This document shows, one piece after another, positions 1 through 64,000 of a stretch of 64,000 nucleotides of DNA; positions within the stretch are counted from its first letter, which is position 1, and each line of letters begins with the position of its first letter. A program made the translations under genes and the position numbers. The notes under the pieces are model-generated. The model saw only the letters and a list, made by a program, of their open reading frames with translations, was not told the origin of the DNA and did no database searches. The stretch comes from Lachnospiraceae bacterium (GTDB taxonomy: Bacteria > Bacillota > Clostridia > Lachnospirales > Lachnospiraceae): the NCBI GenBank assembly GCA_017448245.1, contig JAFSLV010000028.1, positions 32,441 through 96,440 of the forward strand, given 5' to 3'.

Positions 1-2
1 AC

Positions 3-416
3 GTCGTCTCCGATCGTGATACGTCCCAGTACCATCGCGCCGGTGCCGACCCAGACATTGTCACCGAGCACGGGCGATCCCTTTTTTTCTCCGCGCATGA
101 CGCGTCCCAGGGTACAGTTCTTGCTCAGGTTGCAGTTTTTCCCGATCACGCAGTCCTCTTCCACATTGATGCCGTGGCCGTGTCCGAGATAGAGGCCGTC
201 GCCGATCCGGTCGGTCAGAATCGTCAACCCGTACTTTCTGTCAAAACGGATCTGGCGCAGCGCATACCATCTGCGGAGAAACCCTCCGGATACCCGTTGT
301 CTTTTGCGTAAAAACCGGAGATACTGCAGCTCGTGACTGAAGAGCGTATGCTTCCATACGCCCGTATCCGTTCCGTATGCGCGGAAATGATCCGCCGCAA
401 AGCCGCTCCTTGCCAT
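3..416 (-). CDS. Serine O-acetyltransferase-like left-handed beta-helix acyltransferase (3' end runs off the window)
   Basis: Not in the ORF track. Manual translation from ATG 416 gives MARSGFAADHF...IGDGLYLGHGHGINVEEDCVIGKNCNLSKNCTLG...SPVLGDNVWVGTGAMVLGRITIGDD, with CysE/LbH hexapeptide repeats. Confidence 0.8.
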   Translation of the reverse strand, partial: MARSGFAADHFRAYGTDTGVWKHTLFSHELQYLRFLRKRQRVSGGFLRRWYALRQIRFDRKYGLTILTDRIGDGLYLGHGHGINVEEDCVIGKNCNLSKNCTLGRVMRGEKKGSPVLGDNVWVGTGAMVLGRITIGDD

Positions 417-433
417 CGCAGGATCCCTTCCTC

Positions 434-1492
434 TCAGACCGCTTCTCGCGCCGCTTTTTCGCGCTTTGCTTTTTTGCGGTCATGCGCTGCCATGATGCGG
501 ATGAGCTCCTCATAGCTCGTGGCCTGCGGATTCCATCCGAGTTTTTCTTTTGCCTTTGTCGGATCTCCCCAGAGATTGTCGACATCGGTCGGCCGCATCC
601 ACTGTGCGTTGACGGTGACGATCACGCGGCCCGTCGCGGCATCGATTCCTTTTTCGTCAGCGCCTTCGCCTTCCCAGCGGAGCGTGATTCCGTTTTCCTT
701 AAAGGCACGCTCCGTAAAATCGCGCACCGTATGCTGCTCCCCGGTCGCAACGACATAATCGTCCGGCTCCTCCTGCTGCAGCATGAGCCACATGCACTCC
801 ACATAGTCTCTGGCATATCCCCAGTCGCGCCTGGAATCGAGATTGCCCAGCTCCAGTGTCTCCTGCAGCCCTTCCGCGATGCGCCCGGCAGCCAGCGTGA
901 TCTTTCTCGTGACAAAGGTCTCGCCCCTGCGCTCCGATTCGTGATTGAAGAGGATTCCGTTACAGGCATACATCCCGTAGGCCGCGCGGTATTCTTTGAC
1001 GATCCAGAAGCCGTACTGCTTGGCGACAGCATAGGGACTGTAGGGATGAAAGGGCGTCTTTTCCGACTGCGGTACCTCCTCGACGCGTCCGTAGAGCTCC
1101 GAGGTCGAGGCCTGATAGACCTTGGTCTTTTTGGTGAGTCCGAGGATCCGCACCGCCTCGAGCACGCGCAGGACACCCAGCGCGTCCGCCTCGCCCGTGT
1201 ACTCCGACGACTCAAACGACACGTGTACGTGCGACTGTGCGGCGAGATTGTAGATCTCGTCCGGCTGCACCTCCCCGACCGCGCGGATGAGCGACGTACC
1301 GTCCGTGAGATCCCCGTCATGCAGCACGATCCTGTTTTGCTCCAGCAGATGGTCGATGCGTCCGGTGTTGGACAGCGACGTCCTGCGGATGAGTCCGTGT
1401 ACCTCATACTCCTTTTCGAGCAGAAATTCGGCCAGATACGAACCGTCCTGCCCGGTGATTCCCGTAATCAGCGCTTTCTTTTTTTCAGCCAT
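434..1492 (-). CDS. gmd: GDP-mannose 4,6-dehydratase
   Basis: [55 protein letters not shown] motifs. Confidence 0.97.
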
Positions 1493-1531
1493 GTCACTCC
1501 CTTTTTCCCGCCCGCCGCCTGCGGGCGCCCC

Positions 1532-2521
1532 CTATAAATAGCGCTCCATGCGCCTGAGTTCTTTTTCGGAAAACGCGTGCATCACGTACGGATTGTCCGT
1601 ATACGGTGTGCGCGCCACCGTTTCCGCCGTACGGTGCAGCGTCGAAAGGATCTGCGCGTCCATGTCTTCGGACAAAAGCCCCGCCTTATGATAGACCGCA
1701 TACAGCTGCAGCGCCTTGGACAGGCGCTTGTAATAAAAGGCCTCCGCGCCCAGACGCAGCGCCTCGTAATCCTCGAGCGCGCTCAGGCGCCCGAAGGCCG
1801 AAATCGCGCAGGAAACAAAAATCCCGAACGGCTTCATCATGTCGCCGACATCGGCGCCGAGCTTTTTCTTGCGGTTTTCCTTGCGTACATAGAGCGGCTG
1901 CATCAGCACATTGACGCTCTGTGCGCGGCAGATGAGCTCCGCGAGGAAATCCTCGTCCTCGCTCGTGACATGCTCCCTTGTGCGCACCCTGGGATCCTCG
2001 ATCAGGTCTCTTTTGATGAGCCTCGTGAAGAGAACTCCGATCTCCGTGAGCAGATCCTGTTTTTTTCCGGCATCGAGCGTACCCGCATACGGTTCGGGCG
2101 TTGCGAGCACCGCCTGCTGCGTGTCCTCGTAATACAGGGGCGAATCGACGATATCGTAGAATACGCCTCCCTCCGTCGCCTTTTCGTACAGCCTCTCGTA
2201 GAACGTGACATCCACGATGTCGTCACAGTCCGCAAAGCCGATATAGGCGCCCCTTGCGGCATCCATGCCGGCATTTCTGGCCCCGCCCGGCCCCGCGTGC
2301 TCTTCGAGGTGGATGACGCGGATGCGTCCCGGAAACTGCGCATAAAAGGAGTCCAGCAGCGCCCCGGTTCCGTCCGTCGAGCAGTCGTCGACGAGGATGA
2401 GCTCCATCACCTCCTCGCCGTAGCGTTCAAAAAAAGACTGGTAGACCAGATTGCCAAAGGTCTCCGTAATGACATCCTGTGCGTTATAAACGGGTACGAT
2501 TACCGAAATGAGCGGTTCCAT
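1532..2521 (-). CDS. GT2 family glycosyltransferase
   Basis: ISVIVPVYN, LVDDCSTD, ARNAGM, FADCDD motifs. Confidence 0.9.
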   Translation of the reverse strand: MEPLISVIVPVYNAQDVITETFGNLVYQSFFERYGEEVMELILVDDCSTDGTGALLDSFYAQFPGRIRVIHLEEHAGPGGARNAGMDAARGAYIGFADCDDIVDVTFYERLYEKATEGGVFYDIVDSPLYYEDTQQAVLATPEPYAGTLDAGKKQDLLTEIGVLFTRLIKRDLIEDPRVRTREHVTSEDEDFLAELICRAQSVNVLMQPLYVRKENRKKKLGADVGDMMKPFGIFVSCAISAFGRLSALEDYEALRLGAEAFYYKRLSKALQLYAVYHKAGLLSEDMDAQILSTLHRTAETVARTPYTDNPYVMHAFSEKELRRMERYL

Positions 2522-2528
2522 GGCGACT

Positions 2529-2537
2529 ATTATAACA
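2529..2537 (-). promoter_or_regulatory. Extended -10 promoter (TGtTATAAT) 7 nt before ATG 2521; probable leaderless transcript
   Basis: Minus strand reads tgtTATAATagtcgccATG, with no SD. Confidence 0.6.
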
Positions 2538-2585
2538 TAAATACCTTATTTTATACATCCCGAAAAGGGGGAGGAAATCGAACGT

Positions 2586-4169
2586 TTATTTGTGTGATGT
2601 GACGGCCGTAACCGCCGCTTTTAAGACCAGATTGACCAGCAGAATCATGACGGAGACAAAGGCCGCACTCTCCATGAGCAGCTGCGCCTCAAACTGCGTG
2701 ATCATGAGCGCGACGGGCTTTGGCGAGGGCGGTGCGAGAAACGATACCGCGGAAATCGTCATCATCGAATTGACAAAGAAAAACGCGAACATCTCGAGTA
2801 ACGTCATGCGTACCTTGGGCACAATCACGTCGCAGATGATCCGCAGCCTGGCGATTCCGAGGCTCCTTCCCACTGCTTCGAGATGCTCGTTGACCTTGAC
2901 GAGGGAGTTGTACATCATCAGATAGGGCGAGGCAAAAAAGTGGACCGTGTTGACCATGAGGATGAGCACGACCGTGCCGTAGATGACGCGTCCCGAAAAA
3001 AAGATCACGTAGGAAAGACCGAGAACCAGACCGGGAATCGCCATCGCGGACATCGAAAGCAGATGCAGTGCCCGCGAAAAACGGCTCCTGACGCGTGCGG
3101 TCATATAGGCACACACAAAGGCGACCAGCGTCCCGAGGAGTCCGGTGAGTACCGCATAGAGCAGAGAGTTTTTCAGATACGTGAGCGCGCCCCGGTTGAT
3201 CGTCTTTTCGATGTGATAGAGCGTAAAGGCCGGATTGACCGGATACTTGGTCGCAAAGACCATCAGGCAGAAGGATACGATCGGCGCGATGACAAAGACC
3301 CCGAGCAGGGAGCAAAAGCAAAAAGCGAGCAGATCCCTGCCGCCCTGCTTTTCGGGTATGACGGGTGTTGTCACAAAGGCGCTCTGCGCGTCCTCCGGAT
3401 GCAGCACGTCCACGACAAAGGCGATGACCGCGGGAATCAGAAGCAGTACGCCGATTGCGCTGCCCTGCCCGTAATCGAGCATACCGACCGCACGGTTGTA
3501 CATGAGGACGGAGAGCGTGATCTCCTTTCCGCCGATGAGGAGCGGTACGCCGTAGTCCGTCATGATCATGCTGAAGACCGCAAAGAACACGGAGATCATG
3601 GTCTTTCGCAAAAAGGGCAGCGTGATCGCAAAAAACCTGTCTCTTCCGGAGATCCCGAGCACCTTCGCCGCCTGATACGGCGAAGCGTCCTCGTAGCGCA
3701 GTATTCCCGTAAACATCAACAGCGCCACCGGAAACGCGTACATCACGGAACCCGCGATGATCCCCGCATAACCGTAGATCCCGCTGCGCAGCCCGAGGAG
3801 TCTCGTGACCAGACCGTTGGTGCCAAAGAGCGCGACCAGGCCGAATGCGTGTGAGATCGAGGGGATGAGCATCGGCACGACGAGGAGCATCCGGAAGAAC
3901 GCCTTTCCCTTCATCGCCGTGCGCTCCAGGGCAAACGCCGCCGCCATCGACAGCGCCATCGTCACGACGGTTGCGAGAAAGGAGGTGACGAGCGAATTGA
4001 CAAGTGCCTGTGAAAATTGCGGAGAGGCAGCCAGCGACGAGACTTTTTCCGGCGTGATGCGCGCAAACATGCGCAGAATCGGAAATGCGACACCGGTCAG
4101 AAAAAACAGGGCGATCGAGATCTGTATCACGCGCTGCGCGATATTCTTTTCCCTGCGATATGCGCTCAT
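2586..4169 (-). CDS. ABC transporter permease with two BPD_transp_1 repeats (FbpB/PhnU-like)
   Basis: Hydrophobic, with two EAA-like loops (YQAAKVLG, EAVGRSLG). Confidence 0.88.
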   Translation of the reverse strand: MSAYRREKNIAQRVIQISIALFFLTGVAFPILRMFARITPEKVSSLAASPQFSQALVNSLVTSFLATVVTMALSMAAAFALERTAMKGKAFFRMLLVVPMLIPSISHAFGLVALFGTNGLVTRLLGLRSGIYGYAGIIAGSVMYAFPVALLMFTGILRYEDASPYQAAKVLGISGRDRFFAITLPFLRKTMISVFFAVFSMIMTDYGVPLLIGGKEITLSVLMYNRAVGMLDYGQGSAIGVLLLIPAVIAFVVDVLHPEDAQSAFVTTPVIPEKQGGRDLLAFCFCSLLGVFVIAPIVSFCLMVFATKYPVNPAFTLYHIEKTINRGALTYLKNSLLYAVLTGLLGTLVAFVCAYMTARVRSRFSRALHLLSMSAMAIPGLVLGLSYVIFFSGRVIYGTVVLILMVNTVHFFASPYLMMYNSLVKVNEHLEAVGRSLGIARLRIICDVIVPKVRMTLLEMFAFFFVNSMMTISAVSFLAPPSPKPVALMITQFEAQLLMESAAFVSVMILLVNLVLKAAVTAVTSHK

Positions 4170-4981
4170 GTCGCATCCTTTGCGTAAGGAGCGGCGTGCG
4201 CGATCACTTTTTCAAAGCGCGAGAGCGAATCGATCTTGGCCTTGAGATTGTCGAGCACAAAGGTCTGCACGTATTCGTCCGCCGGATGTGCACAGATCTC
4301 TTCCGGCGTGTCGATCTGCGCGATGCGTCCCTCGTCAAGGATCATGATGCGGTCCGAAAGCGCAAAAGCCTCCTCCTGATCATGCGTGACATAGATCATC
4401 GTGGTGCCGAATCGTTCCTGCAGGCGCTTGAGCTCCGCGCGCATGCTGAGCCTCGTCGCCGCGTCGAGTGCGCTCATCGGCTCGTCAAAGAGCACGATGT
4501 CAGGCTGTAAGGCAAGCGTCCTCGCGATCGCGACACGCTGCTGCTGCCCGCCGGAGAGCCTGGCCGGCATACGCTTCATATACTCCTTTAATCCGACCGC
4601 TTCGAGCATCTGCTGCGCGATGTCGTCCGCCCTGTCCCTGGTTTCCTTTTTTCTGCGCAGGGCATAGGCGACGTTGTCGAACACGTTCATATTTTCAAAG
4701 AGTGCGTAGTTCTGGAAGACGATGCCCATGCCGCGTTTGTCGGGCGGTGCGTGCGTGATGTCCCTGCCGTCCTTTTCGATCGTCCCCGTATCGGGCGCAA
4801 GGAGCCCGATCAGGATGCGCAACAGCGTCGTCTTCCCGCAACCCGAAGGGCCGAGCAGGGACAAGAATTCCCCGTCGGCCACTTCAAAGCTGACCTGCCG
4901 CAGGACACCGTGCGCATCAAACTGTTTGGAGATGTCCCGCGCCTGTAATTTTGTTTTCTTCCCGTTTACGAGAACGTCCAT
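4166..4981 (-). CDS. ABC transporter ATP-binding protein (PotA/FbpC/PhnT-like)
   Basis: GPSGCGKTT, LSGGQQQRVAIAR, LLFDEP-type Walker B (VLFDEP). Confidence 0.95.
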   Translation of the reverse strand: MDVLVNGKKTKLQARDISKQFDAHGVLRQVSFEVADGEFLSLLGPSGCGKTTLLRILIGLLAPDTGTIEKDGRDITHAPPDKRGMGIVFQNYALFENMNVFDNVAYALRRKKETRDRADDIAQQMLEAVGLKEYMKRMPARLSGGQQQRVAIARTLALQPDIVLFDEPMSALDAATRLSMRAELKRLQERFGTTMIYVTHDQEEAFALSDRIMILDEGRIAQIDTPEEICAHPADEYVQTFVLDNLKAKIDSLSRFEKVIAHAAPYAKDAT

Positions 4982-5997
4982 CGGGCAAGGAGTCTTTCTT
5001 TTTCTTCACGCGTGTCTCCGGACATGTCACCGTAGTCGATGTTTTTCGGGAAGCCCTCGACCTCCGGTGCAAAATCCTTGAAGATCTGGTCCGGAAAATA
5101 CATTTCATTGTTCTGTCTGCACAGGTCTGTTGCAAGATATTCGAAAACCTCGCGTACTGCCGGACGGTCCGCACTTTTCGCCATCATCGCGTTGCCGTAC
5201 ATGCTGAAGGGCGAACCTTCCTCAAAGAAGAGAATCTCGAGATCGACTCCCTGTGAGATCTCGACCACCGCCTGGCTCGTCATGCCGAGTCCGATCGCGA
5301 CTTCCCCCTGCACGAGTGCATTGACGGGGCCGGAACCGGAGGAGGTGTACTGGAGGATGTTTTCGGTGAGCTGTTCAAAATACGCAAACGCTTCCTCCTC
5401 TCCCCATTCGTTGACGAGCTGTTTCAAAAACATATATCCCGTGCCGCTCGACGCCGGAGAAGGCATGGAGATCAGGCCTTTGTACTGCGGATCAAGCAGG
5501 TCCTCATAGGACACAGGTACCGGCAGTCCCCTGTCCGCAAGCACCTGCGGATTGATGATGATGCAGCCTCCGTTTTTGACCTCGGGCGTGAATTTATGAT
5601 TGTCCGGCACGATATCATCCAGAAACTGCGAGAAATCAAAATCATCGAGTGTTGCCAGATGATCCTCCATCATGTAAAGATAGCCGTACTCCTCCGAGCA
5701 GATGATATCCACCTGTGCACTGTCGCCTTCCTCGGAGACCTTGGCTGCCATCGAGGAGGAACTCATGTATTCAAGTGTGATGTTATACTCCGGAAACTTC
5801 TCACGCAGGCTGTTCAGATAGGTCTCGTTCTTATAATCCTCACCGCTCGTCCAGATGATGATATCCGTATTTTCTCCGGCGGATGCACTTCCCTGCGACG
5901 CTCCCGCACCGCTGCCTGTGGCACCCTGTGAACAACCCGCCAGCAGTCCCGCCGTCATCAACAGTAAAAGCACACGTGCTATACGATTCTTTTTCAT
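4966..5997 (-). CDS. ABC transporter substrate-binding lipoprotein (Fe3+/phosphonate/polyamine class)
   Basis: Lipobox LLAGC; PSPASSGTGY motif typical of SBP_bac_6/8. Confidence 0.88.
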   Translation of the reverse strand: MKKNRIARVLLLLMTAGLLAGCSQGATGSGAGASQGSASAGENTDIIIWTSGEDYKNETYLNSLREKFPEYNITLEYMSSSSMAAKVSEEGDSAQVDIICSEEYGYLYMMEDHLATLDDFDFSQFLDDIVPDNHKFTPEVKNGGCIIINPQVLADRGLPVPVSYEDLLDPQYKGLISMPSPASSGTGYMFLKQLVNEWGEEEAFAYFEQLTENILQYTSSGSGPVNALVQGEVAIGLGMTSQAVVEISQGVDLEILFFEEGSPFSMYGNAMMAKSADRPAVREVFEYLATDLCRQNNEMYFPDQIFKDFAPEVEGFPKNIDYGDMSGDTREEKERLLARWTFS

Positions 5998-6059
5998 ATC
6001 GGCTCCTTTGTCTTTGTCCGTTCCTTAAGGACATCCGTTGTCCTGTAAGGGCTCCTTTG

Positions 6060-6962
6060 TTATACATCGTATGTTTTATCAATTGCTTTCAATTCACGGA
6101 ATGTGTCGATCTCTATCAGATCCTCATCCGTGCATGTGCGGATCTCCACATTGTAATGATCCTTGCGGTACACGAGCGGCACCTGCTCCCAATAGCGTTC
6201 TTTGCCGCCGGGCGAGGCATATACCTCCGCAATGTCCGCGCTCAGCCGGTGTCCGTCCGCCTCGTTCCAGTAAGAGATCCCTACCATCTGGAAGAGATCC
6301 GGCCCCGTACCGCCGACCGATTCCTCCACAATGATGCCGTTTTTGGTTTTGACGCACCAGTCGTCCGTTCTGTCTCTTGCTATGCCGAGATAATTGGAAG
6401 CATACTGGTATTTGCGGATAACCCTCGGATTGGATATCACAAAGTCCGCCTCCAGCACATACGCATCGGACAGCATATACCTCGCGACCATCGCGCTTGC
6501 GATATTATTGGCCTCATTGTAGAGCGGATTCTCCAGAAAACGGATCATCGGATACTTGTAGAGGAGCTGGTCAAACTGCTCCGCAAGATACCCGCGGACG
6601 ATGTAGATCTCTCCGATCCCCGCGGCGAGCACCGCGTCGAGCAGACCGTCGATGATGCGCTCTCCGTGTACGCGCACCAGGGGCTTTGGCGTATTAAAGG
6701 TAATCGGCACGAGTCTCGTTCCAAAGCCCGCCGCGATAAAGACCGCGCGTTTGGCCCGGTACGGCTCGAGTGCCGCGAGCCCTTCCCCGGTGATCGTGCC
6801 TTTTTGCACATAGTGCAGGTCCGTCAGCTCCTTCACCGTGCGGTTGATCGTCCCGAGAGAAAGCGAAAGCTTCTTTTCGAGATCCCGCTGGGTGAGCGGC
6901 GCATCCGCCTGCGTCATGGCTTCGAGCACATCAAATTGTTTTCTTGTCAGCGTCCCTTGCAT
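6060..6962 (-). CDS. Winged-HTH fused to a LicC/PntC-like cytidylyltransferase
   Basis: N-terminal LTQRDLEKKLSLSLGTINRTVKEL HTH; AAGFGTRLVPITFNTPKPL NTP-transferase signature. Confidence 0.85.
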   Translation of the reverse strand: MQGTLTRKQFDVLEAMTQADAPLTQRDLEKKLSLSLGTINRTVKELTDLHYVQKGTITGEGLAALEPYRAKRAVFIAAGFGTRLVPITFNTPKPLVRVHGERIIDGLLDAVLAAGIGEIYIVRGYLAEQFDQLLYKYPMIRFLENPLYNEANNIASAMVARYMLSDAYVLEADFVISNPRVIRKYQYASNYLGIARDRTDDWCVKTKNGIIVEESVGGTGPDLFQMVGISYWNEADGHRLSADIAEVYASPGGKERYWEQVPLVYRKDHYNVEIRTCTDEDLIEIDTFRELKAIDKTYDV

Positions 6963-7023
6963 GGATCCTCCGCATTGTCACATCGCACGCCGCGCGTCCC
7001 GGCCGGATACGTCGCATGGCGCG

Positions 7024-7069
7024 ATGTTCAATATGCGTATCATTATACTACGTTTTTGAACATTGTCAA
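7024..7069 (-). promoter_or_regulatory. Sigma-70 promoter TTGACA-N16-TATAAT with overlapping inverted repeat ATGTTCAA-N24-TTGAACAT
   Basis: -35 at 7064-7069, -10 at 7042-7047; repeat arms at 7024-7031 and 7056-7063. Confidence 0.8.
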
Positions 7070-7114
7070 GAAGGAGATAAGGATCGGGAATTCTCCGGGA
7101 AAGCCGGCGTGTTT

Positions 7115-9049
7115 CTACAGAACCGCCTCGATCATGACGGGTATTTTTTGCAGTCTGCAGCGATGTGCGAGAACGGAGGCGTCCCCGTAGAAGGCATCGA
7201 TTCCGGACAGGTCCGGCGGCAGGTCTTTTGTTTCAATGATCTCTCCGATATCCGCTTTTTGGAACTGCTCCCTGACGGACGCAAAGGACGCGGCGAGCGC
7301 CCCGTCCATCCTGTCAAGCTCCCGCAGGGCAGGATGCGGCACAAGGAGGACACGGATGCGGTCCGCGTGCGCACGGAAGATGTCGATCGTATCGAGATAT
7401 TTGTCGATAGCCCGTGTGCCGTTTGCCAGAAGAAAGGCAATCGTCAGATGCCACAGCAGTGTTTTCCTGCGGGGCGGCCGCGCATCTTCCGGCTGCCGGT
7501 CCCCGGCTTCCGCATCCGGCTGCTCCTTTGCGGTCGCAAAAAACGCCTCCGGTGTCGTACAGACACAGACCTCCTCCCAGCGCGCACGGGTCTCTTCTCC
7601 CGCAAGCCTTGTCAGCGTATCGATATAGATCCCGCGCATCGTTTCATCGGGCAGAAGGATCCGGTCTGCCTGTGCGGATGCCGGCTGTTCGATCAGGACG
7701 GAGAGCGCAGACAACGCCTTGCCGTCCCCCTCCTCCGGTGTATAGAGATCATGGCAGGGGATACAGACGAGCTGCCCCGCAAGCTGCCTCAGGCGTGATG
7801 ACACAAAAAAGTCCGGCAGCGTCACGGCATTGCAATCCGTATCATACGGATCCTGGATAAAGATCATGTCCGGCCGGTGCGCGCCGAAATCATAGGCTGC
7901 GGCATCGGTCAGCGGGATATCTTCCGAAAAAAGATCCGCCTCTTTGACAATCTGCGGATCGCTCCCGTCCGGTCCGTAGGCGATGTAGGGAGGCACGATC
8001 ACGACGACATGACAGTCTCTGTCCGCGGATGCCTCCCGGTAATACGGTTCCATGGTCTTCCACCAGTCCGCACGAACGGGAAGAAAGACGATTTCTTTTT
8101 TTTCTCCGTCCCTCTTTTCCGGCACGGAACGTACCGGAGGAAGGGGCGCGCCTTTATCCCAGGTATAGCGCCAGGCGTTTTTTCCGGTCGCACGCCGGAA
8201 GGCCTCCTCCTGTACATCATAAACCGGATACTCGTGGATGCCGCCGCTTTTGACGATGCGCATGTAATCGCCGTATTCGGTTTTCAGTACCTCGTCATAC
8301 CGTGCGGGAACGGGCAGACGTACATGTTCAAAGGGCAGATACACGCGGTGCGCATACCATGCCTTGTCATAGCGGTGATTTCTTTTTTCCACCCAGAAGG
8401 GCATGAGCGCCACATGCGTAGCCGTCGCGGAATCACGGGCCGCAAAGAGACGTTCCGTTTCGAGCATCTTGGCCCTGCAGGTTTTTGCGTCGCCCTTTTT
8501 TGCCGCGGCCTCCGCCTCCTTCATCGACCGGTACGCTTTTTGAGCGCGCTCCTCTTCCGCTTCGTTGTCCTCATAGAGTCCGTCCAGAGGAAAGAGGTCG
8601 ACGCCGACCGTAAAGGGACAGCCGTAAAAGGCGGCCAGATGTTCTTCGCTGTAATCGATGACACGCGCATTGGTGATACGCGGCAGATAATTGGTATATT
8701 CTTTTTCTCCGGAAAGATCGAGCACGCAGTAGCCGGACGGCAGCTCTTTTTTGGCGATCTGCAGGAAACGGTTCATGTCATGGCGCATCATCACGATGTC
8801 CAGATCATCATCCCACGGGATATAGCCTCCATGGCGCACGGCGCCGAGCAACGACCCGTTGTCCGCATACCACGGGATGTCGTGCCTTGCGCAGATCGCG
8901 TCGATCTCCGAAAGCACCCGCAGCTGCGCCGCCCAGTATCGCTTCATCATCTCGGAGACGTAGAAGCCCTCGCGCGATTCGGGACAGAAACAGGACGGAT
9001 TCCGGATATCCTTGATCCCGATGTTGTTCTCCTGAGAATCATCTGCCAT
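7115..9049 (-). CDS. licD: LicD-family phosphotransferase with C-terminal GT-B/TagF-like region
   Basis: GSLLGAVRHGGYIPWDDDLD, VDLFPLD, YGDYM motifs; ATG overlaps the ppd stop (TGATG). Confidence 0.9.
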   Translation of the reverse strand: MADDSQENNIGIKDIRNPSCFCPESREGFYVSEMMKRYWAAQLRVLSEIDAICARHDIPWYADNGSLLGAVRHGGYIPWDDDLDIVMMRHDMNRFLQIAKKELPSGYCVLDLSGEKEYTNYLPRITNARVIDYSEEHLAAFYGCPFTVGVDLFPLDGLYEDNEAEEERAQKAYRSMKEAEAAAKKGDAKTCRAKMLETERLFAARDSATATHVALMPFWVEKRNHRYDKAWYAHRVYLPFEHVRLPVPARYDEVLKTEYGDYMRIVKSGGIHEYPVYDVQEEAFRRATGKNAWRYTWDKGAPLPPVRSVPEKRDGEKKEIVFLPVRADWWKTMEPYYREASADRDCHVVVIVPPYIAYGPDGSDPQIVKEADLFSEDIPLTDAAAYDFGAHRPDMIFIQDPYDTDCNAVTLPDFFVSSRLRQLAGQLVCIPCHDLYTPEEGDGKALSALSVLIEQPASAQADRILLPDETMRGIYIDTLTRLAGEETRARWEEVCVCTTPEAFFATAKEQPDAEAGDRQPEDARPPRRKTLLWHLTIAFLLANGTRAIDKYLDTIDIFRAHADRIRVLLVPHPALRELDRMDGALAASFASVREQFQKADIGEIIETKDLPPDLSGIDAFYGDASVLAHRCRLQKIPVMIEAVL

Positions 9050-10161
9050 CAAAGCATCTCCATAAATGCGTGTTTATTCTCCATGGCGCTTGTCTTCGGT
9101 CTTCCGAGATCCGCGCGCGATCCGATGGCACAGCACACCTCTATGAGCGTCAGTGTATGTGCCTCCTTTGCCTTTCTTACGGCATCCGCCAGCGCTTCCT
9201 CGTCCGCGACACGGACGGTCTTCGGATAACCGCAGGCTGCTGCGATCTCCGCAACGGAACGCCCTCCCATCACCGTCGGCTGTCCGCCGACGGATTCATG
9301 TGCTCCGTTATTGATCACGATATGGATGAGATTGTCCGGATGACAGGACGCGATGACAGGCAGCGCACCCAGGTGCATGAGAGCCGCTCCGTCACCGTCG
9401 ATACACCAGAATCTCTTTTCGGGCTTTGCGATCGCAAGTCCCAGTGCGACCGAGGAGCAATGCCCCATTGAGCCGACCGTCAGAAAATCATGCGCGTGCG
9501 TCTGCCCCGCGGCATCCCGGAGCTCATAGACCTCTCTGCCGGCTTTTCCGGTGGTCGCGATCACCGCATCGTCTCCCGTTTCCGCAAGAATCGTGCGGAT
9601 CGCATCCTCCCGCAGCAGCGTATGCGTATTGGTATATCCCACGGCGGCATCGGCACTGAGTGCACCCTTGCGTACGACAAAGGCCGCACTCTTTCCCTTT
9701 TCAAAGAGTGTCCGGAAGCCCGTCATCACCTCCGCTGCCTGCTCTGTCGTTGTTTCCTTGCCGATGACAAAGGACGCGATCTCCATATCCTCCAGGAGCT
9801 TTACGGTCACCTCTCCCTGAAAGATGTGCTGCGGCTCGTCATGGACCCCGGGCTCCCCTCTCCAGCCGACGATAAAAAGCACGGGAATCCCGTAGACGCG
9901 GTCACTGAGGAGCGAGGCCGCGGGATTGATGATATTGCCCTCGCCGGAGTTTTGCATATAGACGACGGGCACCTGCCCCGTCGCCAGATGACAACCCGCC
10001 GCCAGCGCACAGGCATTTCCTTCATTGGCACAGATCACGTGATGCGCGGGATCCGTGCCGTACATCTCATACAGCGTATCACAGAGCGCCTTCAGCTGTG
10101 AATCGGGCACCCCCGCAAAAAAAGACGCACCGCTCAGTTCGATCAGTTCTTTTGCCTGCAT
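9049..10161 (-). CDS. aepY: Phosphonopyruvate decarboxylase
   Basis: FFAGVPDSQLK, RGEPGVHDEPQH, GSMGH, TPP motif DGDGAALM; adjacent to PEP mutase. Confidence 0.95.
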   Translation of the reverse strand: MQAKELIELSGASFFAGVPDSQLKALCDTLYEMYGTDPAHHVICANEGNACALAAGCHLATGQVPVVYMQNSGEGNIINPAASLLSDRVYGIPVLFIVGWRGEPGVHDEPQHIFQGEVTVKLLEDMEIASFVIGKETTTEQAAEVMTGFRTLFEKGKSAAFVVRKGALSADAAVGYTNTHTLLREDAIRTILAETGDDAVIATTGKAGREVYELRDAAGQTHAHDFLTVGSMGHCSSVALGLAIAKPEKRFWCIDGDGAALMHLGALPVIASCHPDNLIHIVINNGAHESVGGQPTVMGGRSVAEIAAACGYPKTVRVADEEALADAVRKAKEAHTLTLIEVCCAIGSRADLGRPKTSAMENKHAFMEML

Positions 10162-10179
10162 ATCCCTACCCCCGTCTGG

Positions 10180-12189
10180 TTATACTTCCTCCGGAATCAG
10201 TGTGATGATCTCCTTGATCGGCATACAGGTCTCGTCACACTCTTTGGCCCGGTGATGCGTAAGAATCGATTTTGCGGCATTTTGCATGGCGGGAAAACCG
10301 GTCCTTGTCAGCTGGTTGGCATAGATGACGACATTGGCACCCCGCTCTTTGAATTCCTCCTCCGTCACGCCGTTAAAGGACGTCGGCACCAGCACCACCG
10401 GTGTCGTCGCATCCTTTTTGCGGAAGCGCTCCAGGAAGACAAAGATCTCCTCCGGATCCTTTTTACGACTGTGGATCATGATCGCGTCCGCACCGGCCGC
10501 GACAAAAGCCTCCGCGCGCGCGAGCGCGTCCTCCATCCCCTGCTCCAGGATCAGGGACTCGATACGCGCACAGATCATAAAGTCTTTGGTCTTTTGCGCA
10601 CGCTTCCCCGCTGCGATCTTTTCCGCAAAGTGTTCGATCGTATCCTGTGTCTGCGCGACCTCCGTGCCGAAGAGCGAGTTTTTCTTTAAGCCCGCCTTGT
10701 CCTCGATGATGATCATCGAGACGCCCATACGCTCGAGGCTGCGCACCGTATAGACAAAATGCTCCGTGAGTCCGCCCGTGTCTCCGTCAAAGATGATCGG
10801 TTTGGTCGTGACCTCGCAGATATCGTCAATCGTGCGGAAACGGCTCGTCATGTCGACCAGCTCGATGTCAGGTTTTCCCTTGGCCGTCGAATCGCACAGA
10901 GAGGAAATCCACATGGCGTCAAACTGTCTGGCGGCACCGTCCTGATAGACCACGGTATTTTCGACGATGAGGCCGGTGATGCCGCTGTGCGCCTCCATGG
11001 CCGTGACGAGTCCCTTCATTTCGATGAGCCTCTTTAAGCGTCCTCTTCTGGCATCCGGCAGCGACAGTTCCGCTCGTGTACGGTTTTGCAGGTCGCGGTA
11101 TTTGGCGTCTCCGTGATACGGATACTCGATGAGACGGCCGCCGTAACTGGCAAGCAGCGATACCACTTCGTCGCGTACCGGCTTTTGGAAGCCGGTGACC
11201 CAGTCATCGCCGTGGACGACGATCGCGGGATGCAGCGCTTCGATATTTTCTTTGTAACTCAGGGAATTCTGCGCTACGACCCGGGCGACGTCACGGATAT
11301 TTTCAAACATGACCTTTCGTTCCTCAAAGGGAACAAGCGGATAACGCTTGTAGGCCGCGACCGCCTCGTCCGTAAGAATCCCGATAACGAGCTTTCCGTA
11401 ACGTGCCCCCCTTCGTATGAGATCGATATGTCCGCCGTGGATGATGTCCGTGGAAAAGACCATGTAGACGATACGGTTTCTGACCTCTTCCGCCCGCTTT
11501 GCGACCTCCTGCAGATCTTCGGCATTGTCGATCTCGCTACAGAGGAGATTTTTTACATCGAGCGCGCGGATCTCACAATCCCCGGATACTTTATTAAAAG
11601 CATCCTCCGCATAACAGCCGCGGTTTCCGTCCTTGCAAAAGGATGTGATCTCGTCGAACCATACTTTTTTGTCTTTTTGTAGCAGCTTATAAAAGGGCTG
11701 CGCGGCCATCGCGTCACGCTCGACATGCACGCCGACCTCCGTGACCCTGCCGTCTTTGATACGCGCTTTAAAATCCTTTTCCGGAAGCGGCAGCGTCGAG
11801 GATACGGTCATCACGCTGTGCCCGGACTGTACCACCAGATCCAGCACCTCGTTTTCAAATACAAGATCTCCGTGCAACAGCAACAGATCGTCGTCCAGAA
11901 ACTCCTTTGCGCATTCGATGGACCAGATATAGTTGGTTTCCCTGTATTCCGCGTTATGCACAAAGGTCACATCGGCATCTGTCCCCAGCGTATCCACATA
12001 TTCCTTTAAGATCTCTTCGAAGGGGCCCGTCGTGATGACGATGTCCCGGATGCCGGCTTCCGTAAGCTGTTTCAGCTGTCTGGAGAGAATCGTCTCTCCG
12101 AAAGAAATCTCCGTCATGCATTTGGGATGCTCGCTCGTCAGTATTCCCATGCGTGTACCCGTACCGCTGTTCAGGATCAATGCCTTCAT
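10180..12189 (-). CDS. aepX: Three-domain fusion: PntC-like NTP transferase, HIGH-type cytidylyltransferase and phosphoenolpyruvate mutase
   Basis: LNSGTGTRMG, DIIHGGH, and PEP mutase motifs EAHSGIT, DGDTGG, EDKAGLKKNS. Start moved to ATG 12189 (ATGA overlap with the upstream stop). Confidence 0.95.
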   Translation of the reverse strand: MKALILNSGTGTRMGILTSEHPKCMTEISFGETILSRQLKQLTEAGIRDIVITTGPFEEILKEYVDTLGTDADVTFVHNAEYRETNYIWSIECAKEFLDDDLLLLHGDLVFENEVLDLVVQSGHSVMTVSSTLPLPEKDFKARIKDGRVTEVGVHVERDAMAAQPFYKLLQKDKKVWFDEITSFCKDGNRGCYAEDAFNKVSGDCEIRALDVKNLLCSEIDNAEDLQEVAKRAEEVRNRIVYMVFSTDIIHGGHIDLIRRGARYGKLVIGILTDEAVAAYKRYPLVPFEERKVMFENIRDVARVVAQNSLSYKENIEALHPAIVVHGDDWVTGFQKPVRDEVVSLLASYGGRLIEYPYHGDAKYRDLQNRTRAELSLPDARRGRLKRLIEMKGLVTAMEAHSGITGLIVENTVVYQDGAARQFDAMWISSLCDSTAKGKPDIELVDMTSRFRTIDDICEVTTKPIIFDGDTGGLTEHFVYTVRSLERMGVSMIIIEDKAGLKKNSLFGTEVAQTQDTIEHFAEKIAAGKRAQKTKDFMICARIESLILEQGMEDALARAEAFVAAGADAIMIHSRKKDPEEIFVFLERFRKKDATTPVVLVPTSFNGVTEEEFKERGANVVIYANQLTRTGFPAMQNAAKSILTHHRAKECDETCMPIKEIITLIPEEV

Positions 12190-13472
12190 ATGCCTGCCTC
12201 CTTCATCATGTGCCGCACCGCCTGCGGACAGGTATAACACTCCCGTACCCTGCGGTGACCCGCCTGTGCGATTTTCTTTCTCTCGTCTTCATGTGACAGA
12301 TAGTACGCCGCCTTTTCCATCATCTCATCAAAGGAGGAAAATGTCACGAGTTCTTTTCCGTCCGTAAAGAGCTCCCGGATCTCCGGCTGCGCGTCGGTGA
12401 GCGCAAATCCTCCCGCCCCGAGGATATCAAAAACGCGCAACGAAACACCCGACTCGATCGAGGGGGGCGTCAGATGGAGATTGATCTTTGAGGCACGGAA
12501 TACCAGGGGCATCTCCTCTTCGTAGCTGACGGCGCCGCGGATGTCGAGCGACGCCGGAAGCATCTTTTTTGCTTCTTCGGGATATGTCGTATAGAGACGA
12601 ATGCTTTGATCTCCTTCCGGTGCGGCAAGCGCAGAGAGCGCGGTGAGCGCACGGATCCTCTCCCTGTGCGCGCATTCCTGCGCGAGCGTCGCCGTCACCA
12701 TCAGATACTCCCAGTCCTCTTCCGCATAGAGTTCCTTGTGTTCCGTGCTGAAGTGTGCGCGCATCCCGTTGTATGTCTCTCTCGAAAGCATTTCATAGAC
12801 CGAACCTCCCTCTCCCCGGTGCCCGATGGCCCTGTCCAGCAGATCGTCACATTCTTTTTTGGCTTCCGGGGCGAGTTTTGCAAAAAAGGCATCCCGCGCG
12901 GGATTCTCGTAGAGATTGCCGACAAAGGAGATATCCGCACGATAAGGTGAGAGGTCTTTTGCCATCATCTCCGGCATGGATACGCGCGTGACATTTGTTG
13001 CGAGCGGCCGGTAAAAGACATGGGGGATTCCCCGCGCCCGCATCCTTGCGAGCTGCTCTTTGTCAAAGACAAAGACCCGGTTCGTGTCGTACAGCGCTTC
13101 CTTCAGATAGAGTCCGCGTTGCGGCGCGTCATGCACCCAGGACAGATAGGTATGCGCAGTACGATGACAGGCTTCCGCAACCACGGCGGAAAAGTCCCTG
13201 GTGATGACAAGAAGCTCTCCCTTCCGGTCTGCATGCGGCACCTGTGGGCCGCCCGGCAGGATCTCTTCCTCTGTGCGCAGAATCTCCGCAAGCACCGCCG
13301 AAAGATCCTCCTCCGTGTACTCCGCGTCCGGCACGCGCAGCTCCGCTATACGCACATCCTCATAGCCGGATTCGAGAAAACCCCAGATCATATCGGCATC
13401 GGTGATTTCTGCCTGTTCAAAATAAAGAACGGTCAGGGGCTTTATGCGATATGCCTTTTTCTTTTGCTTCAT
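12186..13472 (-). CDS. CgeB/DUF3880-type glycosyltransferase (Glyco_trans_1_2)
   Basis: SWVHDAP, ISFVGNLY, SKINL, RVFDILGAGGFALT, IAQAG motifs. Confidence 0.85.
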   Translation of the reverse strand: MKQKKKAYRIKPLTVLYFEQAEITDADMIWGFLESGYEDVRIAELRVPDAEYTEEDLSAVLAEILRTEEEILPGGPQVPHADRKGELLVITRDFSAVVAEACHRTAHTYLSWVHDAPQRGLYLKEALYDTNRVFVFDKEQLARMRARGIPHVFYRPLATNVTRVSMPEMMAKDLSPYRADISFVGNLYENPARDAFFAKLAPEAKKECDDLLDRAIGHRGEGGSVYEMLSRETYNGMRAHFSTEHKELYAEEDWEYLMVTATLAQECAHRERIRALTALSALAAPEGDQSIRLYTTYPEEAKKMLPASLDIRGAVSYEEEMPLVFRASKINLHLTPPSIESGVSLRVFDILGAGGFALTDAQPEIRELFTDGKELVTFSSFDEMMEKAAYYLSHEDERKKIAQAGHRRVRECYTCPQAVRHMMKEAGI

Positions 13473-13476
13473 CCTC

Positions 13477-14646
13477 TCATCCCTCCACGCCGGCGGTCTC
13501 AAACATCACCGCGATCCGGTCCTCATAACGAAAGTCCTGTTGCATGCGGGCGAGTCCCGCACGGGCAATCCGTTCTCTCTCCCCGTCATGCGCGAGATAA
13601 TAGGCCGCCTTTTCCACGGCATCCGGGATCGATTCATAAAGCACGCATTCTTCTCCCGGAACGAGATATTCCTGCAGCTCCGGCTGATAATTGGAGAGCA
13701 GAAATCCTCTGCAGCCCATGATATCGAGCGCGCGCAGAGGGATCCCGGAGCGGATGCAGCGCAGCGTCGCGTTGAGATTGATCTTACTCGTCTTAAAGAG
13801 ACGGGGCATTTCCCGGATATAATCGAGCCGGCCGTGGATGCGCACCTGCGGAAGGAGTCTGAGCTCCGTTTCGGACATCTTTTCCTTGTCCGTGCACAGC
13901 ATCACGTCATGCCGTGCGGATAACAGTTTCAGGAGAGACAGCCGGTCCCGGTGTGTGATGTGCGTCGCGATCGAATAGGAGAGCTGCTTGTCCGTGATCT
14001 GCATGGCCTTATCGGACAGCTCCTTATAATGCGCGTTGATCCTGTCGATCAGTTCGCGTGTCAGCATATCGTCCACGAGCCACGCGCCGTAGAGGTCAGA
14101 CTGCGCTTTCACGATCGCATCGATATATCCTCTGTCATAGTCCGTCATTTTGGAAGTCAGAACGGGCAGCGTCGATGCGTAGAGGACGCCCAGCATCGAG
14201 ACGTCACAGGAGAGCGCGGGATCCTTTTGCACGGAGGCGAGACGGTCGCAGTTGACGGCAAGCGGCAGATGGTAGACATTGTCTATCCCCGCCCTTTTAT
14301 GCTCGAGATACTGCTCCCTGTCAAAAAAGAATACGGCATTGGCCGGATGGTCATATCCGTCATACGTCTCCAGATTGAGCGGCGAGTCGCAGCACCAGGC
14401 AATGTATCGGACGTTGTGTGCCGTGCAGCATTTGCCGATCACGGGAAAGAAATTGCTCGACAGTACAACATCATAATCGCCTTCCTTCCATTCCCGTTCA
14501 AAGAGCGCTTCGAAAGCCTCGTTATGATACACGTCCTGCTCGCGAAAGCTGTAATAGACATTGCGGCAGTGATGCCCCATGCGCTCGAGCACGAGCACCC
14601 AGTCGGGCTGGAAATAGGAACCGATGTCAAAGAGGAGGATATTCAT
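13477..14646 (-). CDS. CgeB/DUF3880-type glycosyltransferase
   Basis: AWCCDSP, HLPLAVN, SKINLNATLRCIRSGIPLRALDIMGC. Confidence 0.88.
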   Translation of the reverse strand: MNILLFDIGSYFQPDWVLVLERMGHHCRNVYYSFREQDVYHNEAFEALFEREWKEGDYDVVLSSNFFPVIGKCCTAHNVRYIAWCCDSPLNLETYDGYDHPANAVFFFDREQYLEHKRAGIDNVYHLPLAVNCDRLASVQKDPALSCDVSMLGVLYASTLPVLTSKMTDYDRGYIDAIVKAQSDLYGAWLVDDMLTRELIDRINAHYKELSDKAMQITDKQLSYSIATHITHRDRLSLLKLLSARHDVMLCTDKEKMSETELRLLPQVRIHGRLDYIREMPRLFKTSKINLNATLRCIRSGIPLRALDIMGCRGFLLSNYQPELQEYLVPGEECVLYESIPDAVEKAAYYLAHDGERERIARAGLARMQQDFRYEDRIAVMFETAGVEG

Positions 14647-14691
14647 GTGCCTTTTCCTTCCGTTCTGTGTGGATGCGTCCCGAAAATCACG

Positions 14692-15132
14692 TTACCTGTC
14701 GTTCTCCCGCATCTGTCTGCGGTCCGCTTCCGGGATTTTCCGCATCACATACGGATTGTCCCGGTAGTCCCGGATCCGTACGGTCTGCATCCGGATATCC
14801 TTAAGCTCCGCAAGCATCCTGTCCCGCTCCTGCTGACTGACGGCGCGCTGCTGCCCTGCCTGCACGCAGTTATTGATGCCGTAGGAATACATCTGCAGGA
14901 TTTCATATTCCACGGCATCGCGGATGCCTTCGTATCCGGGCAGATCATGCACGCGGTCATAGACCGCACGCATCGCCTGCGTGATATTGGTATGATAGGA
15001 AAAGGGATTACCCTCCTTTTTGGAGGCAGAGCCCTCCCGGTTATTATGTGTCTAGTGTACGAGATTGCCAAGCAGTGCGGCAAGCGTTTCCTGCGCGTTA
15101 TGAACGGGAACAATGATGCTGACTTTTTTCAT
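14692..15132 (-). pseudogene. Internally deleted GT2 remnant
   Basis: MKKVSIIVPVHNAQETLAALLGNLVH* (15052-15132) resembles the N-terminus, and YRDNPYVM..RRQM resembles the C-terminus, of GT2 1532-2521. The catalytic core is missing. Confidence 0.75.
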
Positions 15133-15135
15133 AAC

Positions 15136-15828
15136 TCAGAGATGAAACCACTCCTTTTCATAGTTCTCCAGTAGTATTTTACGATACTCATTATAGTTCC
15201 ACATACTCAGAAGCTTACCGTCGTCATGCAGACACCAGGGCGCTGTTTGCAGCGGCACCACGACACGATATCCGCGCCTGCGCATTTCAAAACACTGCGA
15301 CACGTCATAAAAATCAAATCCGTCAAACAGATCTTCTCTCCAGGGCACATCCGCGGATGTCGCCAGCAAAAAGCCGTCGGCACTGACCATGTCTTCCACG
15401 GATATCCTGTCCGATACGGGTTCTTCTTCATAAGGATCGTCAGAAGGCTGCAGATTCATGCCCACGGACTGTCCCGCCCACATGATGCCTGTTTCATCGA
15501 GCTCTTTTGTGCCCACCATCCCGACGAGGCCGATCTGCGCATCGCTTGCAAATATCGCCAGCAGATGATGCAAAAACCAGCGGTTCATGATATATACATC
15601 CTGATGCAGATAGATCCGGTACGGAACATCTGATGTGCGTACGTCATCGCCCGGTTTCATGCGGATCGCGCGATTATATCCTTCGCACATACTCTTCGCG
15701 TCCGTGATCGTCGTAATCTCGACATCATAACCTTCCGGTACATACAGACGGCTGATATAAAACGCACACTCCCTTGCCATTCGTTCCCGGTTGACGCACA
15801 TGATAAAATGAAACGTCTGACGGTTCAT
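15136..15828 (-). CDS. StrF-like (Glyco_tranf_2_5) glycosyltransferase-family protein
   Basis: DAKSMCEGYN, YLHQDV, IGLVGMVG, FDGFDFYDVSQCFE. Confidence 0.85.
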   Translation of the reverse strand: MNRQTFHFIMCVNRERMARECAFYISRLYVPEGYDVEITTITDAKSMCEGYNRAIRMKPGDDVRTSDVPYRIYLHQDVYIMNRWFLHHLLAIFASDAQIGLVGMVGTKELDETGIMWAGQSVGMNLQPSDDPYEEEPVSDRISVEDMVSADGFLLATSADVPWREDLFDGFDFYDVSQCFEMRRRGYRVVVPLQTAPWCLHDDGKLLSMWNYNEYRKILLENYEKEWFHL

Positions 15829-16430
15829 CCCGCACCTCTTCCGATCAGCGCACCGAGTTTTTCCTTCAATGCCAGTGTCCCCGCGCTTGCCTCCTCGATT
15901 ACGGACAGATAATCATACGCCGTCCGGTACTGTCTGCCGGTAAGCGCATCCTCCGCAAGGCGCAATAAGATCTGCTCCCTGTGGCCGAGATAGGATGTCG
16001 GATGATACAGCACGGCATGTACTGCATATGGAGAGATCTGCTGCGCGCGTAAAAAACCCGTCGCTTCCTCCGCGCCCGGCGTGATACCAAGCTCAATACG
16101 GCGCAGATACAGGTCGCAAGCTATATATCTGTCCATCAATTCGTCATAAGATGACACACCGCGGATAAACAGCGGATACCCGGCAGCCTCTTCCTTCTGC
16201 ACGGCATCCATCAGATAATACAACCTCAGGGGTTCACAGTTATCCGCTAAGATCCTCTTGCCGTCCGGAGAATCAAATAATTTTGAAACCAGAAGAAACG
16301 CATACATATCTTCCGCATCCAGCGCCATGTCCACAGCCTCCTTCATATGCTCAAGAAACTGCAGATCACTGTCCCGCCTGCGGTCGATTTTCTCCAGTTG
16401 TTCCAGGTATCCCACAGCGATATCATTCAT
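15825..16430 (-). CDS. Hypothetical all-helical protein, paralog of 39023-39637
   Basis: Shared LRRIEL, ISPY.V.AVLY and GHRE..LLR.AEDA motifs; ATGA overlap with the downstream GT. Confidence 0.75.
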   Translation of the reverse strand: MNDIAVGYLEQLEKIDRRRDSDLQFLEHMKEAVDMALDAEDMYAFLLVSKLFDSPDGKRILADNCEPLRLYYLMDAVQKEEAAGYPLFIRGVSSYDELMDRYIACDLYLRRIELGITPGAEEATGFLRAQQISPYAVHAVLYHPTSYLGHREQILLRLAEDALTGRQYRTAYDYLSVIEEASAGTLALKEKLGALIGRGAG

Positions 16431-16470
16431 TGCGTATTGCCCTTTATAGATCCGGCGCTCATCGTATTAT

Positions 16471-17403
16471 TCAATGATCCCTTTGGTCGTCCATTCTCAT
16501 TACGGCATAGCGGCAATAATCCCTGGCATACCGGTACTGTTCCTCGCCGTACGCACCGTATTCTATCCCGTGTTTTTCTTTATATCCCGTCCAGTTACTC
16601 CATAACAGACCGGCGGCCGCAATATAGCAATAGATCTTGACTCTGGTCGTTTTGTCACATCCTCCTTCGTCTTCAAAATACAGATCGATCAGATGATCCG
16701 CCTGCTCTTTGCTGTAATTGCTGTATACCGCAAACATCGCAATATCGAGATGCGGATCCTGCATACCGGCATACTCCCAGTCTGTCAGATGTATGATTCC
16801 TTCGGCCCCGGCATCGAGAATCAGAAAATTATCGGGCACCGCGTCGATATGTGACAGAACCCGTTCCCTTTTGCAACCGTCCACGTAACGCTTTAACTCC
16901 ATAACATGGTCTTTTGTCTCTTCATAATCCGGAAACCGTTCTTTATGCCCCGCGCACAAGGACTCATAGCGAAGGATCTCTCCGTATAAGTCAAATGAAT
17001 GTCTTACCTCCAGCCGCATACGGTGAAGGGATTTCAATTTATCCATGCAGGCGCGGATTTCCGTCTCATTATACGGGTCACAGCATCTCGCGTTTTCATA
17101 AAACCGGGTAATCTTATAACCGTTTTCCGCATCAATATACACCGGATCGTCACACAGGCCGTATCCTTTGATCGCATGATGAACTTCGACTTCCTGATGT
17201 CTGTTGATGAGTTCCTGTGTTCCTTCGCCCGGCAGGCGGAACAGATACCTTTCATCCCGGAAGCCAAACACATACGAATGATTGGTCATACCTCCCTTGA
17301 TCAGCTGCAGATCCCGGATTTCTGTTTTGCCACACTGCAGGATACCCGACAGGATACGGATACATTCATCCGTTTTTATTCTATTGCTACGCACTTCATT
17401 CAT
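16471..17403 (-). CDS. licA: Choline/ethanolamine kinase (LicA-like)
   Basis: GGMTNHSY, RLPGEGT, SHIDAVPDNFL, LTDWEYAGMQD. Confidence 0.88.
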   Translation of the reverse strand: MNEVRSNRIKTDECIRILSGILQCGKTEIRDLQLIKGGMTNHSYVFGFRDERYLFRLPGEGTQELINRHQEVEVHHAIKGYGLCDDPVYIDAENGYKITRFYENARCCDPYNETEIRACMDKLKSLHRMRLEVRHSFDLYGEILRYESLCAGHKERFPDYEETKDHVMELKRYVDGCKRERVLSHIDAVPDNFLILDAGAEGIIHLTDWEYAGMQDPHLDIAMFAVYSNYSKEQADHLIDLYFEDEGGCDKTTRVKIYCYIAAAGLLWSNWTGYKEKHGIEYGAYGEEQYRYARDYCRYAVMRMDDQRDH

Positions 17404-18124
17404 TGCTTTCCGCCCGGATTCCTTTTTGTTCCTTATTGTTCTGATCAAACATCCTCAGCTCTTCCGGCGTATCAAACTCACTGATCACGCTTTTGTCATA
17501 CCTTCTGATCCGCATTTTTAAAACATCCAGATGCTCCGCAAAGATACTCTCCCACAGCTTATCCTTCGTCTGAGGCAGATCATATTCCCGTTCCAGTATT
17601 TTCAAAAATGTTCGGCTGAAGTCTTTCGACCAAAAGGTATGTCCAAGCATATACCATGCATCATAACCACCGATTGTTACGGAATAGACATATCCTTCCT
17701 CATCCTCTTCCATACACCACTCCCCGGTGGCACCGTCCGCATGAATCGCGGAATAATAAGACTCACTCACGCAGCGTTCAAACGGATTGACGGTAAAGTA
17801 ATTATCCGATGAGCACACATAACTGTTTCCAAGAATCTCCCGCGCAACCCATATGGAAGAGTGATTATTGCGCACTTCCCATTCCGGATTATGAATCAGA
17901 TGTACCTGCTCCCATTTTTTCTCCAGATACGCAAACTGTTCCGACCGGTATCCTGTCGTAATATAGATAGCAGGCACCCCCGCCTCCAGGAGTTGTCGGA
18001 TCTGGCGCTCGATCAGCACCTCCCCTCCGACGACAAACAGTCCTTTTGGCTTGTCATCAGAAAGCTGTCCCATCCTTTTTGATCTGCCTGCGGCAAGAAT
18101 GAGGGCATTGTCTGCTTCGATCAT
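17396..18124 (-). CDS. licC: CTP:phosphocholine cytidylyltransferase (LicC-like)
   Basis: ALILAAGRSKRM, KPKGL, RNNHSS, SEFDT. Confidence 0.88.
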   Translation of the reverse strand: MIEADNALILAAGRSKRMGQLSDDKPKGLFVVGGEVLIERQIRQLLEAGVPAIYITTGYRSEQFAYLEKKWEQVHLIHNPEWEVRNNHSSIWVAREILGNSYVCSSDNYFTVNPFERCVSESYYSAIHADGATGEWCMEEDEEGYVYSVTIGGYDAWYMLGHTFWSKDFSRTFLKILEREYDLPQTKDKLWESIFAEHLDVLKMRIRRYDKSVISEFDTPEELRMFDQNNKEQKGIRAESNE

Positions 18125-18127
18125 TTT

Positions 18128-19582
18128 TCACTCATCTCCAAGCATCGATATCATGTCACGATAGATTGTCTCACCTGCCGTACATCCATGTATGGATACA
18201 TAGTCCAGTTCCTCTTCAAACACCTTTTTCCGGATTTCTTCCTTTGTGTCATTTCCACCTATAACTACATTTCGCAAGAATTCTTCGATTGTAGCATAAT
18301 CCGTACCAGGTGACTGATAATAAGCTGTCATCAGTTTTTCGCCAAGAAAGCTAAACGCCTGCCCGTCCCTGGTCAGAAACAACAACGGTTTATTTACATA
18401 AAGATACTCTCCAATAAAGGATCCGCTATCCATAATCATTGCATCTGAGGTGGCAAAGATATCCAGATAGTTTTCCTCTGTTACAACTTTCGCGTTTGGC
18501 AATCTATCCCATTGAGCCACATAAGCATCATATTCTTCATAACTTCTAAACAGTCCTGTTTTCACAGCACTCATTCTGACATTTGGGTGGGGCTTAAAAA
18601 TAAATGAGATTTCATCGCAGTACTTCTGTGCGAGATATAATAAAAAGAATGCATTATTCATAAATGTGCTGAATCGTATAATGTGTTCCGGTGACATAGA
18701 ATGATGTGGTGCAATGATAACCCTTTTCATCTTTGTAGTAGGAATAATACTCGGCAACTTCCAAATATCCCTGATTCTTGACTCCGGAAACTCATGTTTT
18801 TCATAAAAGTAATCCATTTTAGGAAACCCGCTGTATCTTACATTGCTCCCCTTCAACAAGTTAAAGTCTTGAAACCCTTTTTTGTGGCTTTCTGACTCCA
18901 TATATATACGATGCATGATGTTAAAAACTGCTTTTGTGTACACCGCCTCTCTTAAATATGTCCTTTCCTTATTATCCGGAAGATACATGCAATAGGGTAT
19001 ATATATCTGCAAACAATGCAAGGGTAACTTCATAATGTCCATCGAATCCGGTATTTCCTCAACATATGCATTCAGGTTAAAAACAATATCCGGTAAAAAC
19101 CCCACATCGTCCCACCCGATCGATTTGTCAGACGGCTCATCGTAAACATCTATTAGCTGATATCCACGAGCCGAGAAATAATCATACGAGTCTTTATAGG
19201 ATTTTCTTCTTGCCTCGTACGACCTCATCATGGCCGGCATTACTATAATTCCGACATCGAACCGCTCGTCTTCCAGCATTTTTCTATATACACTCTCTGC
19301 CTGCCATTCTGCCGCAGAATACGCCCAAAACAGAACTTTGATTTTTTCCTCCCCGCTTACTTTTCTTCTCAAGTTTGCGATTGCGCACCGCTCTGCGATG
19401 TGGTGCATCTTTCTATACAGTTCGACACCTCCGTCTAGCATCCTCGCTGCAAAACATAACGCAAACAGATGCTCATATGTATAATCATCCGGAATCCGTT
19501 CCACGTCATCAAAATGCCCCTGATCCACGCCGTTAATAATCTGTTCCACATACTCCGGAAATTTTTCAATGTTCATTCCCAT
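18128..19582 (-). CDS. CDP-glycerol glycerophosphotransferase (TagF/TagB-like) family protein
   Basis: SGFPKMD, IIAPHHS, FKPHP, SDAMIMDSGSFIGEYLYVNKPLLFL. Confidence 0.82.
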   Translation of the reverse strand: MGMNIEKFPEYVEQIINGVDQGHFDDVERIPDDYTYEHLFALCFAARMLDGGVELYRKMHHIAERCAIANLRRKVSGEEKIKVLFWAYSAAEWQAESVYRKMLEDERFDVGIIVMPAMMRSYEARRKSYKDSYDYFSARGYQLIDVYDEPSDKSIGWDDVGFLPDIVFNLNAYVEEIPDSMDIMKLPLHCLQIYIPYCMYLPDNKERTYLREAVYTKAVFNIMHRIYMESESHKKGFQDFNLLKGSNVRYSGFPKMDYFYEKHEFPESRIRDIWKLPSIIPTTKMKRVIIAPHHSMSPEHIIRFSTFMNNAFFLLYLAQKYCDEISFIFKPHPNVRMSAVKTGLFRSYEEYDAYVAQWDRLPNAKVVTEENYLDIFATSDAMIMDSGSFIGEYLYVNKPLLFLTRDGQAFSFLGEKLMTAYYQSPGTDYATIEEFLRNVVIGGNDTKEEIRKKVFEEELDYVSIHGCTAGETIYRDMISMLGDE

Positions 19583-19591
19583 CCCTCCGTT

Positions 19592-21271
19592 TTAATAGCA
19601 GTATATACTGTCCATCATTCTCAGCATGTCCGGATCATCTCCCGCCATATACTCGTATGTTTTTTTATCCATAATTGCTATCTGTGAGCATCGTAAAGAA
19701 AAACCCAATACCATATCATAACACTCGTAATCCCCATTTAGACAATCCACGTAGCACACATCTGTCAAATTAGAAATCACTTCGTCAGCAAATAGAAGAC
19801 TCTGATTCGCAGGGTCAGACAGGCTTATATGCGACTCCAACGCAATATCGGTTATTTCATTTTTATCCCTTTCCACGAGACCCTGTAACTCTTTTGTACG
19901 AAGCACCTCCTCGGGATTTACATACGTAATATAAAACCGTGTTTTTTTATCAGGTAGAATTGGCGTGTTTTTGCGATTCAAGTGCCACTTGCTTTCTGAG
20001 GACACAATAAACAGCACCTTTCTTTCCGCAAGAGACTCCCTCCATAGGCATCGAAGTTTCTGAAGAAACATCTTTGCATTTTGGAACTGTGTGGCATAAC
20101 CTTCACCTTTATCGTATAGCATATTCAAAGACCACAACGTAGCATATGTATAATCACCAACAGACGCAAAACCTATCGTTTTATTCTTTATCGCATCGAG
20201 GAGAATCCGCCCCGGATGATAGGCACGCATCGCTTTATGCGGGATATAATCTTCTCCCTCCTCCTCTGACATGACCATATTAGCAGCATATGTCAGGCCA
20301 CCATTTTCCTTGAGATGATTAAAATCGTCATTGGTAAAACCGTATTTTTCTTCCAGCACTCCTGTCACGGAACGATCTGAACAGTATTCAAAATACAAAT
20401 TGATTGCCGCTTGTTGTCTTTCAGGGATATTCCCACCCGCCAGCATGAAGACTTTTGCCGCTGCTATATCACATGCATTGCGATACTGTTTATACGCGAG
20501 ATGCGGGTAAAATGATCTGACAAAAGTCTCTCTGCTCATCCCGCCGATCAAATCCGTAAGCAATCTGGCTTTTTCCTGATAATAATTCATAATCCCGCCC
20601 AGATCAATACTGCTGATATTGGATGCATGTCTTCTATAGACACATAACTCTTCCTGTATAAGATAAATCGGATATTTCGCCGCAATCATGCACCACAATC
20701 TGAAATCCGCAATACCGTAATATCTTTGGTTTAGCGTGTCCATTTCATAAAACACATCTTTTCGGATCAATGCGGAGTCGGAATTCAGACAATTGCCAAA
20801 ACTGTAAAATCGGTTCAACCAGTTATATCTCGAACGATTCTTGACATGTGAATAATCCTCCGGATAATCGCCCGCGCCATCATCAAACAGCAATTTGTCC
20901 CATGTAAAGCATGCCACATACTGCGGATGCTCTTTAAAAAAGGTGATTTGTTTTTCCAGTTTATGAATGTCAAGTAAATCATCGGAAGACATGGATTGTA
21001 CATAGTCAAAGTCCAGCGGCTTGATAATATCATAAAGCATCTCGCTGGCACCGGCATATTTCGTATTCTTTTTTAAATCGTAGAAATGTATACGTGCATC
21101 ATGATAAGACGCAATCACTTCCGCCGAGCGATCCGTGGATCCGTCATTTGCGACAAACAATTCCCAATGCGGATAGGTCTGCCGGATAATACAATCAATC
21201 GCTTCTCCGACATATTTTTCATGATTATAGCAGGACATAAAAATCGCAATTTTAGGATATTCGCTCTTCAA
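19592..21271 (-). CDS. GT2 glycosyltransferase with long C-terminal extension
   Basis: SCYNHEKY, ANDGSTD; probable TTG start after GGAG; paralog of the upstream gene. Confidence 0.85.
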   Translation of the reverse strand: MKSEYPKIAIFMSCYNHEKYVGEAIDCIIRQTYPHWELFVANDGSTDRSAEVIASYHDARIHFYDLKKNTKYAGASEMLYDIIKPLDFDYVQSMSSDDLLDIHKLEKQITFFKEHPQYVACFTWDKLLFDDGAGDYPEDYSHVKNRSRYNWLNRFYSFGNCLNSDSALIRKDVFYEMDTLNQRYYGIADFRLWCMIAAKYPIYLIQEELCVYRRHASNISSIDLGGIMNYYQEKARLLTDLIGGMSRETFVRSFYPHLAYKQYRNACDIAAAKVFMLAGGNIPERQQAAINLYFEYCSDRSVTGVLEEKYGFTNDDFNHLKENGGLTYAANMVMSEEEGEDYIPHKAMRAYHPGRILLDAIKNKTIGFASVGDYTYATLWSLNMLYDKGEGYATQFQNAKMFLQKLRCLWRESLAERKVLFIVSSESKWHLNRKNTPILPDKKTRFYITYVNPEEVLRTKELQGLVERDKNEITDIALESHISLSDPANQSLLFADEVISNLTDVCYVDCLNGDYECYDMVLGFSLRCSQIAIMDKKTYEYMAGDDPDMLRMMDSIYCY

Positions 21272-21290
21272 TGGATACCATCTCCCATTT

Positions 21291-22976
21291 TCAATAATAG
21301 TAGACACCGTCAAATATCTGCAGCCTGTCACTGTCATTTTTTAGCATAGCGTTATAATCGGCTTGATCCATTATGCAGGTCTGGCTTACAGACAGCGAAT
21401 ATCCCAGCACCATCTGATAAGTCTCATACACATCCTTCATGCAGTCAACATAACATATATCCGTCAGCTCCGGGACCACTTCATCCGCAAACAAAAGACT
21501 CTGATTCTTCTCATCAAACAAATCAATATAATGGACTTCTGCGATATCCGTCCCCGTCTGCCTGTCCTCTTCTATCAGAGCAGATACATCCGTTGACTGC
21601 AGAATATCCATCGTATTAACATAAGAGACATAAAATCTCGTGTTCTTTCCTTCCGGTACAGGTGTATTATCTTTGTTCAAGCGCCAGTCAGAATCAGATG
21701 CCACGATAAATAAAATATTCCGATTCTTTTTGCGTACTCTCCATGCCTCTCTTAGTTTTTCACATAACATCTTTGCAGTCGTAAAAATGCCAAGAAACTC
21801 CTCCCCCGCATTTCTCACCTCGCTCAACTGTTGCATTGCCACATAGGTGAAATTGCCAAACGTGTCTATGTTGAATCTGTCGTTTTGAAACGCATCTATC
21901 AGAATCTGCCAGGCATGATATGAGTTGACCATCTTCTGAGGCAGGTAGGGATCCCGATTACTGCGCATAGCGATGTCATTGGCTGCATAAGCCAGCCCGC
22001 CGTTTTCTTTTAGATTGGTAAAGTCTCTGTTTCCAAATCCGTACTTTTCTCTCAGTATTTCAATAAAGCGGTCGCTTTTACAATGGTCGTAATACCAATC
22101 AATGGCGACCTGCGTCTTATCGCACGTAATCCCGTTTACCAGGACAATAAACTTCTCAGCCCACAGATCTTCGTCGGACTCGCATTGTTTGTATACCAGT
22201 CTCGCATAATGTGCCCTGCGGAATGACTTTTTATCCATTGGCAAAATCACGTCTCTAAGCACTCTCGCTGATTCCAAAAAAAAGCAAATGGCACTACCCA
22301 TTGTATGGCTGCTTAGATTTGTTGCGTGTCGTCTGTAGTAGGTCAGTTTTTCCTGCAACAGATAGATCGGATACTTGCAGGCAATCATATACCAGTGCCT
22401 GAAGTCTGCCAGAACGATAAATCTCTGATTAATCGTATCCAGCTCGTAGAACACATCTTTTCTGATGAGTGCGGAAACGCCGTTCATACAGTTTCCAAAC
22501 TGAAAGTATTGATCCATCCACTGGTATCTGGAACGGTTGTGCATCACGGAATAATCTGCCGGATAATCCGTTGATCCTTCCGAAAAAATCACCTCATCCA
22601 TCGTAAAACACGCCGCATATTCCGGGTGCGCTTCGAAAAACCTGATCTGCTTTTCTATTTTTTCCTTATCAATCAGATCATCGGAGTTCATCATCTGAAT
22701 ATAGTCAAAATCCATCGGTTCAATCAGATCAGTCAGCATCTTTTGCGCGCCAACCAGCTGTGTATTTTCTTTCAGATCATGGAAATGAATACGCGGATCC
22801 TTGTATGACGCAATGACCTCACCGCTACGATCCGTAGATCCATCGTTCGCGATAAAGAGTTCCCAATGTGGATAGGTCTGATTTAGAATCGACTCAATTG
22901 CATCTCCGACATACTTTTCATGATTGTAACAACACATGAAAAACGCTACTCTCGGTTGTTTCCCATTGTTACCCAT
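21291..22976 (-). CDS. GT2 glycosyltransferase with long C-terminal extension
   Basis: CCYNHEKY, ANDGSTD, MNSDD; start moved to MGNNGK. Confidence 0.85.
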   Translation of the reverse strand: MGNNGKQPRVAFFMCCYNHEKYVGDAIESILNQTYPHWELFIANDGSTDRSGEVIASYKDPRIHFHDLKENTQLVGAQKMLTDLIEPMDFDYIQMMNSDDLIDKEKIEKQIRFFEAHPEYAACFTMDEVIFSEGSTDYPADYSVMHNRSRYQWMDQYFQFGNCMNGVSALIRKDVFYELDTINQRFIVLADFRHWYMIACKYPIYLLQEKLTYYRRHATNLSSHTMGSAICFFLESARVLRDVILPMDKKSFRRAHYARLVYKQCESDEDLWAEKFIVLVNGITCDKTQVAIDWYYDHCKSDRFIEILREKYGFGNRDFTNLKENGGLAYAANDIAMRSNRDPYLPQKMVNSYHAWQILIDAFQNDRFNIDTFGNFTYVAMQQLSEVRNAGEEFLGIFTTAKMLCEKLREAWRVRKKNRNILFIVASDSDWRLNKDNTPVPEGKNTRFYVSYVNTMDILQSTDVSALIEEDRQTGTDIAEVHYIDLFDEKNQSLLFADEVVPELTDICYVDCMKDVYETYQMVLGYSLSVSQTCIMDQADYNAMLKNDSDRLQIFDGVYYY

Positions 22977-23118
22977 ACAGAATGCCCCTTCAAGATGTAA
23001 AGCACTTTCCGAATATCCGGATTTTTGTCCACTAAACAAAACGCTATATCTCAAAATAATACGTATAACCCGTAAATCCGAAATCTTTCGCTCATTGACG
23101 GACTCATCGACGCTCATA

Positions 23119-24507
23119 TTATTGTCGCAATACCAGGTTTTTTCGTTCCCTCGCAATATCTTCCAGTTCGGTTGTAAACCCGCTGATACTGAACAATATA
23201 TACCACACCTCTCTCTCCTCCCTGTTCCATGGAATCAGTTGCCCTTTTTCTTCCAGCTCGCGCAATATGTCCGTTCCGACCGGCTTGTTCCGGTACTTAC
23301 ATTCTCCCAATATCATCTTTTTATTCTCTTCGTCAAGCGCAACAATGTCGATCTCCATGTGCGCATCCCACCAGCGCCCTACTTTGGTAAAATGAAACGG
23401 CCAGATGTCTGCGTCATTTAATTCCCACATTTTCTCGCGGCAAATATCCTCATACACATACGCGACATGGGCGCTGACGAAATCTCTCCTGATGATCCGT
23501 TGCACATGAAGCCGGTTACCGCTCTCCAACAGTCCCCTGTTCGGAAAAACAAACAAAAACCAAAAGCGCAGAAAATGATCCTTTATCCTGTACAGCCCCT
23601 TTTTGCTCTTATCCGGGTTTGACTCGGTTACCGGAACCTCACGCTCCAATATATCCAGGTCGATCAGCGTCCGCAGATACTTTGTCAGACCTGTCGACTT
23701 TATTCCCAACATCCCTGACATGGCAGACAATTTCCGGTTCCCCGCGGCAATGACCTTGATGATGGAGAAGTAACTGCCAATTTCGGCCACCTCCTGCTGC
23801 AGCAAAAAATCCGGCTCCTGGTACAAAAACCCGGACATATTCAAAACATGATGATCTATTGCTGCATAAACATCCTTTTCCGCGTTCACGGTCCTGATGT
23901 ATTTTGGAACACCGCCTGTCAGTGCATAAAATGCGACCAGCGTCTCTTTTTGAACTTTCGGAAAAAAACCTCTATAGTGGCGGAAAGGGATTTGTTGCAG
24001 CCTGATCTGTGCGGTTCGTCTTCCGTAGAGGGGGCTGTGATAGGAGAGTGTCTGAGACTCCATCATAGAAATCAGTGAGCCGCAAAGAATCACCATAACG
24101 GATTTGTCCTTCAGGATCGTTTCCCATATCCGCTGAAACACGGAAGGAAATGCCGGGTTAGATTTTCCGATATATTGAAACTCGTCAATAACGATCACAG
24201 GTTTCGACCTGAACGGCATCTCCATGACAGTTTGGAAAATCACGTCCCACCCGGAAACAGAAGACTCCCGCAGAAGTGTACTGTCAATAAATGTTGCAGC
24301 AATATCCTTAAACACATTCCGGTTTTGAGACTCTGATTCCTCACTTGCAAGAAAAAATAACGCATTCTTATTTCTGATAAAATGCGAAATCAGTGCCGTC
24401 TTACCGACACGTCTGCGCCCATACAATATCACAAGCGAAGCGCCTTTTCTTTTATACTCTGCCTCCAGGACAGCTAATTCGGTTTGTCTGTCTATAAATT
24501 GCTTCAT
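23119..24507 (-). CDS. Archaeal-type AAA ATPase (ATPase_2/COG1672-like) with wHTH and C-terminal DUF234 PD-(D/E)xK-like domain
   Basis: Walker A GRRRVGKT, Walker B VIDEFQY, TGGVPKY, EIDIVA...LGECKY. Confidence 0.88.
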   Translation of the reverse strand: MKQFIDRQTELAVLEAEYKRKGASLVILYGRRRVGKTALISHFIRNKNALFFLASEESESQNRNVFKDIAATFIDSTLLRESSVSGWDVIFQTVMEMPFRSKPVIVIDEFQYIGKSNPAFPSVFQRIWETILKDKSVMVILCGSLISMMESQTLSYHSPLYGRRTAQIRLQQIPFRHYRGFFPKVQKETLVAFYALTGGVPKYIRTVNAEKDVYAAIDHHVLNMSGFLYQEPDFLLQQEVAEIGSYFSIIKVIAAGNRKLSAMSGMLGIKSTGLTKYLRTLIDLDILEREVPVTESNPDKSKKGLYRIKDHFLRFWFLFVFPNRGLLESGNRLHVQRIIRRDFVSAHVAYVYEDICREKMWELNDADIWPFHFTKVGRWWDAHMEIDIVALDEENKKMILGECKYRNKPVGTDILRELEEKGQLIPWNREEREVWYILFSISGFTTELEDIARERKNLVLRQ

Positions 24508-24536
24508 ACCAATACCGATACTTCCTCCTGTACATG

Positions 24537-24571
24537 ATTATACTTTGTATTATAATAATTTCAAGTATAAT
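24537..24571 (-). promoter_or_regulatory. Sigma-70 promoter (TTGAAA...TATAAT) for the ATPase, bracketed by 9-bp inverted repeat ATTATACTT/AAGTATAAT
   Basis: Arms at 24537-24545 and 24563-24571; internal palindrome TATTATAATA at 24548-24557. Confidence 0.65.
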
Positions 24572-24575
24572 GCGT

Positions 24576-25687
24576 TCAGCCTTTCTTCCGCTCGACGCTA
24601 ATCATCTCCTTCAATATGGCAATCGCACCCATGATCCATCCGCATGCACCATCCAGCCGGTAGCCGTTAAAACCGGCCTGTGTCAACAGCGACACAACTA
24701 CTGCATATCCAGATGCAAAAGCGCTTCCGGCCGGATACCCTCTGATACCATGTCCGTCACATGATCATAATAGCTGCCGACAGGGCCAAAGGTCGTTGCA
24801 TATCCGGGGATGTCCTGTACCGCCTTCTGTACCGTTTCTTCCGTGTCCTCATAAAACAGACTCCGCCCGTTATCATACAGAGGATAAAAGCATTCGCCCT
24901 GTGCGGACACCTTGACCGCAATATTGGACAGATGCCGGTCATCCTGCCTGGTAATAAAATCCAGCAGTATCATGCGGGCGATGTCCTCTGCGTACTGCGG
25001 GCGTACCTGTATCAGATTCCTGTACTCATTGTCGGATCGCTCTCCGTCAAACAGGCGACGGAAATGCACCAGATATTCTCCGGAATAATCATATTGAAAT
25101 GCGGAGAAAATGGTATCTTCATCGATACGATACGTCGGACAACACGGAACGCCCAGTTTTTCCGCCAGCATATATACGGCTATCTCGGACTCCGCATCCG
25201 TTACCAGCGGATTGATCCGCCTTTTATAGATGCCGTACTGCCCGTTATAGACGCCGTAGCGCTTGATGTTACAACCTTCCGGGGTGTCAATGCTGTCGCC
25301 GGTCAGATCCGTTCTGCGGTGAAACACTGCGTCAAAGACATCCGTGACCGCATCCCCCATCCGTTCATCTGCTTCCTCTGCAATCCAGAGCAGATCCTTC
25401 GGGTGGATGGCCCGGGTGATTCTTGCGATCTTCCAGACATCGTAGGATGAGAGTCCGCACCGGAAGAGGATCTTTTCGATATCCCTGCGATCCCTGCTTA
25501 CAATGCGCTCAGACAGAAACGAGATCAGTTCCTCGCGTGTCCATGTGTTCTTTCCATGTGTATAGGTATGCACTACCGTATTGAAATCCGGCCGCACGAA
25601 AGATACGGAGAGATCCGGCGCAACGGTTCCGATCACCGTCTCATCCCATTTCAGATAATACATGCCGGGAACGTCTGTTTTGTTCAT
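24576..25687 (-). pseudogene. HipA-like kinase with probable frameshift near the 3' end (in-frame ORF stops at 24698)
   Basis: DDRHLSNIA and LYDNGRSL kinase motifs; an alternative frame continues AVVVSLLTQAGFNGYRLDGACGWIMGAIAILKEMISVERKKG* to 24576. Confidence 0.65.
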
Positions 25688-25787
25688 CTGCCGATCCGCC
25701 GTAATCTGAAGATAAAGATACAACTACACCATCTGTTCAATTCTATCAAATATGCGACTTCTATACAAGATAAACGCTATATATCAT

Positions 25788-26858
25788 CTACCCTTGCAGT
25801 ATTTTTACCCTCTCCCTTACATGCTGCCACTGTGCCTCACTCAGATACGGCGGTATCTCCATCTCCAACACCCGGCTCACATCTGTCTGCAGTGTGTTCC
25901 CTGCGATCAGCGCTGCTTCCATCAAAGACATCTCTTCCGAAACTGTCTGTGCATGCGCATTGGTATAAGAGGAAAACGACTGGTCATGATCAAATAACGG
26001 ACAAAAGCCGGTCAGAGCACCTGTCGCATGATCCATGAAAAATCCCCAATTCTGTTTATGACGATCCACGTTATTCAGAATACCGTCCGCAAGCAGCATT
26101 TCGTGATATGCTTTTTGATCCACCTTTGCTGCCTCGTGGTACGCATCCTTTCCCTGTGTATGGCAATACACCTCAAAGTCTTCAAAGGTGACGAGCCCGC
26201 GATCCTCTGACGTAAACAGTTTGGAGCATACCATCTGCTCGCCGACGCTCCCGATCCACTCCCTCCGTTCGTCAGACAGATAAGGTGACAACACCTCCGC
26301 ATCAGAGACTTCATAAGAAATGTGCGTAATACCGAGTGCTTCCAGAATGCGGCAGGCAGGGATCTCATATTTCCCGACTTTATGCAGATGCAATCCGTCT
26401 TGTTGGCGGATCCATGCCTTGGCATTGACGCCAAGGGTCGTCAGTTCCGGTGTGTGTACCGCTCCCTGCTGATACGATTCCGTAACAAACCGTATATTAC
26501 CGCCGGACAATGATACCTCTGATACAAAGAGTGATAACGGATGTGTGAAGAGGTTGATCTCTTCCCACACGGCATCGTCTCCCTCCTGCCGGATCCAGTA
26601 TGCATCCGAAAGACTCAATCCCCGGCAGGCCAGACTGACCGCAAAGCGGTTATTCTGTGACAGTCTGAGCAGGTTGAGTATCTCCTTTGCAAAGCAGCGT
26701 CCGACAGAGAGTGTACGATTGGCTGCCCACTCGACAAAATCCGGATAGGTGATCTTCCGTCCCCTCAGAAAAAACGGGATAAGATCTGGATGCCGCACAT
26801 GACAGGCACCGTTTTCTTCCACATCCATGATTACGGTGTTTTTCAACATCAATTGCAT
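25788..26858 (-). CDS. HipA-like (HipA_C/CtkA-type) Ser/Thr kinase
   Basis: GVNAKAW, NVDRHKQNWGF, PLFDHDQSF; SD GAGG overlaps the upstream stop. Confidence 0.75.
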   Translation of the reverse strand: MQLMLKNTVIMDVEENGACHVRHPDLIPFFLRGRKITYPDFVEWAANRTLSVGRCFAKEILNLLRLSQNNRFAVSLACRGLSLSDAYWIRQEGDDAVWEEINLFTHPLSLFVSEVSLSGGNIRFVTESYQQGAVHTPELTTLGVNAKAWIRQQDGLHLHKVGKYEIPACRILEALGITHISYEVSDAEVLSPYLSDERREWIGSVGEQMVCSKLFTSEDRGLVTFEDFEVYCHTQGKDAYHEAAKVDQKAYHEMLLADGILNNVDRHKQNWGFFMDHATGALTGFCPLFDHDQSFSSYTNAHAQTVSEEMSLMEAALIAGNTLQTDVSRVLEMEIPPYLSEAQWQHVRERVKILQG

Positions 26859-26861
26859 GCT

Positions 26862-27827
26862 TTATTCCTCTCTACCGTGAGCCACGATATCACCGTTTTT
26901 TTCGATTTCCCTGCAGATGTGACCGTACAGCGTTTCTCTCCCGTCAGGTGTCTGCTTTTCAAACGGAAGCTTCCAGGTCAGTTTGTATACAAAGGTATCC
27001 TCCTGTAAGATACGGTCGACCGCTTCATCATACGGGTCGTTGAGGTTGTGTACCAGATGCTCGATATGCGGCATCGACGGAGGATTACCCAGAATCTTGT
27101 CCGCAATGGCGGGCACGCTGCGCACCGCCTCCGCAATGATGATATCGATCAGAAAATAATCCGCAAGAATCTCCTGCTCCGACCAGTACAGATAAAAAGC
27201 ATTGATCAGATAACGCGGAAGAATATCTCCCGCACCCGTTTTTATAAAATTACCAAACCATAATCCCTGAGACACAAATTGCGGATCCGGAGGATCCAGC
27301 TTTGGCGTGTAAAAAGCATCGGGCAAAAACCACTGTTTTGGCATCGGTTGCCGTACAAGAAATGTCGCGTCAATGTAGAACCCTCCGTAGCGATATAATA
27401 ATTCCGCCCGAATCAGGTCCGTCAGATGCGTGATCGTAATACTGCCTTTTTGAAAAAGTTCCAGTATGCGGGGCGGGAAATGCACATAGTCCCGAAAATT
27501 AGCCTCTGTGATAAAGTATATCTCCGCAAGATCTCCCGGAATTGCATGCCGTATACTGTTGACGCACAGCTTCACCAAATCCGGCATCTTGTCTTCTCCC
27601 TGCCACCAGATAAGCCATACCGGGGTTTTGTCCCGAAAACCACGAGGCCGGTACTTCGCAGGATACACATCAAACAGGTCGTCCTTTGCATATCGGAAGG
27701 AGAGTTCTTTCAAAAGTTCATGAATATAATCCCTGAACAGAATCGCGTATTCCAGTTCCTCCTCCGTCTGAGCGGCGGTCGGTGGTATATGGTATGGGAA
27801 TGGAGATGTCTGTCTGTTGTCTGTCAT
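26862..27827 (-). CDS. Capsular polysaccharide synthesis protein (Caps_synth, GT32-like)
   Basis: VWLIWWQGE, HLTDLIRAELLYRYGGFYIDAT, DYFLID, YKLTWK; start moved out of overlap with the divergent gene. Confidence 0.85.
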   Translation of the reverse strand: MTDNRQTSPFPYHIPPTAAQTEEELEYAILFRDYIHELLKELSFRYAKDDLFDVYPAKYRPRGFRDKTPVWLIWWQGEDKMPDLVKLCVNSIRHAIPGDLAEIYFITEANFRDYVHFPPRILELFQKGSITITHLTDLIRAELLYRYGGFYIDATFLVRQPMPKQWFLPDAFYTPKLDPPDPQFVSQGLWFGNFIKTGAGDILPRYLINAFYLYWSEQEILADYFLIDIIIAEAVRSVPAIADKILGNPPSMPHIEHLVHNLNDPYDEAVDRILQEDTFVYKLTWKLPFEKQTPDGRETLYGHICREIEKNGDIVAHGREE

Positions 27828-27908
27828 CGGGAAGCCTTTCATTTCCGTACACTTCTGTGCTACAATTATGATACCATTTTTCCATTGCCGTGTAAAAAGG
27901 GAGCCCTT

Positions 27909-29348
27909 ATGATCAATAGACTGGATGAGGTACGTGACGGTTTTTTCATCACCAATATGATGAAGCGCAACTGGATGACCCGGCTGGATCTGCTGGAGAT
28001 CATCGACCGCGTATGCAAGGAGCATCGCATCCGCTATTTTCTCGGAGAAGGTACGCTGCTCGGCGCCGTCCGGCATCGGGGATATATCCCGTGGGACGAT
28101 GATATCGATCTCTATATGATGCGCCCCGATTTTGATCGCTTCTTTGCCATGGCAGACGACGTATTGCCCGCGCCGTTTCATGTAAGCCACGTCCTCGAAC
28201 CCAATATGCACCGGCGTGTCAGCAAGATATCCGGCGGAGATGAAATCATTTTTACCAATGAATACCTGTCATCTCATCACGGCTTCCCCTATCCTTACAG
28301 TATCGACATCTTTCCCCTGGATGCAAAATACCCTGACCCTGCGAAAGAAGAAGACAGAAGGAGCCGCATCCGCGAGATTACGGCAATGTTACAGACCGAA
28401 GAGGATGCCGCGCGACGTGAGGAATTGGAATCTCAGCGTGAGTCCGCGTATACCGCATGCCCCTTCGATGAGGCGCGGGAAGTCACCTTCTTCAGTCATG
28501 AGGGTACGATTCATGTGTTTCAAAAACAATGGTTTGAGCCTGAATCAACACTTTTATTTGAAGACCGTCACCTTCCCGTACCCTCCGATTACGATATGGT
28601 CCTGACGACCAGATACCACAACTACATGACCGGCGTGCGCGATGAGTCCTCTCATATCTACCCCTGTTATGCGCTGTATGAAGAACAGTTCCGGGATTTC
28701 CTCGGTCACAATCCGTTCCGTTATACCTATGACGCATCACATCTGCAAAGGTCGCGTATCATACAGGAACAAGCGAAAGACATTCTTTTTCTGCCGGTGC
28801 GATCAGCCTGGTGGCCGGCCATGCATTCCGCGTATCATACGCTGCGCGCACAGGAGCAGATACATATCACGGTGGCGCCTGTTCCGTTCCGGCTTCTTGA
28901 AGATACCGCTGATCATGAAGGTCTCCGCAGCGACCTGTCGGGTTTTCCGCAGGATCTGCCGCTGGTCGATGTCCGTACCGTTGATATATGTTCCGCACAT
29001 TATGACATGATCTTCATCCAGTTTCCTTATGATGGTACCAACTCGACGATGTCTGTTCCGGAGGGTTTCTTTTCATCGGCGCTCCGGTCACATTGTGAAA
29101 GACTCGTCTATATTCCCCCCTATCTCACGGATGACCCGTCCCCGACGGACCCCGCACTTGCCGCGGCACTCGAAGTGTTGATAGAACAGCCGGCGGTCAT
29201 GTTTGCCGACCATATCCTCGTATCGTCGGAACTGATGCGGGTCTTCTATATCGAGATACTGTGTATCATCACGGGAGAAGAAAACCGCACTGTGTGGGAA
29301 GATAAGATCATCGTTCACTCCGCAGATGAAGGAGCGATTACCTCATGA
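27909..29348 (+). CDS. licD: LicD-family phosphotransferase with C-terminal half-GT-B module
   Basis: GTLLGAVRHRGYIPWDDDID, IDIFPLD; start ATG 27909 after AAGGAG. Confidence 0.9.
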   Translation: MINRLDEVRDGFFITNMMKRNWMTRLDLLEIIDRVCKEHRIRYFLGEGTLLGAVRHRGYIPWDDDIDLYMMRPDFDRFFAMADDVLPAPFHVSHVLEPNMHRRVSKISGGDEIIFTNEYLSSHHGFPYPYSIDIFPLDAKYPDPAKEEDRRSRIREITAMLQTEEDAARREELESQRESAYTACPFDEAREVTFFSHEGTIHVFQKQWFEPESTLLFEDRHLPVPSDYDMVLTTRYHNYMTGVRDESSHIYPCYALYEEQFRDFLGHNPFRYTYDASHLQRSRIIQEQAKDILFLPVRSAWWPAMHSAYHTLRAQEQIHITVAPVPFRLLEDTADHEGLRSDLSGFPQDLPLVDVRTVDICSAHYDMIFIQFPYDGTNSTMSVPEGFFSSALRSHCERLVYIPPYLTDDPSPTDPALAAALEVLIEQPAVMFADHILVSSELMRVFYIEILCIITGEENRTVWEDKIIVHSADEGAITS

Positions 29349-30481
29349 GCAGCACCGGTGCACATCTGCATATCGATGTACTCCTGGTCAGCGGCGGTCA
29401 CGGCGGCTTTGAAAACATCGTCAACCAGACCTCCTCTTACCTTGTGTCACACGGCTTCTCTGTCCGCTACATCCAGCTCGTCTCCTCCGGCATCGACTGG
29501 GCGACAGACGATGCGGCATATGTCTGTCTCGACATGGATAAAGAGCACTTTGATTTTGACGAAGCCAGAAAACAATATGCATCATTGCTGTCAGAAGATA
29601 CGCAAAAACCTTCACTGATCCTCGCCACCGGCTGGCCCTATGTAATCTATGTCGCCAAGGGTGCCGCTTCCGATGCGGGACTGCCTGTTCCCGTCTGCGC
29701 CTGGCCGCACGACGATCTGGATTATTATGCCGAGGGCGGCAGCGGCGATATCTCGATGTTTCAATTTGCGGACATGAGTCTTGCGATTAATCAAAAGATT
29801 GCGGAAGATGTCTTCCGGGCCTTTCCGGAAAAGGTAGTCTATCGCATCAATAACTGTTTTAATCCGGCAATGATCCGTTACAGCGAAAACCGCGACACTT
29901 TAAAGATCGCCTGTGTGGGTCGTCTTTCCGAAAAGAAGGTCATCCCGATCATTCTGTATGCATTGGAAAAGACAAAGCTGCCATGGGAATTGATACTTGC
30001 AGGCGACGGTGAAGATGAGGAAGCGCTTCGCGCACTGACACATGAACTGCATCTGCAAAAACGGGTGCACTTTCTCGGATGGCAATCGGATCCGTGGGCA
30101 GCCGTGACAGACTGCCGCGCACATGTGGTATCAAGCATCTATGAGGGTGCACCTCTGTCCCTGATTGAAGCGCTGGCAGGCGGTATGCAGGTGATCTCTA
30201 CGCCGGTCGGCATTGCAGAGGAAGCCATCGGTGATTCCGGTTGCGGCTATCTCGTGCCCTTTGGCAAACCGGATGCGCTCACCGCGGTGCTTGACAGGCT
30301 CTCAACAGAACGTTTTACACCTGAGATGGCAAGACGCTGCAAAGAACAGGCCGCTCCCTATCATCCGGAAGCGACCCTGTATGACTTTCTGTGTAAGATA
30401 GAGGCTTGTGCAGGACTCACACTCTTGCCGCAGCACTTCCTGCCGGGAAAGACGGATCTCTATGTCCGCAGGACACCCTGA
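29345..30481 (+). CDS. GT4 family glycosyltransferase
   Basis: VGRLSEKK, AGDGED, FLGWQ, SSIYEGAPLSLIEALAGG. Confidence 0.92.
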   Translation: MSSTGAHLHIDVLLVSGGHGGFENIVNQTSSYLVSHGFSVRYIQLVSSGIDWATDDAAYVCLDMDKEHFDFDEARKQYASLLSEDTQKPSLILATGWPYVIYVAKGAASDAGLPVPVCAWPHDDLDYYAEGGSGDISMFQFADMSLAINQKIAEDVFRAFPEKVVYRINNCFNPAMIRYSENRDTLKIACVGRLSEKKVIPIILYALEKTKLPWELILAGDGEDEEALRALTHELHLQKRVHFLGWQSDPWAAVTDCRAHVVSSIYEGAPLSLIEALAGGMQVISTPVGIAEEAIGDSGCGYLVPFGKPDALTAVLDRLSTERFTPEMARRCKEQAAPYHPEATLYDFLCKIEACAGLTLLPQHFLPGKTDLYVRRTP

Positions 30482-31974
30482 TCCGCACCGTAATCGGTGA
30501 TCAGACGCGCCTCCTTGATCCTCAGATCCTGCCGCATGAGCCACACCGTCAGCATCCGCTCCGCCATATAACCGGCGACACGTCGGTTCATATCCGTCCT
30601 CTCATCATAATCCAGCTCCTTTGCCGCATCGGTCAGAAAGCTGAAGAGCCAGCCGCAGTAACGGTCAAAGATCTCTTTCCTCGTAATGAATACATTGCAG
30701 ATGTAGAAGCCGTGACCGTCCATCACGCGCCGGAAGCTCTCCAGATCATCGGGCTGCCTCTCTGCAATGAGACGCTCATATACCTCATACGCGCGATGTG
30801 CGATCCGGACATCCAGGATCTCCGCGATCTGCACACGCACCGGAAAGCTCACATATCTCTCCTGCGGGACGAGGATATCATAGCGTTGCAGAAAATGCAG
30901 GATCTCCTCCCGCTCCATCGGTACCTGCACCTTGCTCCATTCACTTGCAAGATATCTGCCGTAATGGGCGAGTCCCTTCACCTCCGATGTATCATGCCGC
31001 CAGATCCGGTACAGGCCGGTACATTCGTTGATGCGCGGATTCAACGCGTCGATCTCCGGTTCCGGAGCACCGAGCGTAAAACCGTACGGATTGCTCTCCG
31101 GAGCAGACAGCCAGAGCGGCAGATATGTATCGCTCCGATAAAACGCGCACTCCTTATGCATCGCCACGTAGATTGCGGTCTTTGTATCCGGCGTCTTCTT
31201 TTCGATACGCACGAGCGTATCGCCGTCGCCGACCCACTCCCTGAGCGTAATCTGTTTTATTCCTTTGAGCAACTGCCAGGCACGGTGGTCCTGCGTATCC
31301 GGAAAAGGGATCCGCAGATAGATGCTCTGAAAGACATCGAGCAGCATCACCGCAAGCTCCATGGCACTGTTCATCGGAAGATAGCGGTAGACCGCGCCGA
31401 GATAGGCGCACTGCGACCGTTTCTGCGCGGGAACCGCTTCCAGATCTTCATAGACCTCTTCATACAGATTGCGGGATATGGCGGACGGTTCTCCTCCCGC
31501 TCCCTCGAGCAGACAGCCTGCGATGCGCACGCAGGCGCGCTCGCACACGGGCACTCCGCCGGATACCAGGACATGCTCATCTGCCAGATGACAACCGAGA
31601 TCAACCAGCGTGTCATACCCTCTCTCCGCCGCGTCCGCAAGCATCGCCTGCAGGAGCTGTCCCGTGGCATGCATCTCAAAGAATGCGCCGCCGTAGACGA
31701 TTTTTCCTTCCGGCACGCCGGCTTCCCGAAGCGCCTTTTTTTTCTCTTCAAAGTCTGATGCCTGCAGGATCACGGCCTTGTCAAAGGAGAGATTTACCGC
31801 CTCCTGCAGGGAGACCACGGGCACCTCTCCGATCCTGGGGCCATCCGGATCGCCTCCTTTTCCTGCGACGGCTTCCCCTTCTTCCGCGATAAACGCGACG
31901 ACGTCACCGGTCTGCCGGTAAAAAGCGAGCAGGGATTCATTCTTATATCGGTCAAAGACAATCACTTTCTCCAT
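30460..31974 (-). CDS. DUF4422-type glycosyltransferase-like protein with N-terminal extension
   Basis: IYVAMHKE, NPRINECTGLYRIW, GLAHYGRY, NVFITRKEIFDRYCGWLF, GYMAERML. Confidence 0.82.
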   Translation of the reverse strand: MEKVIVFDRYKNESLLAFYRQTGDVVAFIAEEGEAVAGKGGDPDGPRIGEVPVVSLQEAVNLSFDKAVILQASDFEEKKKALREAGVPEGKIVYGGAFFEMHATGQLLQAMLADAAERGYDTLVDLGCHLADEHVLVSGGVPVCERACVRIAGCLLEGAGGEPSAISRNLYEEVYEDLEAVPAQKRSQCAYLGAVYRYLPMNSAMELAVMLLDVFQSIYLRIPFPDTQDHRAWQLLKGIKQITLREWVGDGDTLVRIEKKTPDTKTAIYVAMHKECAFYRSDTYLPLWLSAPESNPYGFTLGAPEPEIDALNPRINECTGLYRIWRHDTSEVKGLAHYGRYLASEWSKVQVPMEREEILHFLQRYDILVPQERYVSFPVRVQIAEILDVRIAHRAYEVYERLIAERQPDDLESFRRVMDGHGFYICNVFITRKEIFDRYCGWLFSFLTDAAKELDYDERTDMNRRVAGYMAERMLTVWLMRQDLRIKEARLITDYGADQGVLRT

Positions 31975-32029
31975 AGAAACAGTGTAACAAAAGATATCGG
32001 TTTCAACAAGATTGTGCTATGATGATTCT
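31975..32029. promoter_or_regulatory. Back-to-back extended -10 promoters, each 6 nt before an ATG (divergent leaderless genes)
   Basis: Minus strand tgtTACACTgtttctATG(31974); plus strand tgcTATGATgattctATG(32030). Confidence 0.62.
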
Positions 32030-32878
32030 ATGGATGCGGATAACGAAACGCTCAAAAAAATATGGACCGTGGAACTGGATCTCCTGGAACAGTTTGACCG
32101 GTTCTGCAAGACCTTTGATCTGACCTATTATGCGGATTACGGAACGCTGCTGGGGGCAGTCCGTCACCGGGGTTTCATCCCCTGGGATGACGATATCGAC
32201 GTTTCCATGATGCGCCCCGATTATGACCGGCTTCTTTCGCTTGCGGAGTCTTATTTCAAACCACCGTACTTTTTCCAGCATTGTTACAATACCCCGGGTT
32301 CATTATGGGGATTAAGCAAGCTGATCAATGACGACACGACCTGCATCGAAACAAGAGAACTCCCGCCGGGCTATCATCACGGGATCTTTCTGGATGTCTT
32401 TGTATTGGATTATGCCGCGGCAGACGATGCGCACCCCTCTGCGCTTGACCGGATGCTCGATGACACGTGGCTTGCGGTCAGCAATCCGGAGTATCTGCTG
32501 CATAAGATGAAGAACGGCTATCGTCCGGAGATCTCCGCCGATATGATCTCCGGGATCGTTGCCATGCCCCTTGCCTCCAAGCTGCAGCTCCTGGACGGGA
32601 TGCTGGCGCAGGCCTTTGATCAGGCAAAGAAGGTCAATCGTTTTTCCTTTGACAAAGCAACCAATTTTGATTTCCCGTCACGCGATATCCGTTATTTTGA
32701 AAAAACAGTGATGCTTCCTTACGAGAATACAAGCATCTCCGCGCCGTCTCATTATCACGAGATTCTGTCGGGTGACTACGGTGACTATATGACTCCCCGG
32801 CAGGTCGGTAATTACCACGCAGGCGCCTTTTTTGATCCGGACAGGCCCTGGCGTTCCTACATCGGCACCCGCATCTGA
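32030..32878 (+). CDS. licD: LicD-family phosphotransferase (short form)
   Basis: GTLLGAVRHRGFIPWDDDID, LDVFVLD, YGDYM. Confidence 0.92.
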   Translation: MDADNETLKKIWTVELDLLEQFDRFCKTFDLTYYADYGTLLGAVRHRGFIPWDDDIDVSMMRPDYDRLLSLAESYFKPPYFFQHCYNTPGSLWGLSKLINDDTTCIETRELPPGYHHGIFLDVFVLDYAAADDAHPSALDRMLDDTWLAVSNPEYLLHKMKNGYRPEISADMISGIVAMPLASKLQLLDGMLAQAFDQAKKVNRFSFDKATNFDFPSRDIRYFEKTVMLPYENTSISAPSHYHEILSGDYGDYMTPRQVGNYHAGAFFDPDRPWRSYIGTRI

Positions 32879-32882
32879 CGCG

Positions 32883-34061
32883 TCAATCAGCTGTCTGCTG
32901 CCCGATCGTCTCCATCATCGTGCGCAGTCTGCATGCCCACGTATCCTCCGAAAGCGCGCGCCGCCTGCCCTTTTCCGCGATTGCCTTTCCGCGTTCCGTA
33001 TCATTCAAAACCGCACGGATCTTTCCGGGCAGTGCGGACAGATCATGCAGATCGTAAAACACCAGCTCTTCCCCGTCCGTAAAACGCTCCGACAGATAGA
33101 GGCTCGTATCCGTCACACTGACCGCGCCCTGCAGCATGGCGCTGAAGATCCGGTCATGCGCCCCCTTCTTGAACCACGGCTGCACATTCAACGCGATCTT
33201 TGCCTGACCCGCCAGCGCGTTACACGCGGCCGGTGTCACCGCTTCATGATACGTCATGCTGCCGTGCGTGCCGTAACCGGGTTCTGTCCAGTCGGCTCCG
33301 TAGATATCCGTACGGATGCCGGCCTGCGTCAGCCGCTTCATGATCTCCAGCTTGAAGAGTCGCCGTACCGTATACTCCGCATAGATCGCGTATTCCATCA
33401 TCAGTGTATATCTGTCATCGCCCGTCAGTCGTATACCGTGCTGTGTCAGAAAGAGTTCAATGGCCTCCTCGGTGGTCAGCGATGGATTCTGTACGAGCGT
33501 ACCGATGACTGTCTCATAATACGATCGTCCCCCGTCATCAAAAAAAGGAATCGCGGGATACGCAAGCGGCTTCTGGCAGCTGCTCACCAGCAGCACATCC
33601 GTCGGACGCCCCTCCCACGGCATGATATCTCCTTCATCCACGGCGATGTTTCCTCCGTGAGGAAGAAAATGCACCTGCGCAGCCTCCGGAAAAAATTCCT
33701 CACAAAACGGAATGTGGTTCTCATCGACCACAAAAAAATGCAGATCCTTCAGCGGCATGCGCAACACCGCGTCATAATTTCTCGGATGATCCATCAGGAT
33801 GTCGCAGACGGGGATATGATGTGCCTCCCAGAAACTGGCGCCGCCGACCGTCAGATTCAGTCCGATATTGTTAAAGAGTACCGCCGCGCAGTCACCGTCC
33901 GCCACAAAGGCTTGCAGCCGCCGCAGCTGCACCTCACCCTTTTCATGCACATCCAGCAGGAGAAACGGGATCCGCATGTCCGTAGCCGCACGACAGATCT
34001 GCTCCGTAAAATCATCCAGTGTGGGGACGATCCCGTGATAAAGAATCAGCTTCCGCTCCAT
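32883..34061 (-). CDS. CgeB-type glycosyltransferase
   Basis: DILMDHP, FLPHGGN, KIALNVQPWFKKGAHDRIFSAMLQGA; start after GAGGTG. Confidence 0.85.
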   Translation of the reverse strand: MERKLILYHGIVPTLDDFTEQICRAATDMRIPFLLLDVHEKGEVQLRRLQAFVADGDCAAVLFNNIGLNLTVGGASFWEAHHIPVCDILMDHPRNYDAVLRMPLKDLHFFVVDENHIPFCEEFFPEAAQVHFLPHGGNIAVDEGDIMPWEGRPTDVLLVSSCQKPLAYPAIPFFDDGGRSYYETVIGTLVQNPSLTTEEAIELFLTQHGIRLTGDDRYTLMMEYAIYAEYTVRRLFKLEIMKRLTQAGIRTDIYGADWTEPGYGTHGSMTYHEAVTPAACNALAGQAKIALNVQPWFKKGAHDRIFSAMLQGAVSVTDTSLYLSERFTDGEELVFYDLHDLSALPGKIRAVLNDTERGKAIAEKGRRRALSEDTWACRLRTMMETIGQQTAD

Positions 34062-34074
34062 GGATACGTGCACC

Positions 34075-37000
34075 TCACGAATTGACCATCTGCGCAAACC
34101 GGATGGTGAGATCATAGTAGACCTTCCGGTGAAAATGATTGGTACATCCGGCAAAGCAATCCTGACCCGTGATAAAGTCCGTGACAGGGATCATGCCGAT
34201 ATCTGTGCGACCACCGAACCTTTTTCGCAGCTGCGCGTTGACCGCCCTGTATTTTGCCGCATGATCCGCAAATTCCTCCGTGTTCGGCTCCGCCTCGATC
34301 TCGCTCCCCAAAAGGAGGATCAGCCTCGTGCTCTCAGGAAGCGTGTCGCGCAGCCATTGCACGAGATCTGCGGTTTCCTCCGCGCCAAGACTTCCCTCAA
34401 AGGTATAGGACTCGCGGAAAGCCTCCAGTACCTCTTTGGTAAACGCAAAATTGTGATTGGCATATGCTCCGCTGATGAACGCGTCCCACTGCTTCTCATC
34501 CGTCAGATCAAAATTGCATCCGGAAAAGCAGACGCGAAAGCCCGTCTCCTTATGACGATAGACGCCCGCATGGGTCTCGGACAGCATGCTGAAGAACACG
34601 ATCCGGTGGCGCGGATCAAACATATCCGTAACAAAATCGTCCATGGAGAGGAAGGGTGCCGTCTGCAGGTTGGCAAGAATCTCTCCTTCGGTATAGTCCC
34701 GCGCTTCCCTGAGATGCAGCAGATTGTTAAAGCCCGCGACGATCACGCCCCTCTCATCCACATAATTGGTCTCGAGATACAGAGGGGTCGACGTGCCCTG
34801 CTTGAGATAATCGACGATCTGGTCCATATCGCAGGGGCCTTTGATAAAGATATCCTGTGTCTGTTGCGCCTGTTTTGTCTGTGGTAACGGTGAGGTCTTC
34901 TGTGTCTGTGATGCCGGCTGCGTCTGTTGAGGAACCGCCGCCTTTTCCTCCCGGATCCATGTGACCTTTTCTTCTTTGACGAGCGGGGATGCGATCTCTC
35001 CCGTCACCTCCAGTGCGGGATATCCGAGCGTCTGGTAGACATACTGCTCGACCCCCATGCCGAGTGCCCGGCAGGAAAAAAGAAAGTGAATCAGACGGTC
35101 CTGTAACAGATCGAGCGCATAGAAGCCGACGATCCCGTAATCGCCGTAGCGGTCTCTTGCATGGATAACCGCCGCAGTGATCTCGTCGGACGCGATCAAT
35201 GCCTGCAGTTCCTCTTTGGATGCACGGATCTTGGTATAGTTGAGCTGATTGGTGCGTGCAACCAGCTCCGCAATGCGGTCGAGATGCGCCATGCACTGGT
35301 GGTCCACACTGATACGGATATCGGAATCCGCAAGGAACTGCTCATTGGATGTGGCATGTCCGCGGTCTTCTCTTTTGCGCTCCAGCACCCGGTACTGTTC
35401 GAGCCTCTTGTGGGACGGGTCCTTTGCTTCTCCCTGAGACAACTCCTGTAAAAGCTGTCCGATGATGTCGGGGCCCGCCGTCTGCATTTCCGGCAGATAG
35501 TAGGCAGCTTCTCTGAGATTGAACGCGCTGTCATCCAGAAACAGGACGTTTGCGGGACGCAGCTGCATATCTTCGATCAGCTGCTTCAGGCGCGGCGCCT
35601 TTGCCGTCCAGTCGATCGAGGGAAAGACAAAGTACTGCCGGAGATCGCCTTCGGCGCTGTTCTTCAACGCTTCTTCTATGACCGCATAATCATTCTTTGA
35701 ACAGATCGCATTCATGATCCCCATGTCGACCGCGCGCCGCACAAGCGCCACGGCTTCGGGACGCAGCGTCACGCTTCCCTCGCTGATGATGCCTTCCCAG
35801 AAGGTATCGTCCATATCCCAGACGATGAGCTTGATATCATCCGCCGACAGGGGCATTTTTTCCTGTTTATCTTCATCCTCCTGTCCGTCCTTGTCTTCTG
35901 GAAGCAACGGTTCCACCGTCCCCTCGCCCCACTTGCTGCAGATATACTGATAATTTCTCGCAAAGATCGCCTCCAGATCTTCCCTGGACATAAAGCTCTG
36001 CGAGCCTGCATGATAGATAAAGCTGTTCTTACACAGCAACAGCTTATATCCCTCCCTGCGGATGCGGATGCACAGATCCGTATCCTCAAAGTATCCCGGG
36101 GAAAACCGTTCGTCAAACAGTCCCGTTTTGTCCAGCACCTCTCTTTTGATCAGCATGCAGAAGCCGCTGAGCTTGTCGCGCTTCTCGAAGGCCGCCGAGA
36201 CATCTCCTTCCGGCGGCGCATTGTGTTTTGCACCGTAAAAAACATATTCGCCTGGAAACGCAAATTCCACATCGATGCGCTGGGACGGATCGGTATAATT
36301 GGAGACGCTGCCCGCGGCGCCCGTGTCCTCTGACGAATAGAGTGCCATGCGCAGCCAGAAGAGCGCATTGGGAGCCATGCGCGTATCGTTGTTGAGTAAC
36401 AGGATATCATACTCTTCCGATACCGTCCGGATCGCCTCGTTGCAGCCGGCGGGAAATCCCATATTTTCGTCACTCAGGAGCAGTGAAATATCCTCCTGCT
36501 CTTTCAGCCACTCCGCCACGCCGTCGGTCGAGGCGTTATCGAGCACGACGACACCGCAGGAAGCGGGGTTGCAATGCGTACGGATGCTTTCGAGGCACTG
36601 CTGCATCAGATAGGTATTGTTGTACGACAGGATTACGATGCCCACAGGCTTGACGCTTACATTTCCCGTTCCTTTCAGTTCCTCTGCTTTCCTTTGCAGC
36701 CGTTCCTTTTCTTCTCTGCCGGCTTCACACAGGAATGCCGCATTTTCGTAGCACAGGAAGGCCTGGTCGGGATTGCGCTCCCTCAGGCTGTCACCGAGCC
36801 GTTCATAGGTCTGATATTCGTCCTTATCGAGATATCTGGTTTTTTCATTATATCTGTCGTCCGGTGCAAATCCTTCTTTGGTGACATTCACCTGGCTTTG
36901 CGCGGACTGTTCCCCCCATACTTCGATGTAACCGTCTTCAAATTCCTGCTGTGCGGCTTCAAGCATCTGGCGGGGTGTGAGCTTTTCCTGGTATTTGGGA

Positions 37001-37857
37001 TTGTCAAAGAGATTGCGGTGATCCTCGCGGACACTCATGCCCTTTTCAAAAGAAATCGCGTCAAAGTCTTTCGCAAGCCACGCAAAGTCTCTCTCGCTGA
37101 TCGTGAGCGGATCGAAGAATTCCCCCCCGAGGCGGAAGCTGTGCCAGTCGCGCAGCATGTAGGCACTGCTCCTTTTGAGTGCCACGTACGTACCGTAGGT
37201 CTCAAACTCACTGAAAGCCGAGTCCTGGATCTCCTGCGCGTCGATTGCGTGGATGATCTTTTCCCAGAAACGGGTGCCCTCGATCGCGTCGTTTGCTTCG
37301 ATGTCTTTCATCAACTGCAGGCAGATCTCCCGGTTGATCAGCATGTGTTCGGAGATAAAGGAACGTCCGATGACCTTGGTCATCCCGGGAAGGATCCTTT
37401 CAAGCGTCCGGAAATAGGCCTCGTGATGCTCGTGCTTTAAATCAAAATAGGGCTTGCCGCTGCCTTCCTGAAACATCGACAAAGGACGACAGGGAATCGT
37501 ATCTCCGTCCCAGACCAGATAGTATTCGTCCTTACATTGTCTGGCATATTCCCATTTCAGAAATTGCTGATAGTACCATCCGGTGATGCCTCTGGGCAGT
37601 TCCCTTCCCTGCAGGACCGGCTCCATCTGCCGTTTCATGCAGGCGTGTACGTCCGCAAACGGCAGGATCGTATCCTCGTCGATCGCGGTGATTCTGTTGT
37701 CTTCGCTTTCTTCCGCAAGCCGCACCACCTCGGCATTGCCGATAAAGATCAGACGTCCGTGCGGGATATTATCCGCAATCCGGGTGTGCAGATGAGCAAG
37801 CCTCCGGAAATCGTCCGGCGTCTTCATGATCAATGTATCATAATGTTGTTTTTCCAT
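34075..37857 (-). CDS. 1260-aa fusion: GT-A-like (DUF6492-like) domain, TPR-like helix, GT2, FkbH/HAD-IIIC and C-terminal domain
   Basis: YLVWDGDTIP; VILSYN/LLLNNDT GT2; IKLIVWDMDDTFWEG, FLDDSAFN, RTNQLN, DRYGDYGIVG, FSCRALG FkbH motifs. Confidence 0.85.
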   Translation of the reverse strand: MEKQHYDTLIMKTPDDFRRLAHLHTRIADNIPHGRLIFIGNAEVVRLAEESEDNRITAIDEDTILPFADVHACMKRQMEPVLQGRELPRGITGWYYQQFLKWEYARQCKDEYYLVWDGDTIPCRPLSMFQEGSGKPYFDLKHEHHEAYFRTLERILPGMTKVIGRSFISEHMLINREICLQLMKDIEANDAIEGTRFWEKIIHAIDAQEIQDSAFSEFETYGTYVALKRSSAYMLRDWHSFRLGGEFFDPLTISERDFAWLAKDFDAISFEKGMSVREDHRNLFDNPKYQEKLTPRQMLEAAQQEFEDGYIEVWGEQSAQSQVNVTKEGFAPDDRYNEKTRYLDKDEYQTYERLGDSLRERNPDQAFLCYENAAFLCEAGREEKERLQRKAEELKGTGNVSVKPVGIVILSYNNTYLMQQCLESIRTHCNPASCGVVVLDNASTDGVAEWLKEQEDISLLLSDENMGFPAGCNEAIRTVSEEYDILLLNNDTRMAPNALFWLRMALYSSEDTGAAGSVSNYTDPSQRIDVEFAFPGEYVFYGAKHNAPPEGDVSAAFEKRDKLSGFCMLIKREVLDKTGLFDERFSPGYFEDTDLCIRIRREGYKLLLCKNSFIYHAGSQSFMSREDLEAIFARNYQYICSKWGEGTVEPLLPEDKDGQEDEDKQEKMPLSADDIKLIVWDMDDTFWEGIISEGSVTLRPEAVALVRRAVDMGIMNAICSKNDYAVIEEALKNSAEGDLRQYFVFPSIDWTAKAPRLKQLIEDMQLRPANVLFLDDSAFNLREAAYYLPEMQTAGPDIIGQLLQELSQGEAKDPSHKRLEQYRVLERKREDRGHATSNEQFLADSDIRISVDHQCMAHLDRIAELVARTNQLNYTKIRASKEELQALIASDEITAAVIHARDRYGDYGIVGFYALDLLQDRLIHFLFSCRALGMGVEQYVYQTLGYPALEVTGEIASPLVKEEKVTWIREEKAAVPQQTQPASQTQKTSPLPQTKQAQQTQDIFIKGPCDMDQIVDYLKQGTSTPLYLETNYVDERGVIVAGFNNLLHLREARDYTEGEILANLQTAPFLSMDDFVTDMFDPRHRIVFFSMLSETHAGVYRHKETGFRVCFSGCNFDLTDEKQWDAFISGAYANHNFAFTKEVLEAFRESYTFEGSLGAEETADLVQWLRDTLPESTRLILLLGSEIEAEPNTEEFADHAAKYRAVNAQLRKRFGGRTDIGMIPVTDFITGQDCFAGCTNHFHRKVYYDLTIRFAQMVNS

Positions 37858-37878
37858 GAAATACAGCCTCCAAAAAGG

Positions 37879-37926
37879 TTGTTTTTACATTATTTTTATT
37901 CTACAATAAAAGAGATGGACGGTCAA
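37879..37926. promoter_or_regulatory. Overlapping divergent sigma-70 promoters
   Basis: Minus strand TTGACC-N17-TAGAAT (37926-37898); plus strand TTGTTT-N17-TACAAT (37879-37907). Confidence 0.6.
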
Positions 37927-37945
37927 AATCCGCCGGGAGTTGAGG

Positions 37946-39019
37946 ATGGATCTTTCTCTTTCACAGAAACTGCATAAAGACCGCGACAGCATCCTGCGGT
38001 TTTGTTCGCGTCACGGCCGTATCCGTCTGTTCGGTTCGGGGGATCCGGCGATTCTTATGTTCCGTTATCTCACAGACGAGCAGATTGATGTCGCGGACTT
38101 TATCATGACCGACGAGGACGCGGCACAGACCGGCAGCGTCTGGTTTGACCGTCCGGTCGTACCCTTGTCCGAAGTGCGCTTTCGTCCGGAAGACGGCATC
38201 GTCATCACTTCGGAAGCCTGGATGCAGGGCTTTGTCGTACAAAAGCTCCGCGCGATGGGTGTCCTTCCCGCACAGATATACCAGCAGGGGATCTACGGAC
38301 AGTATACCGAGATGGAATCGGATCTCAGCAGTGTCCGGACAGGCTACACGGGAAACGACGCACCGGAAGGATACTTTGCGGGATATACCGCGCTCGATGC
38401 GATCGGCACACAGACCGGCACCGACAAAGCGCACGGGACGCATAACTATCTCAACAAATACGAGCATTTCCTGATGCCGTGGAAGGACAGGTCTTTTACG
38501 CTTCTCGAACTCGGGATCTTTGACGGCGCCTCGCTCCGGATGTGGGAGCAGTTCTTTCCACAGGCGCATATCGTCGGCGTCGACTTTGACGAGCGCTGTG
38601 CGCAGATGGGCGGCGGCCGAAAGGAGGTCGTGATCGCCGATCTCTCTCTTCTTTCGACGCTGGAATCTCTCAAAAAGTATAAGCCGGAGATCATCATCGA
38701 CGATGCCTCCCATATCTGGAGCCATCAGATCAAATCGCTCGTCACGCTCTTTCCGGTGCTTCCGCACGGCGGTGTCTTTATCCTGGAAGATCTGGAAACG
38801 AGCTTTTCGGCTTATCGTTTTCAGAATTATAACGACGCGCCGGTCAGTGCCTATGATTTTTGCCGCCTCATCGCCACCGTCGTGACCGGAGGAGAGTTCC
38901 TCGATACACGTACCTTGCGGCCGGAAGCCGCTCTCCTAGCACCGGAGATCGAATCAGTGGCGTCCGGAACAGAGCTGGTCAGCTTCATCAAGGGCAGCTG
39001 CATCCTCATCAAAAAATAA
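37946..39019 (+). CDS. Class I SAM-dependent methyltransferase, MycE/TylE-like sugar O-methyltransferase
   Basis: GTDK..GTHNYL..Y, LLELGIFDGASL, IIIDDASH, FILEDL. Confidence 0.85.
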   Translation: MDLSLSQKLHKDRDSILRFCSRHGRIRLFGSGDPAILMFRYLTDEQIDVADFIMTDEDAAQTGSVWFDRPVVPLSEVRFRPEDGIVITSEAWMQGFVVQKLRAMGVLPAQIYQQGIYGQYTEMESDLSSVRTGYTGNDAPEGYFAGYTALDAIGTQTGTDKAHGTHNYLNKYEHFLMPWKDRSFTLLELGIFDGASLRMWEQFFPQAHIVGVDFDERCAQMGGGRKEVVIADLSLLSTLESLKKYKPEIIIDDASHIWSHQIKSLVTLFPVLPHGGVFILEDLETSFSAYRFQNYNDAPVSAYDFCRLIATVVTGGEFLDTRTLRPEAALLAPEIESVASGTELVSFIKGSCILIKK

Positions 39020-39022
39020 TCG

Positions 39023-39637
39023 ATGCTGAAGGGAAAAACACCGGAAGAATATATCGCACTGCTTGAAGAGATGGAACGCAATGAATCCCGCGACCTTGCG
39101 TTCATCGATATGGTGCGACAAAAAACAGACGAAGCCCTGTCTTCCTCCGGCACGGAGGCCTTACTTGCCATGGAATCTCTCTTTTCAGAGGAACCCGCGC
39201 GCACGATTCTCGCCCGCTCAGCGGAGCTGCTCAAGCTCCGCTATCTGATCACCGCCGTCCGCAATGAACAGGCTCTGGGGCTTCCGTTGCTGATCCGGGA
39301 TATCGATTCCTGTGACGCATTACTGACACGATACGACGAGATCAATCTGATGCTGCGCCGGATCGAGCTGGATCTTGCGCCGCTCGATGAAGAAGCGCTT
39401 ACATACCTGCGTGAACACCGGATATCACCCTATTGTGTCTCCGCCGTTCTCTACAACATGATCTCCTCGACAGGACACCGTGAGCATGTCCTCCTGCGCA
39501 TCGCGGAGGACGCAATGGATCACGGGGCGTTTCTCGACGCATATGGTTTTCTCAATGTCATCGAGCAGCCGTCGCCGGATACCGTCGCCTTAAAAAATGA
39601 ATTACAGGACGCACTGACGGGAGGAGGAAGCGCATGA
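39023..39637 (+). CDS. Hypothetical all-helical protein, paralog of 15825-16430
   Basis: Shared motifs; ATGA overlap with the downstream GT. Confidence 0.75.
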   Translation: MLKGKTPEEYIALLEEMERNESRDLAFIDMVRQKTDEALSSSGTEALLAMESLFSEEPARTILARSAELLKLRYLITAVRNEQALGLPLLIRDIDSCDALLTRYDEINLMLRRIELDLAPLDEEALTYLREHRISPYCVSAVLYNMISSTGHREHVLLRIAEDAMDHGAFLDAYGFLNVIEQPSPDTVALKNELQDALTGGGSA

Positions 39638-41079
39638 AGCGGATCTTTCATTTCATCGCCTGCTCCAACAACACCCTCCTGATGGACGAGTGCAGACGCT
39701 ATATCGACCGCCTCTTTGTGCCCGAAGGATGGCGTATCGAGGTCACGGTGATCACGGACGCAAAGAGCATGTGCGAAGGCTATAACCGTGCGGCTGTCAT
39801 GCACCCCGACGATCCGCCGCGCACGGAAGATGTTCCGGTCAGGATCTATCTGCATCAGGATGTATATCTCATCAACCGTTTCTTCCTGCACAATCTGCTG
39901 ATGATCCTCCAGTCACATCCGGACATCGGTCTGATCGGCATGGCGGGCACGCCACAGATGCATCCGAGTGGCGTCTGGTGGAACGGGGAAGGGGTCGGCT
40001 GTCTCTATACCGTGACCGATGATCCGCTGACCGAAGAAGAATACACCTCCGCACCGGCGCTGACGGAGGTCGCCTCCGTCGACGGCTTCTGTATGGTCAC
40101 CCGTGCGGATATCCCGTGGAGAGAGGATCTCTTTGACGGTTTTGACTTTTATGATGTCTCGCTGTGCTATGAGATGCGCAGGGCGGGCCTGCGCGTGGTC
40201 GTCCCCGATATGCGGCATCCCTGGTGTGTCCACGACGACGGCCGGGTGTTGAGCCTCTATCACTATAATCACTATCGCAAGATCTTTCTGGAGGCTTATG
40301 GACAGAAGGAGGATTTCAACGTCTGCACAGATCATGACTCTGTCAAAGAGCAGCTTCATGGCCCTCGTGATCTCATCTCCAGTTTGGATGAAAGTCTGCG
40401 ACAGATCCGGGAAAGCCTGGGCGCAAAGAAAAAAGAGATCCTGTTTCTTCCCTGTAAGGCATCATGCTGGAACTCCATGGAGAGCCTCTGGAAGGCGGTC
40501 AATGAGGATCCGGATTATGAGGCAACTGTCATGCCCGTCCCCTGGCGATACCGTGATGAACTGTTGAATCCAAGGGATACGTTGCAATATGAACGGGAGC
40601 TGTTCCCGGATTATGTACCGACAGTTGATTATCATGACTATTCGATTGCCGAGTCTTATCCTCATGCAATCGTGATACATAATCCGTACGATGAATGCAA
40701 TTATGCAACCACCGTAGAGCCGAACTATTACGCAAGAATCCTCAAAAAATGCACGCGCAATCTGATCTATATTCCGTGGTTTGTTACGGATGAGATAGAC
40801 TATGATTCCGACGAAAACAATAAGATGCTGTTCAACATGCGTTACTATGTCACCGTGCCGGGCGTGGTGCATTCGGATCTGGTGATTGTCCAGTCGGAAC
40901 AGATGCGGCATGCCTATATAGAGATTCTGACCGGTATGAGCGGGGAAGACAGGCGTTCCGTCTGGGAAGAAAAGGTCCGCGGATACGGTTCACCGCTCTT
41001 TGACCGGAGAAACGGAGAAGGATATGAGGAAATTCCCGTTTCTCCCTTATGGCAACGGATCAAAGAAGACTTGAAATAG
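39634..41079 (+). CDS. StrF-like glycosyltransferase fused to a half-GT-B module
   Basis: N-terminus paralogous to 15136-15828; C-terminus EILFLPCKASCW...HNPYD...LIYIPW. Confidence 0.85.
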   Translation: MKRIFHFIACSNNTLLMDECRRYIDRLFVPEGWRIEVTVITDAKSMCEGYNRAAVMHPDDPPRTEDVPVRIYLHQDVYLINRFFLHNLLMILQSHPDIGLIGMAGTPQMHPSGVWWNGEGVGCLYTVTDDPLTEEEYTSAPALTEVASVDGFCMVTRADIPWREDLFDGFDFYDVSLCYEMRRAGLRVVVPDMRHPWCVHDDGRVLSLYHYNHYRKIFLEAYGQKEDFNVCTDHDSVKEQLHGPRDLISSLDESLRQIRESLGAKKKEILFLPCKASCWNSMESLWKAVNEDPDYEATVMPVPWRYRDELLNPRDTLQYERELFPDYVPTVDYHDYSIAESYPHAIVIHNPYDECNYATTVEPNYYARILKKCTRNLIYIPWFVTDEIDYDSDENNKMLFNMRYYVTVPGVVHSDLVIVQSEQMRHAYIEILTGMSGEDRRSVWEEKVRGYGSPLFDRRNGEGYEEIPVSPLWQRIKEDLK

Positions 41080-41091
41080 GCGGAGGTTCAC

Positions 41092-42333
41092 ATGGATTTT
41101 GCCGATTCCTTTATGGAAGACGAAGTAATAGAGGGTTTTTATGTCCCGTCCATCATGAAGCGCTCCTGGGCGGCCAGCCTGGAACTGCTGTCGATTTTTG
41201 ACGGATTCTGTGAGGCACACGATCTCCCGTATTGTATATATGCCGGCACATTATTGGGCGCCATCCGGCACGGCGGCTTCATTCCGTGGGATGACGATAT
41301 CGACGTGTTGATGTTTCGGGAAGATTATAACCGCTTTTTGAAGCATGTAAATACCTTCCATCCCGAACATATGTATTTGCTCCGTCCCGAAAAAACCTCC
41401 AATTTGTGTCTTACCATGAAGCTGACCAACCAGGAGGATTTTGAGCAGTTTGACCGGGATCCTGTCAGGCTGAAAAAGTTTCACGGATTTCCTTTTCCGA
41501 TCCTAATGGATGTTTTTGCTTTTGACTTGTTTTTGCATGATAAAGAAAAACAATCAGCACGCGAAGAAATGGCATCTGCCGCGGTTTCATGTTTGAAGAC
41601 ACTGATAGATGAAGATCCTGATGATACAGAAAAAGAAGCAATTGAGGGTATACTCCGTATTTCGGAAAAACACCTTCACATTCAGGCTGACCCGGCAGAT
41701 ACCCAAATAGACCGCCTCTTTCATATCCTGCATAAGCTGTGTGATTATCCGTATACAGACAGCAGTGAGTTATCCGATACAGGTTCCGTACTGCTACACT
41801 ATCTGCGGGGAACCGAACGCGAGCTCCATGCGGTATACTGGGGCAAGAGAGCGCCTATACCATTTGAAACAGAATCCTTTTACGGCCCTGCGGATTATGA
41901 CGCGGTGCTCCGGGAATGCTTTGGCGATTATATGATTCCCGTAAAAAACTATGATATACACGGTTATCCTTTTTTCGGCTATTATGAAGAGGTGGTGCAT
42001 CAGACATTTGGAAAAAAATGGATATATCGCTATACCTACTCCGAGGAGGATCTGATACACAGCAAAAGTATGGCGTCTGATGTGCAGTCAACCGTCTCGG
42101 AATCCCTTCATCTGCTGGAGCGGTTACATACACTGTGTAAGTCGGCTCTTGTCGCAGGGCGCAGGGAAGAGGCTCTGCAACTGCTTGCGCAATGCCGGCA
42201 GATCGCCGTCTCGGCGGGTAATCTTCTGGAGAGATCGAGAGAAAACCGTGAAACCGTCCACCTGCTGGAAAGCTATTGTGAGGAGATATACGACTTGCAC
42301 AGGAGAATCCTTGAATATGCCGCTAACCCTTGA
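41092..42333 (+). CDS. licD: LicD-family phosphotransferase with C-terminal helical domain
   Basis: GTLLGAIRHGGFIPWDDDID, MDVFAFD, FGDYM. Confidence 0.9.
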   Translation: MDFADSFMEDEVIEGFYVPSIMKRSWAASLELLSIFDGFCEAHDLPYCIYAGTLLGAIRHGGFIPWDDDIDVLMFREDYNRFLKHVNTFHPEHMYLLRPEKTSNLCLTMKLTNQEDFEQFDRDPVRLKKFHGFPFPILMDVFAFDLFLHDKEKQSAREEMASAAVSCLKTLIDEDPDDTEKEAIEGILRISEKHLHIQADPADTQIDRLFHILHKLCDYPYTDSSELSDTGSVLLHYLRGTERELHAVYWGKRAPIPFETESFYGPADYDAVLRECFGDYMIPVKNYDIHGYPFFGYYEEVVHQTFGKKWIYRYTYSEEDLIHSKSMASDVQSTVSESLHLLERLHTLCKSALVAGRREEALQLLAQCRQIAVSAGNLLERSRENRETVHLLESYCEEIYDLHRRILEYAANP

Positions 42334-44026
42334 CACGCTCATCGAAAATAATCATCGCTCCCTCTTTCCCCCTTCGTTCTTTGAAGACGAGGTGCGGGAC
42401 GGATTCTTTGTCAGCAGTATGATGAAGCACTACTGGGCGGCGCAGCTCGCCGTCCTGGCGGAGATCGACCGTGTCTGTCAAAAGCATGACATCCCATGGT
42501 ACATCGACGGCGGGACCCTCCTTGGCGCCGTACGTCATAAGGGCTTCATCCCCTGGGATGACGATGTCGATATCGTGATGTTCCGGCATGATCTGCAGCA
42601 TTTCCTTTCCGTCGCTCCGGCGGAACTCCCGACGGGATATGTTGTCTGTGATATCCGGACGGATCTGAGTTACGACAACACGCATGCACGCGTCCTCAAC
42701 AACACCGTGCTGGATACGACGCCCGCGCGCATGGAGAGGTATTTTGGCTGCCCCTACACCGTCGGCATCGATGTCTTTGCCCTGGACGGCGTCTATCCGG
42801 ACGCGGAGGCCGAGACCGAACGGAGACTTCGTCTTGCCGATCTCTATGTGGCGGCGGGCTTCGTCAAGGGATATTCCGAAGATACGAAAGAGTGTAAGGC
42901 GCTGATTGAAAAGATCGAAAAAGAAAACGACATGCGGTTCGATCCCTCACTTCCGCTCTTTAACCAGCTCCTGCGGATGCAGGCGATGCTCTTCAGCGAG
43001 GTTCCGGATGAAGGGTCTGATGCGGTCTGTGAGTTCTTTGGCATGACGGATATGCTGATCTACGATCCGGACTGGTTTGGTACACCTGAACAGGTATCCT
43101 TTGAGGGCATGTTGCTTCCCGCGCCCTGCTCACCTGACCGCATCCTAACCACCGTATACGGCGCGGACTATATGTCCCCCGTGCGGGGCGGTGCGGGACA
43201 CGACTATCCCTCCTTTTCACGGCAGGAGGAACTCCTGAAGGATGAAATTGGCTGCAATCCCTACCGCTATACACTGACCGCTCAGGATGTGTTCAGCAAA
43301 AGGAGTTCCGCCCCGCAGGCGGAGATCGCACATCTGACAGAGGTCCTGCGGCAGTCACGGCGCACGATGGAGCACTGTCTTGCCGCGAGCGATACCGAAA
43401 ACGCTGCCAAACTTGCCTCCGGTGTACAGACACTTGCGGACAGACTGGATCTGCTGCTCACGGGACAAAAGGACATCGTCTTTATGATCCCCCGCGCCTC
43501 CTGGTGGCAGGCGCTTGCTCCTCTGTACGAAAGGGCACTTGCGCTCCCCGATATGCGCGTGCTTGTGATTCCCGTTCCGTGGTATGAGAAGCACGCGGAC
43601 GGTTCGAACGGCTCACGTCACGACGAGCGTGGCCTCCTCCCCGCGGATCTGCCGCTGACGATGCCGGAAGACTATGACATCGCCTCTTATAGGCCGCATA
43701 TCATTATAACCTGCTTTCCGTATGACACGGCGCATCGGGAGATCACGATCGATCCCTCCTGCTGCACATATCATCTGCGTAATTTCACGGACCGTCTGAT
43801 CTATGTGCCCTGTCATCAGCTCAAGGCGCCCGCCGCGGAAGACAAGATCTCCAGAATCGCTCTGCGCACGCTGATCGAACAGCCGGCGGTTGTCTTTTCG
43901 GATGAGGTGGTGGTGGATTCGATAGGGATGCGACGTCTGTATGTCGACACGCTCACGGAGCTTGCGGGTGAGGATACAAGGGCGCTTTGGGAAGAAAAGA
44001 TCGTCGTTCAGTACGGCACACTCTGA
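42317..44026 (+). CDS. licD: LicD-family phosphotransferase with helical linker and half-GT-B module
   Basis: GTLLGAVRHKGFIPWDDDVD, IDVFALD; start ATG 42317 after AGGAG. Confidence 0.9.
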   Translation: MPLTLDTLIENNHRSLFPPSFFEDEVRDGFFVSSMMKHYWAAQLAVLAEIDRVCQKHDIPWYIDGGTLLGAVRHKGFIPWDDDVDIVMFRHDLQHFLSVAPAELPTGYVVCDIRTDLSYDNTHARVLNNTVLDTTPARMERYFGCPYTVGIDVFALDGVYPDAEAETERRLRLADLYVAAGFVKGYSEDTKECKALIEKIEKENDMRFDPSLPLFNQLLRMQAMLFSEVPDEGSDAVCEFFGMTDMLIYDPDWFGTPEQVSFEGMLLPAPCSPDRILTTVYGADYMSPVRGGAGHDYPSFSRQEELLKDEIGCNPYRYTLTAQDVFSKRSSAPQAEIAHLTEVLRQSRRTMEHCLAASDTENAAKLASGVQTLADRLDLLLTGQKDIVFMIPRASWWQALAPLYERALALPDMRVLVIPVPWYEKHADGSNGSRHDERGLLPADLPLTMPEDYDIASYRPHIIITCFPYDTAHREITIDPSCCTYHLRNFTDRLIYVPCHQLKAPAAEDKISRIALRTLIEQPAVVFSDEVVVDSIGMRRLYVDTLTELAGEDTRALWEEKIVVQYGTL

Positions 44027-45159
44027 TCATAAATGATCTGCAGAAGACGCTTCTCCCACGTCCCTTCTTTTTGCGCATACTGCCGTCCGCGCTCCGCGAT
44101 CTGCGCCGCCTCCTCCGGATGAGACAACAGATACCGGATCCGCTGTGCCGCTTCCTCCGGATGCTTTCTGTCATAGAAGATCACATTTTCTCCGTCTGTA
44201 AGCGTCTCGTCCAGATATACGCTGCGGTCCGTCACGGCGATCGCGCCGTTGCACATTGCGTTGTAGATGCGCTCGTGTGAGCCGTCCTTGAACCACGGCA
44301 TCGCATTGAGGGCAAACTTTGCCCCGGACATCAGCAGATTGCATTCTCTGGCGGAGATCCGCTCGTGCAGATGTATGCCTTCAAAGTATTGCTCTCCTTC
44401 ATCGTCCCAGTTGCCGCCGTAGACCTCCATGCGGATCCGCGCATCAGACATCGCACGCATCAAAGGCTTCTTATACTCCCTGCGCACGCGGCTCTCCACG
44501 GCAAACGCATACTCCTCGTTGAGATGCTTTTCGAGCGCGTCATCGCTAAGTCCTTCCTGTGCCAGATAGGAACGGATCGCGGCTTCGGTCGTCACCGTAT
44601 CCTGCTCGATCAGCGCGGGGATCAGCATCGCATAAAAGGAAGCGCCCTTGTCCGGCAGGCGCTCGATATGGAAAAACTGCTGCCTCCCCTGGCAGGAGGA
44701 GACGAGCAGCACGTCGCAGGGTCTCTCCTCCCACGGAATCTCCCCGCCCGCCTGGTCTCCGCCGTGCGGCAGAAAAGAAACCTCCGCCCGGGGATAAAAT
44801 CTCCGTACAAAGGACACATGATTGCGGTCGATGCAGTAGAAACGCAATCCCGCAATCGGTGCGTCGAGATACTTATAGAACGCACGCGGATGATCGACGA
44901 GGATATCATGCACCGGCACATGATGTGCCTCCCAGAAATTACGCTCTCCCATGGTGAGGCCGAGTCCCACATTGTTAAACATCACGACCGCACAGTCCTC
45001 GCCGGACGTCACCCACGTGGCAAACTGCTGTCCCGTCAGCTCCTCACCCATCCGTGCCACCGTATAAGGCCAGCCGTTCCGCTCACAGGCTGACATCAGA
45101 CTGTCCGTGAAATAATCGAGTGCGGGAAGAATCCCCGTCGTAAAGATCATCTTCTTCAT
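44008..45159 (-). CDS. CgeB-type glycosyltransferase, paralog of 32883-34061
   Basis: DILVDHP, FLPHGG, FALNAMPWFKDGSHERIYNAMCNGA; TGGTATAAT 6 nt before the ATG. Confidence 0.85.
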   Translation of the reverse strand: MKKMIFTTGILPALDYFTDSLMSACERNGWPYTVARMGEELTGQQFATWVTSGEDCAVVMFNNVGLGLTMGERNFWEAHHVPVHDILVDHPRAFYKYLDAPIAGLRFYCIDRNHVSFVRRFYPRAEVSFLPHGGDQAGGEIPWEERPCDVLLVSSCQGRQQFFHIERLPDKGASFYAMLIPALIEQDTVTTEAAIRSYLAQEGLSDDALEKHLNEEYAFAVESRVRREYKKPLMRAMSDARIRMEVYGGNWDDEGEQYFEGIHLHERISARECNLLMSGAKFALNAMPWFKDGSHERIYNAMCNGAIAVTDRSVYLDETLTDGENVIFYDRKHPEEAAQRIRYLLSHPEEAAQIAERGRQYAQKEGTWEKRLLQIIYDQSVPY

Positions 45160-45194
45160 ATGTCCATTATACCACGGCACCGCCGTAATGCCAC

Positions 45195-45229
45195 AAAAAA
45201 ACCGGGGCACTGCCGCCTGCAGTGCCCCG
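45195..45229 (-). terminator. Rho-independent terminator of flagellin 1
   Basis: CGGGGCACTGC-N5-GCAGTGCCCCG followed by a T-run on the minus strand. Confidence 0.85.
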
Positions 45230-45272
45230 TAAAAGGAGGGTCTTATGATGAAGAGGTTTTTTATCTTTTTGA

Positions 45273-46097
45273 TTAGCCGAGGAGGGAGAGCACACCCTGG
45301 TTGGACTGGTTGGCCTGTGCCAGCATCGACTGGCCCGCCTGCGCCAGGATGTTGTTGTTGGAGTAGCGAACCATTTCTGTCGCCATGTCCGTATCCCTGA
45401 TCTGGCTTTCGGCTGCGGTCGTATTTTCAACGACGTTGTCGAGGTTGGCGATCGTGTGCTCTAATCTGTTCTGTACGGCACCGAGATCGGAGCGCTGTTT
45501 CGAAACGGAGATCAGTGCTCTCTTGACACTGTCGATCATCGTACGGGCAAGGGAACCGTGTGTGCCGGTGACCTTGATGGAGCCGACACCGATCTTGGTG
45601 GCGCCGATCGAGGTGATGTCGATCGTGATCTGGTTTCCGGAAGCGGATTCCGCACCGACCTGGAGTTTCTTGCCGGTAAAGGTACCGTTCAGCAGCATCT
45701 GCTCGTTGAAGGTCGTGGTCTCGGATACGCGGTTGATCTCGCTCGTCAGGGCATCGATCTCGGACTGGATGTATGCACGATCCGTCGACTGCAGCGTGTC
45801 GGTACCCGCCTTGTTGATCAACTCATTCATGCGCTGTAACATGTCATGGACTTCACCGAGCGCGCCTTCCGCCGTCTGTACGCAGGAGATACCGTCCTGT
45901 GCGTTTAAGGAAGCCTGGGTCAGACCCCTGATCTGTCTGCGCATTTTTTCACTGATGGCAAGGCCTGCCGCGTCGTCCGCCGCGCGGTTAACTTTGTAAC
46001 CGGAAGAAAGCTTCTCGGTGGACTTCGCCTGCTGGGAAGTCGTGATGCCTAACATTCTGTTGCTGTTCATTGCCGTGAGATTGTGTTGTACTACCAT
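45273..46097 (-). CDS. fliC: Flagellin (274 aa, minimal variable region)
   Basis: EKLSSGYKVNRAADDAAGLAISEKMR; RSDLGAVQNRLEH; IRDTDMA. Confidence 0.98.
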   Translation of the reverse strand: MVVQHNLTAMNSNRMLGITTSQQAKSTEKLSSGYKVNRAADDAAGLAISEKMRRQIRGLTQASLNAQDGISCVQTAEGALGEVHDMLQRMNELINKAGTDTLQSTDRAYIQSEIDALTSEINRVSETTTFNEQMLLNGTFTGKKLQVGAESASGNQITIDITSIGATKIGVGSIKVTGTHGSLARTMIDSVKRALISVSKQRSDLGAVQNRLEHTIANLDNVVENTTAAESQIRDTDMATEMVRYSNNNILAQAGQSMLAQANQSNQGVLSLLG

Positions 46098-46292
46098 TTT
46101 GTTTTCCTCCTTGAAGATGCCTCATCTTCCTGAATCCGTGAGCATAAAATTACCGCAACGGGGACTCTATGCTCTGTCCCTTGCTGCGGTATCGCTCTCC
46201 ATGCGTTTTAGGTAGTTGCGGCATCCTTGTCGCCTTACCTGCAGCTGTATCTGATTGTGTTTTGCAAGTGTTGTTTTGCTCTTGCACTCTAT

Positions 46293-46319
46293 ATATCGGA
46301 CGCTATCAATCAAACTTTA
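46293..46319 (-). promoter_or_regulatory. Sigma-28 promoter of flagellin 1
   Basis: TAAA-N15-TCCGATAT. Confidence 0.9.
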
Positions 46320-46517
46320 TACCCTTCACGCATTTTTTTTGCATAACCACGTGAATCTATGATTTTTGGCACGCAAAATGCTTGTAATCCAATCAGCCCG
46401 AAGCACCGGGTATTGCATAGCCGATAAAAACTGACAGGCGGGCATTGTACAACTGTAAATATCTGTAATCAGCCCGAAGCACTCCGCTGCTGAGGGCGTG
46501 AAACGAGGTGAATTGTG

Positions 46518-46627
46518 CTACCGGCGGCGCAGCCATTGTGCGAAGCACAATTCGGAATGGCTGTCCGCGCCGCTTTCTCTGCCATGCAGAGAAACGCCGC
46601 TGCGGAAGCAGCGGCGTTTCGTGGTAG
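46518..46627. repeat. Multi-hairpin palindromic element (REP-like) that includes the likely flagellin 2 terminator
   Basis: Nested stems CTACC/GGTAG, GCGGCGC/GCGCCGC, AGCCATT/AATGGCT, ATTGTGC-gaa-GCACAAT, TTTCTCTGC/GCAGAGAAA, and a 13-bp stem at 46591-46620. Confidence 0.6.
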
Positions 46628-46659
46628 TTTTGTTAGGTAAGACCCGAACAATCCTAGTC

Positions 46660-47484
46660 TTATCCGAGCAAGGACAGCACGCCCTGGTTGGACTGGTTGG
46701 CCTGTGCCAGCATCGACTGACCCGCCTGAGCCAGAATGTTGTTGTTCGAGTACTTGACCATTTCTGTCGCCATATCCGTATCGCGGATCTGGGATTCGGC
46801 AGCGGTCGTGTTCTCCACAACGTTGTTCAGGTTGTTGACGGTGTGCTCTAAGCGGTTCTGCACAGCACCGAGGTCGGAACGCTGTCTCGAAACGGAGATC
46901 AGAGCTCTCTTGACACTGTCAATCATCGTGCGGGCAAGCGAGCCGTGCGTGCCGGTAACCTTGATGGAACCAACACCGATCTGCGATGCGCTGATCGATT
47001 TGATGTCGATCGTGATCTGGTTGCCGGAAGAGGACTCGGAACCAACCTGGAGCTTCTTGCCGGTGAACGTGCCGTTCAGCAGCATCTGCTCGTTGAAGGT
47101 CGTGGTCTCGGAAACGCGGTTGATCTCGCTCGTAAGAGCATCAAGTTCGGACTGGATGTAGTCACGGTCCGTGCTCTGCAGCGTGTCGGTACCCGCTTTG
47201 TTGATCAGCTCGTTCATACGCTGTAACATGTCATGAACTTCACCGAGGGCGCCTTCAGCCGTCTGCACGCAGCTGATACCATCCTGTGCGTTCAGGGAAG
47301 CCTGGGTCAGACCACGGATCTGTCTGCGCATCTTCTCACTGATCGCGAGCCCTGCCGCGTCATCAGCCGCACGGTTGACTTTGTAACCGGAAGAAAGCTT
47401 CTCGGTGGACTTCGCCTGCGTGCTGGTCGTGATGCCGAGCATTCTGTTGCTGTTCATTGCTGTAATGTTGTGTTGTACTACCAT
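46660..47484 (-). CDS. fliC: Flagellin (274 aa), paralog of 45273-46097
   Basis: Same motifs; 15 amino-acid differences by manual alignment; start moved to MVVQHN. Confidence 0.98.
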   Translation of the reverse strand: MVVQHNITAMNSNRMLGITTSTQAKSTEKLSSGYKVNRAADDAAGLAISEKMRRQIRGLTQASLNAQDGISCVQTAEGALGEVHDMLQRMNELINKAGTDTLQSTDRDYIQSELDALTSEINRVSETTTFNEQMLLNGTFTGKKLQVGSESSSGNQITIDIKSISASQIGVGSIKVTGTHGSLARTMIDSVKRALISVSRQRSDLGAVQNRLEHTVNNLNNVVENTTAAESQIRDTDMATEMVKYSNNNILAQAGQSMLAQANQSNQGVLSLLG

Positions 47485-47552
47485 GGTTTTTTCCTCCTTG
47501 AATGTGGCGCGCACAGCATCCATGCTGTGGCATACTTTGATTTACACTAATT

Positions 47553-47579
47553 ATATCGGATTTTGGGCCGGAATGTTTA
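47553..47579 (-). promoter_or_regulatory. Sigma-28 promoter of flagellin 2; the leader has a CsrA-type hairpin CACAGC-ATGGAT-GCTGTG
   Basis: TAAA-N15-TCCGATAT. Confidence 0.9.
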
Positions 47580-47620
47580 GAGATTTCTCTAAAGAAATTG
47601 TAAAAATTATCAGCAAAACT

Positions 47621-48100
47621 CTACTTTTTGCTGTCAAAATGCTGCGGTGCGATATTTTCTGTGTGGTTCATGGTCTGATAATAGGAAAAGGCCACGGTGG
47701 ACGTCTGTTTGCCTTTCCGGAGCTCCTCCCGGGTCTCCGTAAAATACTTGTCCGCCGCCGCCTTATTGCGCTGCTCCTGTGCCTCGATGGCCGAAGACAG
47801 CGCCGTCACCGTCCGGATCTGTTCCTGGAGGGACCTGATCTGTGAGGCATACCGGTCCTTGTGGGCACCGATTTCTTTTTTGACATTTTCAAACAGCGAA
47901 GCGAACCCCTCGTCCAGCTGCTCCAGCTGTTCGATCAGCTCGCCCTTACGCTCCACCGAGGTATCGAACGCGTCTTCGTCCAGAATATTGCCGCGCGCAA
48001 ACATATCGCGCTGCTCGAGACTGATGCGCTCCAGCTCCTGCAGGATGCGGATCTTCTTCTGCAGGCTGTCCTCCATCATATCCAGATAGCTTTCCGTCAT
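47621..48100 (-). CDS. FlgN/FliT-like flagellar export chaperone
   Basis: Helical, LQKKIRILQEL, ends HFDSKK; follows fliS. Confidence 0.65.
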   Translation of the reverse strand: MTESYLDMMEDSLQKKIRILQELERISLEQRDMFARGNILDEDAFDTSVERKGELIEQLEQLDEGFASLFENVKKEIGAHKDRYASQIRSLQEQIRTVTALSSAIEAQEQRNKAAADKYFTETREELRKGKQTSTVAFSYYQTMNHTENIAPQHFDSKK

Positions 48101-48486
48101 GCCGGTACCTTCAGGCCGTTCTTTCTCATTACCTCGATCCAGTTGTCGCGAATCGCGTGCATGTGGCCGTTCACTTCCTTGACGATCTCGAGGTCCTTTT
48201 TGACATTGGCCTCGACCAGGCGCCGGTCGATATAGGAATACATGTTTTCAAAGTCCTGCGCCACGGGGTAACTCATGTCCAGCGTCGCCCGGAGATACTC
48301 GATGATCTTCTCCGCCTTGACGATGTTGGTATGGGCCTTGTCCATATCATTTTTTCCGATGGCTGCTTCCGCGATGTTACAGAACTTGATGGCGCCGTCA
48401 TAGAGCATCAGCGTCAACTCGGCGGGCGATGCCGCCATGACCTTGTTGTTTGCATACTGCGCGTATGCGTTGGCTGTTGCTGTCAT
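48097..48486 (-). CDS. fliS: Flagellar chaperone FliS
   Basis: ASPAELTLMLYDGAIKF, KAEKII. Confidence 0.95.
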   Translation of the reverse strand: MTATANAYAQYANNKVMAASPAELTLMLYDGAIKFCNIAEAAIGKNDMDKAHTNIVKAEKIIEYLRATLDMSYPVAQDFENMYSYIDRRLVEANVKKDLEIVKEVNGHMHAIRDNWIEVMRKNGLKVPA

Positions 48487-48612
48487 TGTAGTTCTCCCCT
48501 GTAGAAGTGGTGTTCCTTACCGCTGCATCCTGTGTCTTATACCATATACCAAATCGCATCGCTCATGCTGCGCATTTCGCGCTGCTTTTTTCCTCATGTC
48601 TGCCTGCTTTCA

Positions 48613-48658
48613 AACAGGTACACGGATCTGCGAGTAAACTCGCATCCGTGCACCTGTT
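48613..48658. repeat. Long imperfect hairpin (REP-like or terminator) after fliD
   Basis: AACAGGT-a-CACGGAT-ct-GCGAGT-aa-ACTCGC-ATCCGTG-c-ACCTGTT. Confidence 0.6.
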
Positions 48659-48670
48659 CTCAATCCATGA

Positions 48671-50209
48671 TTATCCAAAGTATCCTGACATATTCTGCTG
48701 CACCTGGTTGAGCTTGGACATCGCCGTCTCCATCTTGGCAAACTTGGCGTAGTACGCGTCCTGCTTTTTGTTGAGGCGCTCCTGTGCGGTCGCGATCTGC
48801 GTGTTGTAGCTCGAGTACTGCTGTGCCATGAGCTTGTCCTCGTAGATCGTAAAGGACGAGGAATACGTCGTGCCCTTCATCTGGTTGAACATCGTATCAC
48901 GCAGCTTCTGCGCGAGCTTCGAGAAGAAGTCCGCCACGGCGTCCGGATCGGAATCGATCATCGCCTGCAGCTTATCCTCGGCGGACTTGCTGACGATATC
49001 GTCCTTATCCCCGTCGATGTGCAGCACGCCTCTTTCTTCCTTGGCCGTTGTCAGATAAGAACCGGTGTTGATACCGAAATCCGACAGCGTCATCTCCTTC
49101 TTGGAGCCGTCGCCGAGCACGACCTCAAACTTCTGCTGCATGAGGCTCTTTAATCCGCTCGTGATCTCGCCGAGTGTCGAATCCTTGCTGAGCAGGCCGT
49201 CCTTGATCTTCTTTTCCCACTCCTCGACCTCGCGGTCGCTCATCGCGTACTTCTCATCCTCGGTGAGCATCTTGAACTTGGCGCTGGAGTCCGCATAGTA
49301 CGAGGTATCGAGCGTCTTGATCATCTCGTTGTACTGCTTGAGCAGATCCTTGACCATGTCATAGATCCCGGAGGTATCCGTCTTGGTCGTGATCGTAAAT
49401 TCCTTGTCGGTAACTTCGTTGGCCGTGATCTGCAGTCCGTTGATGTCAAAGGTGCCGTCCGCGTCAAAATACTTGACACCGTTCAGCTCGATTTCGGCAT
49501 CGCTGCCGTCGTTGTACGTGCCGTTGAGAAGGCCCAGCTTTTCGGCAAGGACGCTGTTCTCGAATGTAAAGTTCGCAAAATTACCGGTCGTTGCCGCGGA
49601 CATATAGATCCTGCCCTGGTTGGCATCAAAATTGGCATTGAACCTGGCGCTCGAGCCGTCGACCTTTGCGCCCTTGATCGCCGAGATCACCTCATCAATC
49701 GTCGAATCCTTGGTAAACTTCAGACTAATGGTGCCCTCGTTATCCTGGCTCTCAAACTCTCCCGCCGCATTATAATTGAATTTGCCGACATTGATCTTGA
49801 GCTCGTACTCTCCGCCGTCTGTCAGGCCGAGATCCGCGAGCGTCTTGGAACCGCTCGTTGCGCCTTCGATCTTGTCGCCGGTCGTAAACGCACTCGACGC
49901 GATCTTGTTGACCTTCATCGTCTGCGTCGCATTCATCGCGGCATCCTTGGTCGTGATCTTCACCGCATTCGGGTTGGTTGCCGTCGTCACTTTTTTCATG
50001 AAGGACGACTTCATGCTCATCGTATCGAGCGGGCCGTTATAGAACTTGGTAAAAGCCGAGTTCATCGACTTCCACGCGTCCTGTTTCCACTCGAGGCGTT
50101 TCTGGTTGCCGGTCAGATTGTCGACCTTTTTCTGATAACCGGAGACGAGCGATGTGACCAACGACTCTGTATCCAGTCCCGAACTCAATCCCGTTACTCT
50201 GTTAGGCAT
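48671..50209 (-). CDS. fliD: Flagellar filament cap FliD
   Basis: TGLSSGLDTESLV, GSDAEIELNG, YYAKFAKMETAMSKLN. Confidence 0.95.
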   Translation of the reverse strand: MPNRVTGLSSGLDTESLVTSLVSGYQKKVDNLTGNQKRLEWKQDAWKSMNSAFTKFYNGPLDTMSMKSSFMKKVTTATNPNAVKITTKDAAMNATQTMKVNKIASSAFTTGDKIEGATSGSKTLADLGLTDGGEYELKINVGKFNYNAAGEFESQDNEGTISLKFTKDSTIDEVISAIKGAKVDGSSARFNANFDANQGRIYMSAATTGNFANFTFENSVLAEKLGLLNGTYNDGSDAEIELNGVKYFDADGTFDINGLQITANEVTDKEFTITTKTDTSGIYDMVKDLLKQYNEMIKTLDTSYYADSSAKFKMLTEDEKYAMSDREVEEWEKKIKDGLLSKDSTLGEITSGLKSLMQQKFEVVLGDGSKKEMTLSDFGINTGSYLTTAKEERGVLHIDGDKDDIVSKSAEDKLQAMIDSDPDAVADFFSKLAQKLRDTMFNQMKGTTYSSSFTIYEDKLMAQQYSSYNTQIATAQERLNKKQDAYYAKFAKMETAMSKLNQVQQNMSGYFG

Positions 50210-50319
50210 AACTTCCTCCGATCTGAAGGGACGTCCCTGTCCGCTTCTGAAAATGTTACTTTCCGTTTCCTGCCGCACATCCCTGTGTGGCGCCTCCTGC
50301 TACCCTTTATCTGAAAGGA

Positions 50320-50760
50320 TCAACCTTTTTCATCCACCAGGATACCTGCCAGCTCCCAGACCTTGGCGATCATGTCGAGGGTCTTGTCCGGCGGAAATTC
50401 CTTGATCACCTTCTTGGACTCCTTGTCGACCATCTTGATCGTCACGCGGTTGGTCTTCTCATGAACGCCAAAGACCGCCTCTGTGTTCTGGTCGAGCTTT
50501 TTATTGATGGTCGAAACCGCCTTACGGATCCTCTCGTTTTCGGCTTCGATCTCCTGTTCGGTCTGCTGGCGCTTCTGTGCGCCTTCCTGCATCTCTTCTC
50601 TCGGCGACGGGGCCTGTGCTGACGGCTCCACGCTGTTATGCAGTTCCTGGATCTCTACAACGGGCGCCTCGACGGCCTGCTTTTCGACGACGGGCTGTGC
50701 CGGGATCACCTGTTGGGTGTTAATTGTACTGCCTGCACCTGATACTGCACCGATTCCCAT
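50320..50760 (-). CDS. flaG: FlaG family protein
   Basis: VHEKTNRVTIKMVDKESKKVIKEFPPDKTLD. Confidence 0.92.
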   Translation of the reverse strand: MGIGAVSGAGSTINTQQVIPAQPVVEKQAVEAPVVEIQELHNSVEPSAQAPSPREEMQEGAQKRQQTEQEIEAENERIRKAVSTINKKLDQNTEAVFGVHEKTNRVTIKMVDKESKKVIKEFPPDKTLDMIAKVWELAGILVDEKG

Positions 50761-50890
50761 AATTGTTCACCTCCATGTGGTGTGGTGCGCATTCCCCATC
50801 GTGCCACCTCCCTGTGGTACATGCGTAATCGCTGTTTCATCTATATCAAAAGATACGCATAAAGAGACTCTATGCATTCTTTCACATTGT

Positions 50891-50917
50891 ATATCGGCTG
50901 AAAAATCGGAATCTTTA
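50891..50917 (-). promoter_or_regulatory. Sigma-28 promoter of flaG-fliD-fliS
   Basis: TAAA-N15-GCCGATAT. Confidence 0.9.
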
Positions 50918-50994
50918 CAGAAAAAATCTAAAATCGCCTGACCTTAAAAAAAAATGTTGATATTGTGATCGACGTCACTTTTTGATCGTCCCGC

Positions 50995-52182
50995 CTATTG
51001 ACGGTCAACGAGGATCTGATCGAGCATGTTTTTCAAAATCTGTTTGTAATCATAATGCTCCAGCACTTTTTTGCGCCCTGCGGCGGCGATCCGCTCCCGT
51101 TCCCCGTCATGCGTGAGATAATAGGCGCATTTTTCGAGCAGATCCTCCGGGGTCGTGGCGATCACCAGTTCTTCCCCGTCCGCAAACCGGGCAGCGACCT
51201 CCTCCTGGAATGTCGTGATGAGAAAGCCTCCGGCCGCCATCACGTCGAGGACCCGCAAAGGAATCCCGGAAATGATCGTACGCAGGGTCAGATTGAGATT
51301 GATCTTTGCGCGGTGAAAGATCCGCGGCATCTCCCGGTAATAATCCGCAAAACCGTGCGCCCGCACCCCCTCGGGGATCTTCTGGTCCTTTCTGGTATAC
51401 AGGTCCACTTGAAAATACTTTGCCAGCATCGCAAGGAGCTTTGGCCGCTCGTTTTTGGTCACCTTCTTGCGCAGAAGGTCGCGCAACACGATATTTTCAT
51501 CCATCGTGAAATACTCGGTCCGCTGAATATTGACATACTCGTGCATCCTTGCGATCTGCGCGGCGCTCACAACGGATTCTTCGCCGATCATGTCATAACC
51601 GAACACATGCTCCTGTGCAGCGATCACTCCGTCAAAATAACCCTTCAGATCCGGCGGCAGATAGGTGATCTGGTCGTAAAAATCATATTCGTCGTCATAG
51701 AGCGTTCCGAGAAAGCAGATATCATACGCATACGGCTTGTTTTCGAGCCCCTCCGTCATCCTCCGCACGCGGTCTCCCTTGACCCCGAGCGGCGAATAAT
51801 GCATCGTCTCATGACCCTGAGCGCGCATCATCTGCGCCTGCTTGCGGTCAAAGGTATAGATATGGTTGCGGGGATTGTCGATCTCGACACTCGTCAGCGG
51901 CAGAAACGGCGAATCAAACACCAGGCACAGATACGGCGTATCCGTCTTTTTGCAGGCGATCGAGACCACGGGAAAAAAATTGTAAGAAAAGACAAAGTCG
52001 TAGTAAGGCGCGCCGTTCTCCTTTTTTCGGAGCTCCTCAAGCAGCGCCTGCTCAAACGTATCGTCATGCCCGAGATTCTGCCACTCGTAACGGATGGCCG
52101 TGACATCACAGCCCATCTCCCGGAAGCTGTCGATGCCGTCCTGTGCGTTAAATTCGTCCCAGGTGTAATATAAGACTCTCAT
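50995..52182 (-). CDS. CgeB/DUF3880-type glycosyltransferase inside the core flagellar cluster
   Basis: VFSYNFFP, LVFDSP, AKINLNLTLRTIISGIPLRVLDVMAAGGFL. Confidence 0.9.
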   Translation of the reverse strand: MRVLYYTWDEFNAQDGIDSFREMGCDVTAIRYEWQNLGHDDTFEQALLEELRKKENGAPYYDFVFSYNFFPVVSIACKKTDTPYLCLVFDSPFLPLTSVEIDNPRNHIYTFDRKQAQMMRAQGHETMHYSPLGVKGDRVRRMTEGLENKPYAYDICFLGTLYDDEYDFYDQITYLPPDLKGYFDGVIAAQEHVFGYDMIGEESVVSAAQIARMHEYVNIQRTEYFTMDENIVLRDLLRKKVTKNERPKLLAMLAKYFQVDLYTRKDQKIPEGVRAHGFADYYREMPRIFHRAKINLNLTLRTIISGIPLRVLDVMAAGGFLITTFQEEVAARFADGEELVIATTPEDLLEKCAYYLTHDGERERIAAAGRKKVLEHYDYKQILKNMLDQILVDRQ

Positions 52183-52227
52183 TGTTTACTGTGGACAGAA
52201 GGGACGGTGTGACCGTCCCTTCATTGC

Positions 52228-52467
52228 TTACTCTTTTTCCTTCAATGCACCGCCGATCAGATCTCCCAGCGCCTGCAGGTCACCGATGTCGGTTGAGACC
52301 TTGTTTTCCTCGCGGATCTGCAGGTAGACCTCCTTGCGGTAGATCGGCACCTCTCTGGGTGCGGCGATCCCGATCTTGACCTGATCACCCCGGATATCGA
52401 GCACGGTAATCTCGACGTCGTTGTTGATCACGATCGCCTCGTTCTTTTTTCTTGATAATGCAAGCAT
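52228..52467 (-). CDS. csrA: Carbon storage regulator CsrA
   Basis: [32 protein letters not shown]. Confidence 0.97.
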
Positions 52468-52479
52468 ATATTCTTCCCC

Positions 52480-52944
52480 TTATGCGTCTTTTTTGGCGTC
52501 CTTCTGTGCTTTGAGAATCTCGTAGATCGGGAACTTCACCGGATACTCGTCTTCGTCCAGAATGATCTGCGCCGCCTTTTTTGTCTCCGTATTGATGGCG
52601 ATCGGCCCCTTGAGGTTGACGGTCATCTTCTCGAGTTCGTGCGGTACCGTCACCGTCACCAGCACAAGCGTCGTCTCGGAATTGATCGGCTTGATGTCTT
52701 CGAGGACATCGTCATCGACCTGCGGATTGTAATCGTCCTTGACGTAAAGCGGATCCATGACCGGCATCGCAAACGCCGGCTCGTCGATCGACTGCAGCCA
52801 GTGAATGGCGCCAAGACCCTGCTCCTGATCATACATCATCGCAAATTTCTGCATCTCCGGAAAACCGATGATGCCCTTGGGGAATGTGATAATGCGTGCG
52901 TCGTCAATGTCCACTTCTCCGAAAATCCTTGTCGTAATCTTCAT
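52480..52944 (-). CDS. fliW: Flagellar assembly factor FliW
   Basis: ITFPKGIIGF, WLQS, TVNLKGPIAIN. Confidence 0.95.
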   Translation of the reverse strand: MKITTRIFGEVDIDDARIITFPKGIIGFPEMQKFAMMYDQEQGLGAIHWLQSIDEPAFAMPVMDPLYVKDDYNPQVDDDVLEDIKPINSETTLVLVTVTVPHELEKMTVNLKGPIAINTETKKAAQIILDEDEYPVKFPIYEILKAQKDAKKDA

Positions 52945-53026
52945 GATTCACTCCTTTTTACATCCATAAAATGAGTTGGGGGTTTATATATGCACGTCGC
53001 CCTGTGGCGTACGATTTTCCGTTATA

Positions 53027-53054
53027 ATTATATCAGATTTTCGTCTTTGTGCAA
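53027..53054 (-). promoter_or_regulatory. Sigma-70-type promoter for fliW-csrA-GT
   Basis: TTGCAC-N16-TATAAT. Confidence 0.55.
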
Positions 53055-53071
53055 CTACAAGATGTTGTGTT

Positions 53072-55273
53072 TTATATGTAATCCATCAAAGATGTCGTCA
53101 TGATCTTTCCGGTGGCCTGGAGGCTCGACTCGTACGTGAGTCTGGCCATCGTGAGCATCGTGCCGGCCTCCGCGAGATCCACATCCTCATTTTCGGACTG
53201 CAGTTCCTTGAAGGTGGCGGTCTGGTCCATGAGTCTCGACTCAATGAGATCGAGGCGCTTGGAGCGCGTGCCGTTGACCGTCACTGCGTTGTTCGCCATG
53301 TCGATCGCCTTGGTGACGCCCGTGATCTTGGCACCGAACTCGTCCTTCATGATATCCGTCAGATAATCGTAGGCTTTCTGGGCGGCGTAGATTTCTTTCT
53401 GGATACTTTCCTGGTCGGTCTGCACATCCGTATTGGCCAGCTCCTGCTTCAGGATATTGAGCCGGTTGTCCACATCCGCCATCTGGTCAAGGATCCTGCG
53501 CAGATCCTGCGCGTCGCGCTTGACCTCATTGGTAAAGACCTCGCTCGCCATCGTGTTGACCTCGATCTTCTGGTTGTAACCGATGTCATAGCGCATGATG
53601 TGGTCGGCGTTGCCGATGTTGTATTTGATTCCTTCATTCGTGCAGGCAAAGAGATTTTCCGGTCTCGTGTCGCCCTTGACGAAGTTGGTCTTGTCGTAGA
53701 CCGCGTTCAGGGTATTGGCATTGATGATGTCCTTTAAGGAGGTCAGTTTGTCGTTGAGTTGCTTGCTGAAGAGGATCTCACCGGTTGCGGCATTGACAAC
53801 AAACTGCTTTTCATATGTCGGATTCGTTCCCGTATAGGTGTCATGGAGTTCTCTGTATACGGCATCGATACTGTCCGCCGGCGTGGTGGCATCGATCACC
53901 TCATACGGATGGAGATCCGTCTCTACATAGGAAGAGTGTACAGCACCGCCGGAGTTCAACTGGACGATGCTGCGTTTGTCGTTGCCGTCTGCGTCCGTCC
54001 TGTCCTCGCTTGAAAGAGTGTACGTGCCGTCCGTATTGACCGTAATGAAATAGTCATTGCTCCCCTGATTGACCTTCATCGTATACGGCTGTTTGGTCTC
54101 ATCCGACAGTGGGATCCGGATCACTTCCTGCGAGCCGCCCGCCTCCGCCGTCATCTTGACCTCGGACACCTGTGCCTCAGTGACCGTCGTCGTCGCGGCC
54201 AAAATCTTATCATAGCCTGCCGGTGACGCAGCGGGAAAATCGACCGGCTTGTCGGGGTCGGAACCGTCATAGATGACACCCTTGGCGTTGACATAGATTT
54301 TTCCGGTGTAGGTGCCGCTGCCGGGGTTACCCTGCTTGTCCGCAGTATACGTGACTTCATACTTTGCCGGATCCGTTCCGGATGCCGGAATATAGGTTGC
54401 CTGATAGGTCTCCTCAGTGCCGTCGGGATTCTTGATCGTGATATCGACCGGACCGCTTCCCGTCCCGTCGTCCACCGGAAGATGCACGGTGTGGCTTGCG
54501 CCGTCGTCCGTCGTAAAGGACAGATTGACCATACCGACATTCGATGCCGCGGGCAAAACCGTCGATGCGGCGGAAATCGCCATGTTTTCACGGAACTGCA
54601 GGGTAAAGTCATTCATGTCCGAGGTACCGGTGATATCCAGCTTGTCATACGACAAGCGCAGTCTCCCGACCGTATACAGGCTGACATTTGATTCCAACAT
54701 CGGATTCGTAAGCTCATCCCCGCTCGCAAATTCGCCCATACTCGTCACGCGGTCCGAGGTATCGATATGACTTGCGTTGAACTCATCCTGGATATCCTCA
54801 TACTTTTTCGAGGTATCCTCCATAAAGGAGAGTGACATGTCCGTACGATAGCCGGTAAAGGCGTAACGTCCCGCGTAATCGACATTGCCGACATTGTAAT
54901 ACTCATCCGCCAGCTGCTCGATCTGGGTGACGATCGCCTGCCAGTCGGTGAGGGTCTTGTATTTGTCGGGACCGGACGTCACGAGTTTTTTGAGATCGAC
55001 CAGAACGGAGCTGTCGCCGCTGATCGAGCTCAGTGCGCCCTCCGTAACCTCGAGCCACGCCGCGGCATCCTTGGCGTTCTTTTCGTAGTACTGTGAGAGC
55101 TCCGTTACGTTGGAGCGCAGCCTGAGCGCGCGGATCGCAATGACGGGATCCTCGCTCGGGCGGTTGACCTTCTTACCGGTCATGATCGATGTCGTGATAT
55201 CATTTTCCTTGACCTTGTTGTTGTTGATATTGTACAAGGAATTGTTTTGCATGATTTTATTGGTGATGCGCAT
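53072..55273 (-). CDS. flgL: Hook-associated protein 3 (FlgL), long form
   Basis: MRITNKIM, TGKKVNRPSEDPVIA, SENEDVDLAEA, KIMTTSLMDYI. Confidence 0.95.
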   Translation of the reverse strand: MRITNKIMQNNSLYNINNNKVKENDITTSIMTGKKVNRPSEDPVIAIRALRLRSNVTELSQYYEKNAKDAAAWLEVTEGALSSISGDSSVLVDLKKLVTSGPDKYKTLTDWQAIVTQIEQLADEYYNVGNVDYAGRYAFTGYRTDMSLSFMEDTSKKYEDIQDEFNASHIDTSDRVTSMGEFASGDELTNPMLESNVSLYTVGRLRLSYDKLDITGTSDMNDFTLQFRENMAISAASTVLPAASNVGMVNLSFTTDDGASHTVHLPVDDGTGSGPVDITIKNPDGTEETYQATYIPASGTDPAKYEVTYTADKQGNPGSGTYTGKIYVNAKGVIYDGSDPDKPVDFPAASPAGYDKILAATTTVTEAQVSEVKMTAEAGGSQEVIRIPLSDETKQPYTMKVNQGSNDYFITVNTDGTYTLSSEDRTDADGNDKRSIVQLNSGGAVHSSYVETDLHPYEVIDATTPADSIDAVYRELHDTYTGTNPTYEKQFVVNAATGEILFSKQLNDKLTSLKDIINANTLNAVYDKTNFVKGDTRPENLFACTNEGIKYNIGNADHIMRYDIGYNQKIEVNTMASEVFTNEVKRDAQDLRRILDQMADVDNRLNILKQELANTDVQTDQESIQKEIYAAQKAYDYLTDIMKDEFGAKITGVTKAIDMANNAVTVNGTRSKRLDLIESRLMDQTATFKELQSENEDVDLAEAGTMLTMARLTYESSLQATGKIMTTSLMDYI

Positions 55274-55279
55274 GTGATT

Positions 55280-55381
55280 TGAATAAGCCTCCGTCAAGCG
55301 GACATGTGTGAGCGGGGCGATTTCCGAATGTTTGTAGGATTGCGGGAGTGCGCAGCACGGAGCAATCCGCAGGCTTATTCA
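55280..55381. repeat. 102-bp element bounded by perfect 11-bp inverted repeats, lying between the flgL SD and start codon
   Basis: TGAATAAGCCT (55280-55290) and AGGCTTATTCA (55371-55381); internal stem GGATTGC/GCAATCC. Confidence 0.8.
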
Positions 55382-55397
55382 TACCTCCTTTCTTACA

Positions 55398-57314
55398 TTA
55401 TACGCCGGTCTGCAGAATCAGTCTGTCGTAGATCTCCGTCAGTGTCTGGATCATCTTGCTCGACAGTGTATACGCGTTCTGGTACTGCACGAGCGAAAGC
55501 GCTTCCTCATCGCGGTCGACGCCGGAGACCGAGAGTCTCTGGTTGTCGATTGTCAGCTCCAGTGAGGAATACGTCGCGAGCATCGTGCCGGAATTATTTT
55601 TATTCATCGAGATGTCCGCCTGCACCTTGCTGAGGAATTCCCCGGCCTTGGCATTGCGGAAAATCGTCTTCTGCGAGCTCATGTCAAAGAGTGCCTGTGC
55701 GGTGCCCGTCTGCTCCGGTCCTTCGCTCCTGTCGGACTTGGTGGGAAGTCTCGTCGGATCATTTAAGAGCACATCGTTGACCTCAAAATTGGAGGCCGTG
55801 AGATACTGGTATTTCTTGTTGGTCGTCGTCAGCTCCTCGTAGCTGTATTGCGCGCTCGAATCGAGGAGCTTGGCGCCCGTCAGCAGCATCACCGGATCAT
55901 CGGAATTGGCGGTATAGCCGCCCATCACGACCTCGTTGGCCGCCGCCGCGTAGCAGCGGATCCACTCGTTCATCTGGGTCATATAGTACGGGATACCCTG
56001 ATAGTTGACCGCACGGCCGATGCGGACGTCCGCTTTGCTGTTAATCTCGGAAGCGAGGATCGCCTTGTCCCCGTCTTCCGCCGGCGGCTTCACAAAAAAC
56101 GAATAGGAGCCGTCCGCATTGTAATTCCAGTCGGTATAGTAGTAAGTGCGGGAGCCGATCGTGATGCGGCTTTCATCCGCCACATTGCTCTTATTCATGT
56201 CCTGCAGGTAAGCCGGCATGGACTCCGCCGTAATCTTCACTTCGTACAGTCCCGCGTGCGGATCGGTGGCAGGCAGCGCCTGCGGCACCGTGACACCGCC
56301 ACCCGTCGTCGTCGTGGCGATCGTATCCGCCTTCCCGTGAAAATACTGTGCGTTATTCCCATCCCGGATATCCACCAGCCCCTGGAGCTTTCCGCCCATC
56401 AGCTGGTTGCCGAGATCAAAGGTCCCGAGATAATTGGTATCACCGTCCTTGTAATTGGACGACACCCACTTGACATCATAGAGACCGTCCACGTCGCTCT
56501 GGTTCATGCGCTCATCCGGCTCTCTCGCGATGCATACGAGCTGCCGGTAGGAGGTATCATCCACCAGGAGGTCTCCGCCCGCGATATGGATCGTAAAGCG
56601 TGTCAGACCCGTTTCTCTCGTCGGGTCGTTGGTATCCGTGACCTTGACTTCCTTTGTCTCGACCGAGACATAACCGGAGAGCTCATCGAGCAGCACGTCT
56701 CTCTTGTCTCGCAGGTCGTTGGCATTGGCGCCGGTCAGTTCGATTGTGTTGATCTGCTGGTTTAAGATCACGATCTTTGACGCGATCGTATTGATGTTGT
56801 CACAGGCGAGCTTGATCTCGTCGTTGGTCGTCTGCTGCAGCTGCTTGAGATTGTCGGAGGTATTGTTAAAATACTCCGTCAGCGAGCGTACGCTGCCGAG
56901 ATAATTGGTCTTGGAATCATCCGTCTTGTTGGTGAGAAACGTCTGCAGATCCGCCTGCATCCGCGTGAACAGAGACGAGAAACCGGCACCCACGTCATCC
57001 TGGAAATAACGCTCGATCAGATCGTTGTAGTAGTCTCTCTGTTCGTATTTACCCAGTGATGTCTCGTTGGTGCGGTATCTTTCATCATAAAAGGCATCGC
57101 GCACACGTTCGATCGCCAGCGTGTCGACACCGGCGCCCGCGCATCCGTATTTGGTAAAGACGCGTAAGGCATCCGAGGCCTCCTGTTCGACCTTTTGTCT
57201 GCTGTATCCGTCGGTTGTGGCGTTGGCGATATTGTTGCCGGTGGCAAGAAGAGCGGCATTTGCCGCACGCAATCCCGATGCCGCGATGTTCAGTCCGAAA
57301 AATTGTGAAGGCAT
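55398..57314 (-). CDS. flgK: Hook-associated protein 1 (FlgK), copy B
   Basis: FGLNIAASGL, NNIANA..GYSRQ, SVSGVDRDEE. Confidence 0.95.
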   Translation of the reverse strand: MPSQFFGLNIAASGLRAANAALLATGNNIANATTDGYSRQKVEQEASDALRVFTKYGCAGAGVDTLAIERVRDAFYDERYRTNETSLGKYEQRDYYNDLIERYFQDDVGAGFSSLFTRMQADLQTFLTNKTDDSKTNYLGSVRSLTEYFNNTSDNLKQLQQTTNDEIKLACDNINTIASKIVILNQQINTIELTGANANDLRDKRDVLLDELSGYVSVETKEVKVTDTNDPTRETGLTRFTIHIAGGDLLVDDTSYRQLVCIAREPDERMNQSDVDGLYDVKWVSSNYKDGDTNYLGTFDLGNQLMGGKLQGLVDIRDGNNAQYFHGKADTIATTTTGGGVTVPQALPATDPHAGLYEVKITAESMPAYLQDMNKSNVADESRITIGSRTYYYTDWNYNADGSYSFFVKPPAEDGDKAILASEINSKADVRIGRAVNYQGIPYYMTQMNEWIRCYAAAANEVVMGGYTANSDDPVMLLTGAKLLDSSAQYSYEELTTTNKKYQYLTASNFEVNDVLLNDPTRLPTKSDRSEGPEQTGTAQALFDMSSQKTIFRNAKAGEFLSKVQADISMNKNNSGTMLATYSSLELTIDNQRLSVSGVDRDEEALSLVQYQNAYTLSSKMIQTLTEIYDRLILQTGV

Positions 57315-57411
57315 GATATCCGGTCCTTTCCCTGTACCCTTGCCGCATGCCCTTCCGTGGGTCCGACATCCCTGCAGAATCCGTTCTGGCGGGTTTACAT
57401 ATTCTGTCAAT

Positions 57412-57439
57412 ATATCGGCAGATGTAGACGATTTCTTTA
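57412..57439 (-). promoter_or_regulatory. Sigma-28 promoter of flgK-B/flgL
   Basis: TAAA-N16-GCCGATAT. Confidence 0.75.
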
Positions 57440-57505
57440 TGCCGGCGCGATAGAGCGAATCTGGATATTACGATGCGCCGCAGGCTCGAAGCGACGGTTT
57501 TTACG

Positions 57506-59218
57506 TTATGCCAGGCTATTCAGCAGATGGTCGAGCATCTCGCTCACCACGTTGATGTATCTGCTCGATGCGTTAAAGGCGTTCTGGAACTGGATCATGA
57601 ACTGTAGCTCCTCATCCTGGTTGACGCCGTGGACCTCTTCCCTTGCGCTCGCGATGCCGTCCACCGTCAGCTCCTGGAACTCCATGATGCCCTTGTAGAT
57701 CGAGCCGCTCGTTGCGACCTGCGTGCACAGCGCGTTATAGTAGCCGCGCAGCGAGTTTCTTGTGGCGACATTGGGATTGAGCACGTAGTTTTCCGCGGAA
57801 AACGCTTCCTTCATCGCGGCGATCGCCGCCTCGTCATGGTCACCCGTGAGCGTGCGGAAGGAAAAGAGCGTCGGATCCTTCTGCAGCTTGTCGTTGATGA
57901 CCGTATTGGTGACGGAGAGCCCCATGCGGTTTAAGCCCGCCAGATGCTCATCGTCGATCTTGTAGCCGAGTCCCAGTGTCGGATCCGCGACCTCAAAGAG
58001 GATCCAGTCGGCGGTATCGCCCTCTCCGGAGATCGTCGCGGGATTGGACTGCGCGTTGCGCATGACCTCGTTGATTGCCATGCACGTATTGTGGAAGAGC
58101 ATGTCAAATTCCGCTTCCATATTCATGATGATCGACTGTGCGATATTCTCGTTATAAAACGCATTGGACGCGTCGTCCTTGATGTCGTGGTAGTTGGCGT
58201 AGTGGTCACCTCTGGCAAGGAGGGTCGAGCGCAGGCTCCCGACGTCCGTGCGCATCGCGCTGGAGACCTGGAGCCTTAAGTCGATGACCTTCGCGCCGTC
58301 GATGTTCAAATACTTTTCCATTACGGGTGTGCCGGTTGGATCACCCGGCGGAATCCACTGCAGATTGCCGTACTGGTCCGTCGCCTGCCTCTGGTCTTCC
58401 TTGGCCGCAAATTCCCAGTACGGCGTATAGAAGTGATCGCAGCTGTCCGACGTATCGAGACCGATATGATGCACGGAATCCGTCATGACAAAGGCCGTTC
58501 CTTCGATGGAAACGGTCACGACACGGAGCGGATCCTCTTGGTATTCAATGTCCACATATTTGGAGAGTTCGTCCAGAATCTCATTCCGGCGGTCACGCAG
58601 GTCGTTGGCATGCTCGACACCGCCGCCCTCGATCCGGGAGATCGCCTTATTCAGCTCCAAGAGCTCGTCGCCGTAGGCATTGATCTTGCTTACGATGTCT
58701 GCGACGTTATTATTCATGCGGTTCTGGTAATCCTGAAAACCCTTGTAGACCGCCTTTCCCCTGACCAGAAATTCATTGGCCCGGTTGACAAACTGGGCCT
58801 GGTAGGTCGCGTCCGTCGGATCCTTGCTGAGCTCCTGGATGGCGGTCCAGAGATTGTTATAGGTATCGGCAAATTCCGCACCGTTGAGTTCCTGCAGCTG
58901 GTCTTCGATCTCCTTCATCGTATTGTAGGAGACCTCATAAAAAGCACTCCTGCCGCCTTCGAGGCGGTAGGATTTGTCGAGGAAGATATCCCTCACCTGC
59001 TTGGTATTGTTATATACGACGCCCAGACCGTTCTGCATCGGGCCGTTCATGTTGTAATCGACCTTGATGGTGTTATACTCCATCGTGCCCTGCGTCACCT
59101 GCTGCCTTGTGTACGCGTTGGTGCCGATGTTGGCCATGTTATGCGCCGTGGTATTCAGTGCGTTCTGTGATGTTCTCAGTCCCGAGGAACCGACGTATAA
59201 GTTTGAAAAAAGAGACAT
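57506..59218 (-). CDS. flgK: Hook-associated protein 1 (FlgK), copy A
   Basis: LYVGSSGL, AHNMAN...YTRQ, HGVNQDEE. Confidence 0.95.
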   Translation of the reverse strand: MSLFSNLYVGSSGLRTSQNALNTTAHNMANIGTNAYTRQQVTQGTMEYNTIKVDYNMNGPMQNGLGVVYNNTKQVRDIFLDKSYRLEGGRSAFYEVSYNTMKEIEDQLQELNGAEFADTYNNLWTAIQELSKDPTDATYQAQFVNRANEFLVRGKAVYKGFQDYQNRMNNNVADIVSKINAYGDELLELNKAISRIEGGGVEHANDLRDRRNEILDELSKYVDIEYQEDPLRVVTVSIEGTAFVMTDSVHHIGLDTSDSCDHFYTPYWEFAAKEDQRQATDQYGNLQWIPPGDPTGTPVMEKYLNIDGAKVIDLRLQVSSAMRTDVGSLRSTLLARGDHYANYHDIKDDASNAFYNENIAQSIIMNMEAEFDMLFHNTCMAINEVMRNAQSNPATISGEGDTADWILFEVADPTLGLGYKIDDEHLAGLNRMGLSVTNTVINDKLQKDPTLFSFRTLTGDHDEAAIAAMKEAFSAENYVLNPNVATRNSLRGYYNALCTQVATSGSIYKGIMEFQELTVDGIASAREEVHGVNQDEELQFMIQFQNAFNASSRYINVVSEMLDHLLNSLA

Positions 59219-59356
59219 GGTATTATTCCTCGTTTTCTCAAAACGGCAAATGCCCCTTCATCCGGGTGTGCAAGCCCCCGTCTGCAGAGTCGCTTGCCGG
59301 TTTTGAGGTATCAAAAAAGCAGCCTGCCTTTCGTTTCCTGTGATCGGATTGCCGGG

Positions 59357-59875
59357 TCATTGCTTTGCGTCAAATTTCCCCTGATCCAATCCGATCACAT
59401 CACCCGATGTGCCAGCTGCTCTTGTATAATTCGCCGTTTCCGGAGCACGTCCCGATGTTTGGAGGATGTTCATTTCAAACTGTACCATTTCCAGAGAGCT
59501 CTGCAACAGTTCCTGGTTCTGGCCATTGACCCGCTTGACGTTGTCGGCGACCACCTTCAGCCGGTCCCGTTCCTCCGCAAGCTGCCTCTGCTCCTCCGGC
59601 CTCTTATCCAGCATTTGGACCAGATCGGTCAGCCTTAACGAATTAACATCCATGTTGAGTACGTTTGCGATGTCCTTCATCGCCGACTGGCGTTTCTTGT
59701 CCAGTGTGGCGATCTTTGCAACGATACCCTGCTCCTCATCCGTGATCTGCGATAATTCACTTAAGTCGCCCGATACGATGACTGACGTTTTTCTGCTCGA
59801 CAATCCCAAAAGCGTTTCATACAGTTCTGTTTCCTGATGCAGTGTCGCAATCAGGTCTTCCATCAAACTCGCCAT
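59357..59875 (-). CDS. flgN: Flagellar export chaperone FlgN
   Basis: Helical, between flgM and flgK; VNGQNQELL, ends FDAKQ. Confidence 0.9.
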   Translation of the reverse strand: MASLMEDLIATLHQETELYETLLGLSSRKTSVIVSGDLSELSQITDEEQGIVAKIATLDKKRQSAMKDIANVLNMDVNSLRLTDLVQMLDKRPEEQRQLAEERDRLKVVADNVKRVNGQNQELLQSSLEMVQFEMNILQTSGRAPETANYTRAAGTSGDVIGLDQGKFDAKQ

Positions 59876-59911
59876 GGGAAGTCTCCTGCACTGTGTGCTA
59901 CAGTATGAAGA

Positions 59912-60184
59912 TTACGCCTTCCATGCCGCTAACAGCTTGTCGGCGAAATCGTCCACAGAGACATCGTAGGTACCGTTCTGGATTCTCTCCTTAATCGGCT
60001 CCACGAGCTCCGTTCTGACGTCCGGCGCTTCCTTTACGGCGTTCTTGGCGGTCAGAATGTCTTTGCCGATCGAGCTGATCTCGACATTATCCGTCGTCTG
60101 ATACGCCTTCTGCGCGGAGGCAACCTGTGCCACCTTCTTCGGACTGTAGACCTGCTGTACTTGATTGTAGGCCTCGATACGCAT
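59912..60184 (-). CDS. flgM: Anti-sigma-28 factor FlgM
   Basis: DNVEISS, PDVRTELVEPIKERIQNGTYDVS. Confidence 0.95.
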   Translation of the reverse strand: MRIEAYNQVQQVYSPKKVAQVASAQKAYQTTDNVEISSIGKDILTAKNAVKEAPDVRTELVEPIKERIQNGTYDVSVDDFADKLLAAWKA

Positions 60185-60254
60185 TGTCGGTTACTCCTTT
60201 CCTGCTACCCCATTTTGTTGTCGTAAACGTACTTCTCCCCTGATTACACTCTAT

Positions 60255-60282
60255 ATATCGGGCATCCCCTGCAAAACCTTTA
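60255..60282 (-). promoter_or_regulatory. Sigma-28 promoter of flgM operon
   Basis: TAAA-N16-CCCGATAT. Confidence 0.8.
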
Positions 60283-60321
60283 GGGATGTTTTTACAATTT
60301 TGTAAAAAGATGAAACATCTG

Positions 60322-61125
60322 TCAGGCCTTAAAATCGATGGCGTGTCCGATCATCTGTTCCTCTGCCGTCTCCACGTTGTCCGCCCGGAAGGCAAAGGTC
60401 CAGGCGTCGATCCTCTGTACGAGCTCCTCGATCGAATCGGCCATGAGGATCTCATAATCCTCCTCATCCTCTTCGATTTTCGAACGTTCTTTCGCCTTTT
60501 CCGCCCGGTCGGCCCGTTTTTCCTCGATTTTTTCTTTTTGTTTTTCCTTGGCGGCCTTCTTTTCCGCTGCCTTGGCGGCCTCCTTTTTGGCGGCGCGCTT
60601 CTGCTCGATCCTCGCCTGGAAATCCTTCTGGGACTTGTCCATCACCGCAAAGAAGGAGGCTCTGCCGTCATTGCCGACCTGCATGCCGATCGTCTTGATG
60701 TTGCCGTTCGCACCCATCATCTGCTGCAGCACCGGCATCTTGGACTGCGCGGTCGCGATGAGATTCTCGTACTTGTTGCGGAAGCTCTCGTCGGAGGCCA
60801 TCTTCTCGATCTTTTCCTCGTCGATCAGGACGACCATCCGGTTCTTGTTGCCATAGCTCGATGCCTGGTTCTTGGCGACATCGATCATATCCTTGGACAC
60901 GAGCACAAAATCCATGTCCTTGTATTTATTCTTCAGTTCCTCGTAATACTTGGCGCCTTCCTCGGAGAGCTCGGGCTTTCCGATCGTTGCGCCGTAATTG
61001 GCGCTTTTGGTTGTCTTGCCGGGCATGGGCGTCTTGGAGGCCGGTGCACTGTTTTGCGCTTTCCCCGTCTGCTGTGCAGGAAAAAGATTGCTGACGCTGT
61101 TTGCGATTTCGTTGATGCCGCTCAT
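60322..61125 (-). CDS. Conserved hypothetical protein (DUF6033-like) with K/E/A-rich coiled C-terminus
   Basis: YYEELKNKY...DFVLVS...IEKMASD pattern; sigma-28-like -10 TCCGATAT at 61214-61221. Confidence 0.6.
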   Translation of the reverse strand: MSGINEIANSVSNLFPAQQTGKAQNSAPASKTPMPGKTTKSANYGATIGKPELSEEGAKYYEELKNKYKDMDFVLVSKDMIDVAKNQASSYGNKNRMVVLIDEEKIEKMASDESFRNKYENLIATAQSKMPVLQQMMGANGNIKTIGMQVGNDGRASFFAVMDKSQKDFQARIEQKRAAKKEAAKAAEKKAAKEKQKEKIEEKRADRAEKAKERSKIEEDEEDYEILMADSIEELVQRIDAWTFAFRADNVETAEEQMIGHAIDFKA

Positions 61126-61225
61126 GATATGACCCTCCTTGGTGGTGTCAAAAAACTGTTCCGTCCGTGGTAACATAAGAAGGACACGCAAAGAACTCCT
61201 TCTTACCTTCTATATATCGGACGTC

Positions 61226-63934
61226 TTATGCAATTTCTTGAACAGGAAGTTCTTCCCCCGAAGATGCATCCCCTCTGTGCTTATTATAAAAGGAAGAGAC
61301 CGCATACGCAAGCACACAGATCAGTGCAAGGACAGAAAGCGTAATCCCCGCGGTAAGACCCTTCGGGCGATAGATCAGGGAAATCGTATGTTCCCCCTCT
61401 TCGAGCGGGATGCTCAGGAACAGACCCATAAAGCGCGCCGTCTCCGTTTCCTGTCCGTCGACACTCACGCGCCAGGCCTCGTCATAAGGAATCGTCGATG
61501 CGAGATGCGTATCGCGCGCCGCACGGTACGTCACCGTCAGCCGTGCGTCGCTCTCCATCGACATCGTAAAAGGAGCAGCCTGCACGGCGGAAGCCACCGT
61601 GCCGATCCGGTCGATCAGCTCGCGGCTGATATGGATCCGGTCCGGCGAAAAGAGCTCGTCCTCGCTCGTGATGTCGATCCGGACACTGCTGCCGGGTGCA
61701 AATGTACCTATATAATAGACACGCTGCACGCCGGTAAACTCCACCGAGGACTTGTAGACCCAGCCGTCCGTCTCCGTATACGGGGTCATGTCGAGATAGG
61801 TGACCTGTGCCGTATCCATAAAAGAGAGCGGCATCGTATCACACAGGATGTCCATCGTGCCCCGCCCTTCCGGCAGATGCAGATAGACCGGATAGGGCAC
61901 GTCACCCGCTCCCGTAAGAGAGATATGGAAGATGCCATCCGCATCCACGGTATAGGTAAAAGGAATCCGTGTCATCACTTCCCCGACAGGGGATTCGGAT
62001 AAAGCCGAAAAACACCGGTTCAACTGTGTGAAAGGATCCGTGGTCCCGTCCTCCTGCACGAGATCCCTGACCGCAAAGAAGAGCGGAAGCGCCGCGTCAT
62101 TGCGATAAACGGTATGTCCGTTCACGCGCGTCGATTCCACATATCCCTTGTGCTCGATACGCCGGGCCGATGCGATATAGCGCATCCCGGTGAGACTCTC
62201 GATCGCAAGCGGCATGTGCGCGTTGTAATTGCCGTAGTACCAGTCATGCTCGAGTCCGAATTCGCACAGCGCATCGAGGAGCGGGCGGTTCTCGGTCGAG
62301 AGATAGTTGGAGATTCCGCGGTATCCCAAAAGAAACGAATCGTTCCTTGTATAGAACTCCGCAAAGTCCATCCGGTAAAACGGAGCGCCCTTGGCGTCAC
62401 GTGCCTGCGGCGCACTTTGCTCCGACACCGCCGTCTCCTCAACCGCTTCGACGACCTGCTGCCTCGATCTCACCGTATCAAAGAAGGACTGCGCCCAAAA
62501 AGACCCCGCCACGTGCTGCGACGTAATCGCAATCGTATTCATGTACGCGCCGGCGAGCATCATGACAGCGATTACCACATAGGGGAGCGTGGACTTTCTG
62601 ATCCTGGTGAACAGCCAGACGCTGACAAGGATCTGCGCTATGTCATACATGATCTCTTTTGCAAAAAAGAGTCCCATCGTGTCGTTGACGACCCAGACAA
62701 AAAAGACGAGCACGGCAACCACCACATACCGGTAGGATATCCTCGCCTGTCCGATACGCAAAAGCATCCGGTAGGCAAACCAGAGCATCAGAAACGAAAA
62801 AAGGAAAGAATAGCGGTAATTGAACCACGCATTCACGCTCATTCCGTGCCATACCATGTTGACGGTGCTGTTCCAGAAGGAGAGGAAGAAGACACCGCCC
62901 AGCGCACACCACACCAGTTTTTTGTAGAGCGTCACCGACTTGTCGAACAGAAAGCATACGATGAGCACAACGGGAATCACACCGAAATAGATCAGCGGCA
63001 GATTGTCGGACTGTGCATCGGTACGCCCGGTAAAGAGTCCGGAAAAGAAATGTGTAAAATTAAAAATACCGCGCATCGTTTCATAGGCCTCGTCCGCGGA
63101 CTGAATGCGTTCCTCCGGAAGGCCCAGGTAGATCGGAAGCAAAAGAAACGCGGAGAGCGCGCCCGCACACAGGGACGAAAGCGCATAGCGCACAAAACTG
63201 CCCTTCAGTGTATGCCGCACATCCTGCAGTGCGTCCGCACGAAAGAGCTGATAAAAAATATAGATCAGCACCGAACCGATGCAGAGCATATAGCCGATGT
63301 AATAATTGGCGATCAGCGCATAGGCAAGAGAAAAAATATACAGCAGCACCTTCTTTTTTTCGATCAGGCGGATGATTCCGAGCGCGATGAGCGGAAGCAC
63401 CATCACGCCGTCCATCCAGGTGAGATTCCAGGAATAGAAGACCATATAGCTGATAAAGGCGTAACAGGAGGAAAAGGCGCTGCGGATCGCCACCCTTGCG
63501 ATCGGTGACATCTCGTCCTGTACGGCATCATAAGAGGTTGCGTTGAGCAGGATGCAAAAAGACAGCGCCGTGCAGACCCATTTGACCGCGGCGATCAGAT
63601 GGATCCCCGCGACCGGATTGTCCGGAAAGAGCAGTAATAAAAAGTGAAACGGGCTTGCCGCGTAATAGCCGATCGTCGGCAACAGACCGTTTCCGAGAAC
63701 TGCCCGAAAGGAATACAGGAGACTTTCTTTTTCCGCAAGGGCATTGATCACCGTGCGGTACATCGCCGCATACTGTCCGCCGTCGGTAAATAACAGCGTG
63801 CACTCGCCGAAGGGATACAGACGCAGCCGGAAAAAAATCAGGATCAGCAGAATGCACGTGACGGATGCCGTGAGTAACAGCGCACACTGTTCCTCGCCGG
63901 TATCCTCGATCAGTTCTTCCAGGCGCTTTTTGAT
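61226..63934 (-). CDS. YfhO-family polytopic membrane protein (GT-C fold), probable ATC start
   Basis: YYAASPF, WMDG..LP, WHG...NAWFNYRYSF, STIPYDEAWRVSVDG, YRPKGL; the frame is open 57 codons upstream of ATG 63763 and encodes a TM helix and YPFG. Confidence 0.85.
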   Translation of the reverse strand: MKKRLEELIEDTGEEQCALLLTASVTCILLILIFFRLRLYPFGECTLLFTDGGQYAAMYRTVINALAEKESLLYSFRAVLGNGLLPTIGYYAASPFHFLLLLFPDNPVAGIHLIAAVKWVCTALSFCILLNATSYDAVQDEMSPIARVAIRSAFSSCYAFISYMVFYSWNLTWMDGVMVLPLIALGIIRLIEKKKVLLYIFSLAYALIANYYIGYMLCIGSVLIYIFYQLFRADALQDVRHTLKGSFVRYALSSLCAGALSAFLLLPIYLGLPEERIQSADEAYETMRGIFNFTHFFSGLFTGRTDAQSDNLPLIYFGVIPVVLIVCFLFDKSVTLYKKLVWCALGGVFFLSFWNSTVNMVWHGMSVNAWFNYRYSFLFSFLMLWFAYRMLLRIGQARISYRYVVVAVLVFFVWVVNDTMGLFFAKEIMYDIAQILVSVWLFTRIRKSTLPYVVIAVMMLAGAYMNTIAITSQHVAGSFWAQSFFDTVRSRQQVVEAVEETAVSEQSAPQARDAKGAPFYRMDFAEFYTRNDSFLLGYRGISNYLSTENRPLLDALCEFGLEHDWYYGNYNAHMPLAIESLTGMRYIASARRIEHKGYVESTRVNGHTVYRNDAALPLFFAVRDLVQEDGTTDPFTQLNRCFSALSESPVGEVMTRIPFTYTVDADGIFHISLTGAGDVPYPVYLHLPEGRGTMDILCDTMPLSFMDTAQVTYLDMTPYTETDGWVYKSSVEFTGVQRVYYIGTFAPGSSVRIDITSEDELFSPDRIHISRELIDRIGTVASAVQAAPFTMSMESDARLTVTYRAARDTHLASTIPYDEAWRVSVDGQETETARFMGLFLSIPLEEGEHTISLIYRPKGLTAGITLSVLALICVLAYAVSSFYNKHRGDASSGEELPVQEIA

Positions 63935-64000
63935 GACTCCCCCCTCCCGCGGTCAGTGCTGCGGCACGATACGCCTTTTACTTTTACCTCCGAAGGTCGA

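Follow-up and report, generated by a model that had tools for sequence, protein, structure and literature searches.

Here we present a four-gene operon whose leading gene encodes a winged helix-turn-helix (wHTH) domain fused to a LicC-type cytidylyltransferase, followed by genes for a substrate-binding lipoprotein, an ABC ATPase and a fused permease, all on the minus strand of the window, the 64,000-nucleotide stretch of DNA from a gut Lachnospiraceae bacterium that was analysed (Table 1). It is rather likely that this fusion protein, wHTH-LicC, combines enzyme activity with repression of its own operon in the manner of BirA, controlling phosphonate salvage; its DNA binding, its effector and the cargo of the importer are what we infer. 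The operon probably imports a ready-made phosphonate head group that is CTP-activated for the decoration of surface sugars, and the decorated surface is probably flagellar. Besides 2-aminoethylphosphonate (AEP), the cargo could be hydroxyethylphosphonate, phosphocholine or phosphoethanolamine.

A perfect sigma-70 promoter, TTGACA-16-TATAAT, is located on the minus strand at 7069-7042 (12/12 consensus match) and was the sole strong promoter site in 2300-7300 in the promoter scan. It is straddled by the putative bipartite operator ATGTTCAA-N24-TTGAACAT, whose 8-nt arms at 7024-7031 and 7056-7063 are 100% complementary with 24 nt between them (repeat search). The left operator half (7063-7056) touches the -35 box and the right half (7031-7024) falls over about +3 to +11, with the -10 box between them in the spacer, so that the whole element covers approximately -29 to +11 of the promoter. 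In the window a relaxed repeat pattern gave one match against 0.21 expected, with at least one match in 18 of 100 shuffles, and the repeat is thus weakly significant from the window alone; its significance derives from where it lies relative to the promoter and from its conservation in orthologs. The operator has the best PWM score in the 64 kb (25.1), the next best site reaching 12.9. No Rfam match to a known RNA or riboswitch was found in 5900-7300 (E-value search), and the leader folds no better than shuffles (z = -0.07). All runs carrying the locus sequence were DNA gut-metagenome runs; none was an RNA run.

The operon is tightly packed: a 62-nt gap holding an AAGGAG ribosome site is followed by overlaps of 16 nt and 4 nt, and no convincing terminator lies between the four genes. 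Terminator pattern matches at 3298-3745 fall within the permease gene, occur at shuffle level and were rejected. The phosphonate genes upstream (7115..12240) probably form a separate transcript, and no operator-like site precedes them in the PWM scan of the 64 kb; the triple fusion among them matches PEP_mutase (TIGR02320) with 395.6 bits, above cutoff. The earlier note had described a near-consensus promoter overlapped by an inverted repeat, driving a wHTH-cytidylyltransferase and a binding protein-ATPase-permease set downstream of phosphonate genes, and the promoter and repeat searches, open reading frames and domains agree with this description. AEP transaminase (AEPT), Fe-alcohol dehydrogenase and APC permease genes are absent from the window. 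A separate pair of LicC and choline-kinase-like genes is found elsewhere in the window and a PntC-type domain also occurs on PepM, so that de novo routes do not depend on wHTH-LicC, whose substrate is not fixed.

Table 1. Promoter, operator and gene features of the operon and of its upstream context in the window
Feature	Position	Strand	Remarks
-35 hexamer TTGACA	7064..7069	-	12/12 sigma-70 match, 16-nt spacer
-10 hexamer TATAAT	7042..7047	-	within operator spacer
Putative bipartite operator ATGTTCAA-N24-TTGAACAT	7024..7063	both	perfect arms, PWM, ortholog conservation
wHTH-LicC, 300 aa	6060..6962	-	MarR_2/HTH_24 residues 5-54; NTP_transferase from residue 73
Substrate-binding lipoprotein, candidate phosphonate binder	4966..5997	-	SBP_bac_6; lipobox LAGC
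ABC ATPase	4166..4981	-	ABC_tran; 16-nt overlap with binding-protein gene
Fused two-domain ABC permease	2586..4169	-	two BPD_transp_1; 4-nt overlap with ATPase gene
LicD-family transferase	7115..9052	-	directly upstream context
Phosphonopyruvate decarboxylase	9049..10161	-	Ppd TIGR03297 448.7 bits, above cutoff
PntC-type (NTP_transf_3) + CTP_transf_like (CyTase) + PEP-mutase triple fusion	10180..12240	-	motif EDKAGLKKNS

The wHTH domain of the fusion protein (residues about 5-57) matches the Pfam models MarR_2 with 33.2 bits (cutoff 27) and HTH_24 with 27.6 bits (cutoff 21.9). The AF2 model of wHTH-LicC (pLDDT 94) places helices at residues 7-18, 25-32 and 36-48 and a beta hairpin at about 52-57. 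The match is limited to about 60 residues (profile positions 3-52 of 61), the remainder being the LicC domain, and the canonical MarR dimerisation helices are absent; wHTH-LicC is not a canonical MarR protein, which has about 140-160 aa and flanking dimerisation helices. The catalytic domain exceeds the Pfam cutoffs of NTP_transferase (40.6 bits) and NTP_transf_3 (31.7 bits), and the model superimposes on LicC (1JYK/1JYL) with a TM-score of 0.89-0.90 and an rmsd of 2.1-2.6 Å, with PntC next. The residues A77, A78, G79, R83, P92, K93, D173, W258 and E259 are the same in all sequences compared, down to 35% identity, and the AAG.G.R and PK signature is invariant in 38 sequences. The acidic and aromatic active-site residues typical of LicC/PntC enzymes (EAD/DAD and YW[ED] motifs) are kept: D173, W202, W232, W258 and E259 are invariant and align to identical LicC positions (HMMER alignment). 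Judged by model and signature residues, the domain has the LicC fold and is a predicted cytidylyltransferase; CTP-dependent cytidylylation of phosphocholine or AEP would be its expected chemistry. No PDB entry covers both the wHTH and the LicC domain together, and in the literature searched the fusion is nowhere described as a regulator, nor is the operator described.

For all three transporter parts the top NCBIfam models are those of a putative AEP system: PhnS2 for the binding protein (160.6 bits, cutoff 392.75), PhnT2 for the ATPase (323.2 bits, cutoff 457.7) and PhnU2 for the permease (348 bits, cutoff 593.25). As all scores lie far below the curated equivalog cutoffs, the transporter is classified by its profile matches as a relative, not a member, of PhnS2/T2/U2 (TIGR03261/03265/03262). 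AEP is abundant in gut and rumen contents. Among solved structures, the binding protein is nearest to proteins labelled 'iron' whose actual ligands are organophosphates, with AfuA, P5PA and a putative AEP binder among them, and a 68%-identical homolog carries the JGI name 'iron(III) transport system substrate-binding protein', just as the earlier note had predicted for automatic annotation. Its assignment of the operon to phosphonate salvage or supply also gained support, the fusion gene heading AEP-synthesis (AEPT-PepM-Ppd) or import operons and the binding protein being nearest to PhnS2: in 80 loci the partners of wHTH-LicC are AEPT-CyTase::PepM-Ppd (about 30), the present ABC system (about 18) and an APC permease (about 25). 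Four orthologs chosen by the binding protein alone all lie behind a wHTH-LicC gene (4/4), and in nine related loci the permease is C-terminally fused to a second wHTH-LicC copy.

The same architecture and regulation might serve another cargo, phosphocholine, phosphoethanolamine or hydroxyethylphosphonate instead of AEP, from which wHTH-LicC would make the matching CDP or CMP conjugate; we regard this as unlikely, though several observations speak for it. The catalytic domain is nearer to pneumococcal LicC (1jyk, E 6e-25) than to Tde-PntC (1.8e-9), the solved relatives of the binding protein bind phosphate esters, and the window contains a choline-kinase-like gene and lacks AEPT. In addition, a sister family is fused to choline kinase and encoded beside EamA/EutH permeases and choline-binding proteins, and the close relative L207 carries a Fom1/FomC/Fom2-like set (Fe-ADH), suggestive of hydroxyethylphosphonate. 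The resemblance to LicC is not decisive for the substrate, since the AEP-specific Ari-PntC resembles LicC too and retains the aromatic box (PMC6697681). Orthologs with 70-77% identity stand alongside AEPT-PepM-Ppd in about 30 of 80 loci with no kinase gene noted adjacent, the best family models of the transporter point to an AEP system, and a choline-type route is already served by the separate LicC/LicA pair of the window.

Conservation of the repeat upstream of orthologs, the computational check named in the earlier note, was borne out with a fixed half-site spacing of 31/32 bp, and also in the sister family. The form GTTC[AC]-N25/26-[TG]GAAC is present upstream of the orthologous wHTH-LicC gene in 40 of the 81 loci, which come from three phyla; the N26 form alone occurs in 23 of 81 against a mean of 0.03 in dinucleotide shuffles, and spacings other than N25 and N26 are near zero. 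The inverted repeat is not due to chance. The top enriched 6-mer upstream of the 81 orthologs is TGAACA/TGTTCA (48 loci, 8.5 expected), and the GTTC-to-GAAC distance is 31 or 32 in 40 of about 62 pairs. Strict operator sites number 82 in 1.09 Mb: 43 upstream of wHTH-LicC, 12 upstream of AEPT, six upstream of the binding-protein gene, one at an APC permease, three at other genes and 17 elsewhere, the last being within chance range. PWM sites have a density of 0.296 per kb in the operon region versus 0.014 per kb elsewhere, and in relatives the operator also precedes AEPT-PepM-Ppd and ABC-importer genes of the same operons. The interior of the operator is unconserved although the half-site spacing is fixed. 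In relatives the -10 box lies within the spacer or just upstream of the left half; its offset in the window (position 15 from the G of GTTC) recurs in L011 and, by reading, in the distant homolog L116. No recognisable site was detected in 27 of 81 ortholog loci by the PWM scan of the available sequence. About 13 sites place their right half in a hairpin loop; the hairpins are GC-rich and terminator-like, a T-run comes after them, they always point in operon direction, and their stem sequences differ. A pure DNA-repressor model leaves this unexplained. Sites for LexA (Cheo box GAAC-N4-GTTC), Rex, CodY and cre were rejected because their orientation and spacing are unlike those of the operator.

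The sister family, wHTH-LicC-choline kinase of Coriobacteriia, is 33% identical to wHTH-LicC and has the same operator in 6/6 sampled loci. A protein-independent metagenome scan for TGTTCAA-N22-TTGAACA gave at least 120 matches; the 120 listed, an arbitrary set, are mostly chance (118), and the informative part is the two lying 30-70 nt upstream of 33%-identical wHTH-LicC homologs. In L116 the order -35, half-site, -10, half-site is the same as in the window. Both families have the recognition helix SLGT[IV]N in common, and operator, fusion and helix co-occur across Bacillota, Spirochaetota and Actinomycetota. The helix is retained in 78 of 81 orthologs, and a correlation of helix loss with operator loss across them is for this reason uninformative. 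Three permease-fused copies that were aligned have a degenerate helix motif, and so does the lineage L207/L208, whose gene lies inside its operon and lacks an operator; these copies provide anecdotal support for a pairing of helix and operator.

It appears quite improbable that the repeat is the operator of another, unlinked regulator, with the winged helix on LicC serving dimerisation or protein contacts. The small size of the winged helix, the missing MarR dimerisation helices and the fusions without detectable site would fit such an explanation, but the motif tracks the fusion gene over three phyla, down to 33% identity and with differing cargo operons, no other regulator gene is recurrent at these loci, and SLGT[IV]N is kept where the operator is present and degenerate in membrane-tethered copies and in the operator-less L207. 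That GUUCA/UGAAC and the adjacent GC-rich hairpins form an RNA leader structure, attenuator or riboswitch-like element is very improbable, despite the hairpin-loop sites and a long leader hairpin immediately after the right half in the window, as the left half lies between -35 and -10 in the window, L011 and L116 and is thus untranscribed, the spacing is fixed over an unconserved interior, and the palindrome is identical on both strands.

For the enzyme-repressor that we favour, a dimer or higher oligomer would set two winged helices on the half-sites yGTTCmA and TkGAACr; a single dimer on both would have to span about 105 Å. The half-sites are 31-32 bp, or three helical turns, apart and hence on the same face of the DNA. 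Bound in this way, the helices would lie on either side of the -10 box and over the transcription start, excluding RNA polymerase, with occupancy set by what the enzyme domain has bound as ligand. The sign of regulation and the effector are suggested by the operator position and the analogy to BirA. Since the same operator precedes AEP biosynthesis genes elsewhere, end-product feedback would be the most coherent logic, with repression by the protein bound to AEP or CMP-AEP, comparable to the role of biotinyl-AMP in BirA. Upon derepression, lipoprotein binder, permease and ATPase would import a preformed small phosphonate, most likely AEP, the LicC domain would convert it with CTP to the CMP conjugate, and LicD-family transferases of the surrounding island would attach the head group to a glycan, probably on flagellin.

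The bio operator is a roughly 40-bp palindrome whose ends are contacted by a dimer. Like BirA (biotin ligase) and NadR (NMN adenylyltransferase), wHTH-LicC has an N-terminal HTH on a nucleotidyl-transferring enzyme of the pathway that it would control, with an operator overlapping the promoter and the enzyme's own ligand as expected effector; the operator is found at the promoter of the fusion gene itself and, in orthologs, at supply operons. The resemblance is functional only: the catalytic domains are non-homologous (no biotin-ligase or NMN-adenylyltransferase family is among the Pfam/NCBIfam matches), and BirA and NadR act in cofactor synthesis, whereas the pathway here would be surface head-group supply, with a co-repressor logic that is presumed. 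The PntC/LicC cytidylyltransferases (Ari1348, Tde1415, S. pneumoniae LicC; PMC6697681; PDB 1JYK, 6PD1) are alike in catalytic fold and signature residues, share the genomic company of PepM, Ppd, AEPT and LicD, and are expected to catalyse the same reaction, in which CTP and a small phosphonate or phosphate ester yield a CMP or CDP conjugate. The described enzymes have no DNA-binding domain, in contrast to the N-terminal winged helix, promoter operator and importer (instead of synthase) partner of wHTH-LicC; Rice et al. 2019 mention no helix, regulator, DNA-binding or transporter (PMC6697681).

Among the importers PhnSTUV, AepXVW and AepSTU (Murphy et al. 2021, PMC8316502), the binding proteins AepX, PhnS and AepS belong to pfam13343 like that of the window, this family being common to characterised AEP binders (PMC8316502), and PhnU2 is a fused double-domain permease as well. 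Known AEP importers supply catabolic enzymes, PhnWX and their like, which provide P or N as nutrients, whereas the importer of the window is coupled to an activating enzyme, probably in the service of surface decoration. AfuABC and P5PA (PMC4546632, PMC8427247; PDB 4R72, 6WCE) are near solved relatives of the binding protein (E 1e-20 and 3e-18), from an 'Fe3+' clade that binds phosphorylated small molecules and is routinely misnamed (PMC4546632, PMC8427247); their ligands are sugar phosphates or PLP, and they have no linked cytidylyltransferase or regulator.

A broader proposal, which we hold tentatively and with slightly more doubt than belief, is that wHTH-LicC and wHTH-LicC-LicA form one widespread, undescribed class of enzyme-transcription factors with a common three-turn operator, in which the own ligand (CMP-AEP or CDP-choline) would act as co-repressor and set the level of head groups on the envelope or flagella of a gut bacterium. 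The range proposed for the class comprises Bacillota, Spirochaetota, Negativicutes and Coriobacteriia, with AEP or choline, foreign or self-made, as head groups. The hairpins with a half-site in their loop might furthermore superimpose another level of regulation, acting on the RNA or as a roadblock.

Surface head groups of the phosphonate and phosphocholine type influence host recognition and phage sensitivity. The literature searched holds no account of how head-group supply is regulated in gut anaerobes. Cultured carriers are Schwartzia succinivorans DSM 10502, Waltera acetigignens and Waltera hominis. If the proposal is true, it would provide a compact repressor-operator pair that responds to a ligand and whose half-sites are an unusual three turns apart, and a large group of 'iron(III)' transporters would be phosphonate-salvage systems. 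One domain fusion would then account for the control of AEP synthesis, of AEP or head-group import and of choline activation in hundreds of species, and many gut bacteria would display phosphonates made by others.

The gene for wHTH-LicC, a fusion of a winged helix to a LicC/PntC-type cytidylyltransferase, heads a four-gene operon that continues with the parts of an ABC importer; the relevant genes of the window all lie on the minus strand. ORFs and domain searches bear out the earlier note, which had placed this enzyme-importer set next to phosphonate genes. The 62-nt gap between the wHTH-LicC and binding-protein genes contains an AAGGAG ribosome site, and a scan of 2300-7300 gave no convincing terminator between the four genes. 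The GT2 gene 3' of the permease starts 7 nt past an extended -10 box (TGtTATAAT), with no visible ribosome site ahead of it; its transcript may be leaderless and arise from its own promoter, so that 2586 is probably the end of the salvage operon.

The minus strand from 7080 to 7020 contains ...cTTGACAATGTTCAAaaacgtagTATAATgatacgcataTTGAACATcg..., in which TTGACA-16-TATAAT is the sole strong promoter match within 2300-7300. The promoter overlapped by an inverted repeat that had been noticed before is thus present, with a match at 12 of 12 positions and two perfect arms. By these coordinates the left arm adjoins the -35 box, the spacer contains the -10 box, and the right arm extends from about +3 to +11. 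A relaxed form of the operator pattern occurs once in the window against 0.21 expected, and the window taken alone does not prove operator function. A PWM scan of the 64 kb gave exactly one strong site (score 25.1; next best 12.9), so that the operon's own promoter is the only operator target within these 64 kb. At the base of a GC-rich leader hairpin is a second inverted repeat, ACATCGC/GCGATGT; the hairpin begins inside the right operator half and folds with an energy no better than that of shuffles.

Features of the salvage operon, its promoter and the neighbouring genes in the window
Feature	Position	Strand	Remarks
-35 box TTGACA	7069-7064	-	promoter scan
-10 box TATAAT	7047-7042	-	16-nt spacer from -35 box
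Operator arms	7056-7063 and 7024-7031		8 nt each, 24 nt apart; repeat search
Second inverted repeat	6980-6986 / 7021-7027		
wHTH-LicC	6962-6060	-	300 aa
Lipoprotein binding protein	5997-4966	-	lipobox LAGC
ATPase	4981-4166	-	overlaps binding-protein gene by 16 nt
Fused double permease	4169-2586	-	overlaps ATPase gene by 4 nt
Extended -10 box and start of GT2 gene	2521-2545	-	
LicD-family transferase	upstream of operon	-	domain search
Phosphonopyruvate decarboxylase (Ppd)	upstream of operon	-	above cutoff
NTP_transf_3 + CTP_transf_like + PEP-mutase triple fusion	upstream	-	above cutoff; motif EDKAGLKKNS
Choline/ethanolamine-kinase-like gene	17448-16471	-	adjoins HTH-less LicC-like gene
Second LicC-like gene, HTH-less	18124-17396	-	
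Second LicD-domain protein, 640 aa	27426-29348	+	
Two flagellins, FliD, FlgL, two FlgK-like genes	45273-59218	-	adjoin DUF3880/Glyco_trans_1_2 transferases

The triple-fusion type accounts for 2.8% of the Ppm (PEP mutase) proteins counted by Rice et al. (PMC6697681). Also present in the window are a TagF-like gene and several glycosyltransferases, including DUF3880/Glyco_trans_1_2 types. The second LicC-like gene with its kinase-like neighbour and the second LicD bring the island to four or more LicC/CyTase-type domains and to several donor routes. The glycan cluster as a whole (2.5-45 kb) appears to be a flagellin glycosylation island, equipped with several donor systems for head groups.

The wHTH-LicC protein comprises a MarR_2/HTH_24 domain (residues 5-54) and an NTP_transferase domain from residue 73 (Pfam). 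Its nearest solved relative by sequence is LicC of S. pneumoniae (1JYK, E 6e-25), followed by a PntC fusion to AEP transaminase (AEPT; 6PD1, 1.8e-9). An AlphaFold model from 38 sequences (pLDDT 94, pTM 0.90) begins with three helices and a beta wing, which a linker helix joins to the LicC fold. Foldseek matched it to LicC with TM-scores of 0.89-0.90 and next to PntC; no entry spanned both domains. Because the signature residues A77, A78, G79, R83, P92, K93, D173, W202, W232, W258 and E259 are invariant in the alignment down to 35% identity, the enzyme part is most likely active.

The fusion family is large, with more than 8000 matches at 90% clustering; a 50% library gave 196 clusters at E <= 1e-30, with lengths of about 300, 590 and 850-890 aa. 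A genome search delivered 343 species-level matches, the best 80 of which, at 70-77% identity, represent Clostridia, Negativicutes, Erysipelotrichales and Spirochaetes, with gut and rumen as the main sources. Locus L037 belongs to a cultured carrier, Schwartzia succinivorans DSM 10502. Among these 80 loci wHTH-LicC stands first ahead of AEPT-CyTase::PepM-Ppd, optionally preceded by an APC permease (about 30), ahead of binding protein-ATPase-permease (about 18) or ahead of an APC permease alone (about 12); further loci lack an adjacent supply gene. The APC-superfamily permease, of about 494 aa with 12 predicted membrane spans, follows wHTH-LicC directly in 25 loci (for instance 8923-10407 in locus L061), where it stands by itself or is followed in turn by AEPT-PepM-Ppd or ABC genes. 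This protein, of which no description was found, is a candidate secondary permease for AEP (2-aminoethylphosphonate).

Importer and enzyme are linked by a Rosetta-stone fusion: in nine loci (L022, L029, L032, L034, L039, L040, L042, L053 and L073) the ABC permease has a further wHTH-LicC copy at its C terminus, giving proteins of about 850-870 aa; this copy shares 47-49% identity with the window protein. Orthologs picked via the binding protein alone stood behind a wHTH-LicC gene in four of four cases. The transporter parts match best the NCBIfam models PhnS2, PhnT2 and PhnU2 of a putative AEP system, all well below cutoff. The closest solved relatives of the binding protein are the 'Fe3+' proteins AfuA and P5PA, whose ligands are sugar phosphates and PLP, respectively (PMC4546632, PMC8427247), and a putative AEP binder; the characterised AEP binders AepX, PhnS and AepS belong to the same Pfam family (PMC8316502). 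As had been predicted, annotation leads to iron, a 68%-identical homolog being named iron(III) binding protein by JGI.

The AEPT-PepM-Ppd neighbours point to AEP as the usual substrate of wHTH-LicC. In the 80-locus set no kinase gene was conspicuous next to importer-only operons; if so, the imported molecule must already bear its phosphorus group. The cargo may be another small phosphonate or phosphate ester instead of AEP, a reading favoured by the lack of AEPT in the window, whose 64 kb also contain no Fe-alcohol dehydrogenase or APC permease. It is also favoured by L207 and L208 (positions 1-3472), close relatives of the arrangement in the window, which carry an Fe-dependent alcohol dehydrogenase between triple-fusion PepM and Ppd; this Fom1/FomC/Fom2-like set suggests hydroxyethylphosphonate.

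Conservation of the repeat upstream of orthologs, proposed earlier as a check, was found, with a strict site at 40 of 81 loci. Of all hexamers in the 200 nt preceding the 81 genes, TGAACA/TGTTCA shows the strongest enrichment, with 48 loci where 8.5 would be expected, and it surpasses the ribosome-site hexamers in this respect. In 40 of about 62 pairs, GTTC and the GAAC that follows it are 31 or 32 bp apart. The pattern GTTC[AC]-N-[TG]GAAC has 17 sites with N25 and 24 with N26, other spacings from 18 to 35 giving 0-2 each, and N26 sites are present in 23 of the 81 regions, compared with 0.03 in dinucleotide shuffles. The 1.09 Mb examined contain 82 strict sites, of which 43 lie upstream of wHTH-LicC (40 loci), 12 upstream of AEPT, six upstream of the binding-protein gene, one upstream of the APC permease and three upstream of other genes; the remaining 17 lie elsewhere, within chance range. 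PWM sites, present at 54 of 81 loci, number 0.296 per kb in the operon region versus 0.014 per kb elsewhere, and the half-site consensus is yGTTCmAw. At some sites, such as those of the window and L011, the spacer encloses the -10 box (offset 12-16); at 18 sites the box directly precedes the left half. The operator thus extends over elements of the core promoter or over the transcription start.

In a protein-independent test, public metagenomes were scanned for TGTTCAA-N22-TTGAACA; among the 120 arbitrary matches listed, two are found 30-70 nt ahead of homologs that share only 33% identity with the window protein. One of these belongs to locus L116, with the operator region TTGAAAgTGTTCAAaaacagatGATAATttaagtatTTGAACA in the same layout as in the window and a 593-aa protein (1274-3052) of wHTH, LicC and choline kinase. 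This LicCA-type sister family, to which L174 also belongs, is common in Coriobacteriia, with some members of about 900 aa. In six of six further loci (L201-L206, gene from 4001 onward) GTTCA-N24-26-TGAAC (34-36 bp) occurs at most 100 nt upstream of the fusion or the first gene of the operon, with EamA or EutH permeases, LicD and choline-binding repeat proteins as neighbours.

The evidence favours a DNA operator that the fused winged helix would read; a rival reading is that a different regulator binds it. Both families have the recognition helix S-L-G-T/S-I/V-N. Degenerate forms of this helix occur in the three permease-fused copies aligned, whose loci also hold a free-standing wHTH-LicC with intact helix, and in L207 and L208 (YSRESINS), where the gene is operon-internal and the operator is absent.

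At about 13 sites the loop of a GC-rich terminator-like hairpin, which is followed by a T-run and always points in operon direction, contains the right half TGAAC: relative to the wHTH-LicC start at -132 (L004), +2404 (L014), -153 (L032), -133 (L058), -158 (L067), +914 (L073) and -135 (L076), at about +940 to +2446 in L054, L060, L061, L071 and L078, and in L209. The stems vary by locus (such as GGTCTGC/GCAGGCC, AGGCCCG/CGGGCCT and 15-bp stems in Waltera), and a second operator often follows about 80 bp downstream. These sites may be terminators doubling as operators, a roadblock design or an RNA-level layer. They favour an element that acts in RNA, but a purely RNA mechanism is opposed by the untranscribed left halves, the fixed half-site spacing, an Rfam search without match and the unremarkable leader fold.

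The underlying observation is confirmed, and comparative evidence supports the proposed enzyme-repressor, built on a LicC/PntC scaffold and paired with a defined operator; this explanation as a whole is, in our judgement, more probable than not. The position of the operator on a consensus promoter argues for repression, and with three turns (about 105 Å) between the half-sites the reading heads would have to be far apart. By analogy with BirA, in which the ligand-bound enzyme is the repressor, AEP- or CMP-AEP-bound wHTH-LicC would be the repressing form; because one operator controls both synthesis and import operons, such end-product feedback ranks slightly above substrate induction. Rice et al. 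defined PntC in 2019 and reported that additional nucleotidyltransferases occur at a distance of one or two genes from ppm; a term search of that text for helix, regulator, DNA-binding and transporter gave no match (PMC6697681). A 2022 inventory mentions neither regulator nor helix, and transporter once in an unrelated passage (PMC8942020); nothing relevant was found on regulators of LicC, PntC or AEP. Because operator and helix are common to both families, the operator-domain pair would predate the split between phosphonate-type and choline-type operons, and this age speaks against a cassette that was transferred recently and is simply inherited together.

Follow-up and report, generated by a model that had tools for sequence, protein, structure and literature searches.

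Why should genes for making carbon–phosphorus bonds lie in an island of glycan enzymes that ends at two flagellin genes? A sequence-only reading of a 64,000-nucleotide stretch of DNA from an uncultured gut Lachnospiraceae bacterium (hereafter the window) had proposed that they supply a phosphonate to a flagellin O-glycan. We followed up this proposal computationally and give an even chance to the reading that a Pnt-type phosphonyl-tailoring operon has been recruited into a flagellin O-glycosylation island.

A coupled operon with probable phosphonyl-tailoring enzymes

The operon is a tightly packed block of five minus-strand genes (Table 1), and coordinates, Pfam matches and junction sequences confirmed the contiguity and overlaps that had been noted. 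The stop codon of the second CgeB gene overlaps the start of the triple fusion (ATGA), as does the phosphonopyruvate decarboxylase (Ppd) stop with the LicD start (TGATG). The remaining spacers are 4 nt (CgeB–CgeB) and 18 nt (fusion–Ppd). We observed the same gene order in three independent metagenome assemblies, all of which called identical boundaries for the second CgeB gene. Coupling of the fusion to a CgeB of the type found at flagellin loci, and of Ppd to LicD, counts in favour of flagellin as the acceptor.

Table 1. Positions in the window of the operon and associated features
Feature	Position	Strand	Basis or remark
CgeB/DUF3880-type glycosyltransferase, first operon gene	13477..14646	-	Pfam Glyco_trans_1_2 + DUF3880 (CgeB/YkvP type)
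Second CgeB/DUF3880-type glycosyltransferase	12186..13472	-	Pfam Glyco_trans_1_2 + DUF3880
PntC/LicC-like nucleotidyltransferase + Fom1-type cytidylyltransferase + PEP mutase triple fusion	10180..12189	-	Pfam NTP_transf_3/NTP_transferase + CTP_transf_like + PEP_mutase
Phosphonopyruvate decarboxylase (Ppd)	9049..10161	-	Pfam TPP_enzyme_N/C
Two-domain LicD: N-terminal LicD phosphotransferase + C-terminal ~350-aa GT-B-fold domain	7115..9049	-	
GT2 pseudogene remnant, upstream border of operon	14692..15130	-	
Perfect sigma-70-type promoter match TTGACA-16-TATAAT	7042..7069	-	between LicD and wHTH-cytidylyltransferase gene
Winged-HTH (wHTH) + LicC/PntC-type nucleotidyltransferase	6060..6962	-	Pfam MarR_2/HTH_24 + NTP_transferase
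ABC importer	2586..5997	-	PhnS2-like binding protein 4966-5997; PhnT2-like ATPase 4166-4981; PhnU2-like fused permease 2586-4169
Parallel phospho-substituent module	16471..19582	-	choline-kinase-family kinase, LicC-like nucleotidyltransferase, TagF-like (Glyphos_transf) transferase; Pfam
Two short flagellin genes, proposed acceptors	45273-46097, 46660-47523	-	Pfam Flagellin_N/C
CgeB/DUF3880 glycosyltransferase in core late-flagellar cluster	50995..52182	-	between flaG/fliD and csrA/fliW

Both carbon–phosphorus enzymes exceeded their NCBIfam equivalog cut-offs: the PEP mutase scored 395.7 bits against TIGR02320 (cut-off 319.55) and Ppd 448.7 bits against TIGR03297 (cut-off 312.5). The Ppm-specific motif EDKxxxxxNS is present in the fusion as EDKAGLKKNS. 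Within the fusion, the PEP mutase (aa ~385-668) follows a PntC/LicC-like domain (aa ~1-235), which weakly matched LicC 1JYK and PntC 6PD1, and a Fom1-type domain (aa ~237-359), which matched the Fom1 CyTase structure 5X3D (E 2.9e-36). In the LicD protein, the Pfam LicD domain covers aa 54-261; an AF2 model of the C-terminal part (pLDDT 88) matched GT-B enzymes in Foldseek with probability 1.0, at a low TM owing to domain orientation. This LicD is 37% identical to another at 42080-44026, one gene away from the flagellins. The CgeB of the core late-flagellar cluster is 30-32% identical to both operon copies (32% to the first, which has no TM segment), bearing out the view that the two regions share a glycosyltransferase family. 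The predicted enzymology, comprising C–P bond formation, nucleotidyl activation and LicD-type transfer, likewise agrees with the earlier reading and matches published phosphonyl-tailoring logic (PMC6697681).

Fosfomycin biosynthesis uses a Fom1-like CyTase–Ppm architecture (PMC6697681), and the product might instead be a diffusible small-molecule natural product, with no glycan decoration. We regard this as very improbable: the tailoring enzymes typical for phosphonate antibiotics are absent, glycosyltransferases and LicD flank the operon and are translationally coupled, and a cytidylyltransferase-fused Ppm with LicD neighbours is a published signature of surface tailoring (PMC6697681).

A gap in the route and candidate genes for salvage

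The claim that PepM plus Ppd makes C–P compounds says too much here: the route is incomplete in cis. The window and the 10 kb on each side of it contained neither an AEP transaminase (AEPT) nor a phosphonoacetaldehyde reductase (Fe-ADH), so the product cannot be read directly from PepM and Ppd. In related triple-fusion loci, an Fe-ADH lies between the fusion and Ppd in at least 137 of 160. This gap counts against the flagellin reading.

To the left of the operon, the system also includes a wHTH-cytidylyltransferase and a PhnS2T2U2-like importer, a combination that points to phosphonate salvage. The former matched LicC 1JYK over its full length (E 6e-25) and is, by homology, a probable phosphonate (AEP) cytidylyltransferase and possibly also a regulator. 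Its orthologues (65-75% identity) adjoin AEPT-CT-PepM-Ppd in at least 12 loci, and at locus L012 the gene, together with an ABC importer trio, adjoins a triple fusion. The best NCBIfam matches of the three importer proteins were to putative 2-aminoethylphosphonate transporter families, all below cut-off (160.6 versus 392.75, 323.2 versus 457.7 and 348 versus 593.25).

Salvage might be all that operates, with the de novo branch decaying or non-functional through reductase loss and imported AEP or a related compound passing from the importer to the wHTH-cytidylyltransferase and then to a LicD. Besides the absence of an Fe-ADH that almost all relatives carry, this alternative draws on the GT2 pseudogene at the operon border, which retains parts corresponding to aa 5-35 and 241-325 of the GT2 encoded at 1532-2521, has an in-frame stop and lacks ~200 codons. 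The wHTH gene and importer also have their own perfect promoter match (12/12 positions; a consensus match alone, which does not imply function), and AEP occurs on C. difficile flagellin without any pepM (PMC8861647). We nevertheless consider salvage alone improbable: the fusion and Ppd are full-length, score well above the equivalog cut-offs with intact motifs, and are identical or near-identical across the three assemblies, and a reductase or transaminase encoded elsewhere in the genome could supply the missing step.

Flagellin as the candidate acceptor

The island lies between fliC and purC. Its two flagellins (274 aa each, counted from the conserved start) are 94.5% identical and have a central segment rich in Ser/Thr. 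Each gene is preceded by a sigma-D-like TAAA-N15-17-CCGATA motif; no sigma-D-type promoter was found near the operon, which counts against the flagellin reading. The sequencing runs found were of DNA only. The ~31 kb that separate the operon from the flagellins consist of glycan genes, but the island does not run unbroken as had been described. Strand switches occur, a low-GC block (16-26 kb, 41-48% GC) and a candidate defence insert of three genes (23119-26858) intervene, and the GT2 remnant adds a further break. Distance, insert and low-GC block also weigh against flagellin. The parallel module in Table 1, of low GC, comprises the same enzyme classes as CD0242/CD0244, which are proposed to act on C. 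difficile flagellin GlcNAc (PMC10714395).

Between 1532 and 45210, none of the ~27 glycan enzymes has a TM segment. The importer is the sole transporter in the island; Wzx, Wzy, a phosphoglycosyl transferase and an exporter are all missing. Soluble enzymes, no export machinery and the fliC/purC borders together favour flagellin. A membrane GtrII-type transferase on the far-left flank, which cannot act on flagellin, counts against it; a YfhO glycosyltransferase also flanks the island, which is a mosaic.

We surveyed 79 Lachnospiraceae loci around flagellins 64-78% identical to those of the window. A CgeB-type glycosyltransferase lay within 10 kb of the flagellin in 54 of them (median 480 bp; 27 within 500 bp of fliC), and a LicD in 32 (within 500 bp in 16; as many as 4 copies in tandem). 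CgeB was found in 0/80 ordinary triple-fusion loci and 0/80 metagenome loci. Comparative genomics supports a link between the operon's transferase families and flagellin genes, and these counts favour flagellin as the acceptor. So does the independent adjacency of PEP mutase and flagellin in other Lachnospiraceae: L035 and L205 have the order fusion-ADH-Ppd-fliC, L037 has a PEP-mutase cassette beside a flagellin gene, the cultured Kineothrix sp. MSJ-39 has fliC-CgeB-fliC-methyltransferase-CT-PepM-LicD-LicD, and L298 has fliC-LicD-LicD-...-CT-PepM-Ppd-...-LicD-LicC. The expected synteny of pepM with fliC was found in these genomes, but most cassette relatives lie in cell-wall-polymer loci with a Wzx-like flippase, membrane TagF-like enzymes and GT2.

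Those relatives count against flagellin and raise the possibility, which we hold to be real if somewhat doubtful, that the acceptor is another glycoconjugate. This could be the precursor of a cell-wall polysaccharide or teichoic-acid-like polymer, or else a glycan of the spore surface (crust-type) put together in the cytoplasm of the mother cell. The operon would then simply lie in a general surface-glycan region, as the membrane GtrII-type and YfhO enzymes at the flanks and the LicD that those polymer loci also hold would allow. CgeB takes its name from a B. subtilis spore-crust protein, and soluble enzymes only are likewise the signature of spore-surface glycosylation, so both features fit a spore surface too. 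In a Butyrivibrio-type locus (L092), a LicD-long/CgeB pair accompanies WecG and Bac_transf without flagellar genes, and the syntenic island that holds the closest LicD orthologue (52% identity) has no pepM; both observations weigh against flagellin. Set against another glycoconjugate are the ~75 kb in which no initiating transferase, flippase, polymerase, exporter or ligase was found, the tight association of CgeB with flagellins in this clade, including one copy inside the fliD-csrA cluster, and the recurrence of PEP-mutase/fliC adjacency. The original proposal is partly supported, by its glycosyltransferase families and by the PEP-mutase cassettes near flagellins, and is weakened by the cell-wall relatives and the mosaic island, and we infer flagellin as the acceptor.

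Predicted pathway and known systems

In the flagellin reading, the PEP mutase domain would convert PEP to phosphonopyruvate and Ppd would convert this to phosphonoacetaldehyde, as judged from equivalog-level homology. An enzyme encoded outside the locus would yield 2-aminoethylphosphonate (2-AEP; transaminase) or 2-hydroxyethylphosphonate (HEP; reductase), and in parallel the importer may bring in preformed phosphonate, abundant in gut and rumen. One of three modules (the PntC-like or Fom1-like domain of the fusion, or the wHTH-LicC/PntC protein) would form the CMP-phosphonate, from which the LicD domain of the LicD/GT-B enzyme would transfer the phosphonyl group to a hydroxyl of a sugar. Gene context suggests that the two CgeB-type enzymes build the O-glycan containing this sugar in the cytoplasm, before export, on Ser/Thr residues in the central part of the short flagellins.

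The operon resembles the Pnt clusters of Treponema denticola (Tde1415), Atopobium rimae (Ari1348 PntC) and Bacteroides fragilis (aepXYZ, polysaccharide B) (PMC6697681, PMC8942020) in its Ppm-nucleotidyltransferase fusion, adjoining Ppd and nearby LicD-like phosphotransferase and glycosyltransferases, and in the making of a CMP-phosphonate whose phosphonyl group is passed on to a glycan. The triple fusion itself (PF12804+PF01467+Ppm) had been inventoried in 42 proteins (PMC6697681, PMC8942020). Unlike those clusters, the operon has no AEP transaminase in cis, is coupled to CgeB/DUF3880 glycosyltransferases, lies in a flagellin-bounded island without export machinery and is accompanied by an extra wHTH-cytidylyltransferase and ABC importer. 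Fom1 of Streptomyces wedmorensis, a CyTase-Ppm that cytidylylates HEP, is matched by the middle domain of the fusion, and relatives of the fusion have an HEP-forming Fe-ADH of the PhpC/FomC type; by contrast, the window has no ADH or fosfomycin tailoring genes, and the fusion has an extra N-terminal PntC-like domain. The Ppm-Ppd-Fe-ADH route to HEP exopolysaccharides in Stackebrandtia nassauensis and Glycomyces is also predicted for the fusion's relatives; both organisms (cited in PMC8942020) are Actinobacteria whose polysaccharide is exported and has no flagella link. The lic locus of S. pneumoniae and Haemophilus (LicA, LicB, LicC, LicD) likewise imports a substrate, activates it with CTP and attaches it to a glycan through LicD, but phosphonates require no kinase, the importer is PhnS2T2U2-like rather than a LicB permease, and the acceptor here is probably a protein-linked glycan.

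A further analogue is the C. difficile type A flagellin glycan (cd0240-cd0244; PMC8861647, PMC10714395), with its short Clostridia flagellin, cytoplasmic O-glycosylation and, likened by enzyme class, a phospho-linked substituent that a CDP-dependent transferase adds after activation by a LicC-like cytidylyltransferase. The transferase is TagF-like in C. difficile and LicD in the operon. The AEP variant of that glycan has been demonstrated (PMC8861647), and CDP-activated transfer of a phospho-substituent onto flagellin GlcNAc has been proposed (PMC10714395); as precedents, both favour the flagellin reading. C. difficile has no pepM, whereas here the C–P-forming enzymes are encoded in the island. 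The earlier remark that no characterised phosphonate-modified flagellin was known is superseded, because 2-AEP was detected by MS on the type A glycan of C. difficile FliC in 2022 (PMC8861647). The novelty is therefore limited to the encoded pathway and does not extend to the modification itself, and the flagella of this organism probably carry a phosphonate-decorated sugar coat.

The phosphonate operon

Re-reading of coordinates and translations placed the five genes of the operon, all on the minus strand, where the sequence-only reading had put them, and both of the overlaps that it claimed are present: ATGA between the second CgeB gene and the triple fusion, and TGATG between the phosphonopyruvate decarboxylase gene (Ppd) and LicD. 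The two CgeB genes are 4 nt apart and Ppd lies 18 nt downstream of the fusion. Three independent metagenome assemblies had the same gene order, and the runs containing the window sequence were all from gut metagenomes and all DNA, none RNA.

The C-terminal part of the fusion is predicted to be a PEP mutase (Ppm): it carries the Ppm-specific motif EDKxxxxxNS (PMC6697681) as EDKAGLKKNS, scores at equivalog level in NCBIfam TIGR02320 (395.7 bits; cut-off 319.55) and matches the Ppm structures 5UNC and 1M1B (E about 1e-38). The middle domain matches the cytidylyltransferase domain of Fom1 (5X3D, E 2.9e-36), which activates 2-hydroxyethylphosphonate (HEP). The neighbouring gene probably encodes a true Ppd, with both TPP-enzyme domains, an equivalog-level score in TIGR03297 (448.7 bits; cut-off 312.5) and Ppm beside it. 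The triple fusion has already been inventoried (PMC6697681); its closest relatives reached no more than 74% identity in GTDB species genomes and 72% in metagenome contigs. The published signature of phosphonyl-tailoring (Pnt) clusters is nucleotidyl activation with LicD-type neighbours (PMC6697681), and PF12804 and PF01467 fused to Ppm, LicD overlapping Ppd and two upstream glycosyltransferases suggest that the operon is such a cluster. Ppm and Ppd could instead lead to a free small molecule, which, beside this tailoring arrangement, we consider very improbable.

LicD proved to be a two-domain enzyme. Its C-terminal 350 residues were modelled confidently (pLDDT 88), and the Foldseek probability and secondary-structure pattern point to a GT-B-like architecture of two Rossmann folds, found by the fold search and not by a sequence search of the PDB. 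Foldseek TM scores were low, in our view because of how the two halves are oriented. Two further LicDs and one Glyco_tranf_2_5 protein of the island also end in this domain. Butyrivibrio and other Lachnospiraceae frequently encode LicDs of 640–780 aa with a GT-B-like extension.

Features of the operon, its surroundings and the putative flagellar promoters
Feature	Positions	Strand	Remarks
Left extension of the island: Gmd, hexapeptide acetyltransferase, epimerase/reductase, ManC, two DegT aminotransferases, GlmS	10 kb left of the window (L088)		
MarR-type winged helix + LicC-like nucleotidyltransferase, 300 aa	6060-6962	-	Pfam
Perfect sigma-70-type hexamer pair	7069-7042	-	after LicD
LicD	7115-9049	-	Pfam
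Unannotated GT-B-like domain, ~200-350 aa	7118-8167	-	carried by three LicDs and one Glyco_tranf_2_5 protein in the island
Ppd, TPP-enzyme N + C domains	9049-10161	-	Pfam
Triple fusion, NTP_transf_3/NTP_transferase + CTP_transf_like + PEP_mutase	10180-12189	-	Pfam
Second CgeB/YkvP type, Glyco_trans_1_2 + DUF3880	12186-13472	-	Pfam
CgeB/YkvP type, Glyco_trans_1_2 + DUF3880	13477-14646	-	Pfam
Three non-glycan genes, candidate defence insert	23119-26858	-	ATPase_2/DUF234 ATPase; two further proteins, paralogous to each other
Proteins with appended GT-B-like domain	39634-41079, 27426-29348, 42080-44026	+	
Sigma-D/FliA-like TAAA-N15-17-CCGATA motifs	46294-46319, 47554-47579, 50892-50917	-	upstream of fliC1, fliC2 and the flaG-fliD unit

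Phosphonate supply

The phosphonate system reaches further left than the five genes first recognized. The winged-helix (wHTH) nucleotidyltransferase beyond LicD, itself followed by an ABC transporter trio, gives a full-length match to Streptococcus pneumoniae LicC (E 6e-25). Its orthologues (65–75% identity) adjoin AEP transaminase, CTP_transf_like–PEP_mutase (CT-PepM) and Ppd genes at 12 or more loci in other Clostridia. A further comparison locus (L012) has the wHTH gene and the same ABC transporter trio directly upstream of a triple fusion. Because of these neighbourhoods, we take the protein for a cytidylyltransferase of phosphonate clusters that is accompanied by an importer, with a putative PntC role by context. 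An APC-family amino-acid permease follows the wHTH orthologue in five of the at least 12 loci (L260, L262, L275, L326 and L327) in place of the ABC importer, suggesting that the enzyme–importer pairing is kept while the type of transporter is swapped. Sorting of the three LicC-like modules into PntC and LicC by sequence was dropped, as the determinants described in the literature are steric and Ari-PntC itself looks like LicC.

The ABC trio is the sole transporter in the window and the 10 kb on either side, and its solute-binding protein marks it as an importer. The best NCBIfam matches of its parts were the 'putative 2-aminoethylphosphonate transporter' families PhnS2, PhnT2 and PhnU2, all below the equivalog cut-offs (160.6 versus 392.75, 323.2 versus 457.7 and 348 versus 593.25), so it appears to be a relative of the PhnS2T2U2 family, not a member at equivalog level, with AEP as putative substrate. 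Directly upstream of the operon we observed a GT2 pseudogene remnant (14692-15130, minus strand) with an in-frame stop and about 200 codons missing. It aligns in one frame to residues 5–35 and 241–325 of an intact GT2 of the same family (1532-2521), which lies after the importer at the other end of the 12-kb block, and the pair may be a trace of how this block was inserted.

The enzymes catalogued at the branch point after Ppd, for the AEP, HEP and PnAc branches, are AEP transaminase (AEPT), PhpC-type Fe-alcohol dehydrogenase (Fe-ADH), PhnY and RhiG (PMC8942020), and we found none in the neighbourhood of the operon. Pfam analysis of all larger open reading frames, with 10-kb flanks on both sides, gave no class-V AEP transaminase (Aminotran_5) and no Fe-ADH, and tblastn with AEPT and Fe-ADH representatives of related loci found nothing in the window or in the fetched loci L081 and L088. 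Both enzymes of the PepM and Ppd route that had been proposed from sequence are identified, but the pathway is incomplete in cis. Phosphonoacetaldehyde would then be handled by an enzyme encoded elsewhere, or the supply would come from salvage through the importer. A system that lives on salvage only, its de novo branch decaying, would account for the missing enzyme and the importer; with Ppm and Ppd both scoring at equivalog level, we consider it improbable.

We compared relatives of the triple fusion (68–74% identical) at 160 loci, half of them from genomes and half from metagenomes. Their conserved core consists of the fusion, Fe-ADH (68/80 and 69/80, together at least 137 of 160) and Ppd, and this core together with the Fom1-like middle domain makes them look like producers of CMP-HEP. 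Of a Fom1-type HEP route the window has the cytidylyltransferase domain and lacks the phosphonoacetaldehyde reductase (Fe-ADH). The Fom1-like domain leans towards HEP as the product, and the company of the wHTH protein, namely AEP transaminase clusters and an AEP-type importer, leans towards AEP.

The glycan acceptor

The island's enzyme families are recurrent companions of flagellin genes in related bacteria. Across 79 loci from Lachnospiraceae, Butyrivibrio, Acetatifactor and Kineothrix with flagellins 64–78% identical to those of the window, a CgeB-type gene lay within 10 kb of fliC in 54 (median distance 480 bp), LicD in 32 (median 747 bp, up to four tandem copies) and Glyco_tranf_2_5 in 32 (median 2037 bp). 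One such locus (L086) reads LicC–LicDx4–fliC–CgeB–GT–GT2, and L087 and L084 give further examples. A search with the operon CgeB protein alone returned only four distant loci, yet was informative. CgeB was absent from all 160 ordinary triple-fusion loci, so the operon joins a transferase type of flagellin loci to a phosphonate cassette by translational coupling. The claim that the island and the core flagellar cluster share a glycosyltransferase family also held, with a third CgeB between flaG/fliD and csrA/fliW.

The island's glycosylation machinery is probably purely cytoplasmic, free of lipid-carrier initiation, flipping and polymerization. A hydropathy scan found no membrane segments in the approximately 27 glycan enzymes at 1532-45210, the window has no Pfam match to Bac_transf, Wzx or Wzy, and neither the window nor the 10 kb on either side holds an initiating phosphoglycosyl transferase, a flippase or exporter, or a polymerase or ligase. 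This gene content argues against a Wzx/Wzy- or ABC-dependent surface polysaccharide or teichoic acid locus.

The continuity claimed from operon to flagellins held only in part. The island abuts fliC1 (45210/45273) and runs to purC at its other end, with glycan genes in between, but an unrelated three-gene insert and a low-GC block interrupt it. GC content is 41–48% at 16000-26000 and about 55% in the rest of the window. This block, which seems to have been acquired later, holds a kinase/LicC-like/TagF-like module, two paralogous GT2 genes of 580–620 aa (51% identical) and the defence-like insert, in which the ATPase matches the PADLOC candidate system PDC-S27 (166 bits) and the two paralogous proteins match PDC-M03A. 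A duplicated pair (15136-16430, minus strand, and 39023-41079, plus strand) consists of a protein of about 200 aa (copies 44% identical, no family match) followed by Glyco_tranf_2_5 (57% identical). A 1,260-aa protein (34075-37857, minus strand) combines DUF6492, a GT2 domain and an FkbH/HAD-IIIC phosphatase-like domain.

Several findings count against flagellin as the target. The operon lies about 31 kb from the flagellin genes, and the cassette usually resides in polymer-type loci that also encode a Wzx-like flippase and membrane-bound TagF-like enzymes. In a Butyrivibrio-type locus, a long LicD and CgeB accompany WecG and Bac_transf and flagellar genes are absent. Apart from one strain variant (98%), the LicD orthologue with the highest identity (52%) belongs to a syntenic island (LicDx5 ... 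LicD–GT2–Gmd ... purC) in which pepM and Ppd are missing, as are the CgeB pair and the importer; we also counted this against a phosphonate on flagellin. Further left, the genes from Gmd to GlmS form a GDP-sugar pathway and, with a GT2 and a membrane Glucos_trans_II protein, end at purC; YfhO lies beyond the flagellar genes. The far-left GtrII-type transferase and YfhO suggest that part of the region serves extracytoplasmic glycosylation, and the former points to a substrate other than flagellin. On these grounds the phosphonate acceptor might be another glycoconjugate, which, set against the cytoplasmic machinery and the flagellin-type transferases, we regard as less likely. On the minus strand of the window, sigma-D-like motifs occur upstream of the flagellar genes and nowhere else, so that none lies near the operon, which is uninformative on the glycosylation genes. 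In the late-flagellar cluster (53072-59218, minus strand), FlgK-like proteins are encoded twice (570 and 670 aa), and the FlgL-like protein, at 741 aa unusually long, matches Flagellin_N only.

Overall, a phosphonate on a flagellin glycan is partly supported. In the mechanism that we propose, the fusion and Ppd would convert PEP through phosphonopyruvate to phosphonoacetaldehyde, which a trans-encoded enzyme would turn into AEP or HEP, with import as a supplement. One of the three nucleotidyltransferase modules would cytidylylate the phosphonate, and the LicD domain would move the phosphonyl group onto a sugar of an O-glycan. This glycan would be built in the cytoplasm before export by the CgeB-type enzymes, possibly with the GT-B domain, on the central, Ser/Thr-rich part of the flagellins (274 aa). 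The kinase/LicC-like/TagF-like module (16471-19582), which parallels the CD0242/CD0244 model of Clostridioides difficile (PMC10714395), would add a second, phosphodiester-linked substituent. We give this mechanism as a whole about an even chance of being correct.

PEP mutase genes beside flagellin genes

Tight links between PEP mutase and flagellin genes occur in other genomes. In L035 and the metagenome contig L205, a flagellin gene immediately follows fusion–ADH–Ppd, and the cultured isolate Kineothrix sp. MSJ-39 (NZ_JAHLPN010000028.1) has fliC–CgeB–fliC–methyltransferase–CT-PepM–LicD–LicD–metallophosphoesterase–SDR–DUF6564, in which CT-PepM (CTP_transf_like + PEP_mutase) carries the motif EDKTGLKKNS. 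L298 reads fliC–LicD–LicD–...–CT-PepM–Ppd–...–LicD–LicC. These links are strong; that in L037, where an unknown 752-aa protein and an APS-kinase-like protein separate fliC from the fusion, is moderate. Two further loci, L285 and L288, were counted as weak links only, because in L285 the interval from Ppd to fliC is occupied by genes for a RecQ helicase and an ATPase.

All CT-PepM loci found beside flagellins belong to an uncharacterized 'type II' cassette of metallophosphoesterase, epimerase/dehydratase-like SDR, DUF6564, a saccharopine-dehydrogenase-like protein, CT-PepM and Ppd, with neither AEP transaminase nor Fe-ADH. It occurs in about 22 of 80 loci, four of them flagellin-linked (Kineothrix sp. 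MSJ-39, L285, L288 and L298). Overall, 7 of 240 PEP-mutase loci were flagellin-linked, which is unremarkable beside the 0.5–2.5% that we expect, by a rough estimate of our own, for a flagellin gene within 10 kb of an arbitrary locus. The weight rests on the tight, co-directional and interleaved arrangements, not on the overall rate.

We tentatively propose, at somewhat less than even confidence, that PEP-mutase cassettes were recruited more than once into the flagellin loci of Lachnospiraceae, where they serve to place C–P substituents on flagellin O-glycans. At least two other architectures would be involved, the triple fusion with Fe-ADH and Ppd and the 'type II' CT-PepM cassette. The window would be a third, in which the reductase was lost and supply is de novo plus salvage, with the cassette coupled to CgeB and LicD/GT-B and paired with the wHTH-cytidylyltransferase and an AEP-type importer.

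The sequence-only reading knew of no characterized phosphonate-modified flagellin. This is contradicted by 2-AEP on the type A glycan of C. difficile FliC, shown by mass spectrometry in 2022 (PMC8861647), so the modification itself is not new. C. difficile has no pepM, and the source of its AEP is unknown according to those authors (PMC8861647). Our literature searches on pepM or phosphonate, or LicD, with flagellin (glycosylation) turned up no published PEP-mutase cluster at a flagellin locus, and what appears to be new is a genetically encoded phosphonate route tied to flagellin genes.

If such recruitment took place, it would provide the first genetic basis for phosphonylated flagellin and a possible gut source for flagellin-bound AEP, as in the pepM-less C. 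difficile. Confirmation would make the origin of this AEP, a question raised by the C. difficile work, testable, with cultured Kineothrix sp. MSJ-39 (fliC–CgeB–fliC–pepM–LicD–LicD) as a tractable organism, and would give phosphonate biochemistry a new acceptor class with a defined gene set, namely the glycan of a secreted protein. For the gut immune system, flagellins of Lachnospiraceae rank among the dominant bacterial antigens, and chemistry on their exposed central segment could alter antibody or innate recognition, phage adsorption or filament properties.

Follow-up and report, generated by a model that had tools for sequence, protein, structure and literature searches.

A Clostridiales-1 repeat between the Shine-Dalgarno sequence and the start codon of flgL may form a hairpin-bridged initiation site in a Lachnospiraceae bacterium

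Introduction

Two genes of phage T4 have made hairpin-bridged split ribosome-binding sites a textbook curiosity. REP/BIME, ERIC, Correia/NEMIS, RUP/BOX and bcr1-type repeats as well as MITEs are, in turn, small multi-copy intergenic elements of palindromic nature. In T4, a hairpin cuts the spacing between Shine-Dalgarno sequence (SD) and AUG from 22 to 5 nt in gene 38 and from 27 to 11 nt in gene 25, and both cases were validated by mutation (PMC3014915). Further work on these split initiation regions is available (Nivinskas 1999; Malys and Nivinskas 2009; reviewed in PMC3014915). [quoted passage not shown]

Here we analyze the flgK-flgL junction within 64,000 nt of Lachnospiraceae DNA, hereafter called the window. 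An earlier note on this DNA had proposed that an inverted-repeat insert separates a strong SD from the flgL start codon, that pairing of the repeats leaves a spacer of exactly 8 nt, and that the insert may be a small mobile or REP-like element which targets ribosome-binding sites, or else a fold-dependent switch on the FlgL level. Its minus-strand sequence statements and its coordinates all check out, while the individual proposals fared differently, as detailed below.

The likeness to T4 that was drawn in the same note holds as well, since the locus resembles the split sites of genes 25 and 38 (PMC3014915). In both systems the linear distance between SD and AUG is too large and a stable structure between them shortens it to a workable one (T4, 5 and 11 nt; flgL, a predicted 8 nt), and in both the split arrangement occurs in a subset of related genomes, while relatives are contiguous. 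However, the flgL insert measures 50 to about 200 nt and stems from a dispersed repeat, whereas T4 employs a dedicated hairpin of 15–20 nt. Furthermore, flgL is a chromosomal bacterial flagellar gene, and its arrangement is known from sequence and predicted folding, in contrast to the mutational validation in T4.

Results

Organization of the flgK-flgL junction

The features of the junction are collected in Table 1. An independent gene call on the identical ENA contig gave the same start of FlgL at 55273 (733 aa), and the N-terminus MRITNK is common to all FlgL homologues compared, the closest of which belong to Lachnospiraceae and Butyrivibrio MAGs. The longest flgL ORF in the window opens at TTG 55297. 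This codon, which the earlier note had listed as a start that would speak against its own reading, was rejected because no SD precedes it, because it is located within the element, and because it is at odds with the MRITNK start of all homologues. The genes csrA and fliW belong to the same cluster as flgK-flgL, with the CsrA gene 3 kb downstream.

In the linear sequence, 110 nt lie between the GGAGG at 55384-55388 and the flgL AUG at 55273, which sits 109 nt downstream of a decoy ATG at 55382. The ORF opened by this decoy ends with UAA 55259-55257. The inverted repeat that bounds the 102 nt is perfect over 11 bp and reaches 14 bp at 93% complementarity. Its 5' arm includes the final two bases of the decoy AUG, which is thus partly buried in the stem as previously proposed. 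With the stem closed, UA and AAUCAC remain as unpaired spacer, i.e., 8 nt.

Table 1. Coordinates of features at the flgK-flgL junction and of a second repeat copy (positions refer to the window)
Feature	Position	Strand	Remark
flgK stop codon TAA	55398..55400	-	opens the 124-nt flgK-flgL intercistronic spacer
Ancestral flgL Shine-Dalgarno AAGAAAGGAGGT	55383..55394	-	GGAGG core 55384-55388; now 109 nt 5' of flgL ATG
102-nt Clostridiales-1 (RF01699) repeat, internally deleted	55280..55381	+ (Rfam orientation, antisense to flgK-flgL)	cmscan
P1 closing stem, 5' arm (mRNA sense) UGAAUAAGCCU	55371..55381	-	inverted repeat and pair probabilities
P1 closing stem, 3' arm (mRNA sense) AGGCUUAUUCA	55280..55290	-	inverted repeat and pair probabilities
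P4 hairpin with family-invariant core GATTGCGGGAG-N9-CGGAGCAATC	55337..55368	+	within high-copy segment
Internal GGAGG, candidate alternative SD	55288..55292	-	14 nt 5' of flgL ATG, within P1 3' arm
Out-of-frame 41-aa ORF from decoy ATG 55382	55257..55382	-	ATG 1 nt past GGAGG
Single-stranded 6-nt linker AAUCAC between P1 and flgL AUG	55274..55279	-	
flgL (hook-associated protein 3), 733 aa, MRITNK start	53072..55273	-	
Second Clostridiales-1 copy, degenerate	48547..48672	-	starts at fliD stop codon, co-oriented with fliD, without P4

The insert is a decayed Clostridiales-1 copy

Taken alone, the inverted repeat is not beyond chance: the window contains 6 inverted repeats that are perfect over at least 11 bp and enclose loops of at most 100 nt, compared to a mean of 2.4 seeds in Markov resamples, and the z-score of the 151-nt fold is only -2.0. 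We nevertheless consider the feature real because of its Rfam match, the excess depth of its core (55309-55369), which exceeds that of the flanks 5- to 40-fold in gut metagenomes, and the orthologous occupied and empty sites described below.

An Rfam search, suggested in the earlier note as a check, identified the insert as Clostridiales-1 (RF01699) with 47.5 bits, which is 0.5 bit under the gathering score (48 bits), at E values of 1.4e-9 for a search of 351 nt and of 2.5e-7 for the window as a whole. The 11-bp inverted repeat corresponds to the closing stem P1 of this family. Besides P1, the window copy retains stem P4, whose core GATTGCGGGAG-N(7-16)-CGGAGCAATC matches exactly at 55338-55367 on the plus strand. 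In contrast, P2 has been lost (59 nt of model positions), as has the 5' strand of P3 (23 nt), and the four-stem architecture is incomplete. The full-length orthologue in the related genome L129 matches all four stems with 85 bits, and in it two GTGAGC repeats bracket the deleted segment. The 102 bp are therefore a decayed derivative of Clostridiales-1 and incomplete as a member. The Lachnospiraceae and gut host range fits the family. Other differences concern the placement of the window copy, which is antisense to the operon and thus in the minority orientation (17 vs. 47), and which lies inside a translation initiation region, a position neither described for the family nor seen in the other copies examined.

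Together with the Rfam match, the multi-copy nature of the core and a second copy within the window (Table 1) bear out the idea of a dispersed, self-folding REP-like repeat. A core-pattern scan of reference genomes delivered at least 120 stretches, nearly all from Lachnospiraceae among the matches listed. All 67 aligned copies share the P4 core without variation, although they were themselves picked by that pattern, and 25 of 32 consensus pairs of the family alignment display compensatory changes. A strand test on this alignment was not decisive (G-U vs. A-C counts, 36 vs. 28). Family elements are small (about 45–185 nt), sometimes tandem and prone to internal deletion, and minimal forms comprising P1 and P4 occur elsewhere as well (L010, L043, L076 and L105). 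The sequence of the P1 arms differs among copies while their complementarity is kept. In the ATGAAAG subfamily of Clostridiales-1, a TTAC motif is found 0–3 nt 5' of the stem.

None of the family copies examined lies inside a gene, and the orientation relative to genes is biased, with 47 copies in one orientation and 17 in the antisense orientation found at flgL. Based on gene calls from a crude codon-usage finder, an upstream stop codon lies within 15 nt of the start of 18 out of 56 co-oriented copies, but of only 1 out of 26 anti-oriented ones. Starting at the upstream stop codon when co-oriented is the family's real positional habit. The proposal that the element targets ribosome-binding sites is not supported: SD and ATG are split by the element in 0 of 112 other element/gene-start pairs (about 125 family copies), and target-site duplications were not detected, as the two flanks of 96 copies match each other just as often as expected from shuffling (k = 1–4). 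At flgL itself, the flanks share only an ambiguous 2-nt AT repeat.

Thus Clostridiales-1 resembles REP/BIME, ERIC, Correia/NEMIS, RUP/BOX, bcr1 and MITEs in being small, multi-copy and strictly intergenic, in its terminal self-complementarity and co-transcription with neighbors, in its occasional tandem arrangement and in deletion to minimal forms. It is REP/BIME-like in particular, being multi-copy, extragenic, palindromic and often located just 3' of stop codons; co-oriented copies, like REP elements, often begin at the upstream stop codon. In contrast to MITEs and REP-type repeats, it lacks a detectable target-site duplication, and the sequence of its closing stem varies among copies, with complementarity kept, so that its terminal inverted repeat is not a fixed one. 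A cut-and-paste MITE was rejected for these two reasons. The four stems of Clostridiales-1 and the invariant internal-loop hairpin look more like a functional RNA than like a transposase substrate.

Empty and occupied flgL alleles

The flgK-flgL junction is uninterrupted in nine cases among related genomes, for example as AAGAAAGAAGGTATCCC-ATG, which provides the empty alleles that the earlier note had recommended to look for and identifies the segment as an insertion. These empty sites read TAA-AAGAAAGAAGGTATCCC-ATG or similar (L124/125, L128, L152, L122, L153, L126/L154, L127 and L130-132), and the upstream AAGAAAGGAGGT of the window aligns with AAGAAAGAAGGTA-N4-ATG of L124/L125, L128, L152 and L122. 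If the element is removed from the window, AAGAAAGGAGGTA(T)CAC-ATG remains, which is the architecture of the empty sites. The nine uninterrupted junctions therefore identify AAGAAAGGAGGT as the ancestral flgL SD and place the insertion of the repeat between SD and ATG; the claim that the segment separates the true SD from the start codon is upheld on this basis.

The occupied site is shared by the window, L129 and L123. In L129 it contains the full-length copy, about 190–200 nt in size, as a four-stem match (85.2 bits) on the strand opposite flgL, while L123 contains a 50-nt remnant. All three alleles follow the order SD plus 2 nt, P1, 6 nt and ATG. The L123 deletion has end points that differ from those of the window, keeps GCATGGCTCAC and removed the P4 hairpin, which is missing from the L123 / X5 / X6 allele. 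Since the genes on either side are 98–99% identical between the window and L123, the different end points indicate two recent, independent deletions, both of which spare P1. The only change in the P1 arms of L123, from C to T, yields a G-U pair in the flgL sense strand, whereas the other strand would obtain A.C. Between window and L129 the linker changed from AATCAC to ATCACA through two offsetting 1-nt indels, and its length of 6 nt was kept. The first 150 aa of FlgL are identical in the window and L123, although the underlying 450 nt share only 98.9% identity; flgL is intact and still under selection in the occupied lineages.

Trees of the FlgK C-terminus and of the FlgL N-terminus are both mosaic and disagree with one another. 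The site may have been filled once in an ancestor and emptied again in some lineages, may have spread by allele transfer, or may have received the repeat twice. Because the three occupied alleles are orthologous and go back to one insertion event or two at most, the conservation of P1 is statistically weak, and its retention is weak evidence also because deletions internal to a hairpin mechanically tend to spare the outer stem. A scan of metagenome contigs for the junction of SD and element, GGAGGTATGAATAAGCC, gave 19 matches, all of which were ordinary gene starts (M-N-K-P...), with no flgL locus among them. The RNA runs X12-X14 comprise only diverged relatives, and none of their contigs spans the junction.

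Predicted fold and spacing

The pair probabilities predicted for P1 are 0.93–1.0 in both the window and L123, and AAGAAAGGA of the SD is predicted to be 0.8–0.94 unpaired. The minimum-energy fold prolongs the helix past P1, with the GGU at the end of the SD paired to AUC. Furthermore, the flgL AUG pairs weakly with AUGU just past the flgK stop (unpaired probability of the AUG 0.03–0.07). As a consequence of this extension over the SD end and the AUG, the insert may lower initiation instead of being neutral.

As the window alone was too noisy, spacing preferences were obtained from 582 Lachnospiraceae genes with 153 GGAGG-to-ATG spacings. The peak lies at 7–9 nt (86/153), while spacings of 1 nt (2/153) and 14 nt (1/153) are found in the tails. 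The predicted bridged spacing of 8 nt thus falls within the peak and, given the predicted pairing of P1 near 1, the proposed 8-nt spacer agrees with the local optimum. With spacings of 1 and 14 nt, respectively, the decoy ATG and the internal GGAGG belong to the tails. For the decoy, the earlier note was right in that a strong SD and an ATG are both present, but the single nucleotide between them is a spacing almost unused locally. However, the exact value of 8 nt is largely automatic, because any insert with self-complementary ends that enters a spacer of 6 nt will, once folded, leave these 6 nt unpaired, to which the 2-nt AT repeat at the ends is added here, and it is consequently not independent evidence of selection.

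Discussion

In the mechanism proposed here, a Clostridiales-1 repeat would have inserted, opposite to its Rfam orientation, into the 6-nt SD-AUG spacer of flgL within the polycistronic flgK-flgL mRNA. P1 (11–14 bp) would fold in the transcript and turn the insert into a side-branch, GGAGG-UA-[stem]-AAUCAC-AUG, and the restored single-stranded spacing of 8 nt would allow 30S subunits at the ancestral SD to reach the flgL AUG. This bridging property would have made the insertion tolerable, and later internal deletions would have shortened the insert while sparing P1. We regard it as rather likely that the insert is a Clostridiales-1 repeat whose P1, by folding, bridges the ancestral SD to the flgL AUG and so renders the insertion tolerable; restoration of a normal SD-ATG spacing by P1 probably explains this tolerance. 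A putative split site of the T4 gene 25/38 type has the best support among the mechanisms considered, and we infer in vivo use of the bridged SD. One might speculate further that Clostridiales-1 elements in general are mobile self-folding inserts, translationally transparent via P1 and fixable even between SD and start codon, and that flgL offers an allelic series (empty, about 190 nt, 102 nt and 50 nt) in which selection keeps only the bridging stem. This extension is tentative and we hold it to be doubtful.

Two other routes to FlgL synthesis were considered. Initiation could occur from the internal GGAGG at 55288-55292 whenever P1 is open, be it through breathing, ribosome helicase activity or co-transcriptionally, and the upstream SD would then be a relic. 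The motif does lie in the 3' arm at a distance of 14 nt from the ATG, as the earlier note had stated; it is found in all three occupied alleles and belongs to the last 34 nt before the 3' end of the element, which are 100% identical between window and L129 despite only 78% identity of the flanking genes, with the distance of 14 nt to the flgL ATG kept in L129 as well. However, a spacing of 14 nt occurs only at background frequency in local genes, and the motif is paired in P1, where 4 of its 5 bases have unpaired probabilities of 0–0.03. It adjoins the P1 5' arm in Rfam orientation and is thus inherited from the element, not newly evolved, and the upstream SD reads GGAGG in the occupied alleles but GAAGG in five empty alleles, a strengthening that is unexpected for a relic. 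We thus consider this route unlikely. Alternatively, ribosomes might start at the decoy AUG 55382 and unwind the element, stop at UAA 55259-55257 and re-initiate 14 nt backward at the flgL AUG, while L123 would produce an N-terminally extended FlgL. The strong SD directly upstream of the decoy and the location of the stop codon 14 nt beyond the flgL AUG fit this idea, and in L123 the decoy is in frame with flgL and was chosen by the gene caller (749 aa). Yet besides the 1-nt spacing and the burial of the last two bases in P1, neither frame nor peptide of the decoy ORF is conserved, as it shares the flgL frame in L123 but not in the window and has another length in L129, and the MRITNK start of all FlgL homologues argues against it. 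This route is very unlikely.

The insert could also act as a regulatory device, either as a fold-dependent switch responding to temperature or to a protein such as CsrA, or through a plus-strand Clostridiales-1 RNA that is cis-antisense to the flgL initiation region. An RNA-level function is suggested by the orientation bias and the strong covariation of the family, the element is 88–100% identical between window and L129 while synonymous sites of the flanking genes reach 52–54%, and csrA and fliW reside in the same cluster. However, a promoter and terminator scan of 54900-55800 revealed no promoter-like site on the plus strand, its single match being on the minus strand, and the family structure is being lost at flgL: P2 and P3 are destroyed in the window and P4 is gone in L123 as well, so that only P1 persists. 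Furthermore, the conserved GGGAG and CGGAG read CUCCC and CUCCG in the mRNA and thus offer no CsrA-type GGA motifs, the only GGA motifs of the mRNA being the two GGAGG sites, and nine relatives do without the insert. A regulatory role is therefore quite improbable. Alternatively, the insertion may just cripple flgL translation and be tolerated, or be in transit to gene loss, with no need for bridging. About 11 FlgL subunits suffice per flagellum, which would make reduced synthesis bearable; the predicted fold partly covers the SD (GGU) and the AUG, and unrelated inserts gather at the flgK-flgL junction in L122, L126 and L154. Against this stand the intact flgL under purifying selection in the occupied lineages, the persistence of the insertion across lineages whose flanking genes have diverged to 78%, and the strengthening of the SD to GGAGG. 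In addition, some route of initiation would still be needed, so that this explanation, which we judge most improbable, mostly collapses into one of the others. Processing of P1 by RNase III was set aside because a stem of 11–14 bp is a short substrate for this enzyme.

If the bridging of the SD by P1 is true, flgL would demonstrate that a split site can arise on a bacterial chromosome in a single step, through insertion of a self-complementary repeat. On the doubtful wider reading, in which Clostridiales-1 elements are translationally transparent, flgL would be the first split ribosome-binding site that a repeat has created on a chromosome, and the RNA motif, an orphan since its description in 2010, would gain a first functional handle. 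Nature supplies the controls at this locus, with nine empty and three occupied alleles of different length, and the hypothesis can be tested with simple reporters. Clostridiales-1 itself now appears as a dispersed, indel-prone repeat confined to intergenic DNA, with an orientation bias and a frequent location right next to stop codons. The locus also illustrates why gene callers mis-start flgL: in L123 the protein is called 19 aa too long from the decoy AUG, and in the window the ORF is extended to TTG 55297.

Identity of the insert at the flgK-flgL junction

The flgK-flgL junction of the window reads, 5' to 3' on the minus strand, GGCGTA, TAA, TGT, AAGAAAGGAGGT, A, the element, AATCAC and the flgL ATG, followed by CGCATCACC. 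The flgL start was called independently at the same position on an identical ENA contig (733 aa), and it fits MRITNK, the N-terminus in all homologues examined. A perfect 11-bp inverted repeat (14 bp at 93% when extended) bounds the element. The coordinates and counts of the earlier note proved right throughout. The inverted repeat alone is statistically ordinary: the window holds 6 perfect ones (11 bp or longer, loop no more than 100 nt), Markov resamples average 2.4 seeds, and the fold z-score of the region is -2.0. ORF length by itself is unreliable in this genome, and very long antisense ORFs in the window are composition artefacts, such as one of 391 aa that faces a 395-aa glycosyltransferase gene.

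The earlier note had suspected a small mobile or REP-like element and proposed an Rfam search. In cmscan the insert matches Clostridiales-1 (RF01699) at 47.5 bits, the gathering score being 48 (E 1.4e-9 locally, 2.5e-7 over the whole window). The closing stem of the model (P1) is the inverted repeat, and the P4 hairpin, which holds the invariant core, agrees with the consensus nearly base for base. The copy lacks P2 (59 model positions) and part of P3 (23). Where contigs of gut-metagenome runs were aligned to the locus, the core reached 5- to 40-fold the depth of its flanks, and dozens of contigs part from the window sequence at both of its edges. An exact-pattern scan located the P4 core in at least 120 reference-genome stretches which, among the matches listed, are nearly all from Lachnospiraceae; a genome often carries several, and some lie in tandem. 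A typical copy measures 155–185 nt, and minimal forms of P1 and P4 (44–62 nt) recur. Among 67 aligned full copies, compensatory changes occur at 25 of 32 consensus pairs; the closing stem varies in sequence among copies and keeps its complementarity.

Features of the window and of related genome stretches (L numbers)
Feature	Position	Strand	Details
flgK-like gene	57506-59218	-	FlgK_D1; in tandem with the next
flgK-like gene	55398-57410	-	FlgK_D1
TAA	55400-55398	-	
AAGAAAGGAGGT	55394-55383	-	GGAGG at 55384-55388
41-aa ORF	55382 to 55257	-	"decoy" ATG 55382; out of frame with flgL
Element	55381-55280	-	begins TGAATAAGCCT, ends AGGCTTATTCA
RF01699 match	55284-55377	+	
Repeat core	55309-55369		
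flgL ATG	55273	-	
Antisense ORF	50998-52173	+	391 aa
Degenerate second Clostridiales-1 copy	48547-48672	-	31.7 bits, E 0.0044
Second, short Clostridiales-1 copy	L129:3995-4090	+	48.6 bits, above gathering score
Empty junction	L124/L125		TAA-AAGAAAGAAGGTATCCC-ATG
Empty junction	L128		AGAAAGAAGGTAACCC-ATG
Empty junction	L152		AAAGAAAGAAGGTAACCC-ATG
Empty junction	L122		...AAGAAAGAAGGTACTCC-ATG
Further junctions without element	L153, L126/L154, L127, L130-132		
Other junction insert	L122:1325-1403		GC-rich double hairpin, 60 nt
Other junction insert	L154:566-765		about 150 nt, long palindrome (GTTTATAGTAAACGAAAT...ATTTCGTTTACTATAAGC)
Other junction insert	L126:1445-1500		

Alleles of the junction

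In nine flgK-flgL junctions taken from FlgL relatives, the Shine-Dalgarno sequence (SD) and the ATG form an intact unit, with either no insert or an unrelated one upstream of it. Once the element is removed, the window reads AAGAAAGGAGGTA(T)CAC-ATG and has the architecture of these empty junctions; thus the upstream AAGAAAGGAGGT represents the ancestral flgL SD. By this comparison, the 102-bp repeat was inserted into the ribosome-binding site of flgL. Other inserts, too, cluster at this junction (see table), all upstream of an intact SD-ATG unit.

In two relatives, L129 and L123, the element occupies the identical site and points the same way. The L129 copy is full-length and reaches 85.2 bits on the strand opposite to that of flgL, while L123 retains a 50-nt remnant, an allele that recurs as a 55-nt skip in the gut-metagenome runs X5 and X6. 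All three occupied alleles consist of SD plus 2 nt, P1, 6 nt and ATG, the 6-nt linker being AATCAC in the window and ATCACA in L129 through offsetting 1-nt indels. Deletion between two GTGAGC repeats turned an L129-like full copy into the window copy. A different deletion produced the L123 copy, since L123 keeps GCATGGCTCAC, which the window lacks. As the flanking genes of window and L123 are 98–99% identical, both deletions are recent and independent, and both leave P1 intact. The L123 remnant differs from the window copy by three substitutions, two of which (CTT to AGT) cap P1 with an additional 4-bp helix, while the third yields a G-U pair in P1. In L123 (1501-1557) the "decoy" ATG shares the reading frame of flgL, and the gene caller made FlgL 19 aa longer (MNKPAWLTHVRVTEVYSNH). 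The flgL SD is GGAGG in all three occupied alleles and GAAGG in five uninterrupted ones (L124, L125, L128, L152, L122), which may reflect compensatory strengthening in what are only two independent lineages. The occupied alleles trace back to only one or two insertion events.

Among the matches listed, the window and L129 copies are closer to each other than to any other copy. Identity amounts to 88% over their shared parts and to 100% over the 34 nt adjoining the 3' arm, whereas it is 78% for the flanking genes and 52–54% at third positions. The FlgK and FlgL trees of the relatives are mosaic, the occupied alleles are not monophyletic, and L126, the nearest relative of L129, lacks the element. 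This conservation, together with the mosaic trees, would be explained by any of three scenarios: the insert is under purifying selection, recombination transferred the allele, or the site received the element more than once. Window and L123 are 98–99% identical near the junction, whereas the C-terminal 300 aa of FlgK differ by 13% and FlgL as a whole is 80% identical; this contrast suggests that the variable domains have recombined.

Initiation of flgL translation

Among 582 Lachnospiraceae genes, GGAGG-to-ATG spacing peaks at 7–9 nt (86/153). The "decoy" ATG lies 1 nt from the upstream SD, a spacing found in 2 of 153 local genes, and the internal GGAGG lies 14 nt from the flgL ATG (1/153) and is predicted to be buried in P1. 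A closed P1, in contrast, would leave the upstream SD with a spacer of 8 nt, within the peak. ViennaRNA predicts P1 pair probabilities of 0.93–1.0 for both window and L123 mRNAs and leaves AAGAAAGGA of the SD mostly unpaired; the last GGU of the SD is also paired and the flgL AUG weakly paired in the predicted fold. The same logic, a hairpin that reduces SD-AUG spacing, is known from the split initiation regions of T4 genes 38 (22 to 5 nt) and 25 (27 to 11 nt), where translation drops with hairpin-destabilising mutations (PMC3014915). Based on spacing, predicted P1 and the T4 parallel, we favor, with moderate confidence, initiation from the ancestral SD, bridged to the flgL AUG by the P1 hairpin, as the likeliest route. 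The 8-nt spacing follows automatically once a terminally self-complementary element lands in a spacer of 6 nt. Both the Rfam family of the element and the type of mechanism, bridging, are known; new are their combination and the natural allelic series.

Position of the family relative to genes

Of the hairpin-bridge proposal, the identity of the repeat and a plausible bridging mechanism thus stand, while the idea that the family targets ribosome-binding sites does not: in none of 112 element/gene-start pairs does the element divide SD from ATG, the SD-ATG unit always being intact beyond it (about 125 copies). None of these copies lies within a gene, and no target-site duplication was found in family copies. 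Gene calls around the copies in L002–L121 came from a crude codon-usage finder. Relative to tandem flanking genes, 47 copies are co-oriented and 17 anti-oriented; the flgL copy belongs to the minority. The element starts at most 15 nt from the upstream stop codon in 18/56 co-oriented vs. 1/26 anti-oriented copies. The 5' arm often includes TGA or TAA (ATGATACC, TGAAAGC, TATAAGC) and may therefore itself supply the stop codon. Two further copies fit this pattern. The degenerate one of the window lies between fliD and fliS and begins right at the stop codon of fliD; it points the same way as the operon and has recognisable P2 and P3 without P4. The short L129 copy starts 2 nt past the flgL stop codon, so that flgL in L129 is bracketed by two copies of opposite orientation.

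Many copies of the ATGATACC subfamily (e.g., L012, L060, L063, L074, L091, L104) lie directly 5' of another conserved hairpin repeat, GGGGTCAAAAGACCTTTTGACCCC-AACATC, which has no T-run; consequently, the dispersed unit may be composite. Copies of the ATGAAAG subfamily (e.g., L023, L026, L040, L043, L105, L116, L118) show a TTAC(T) motif 0–3 nt 5' of the closing stem, which is reminiscent of TTAC, the target of single-strand transposases of the IS608 type; alternatively, the motif may simply belong to the element.
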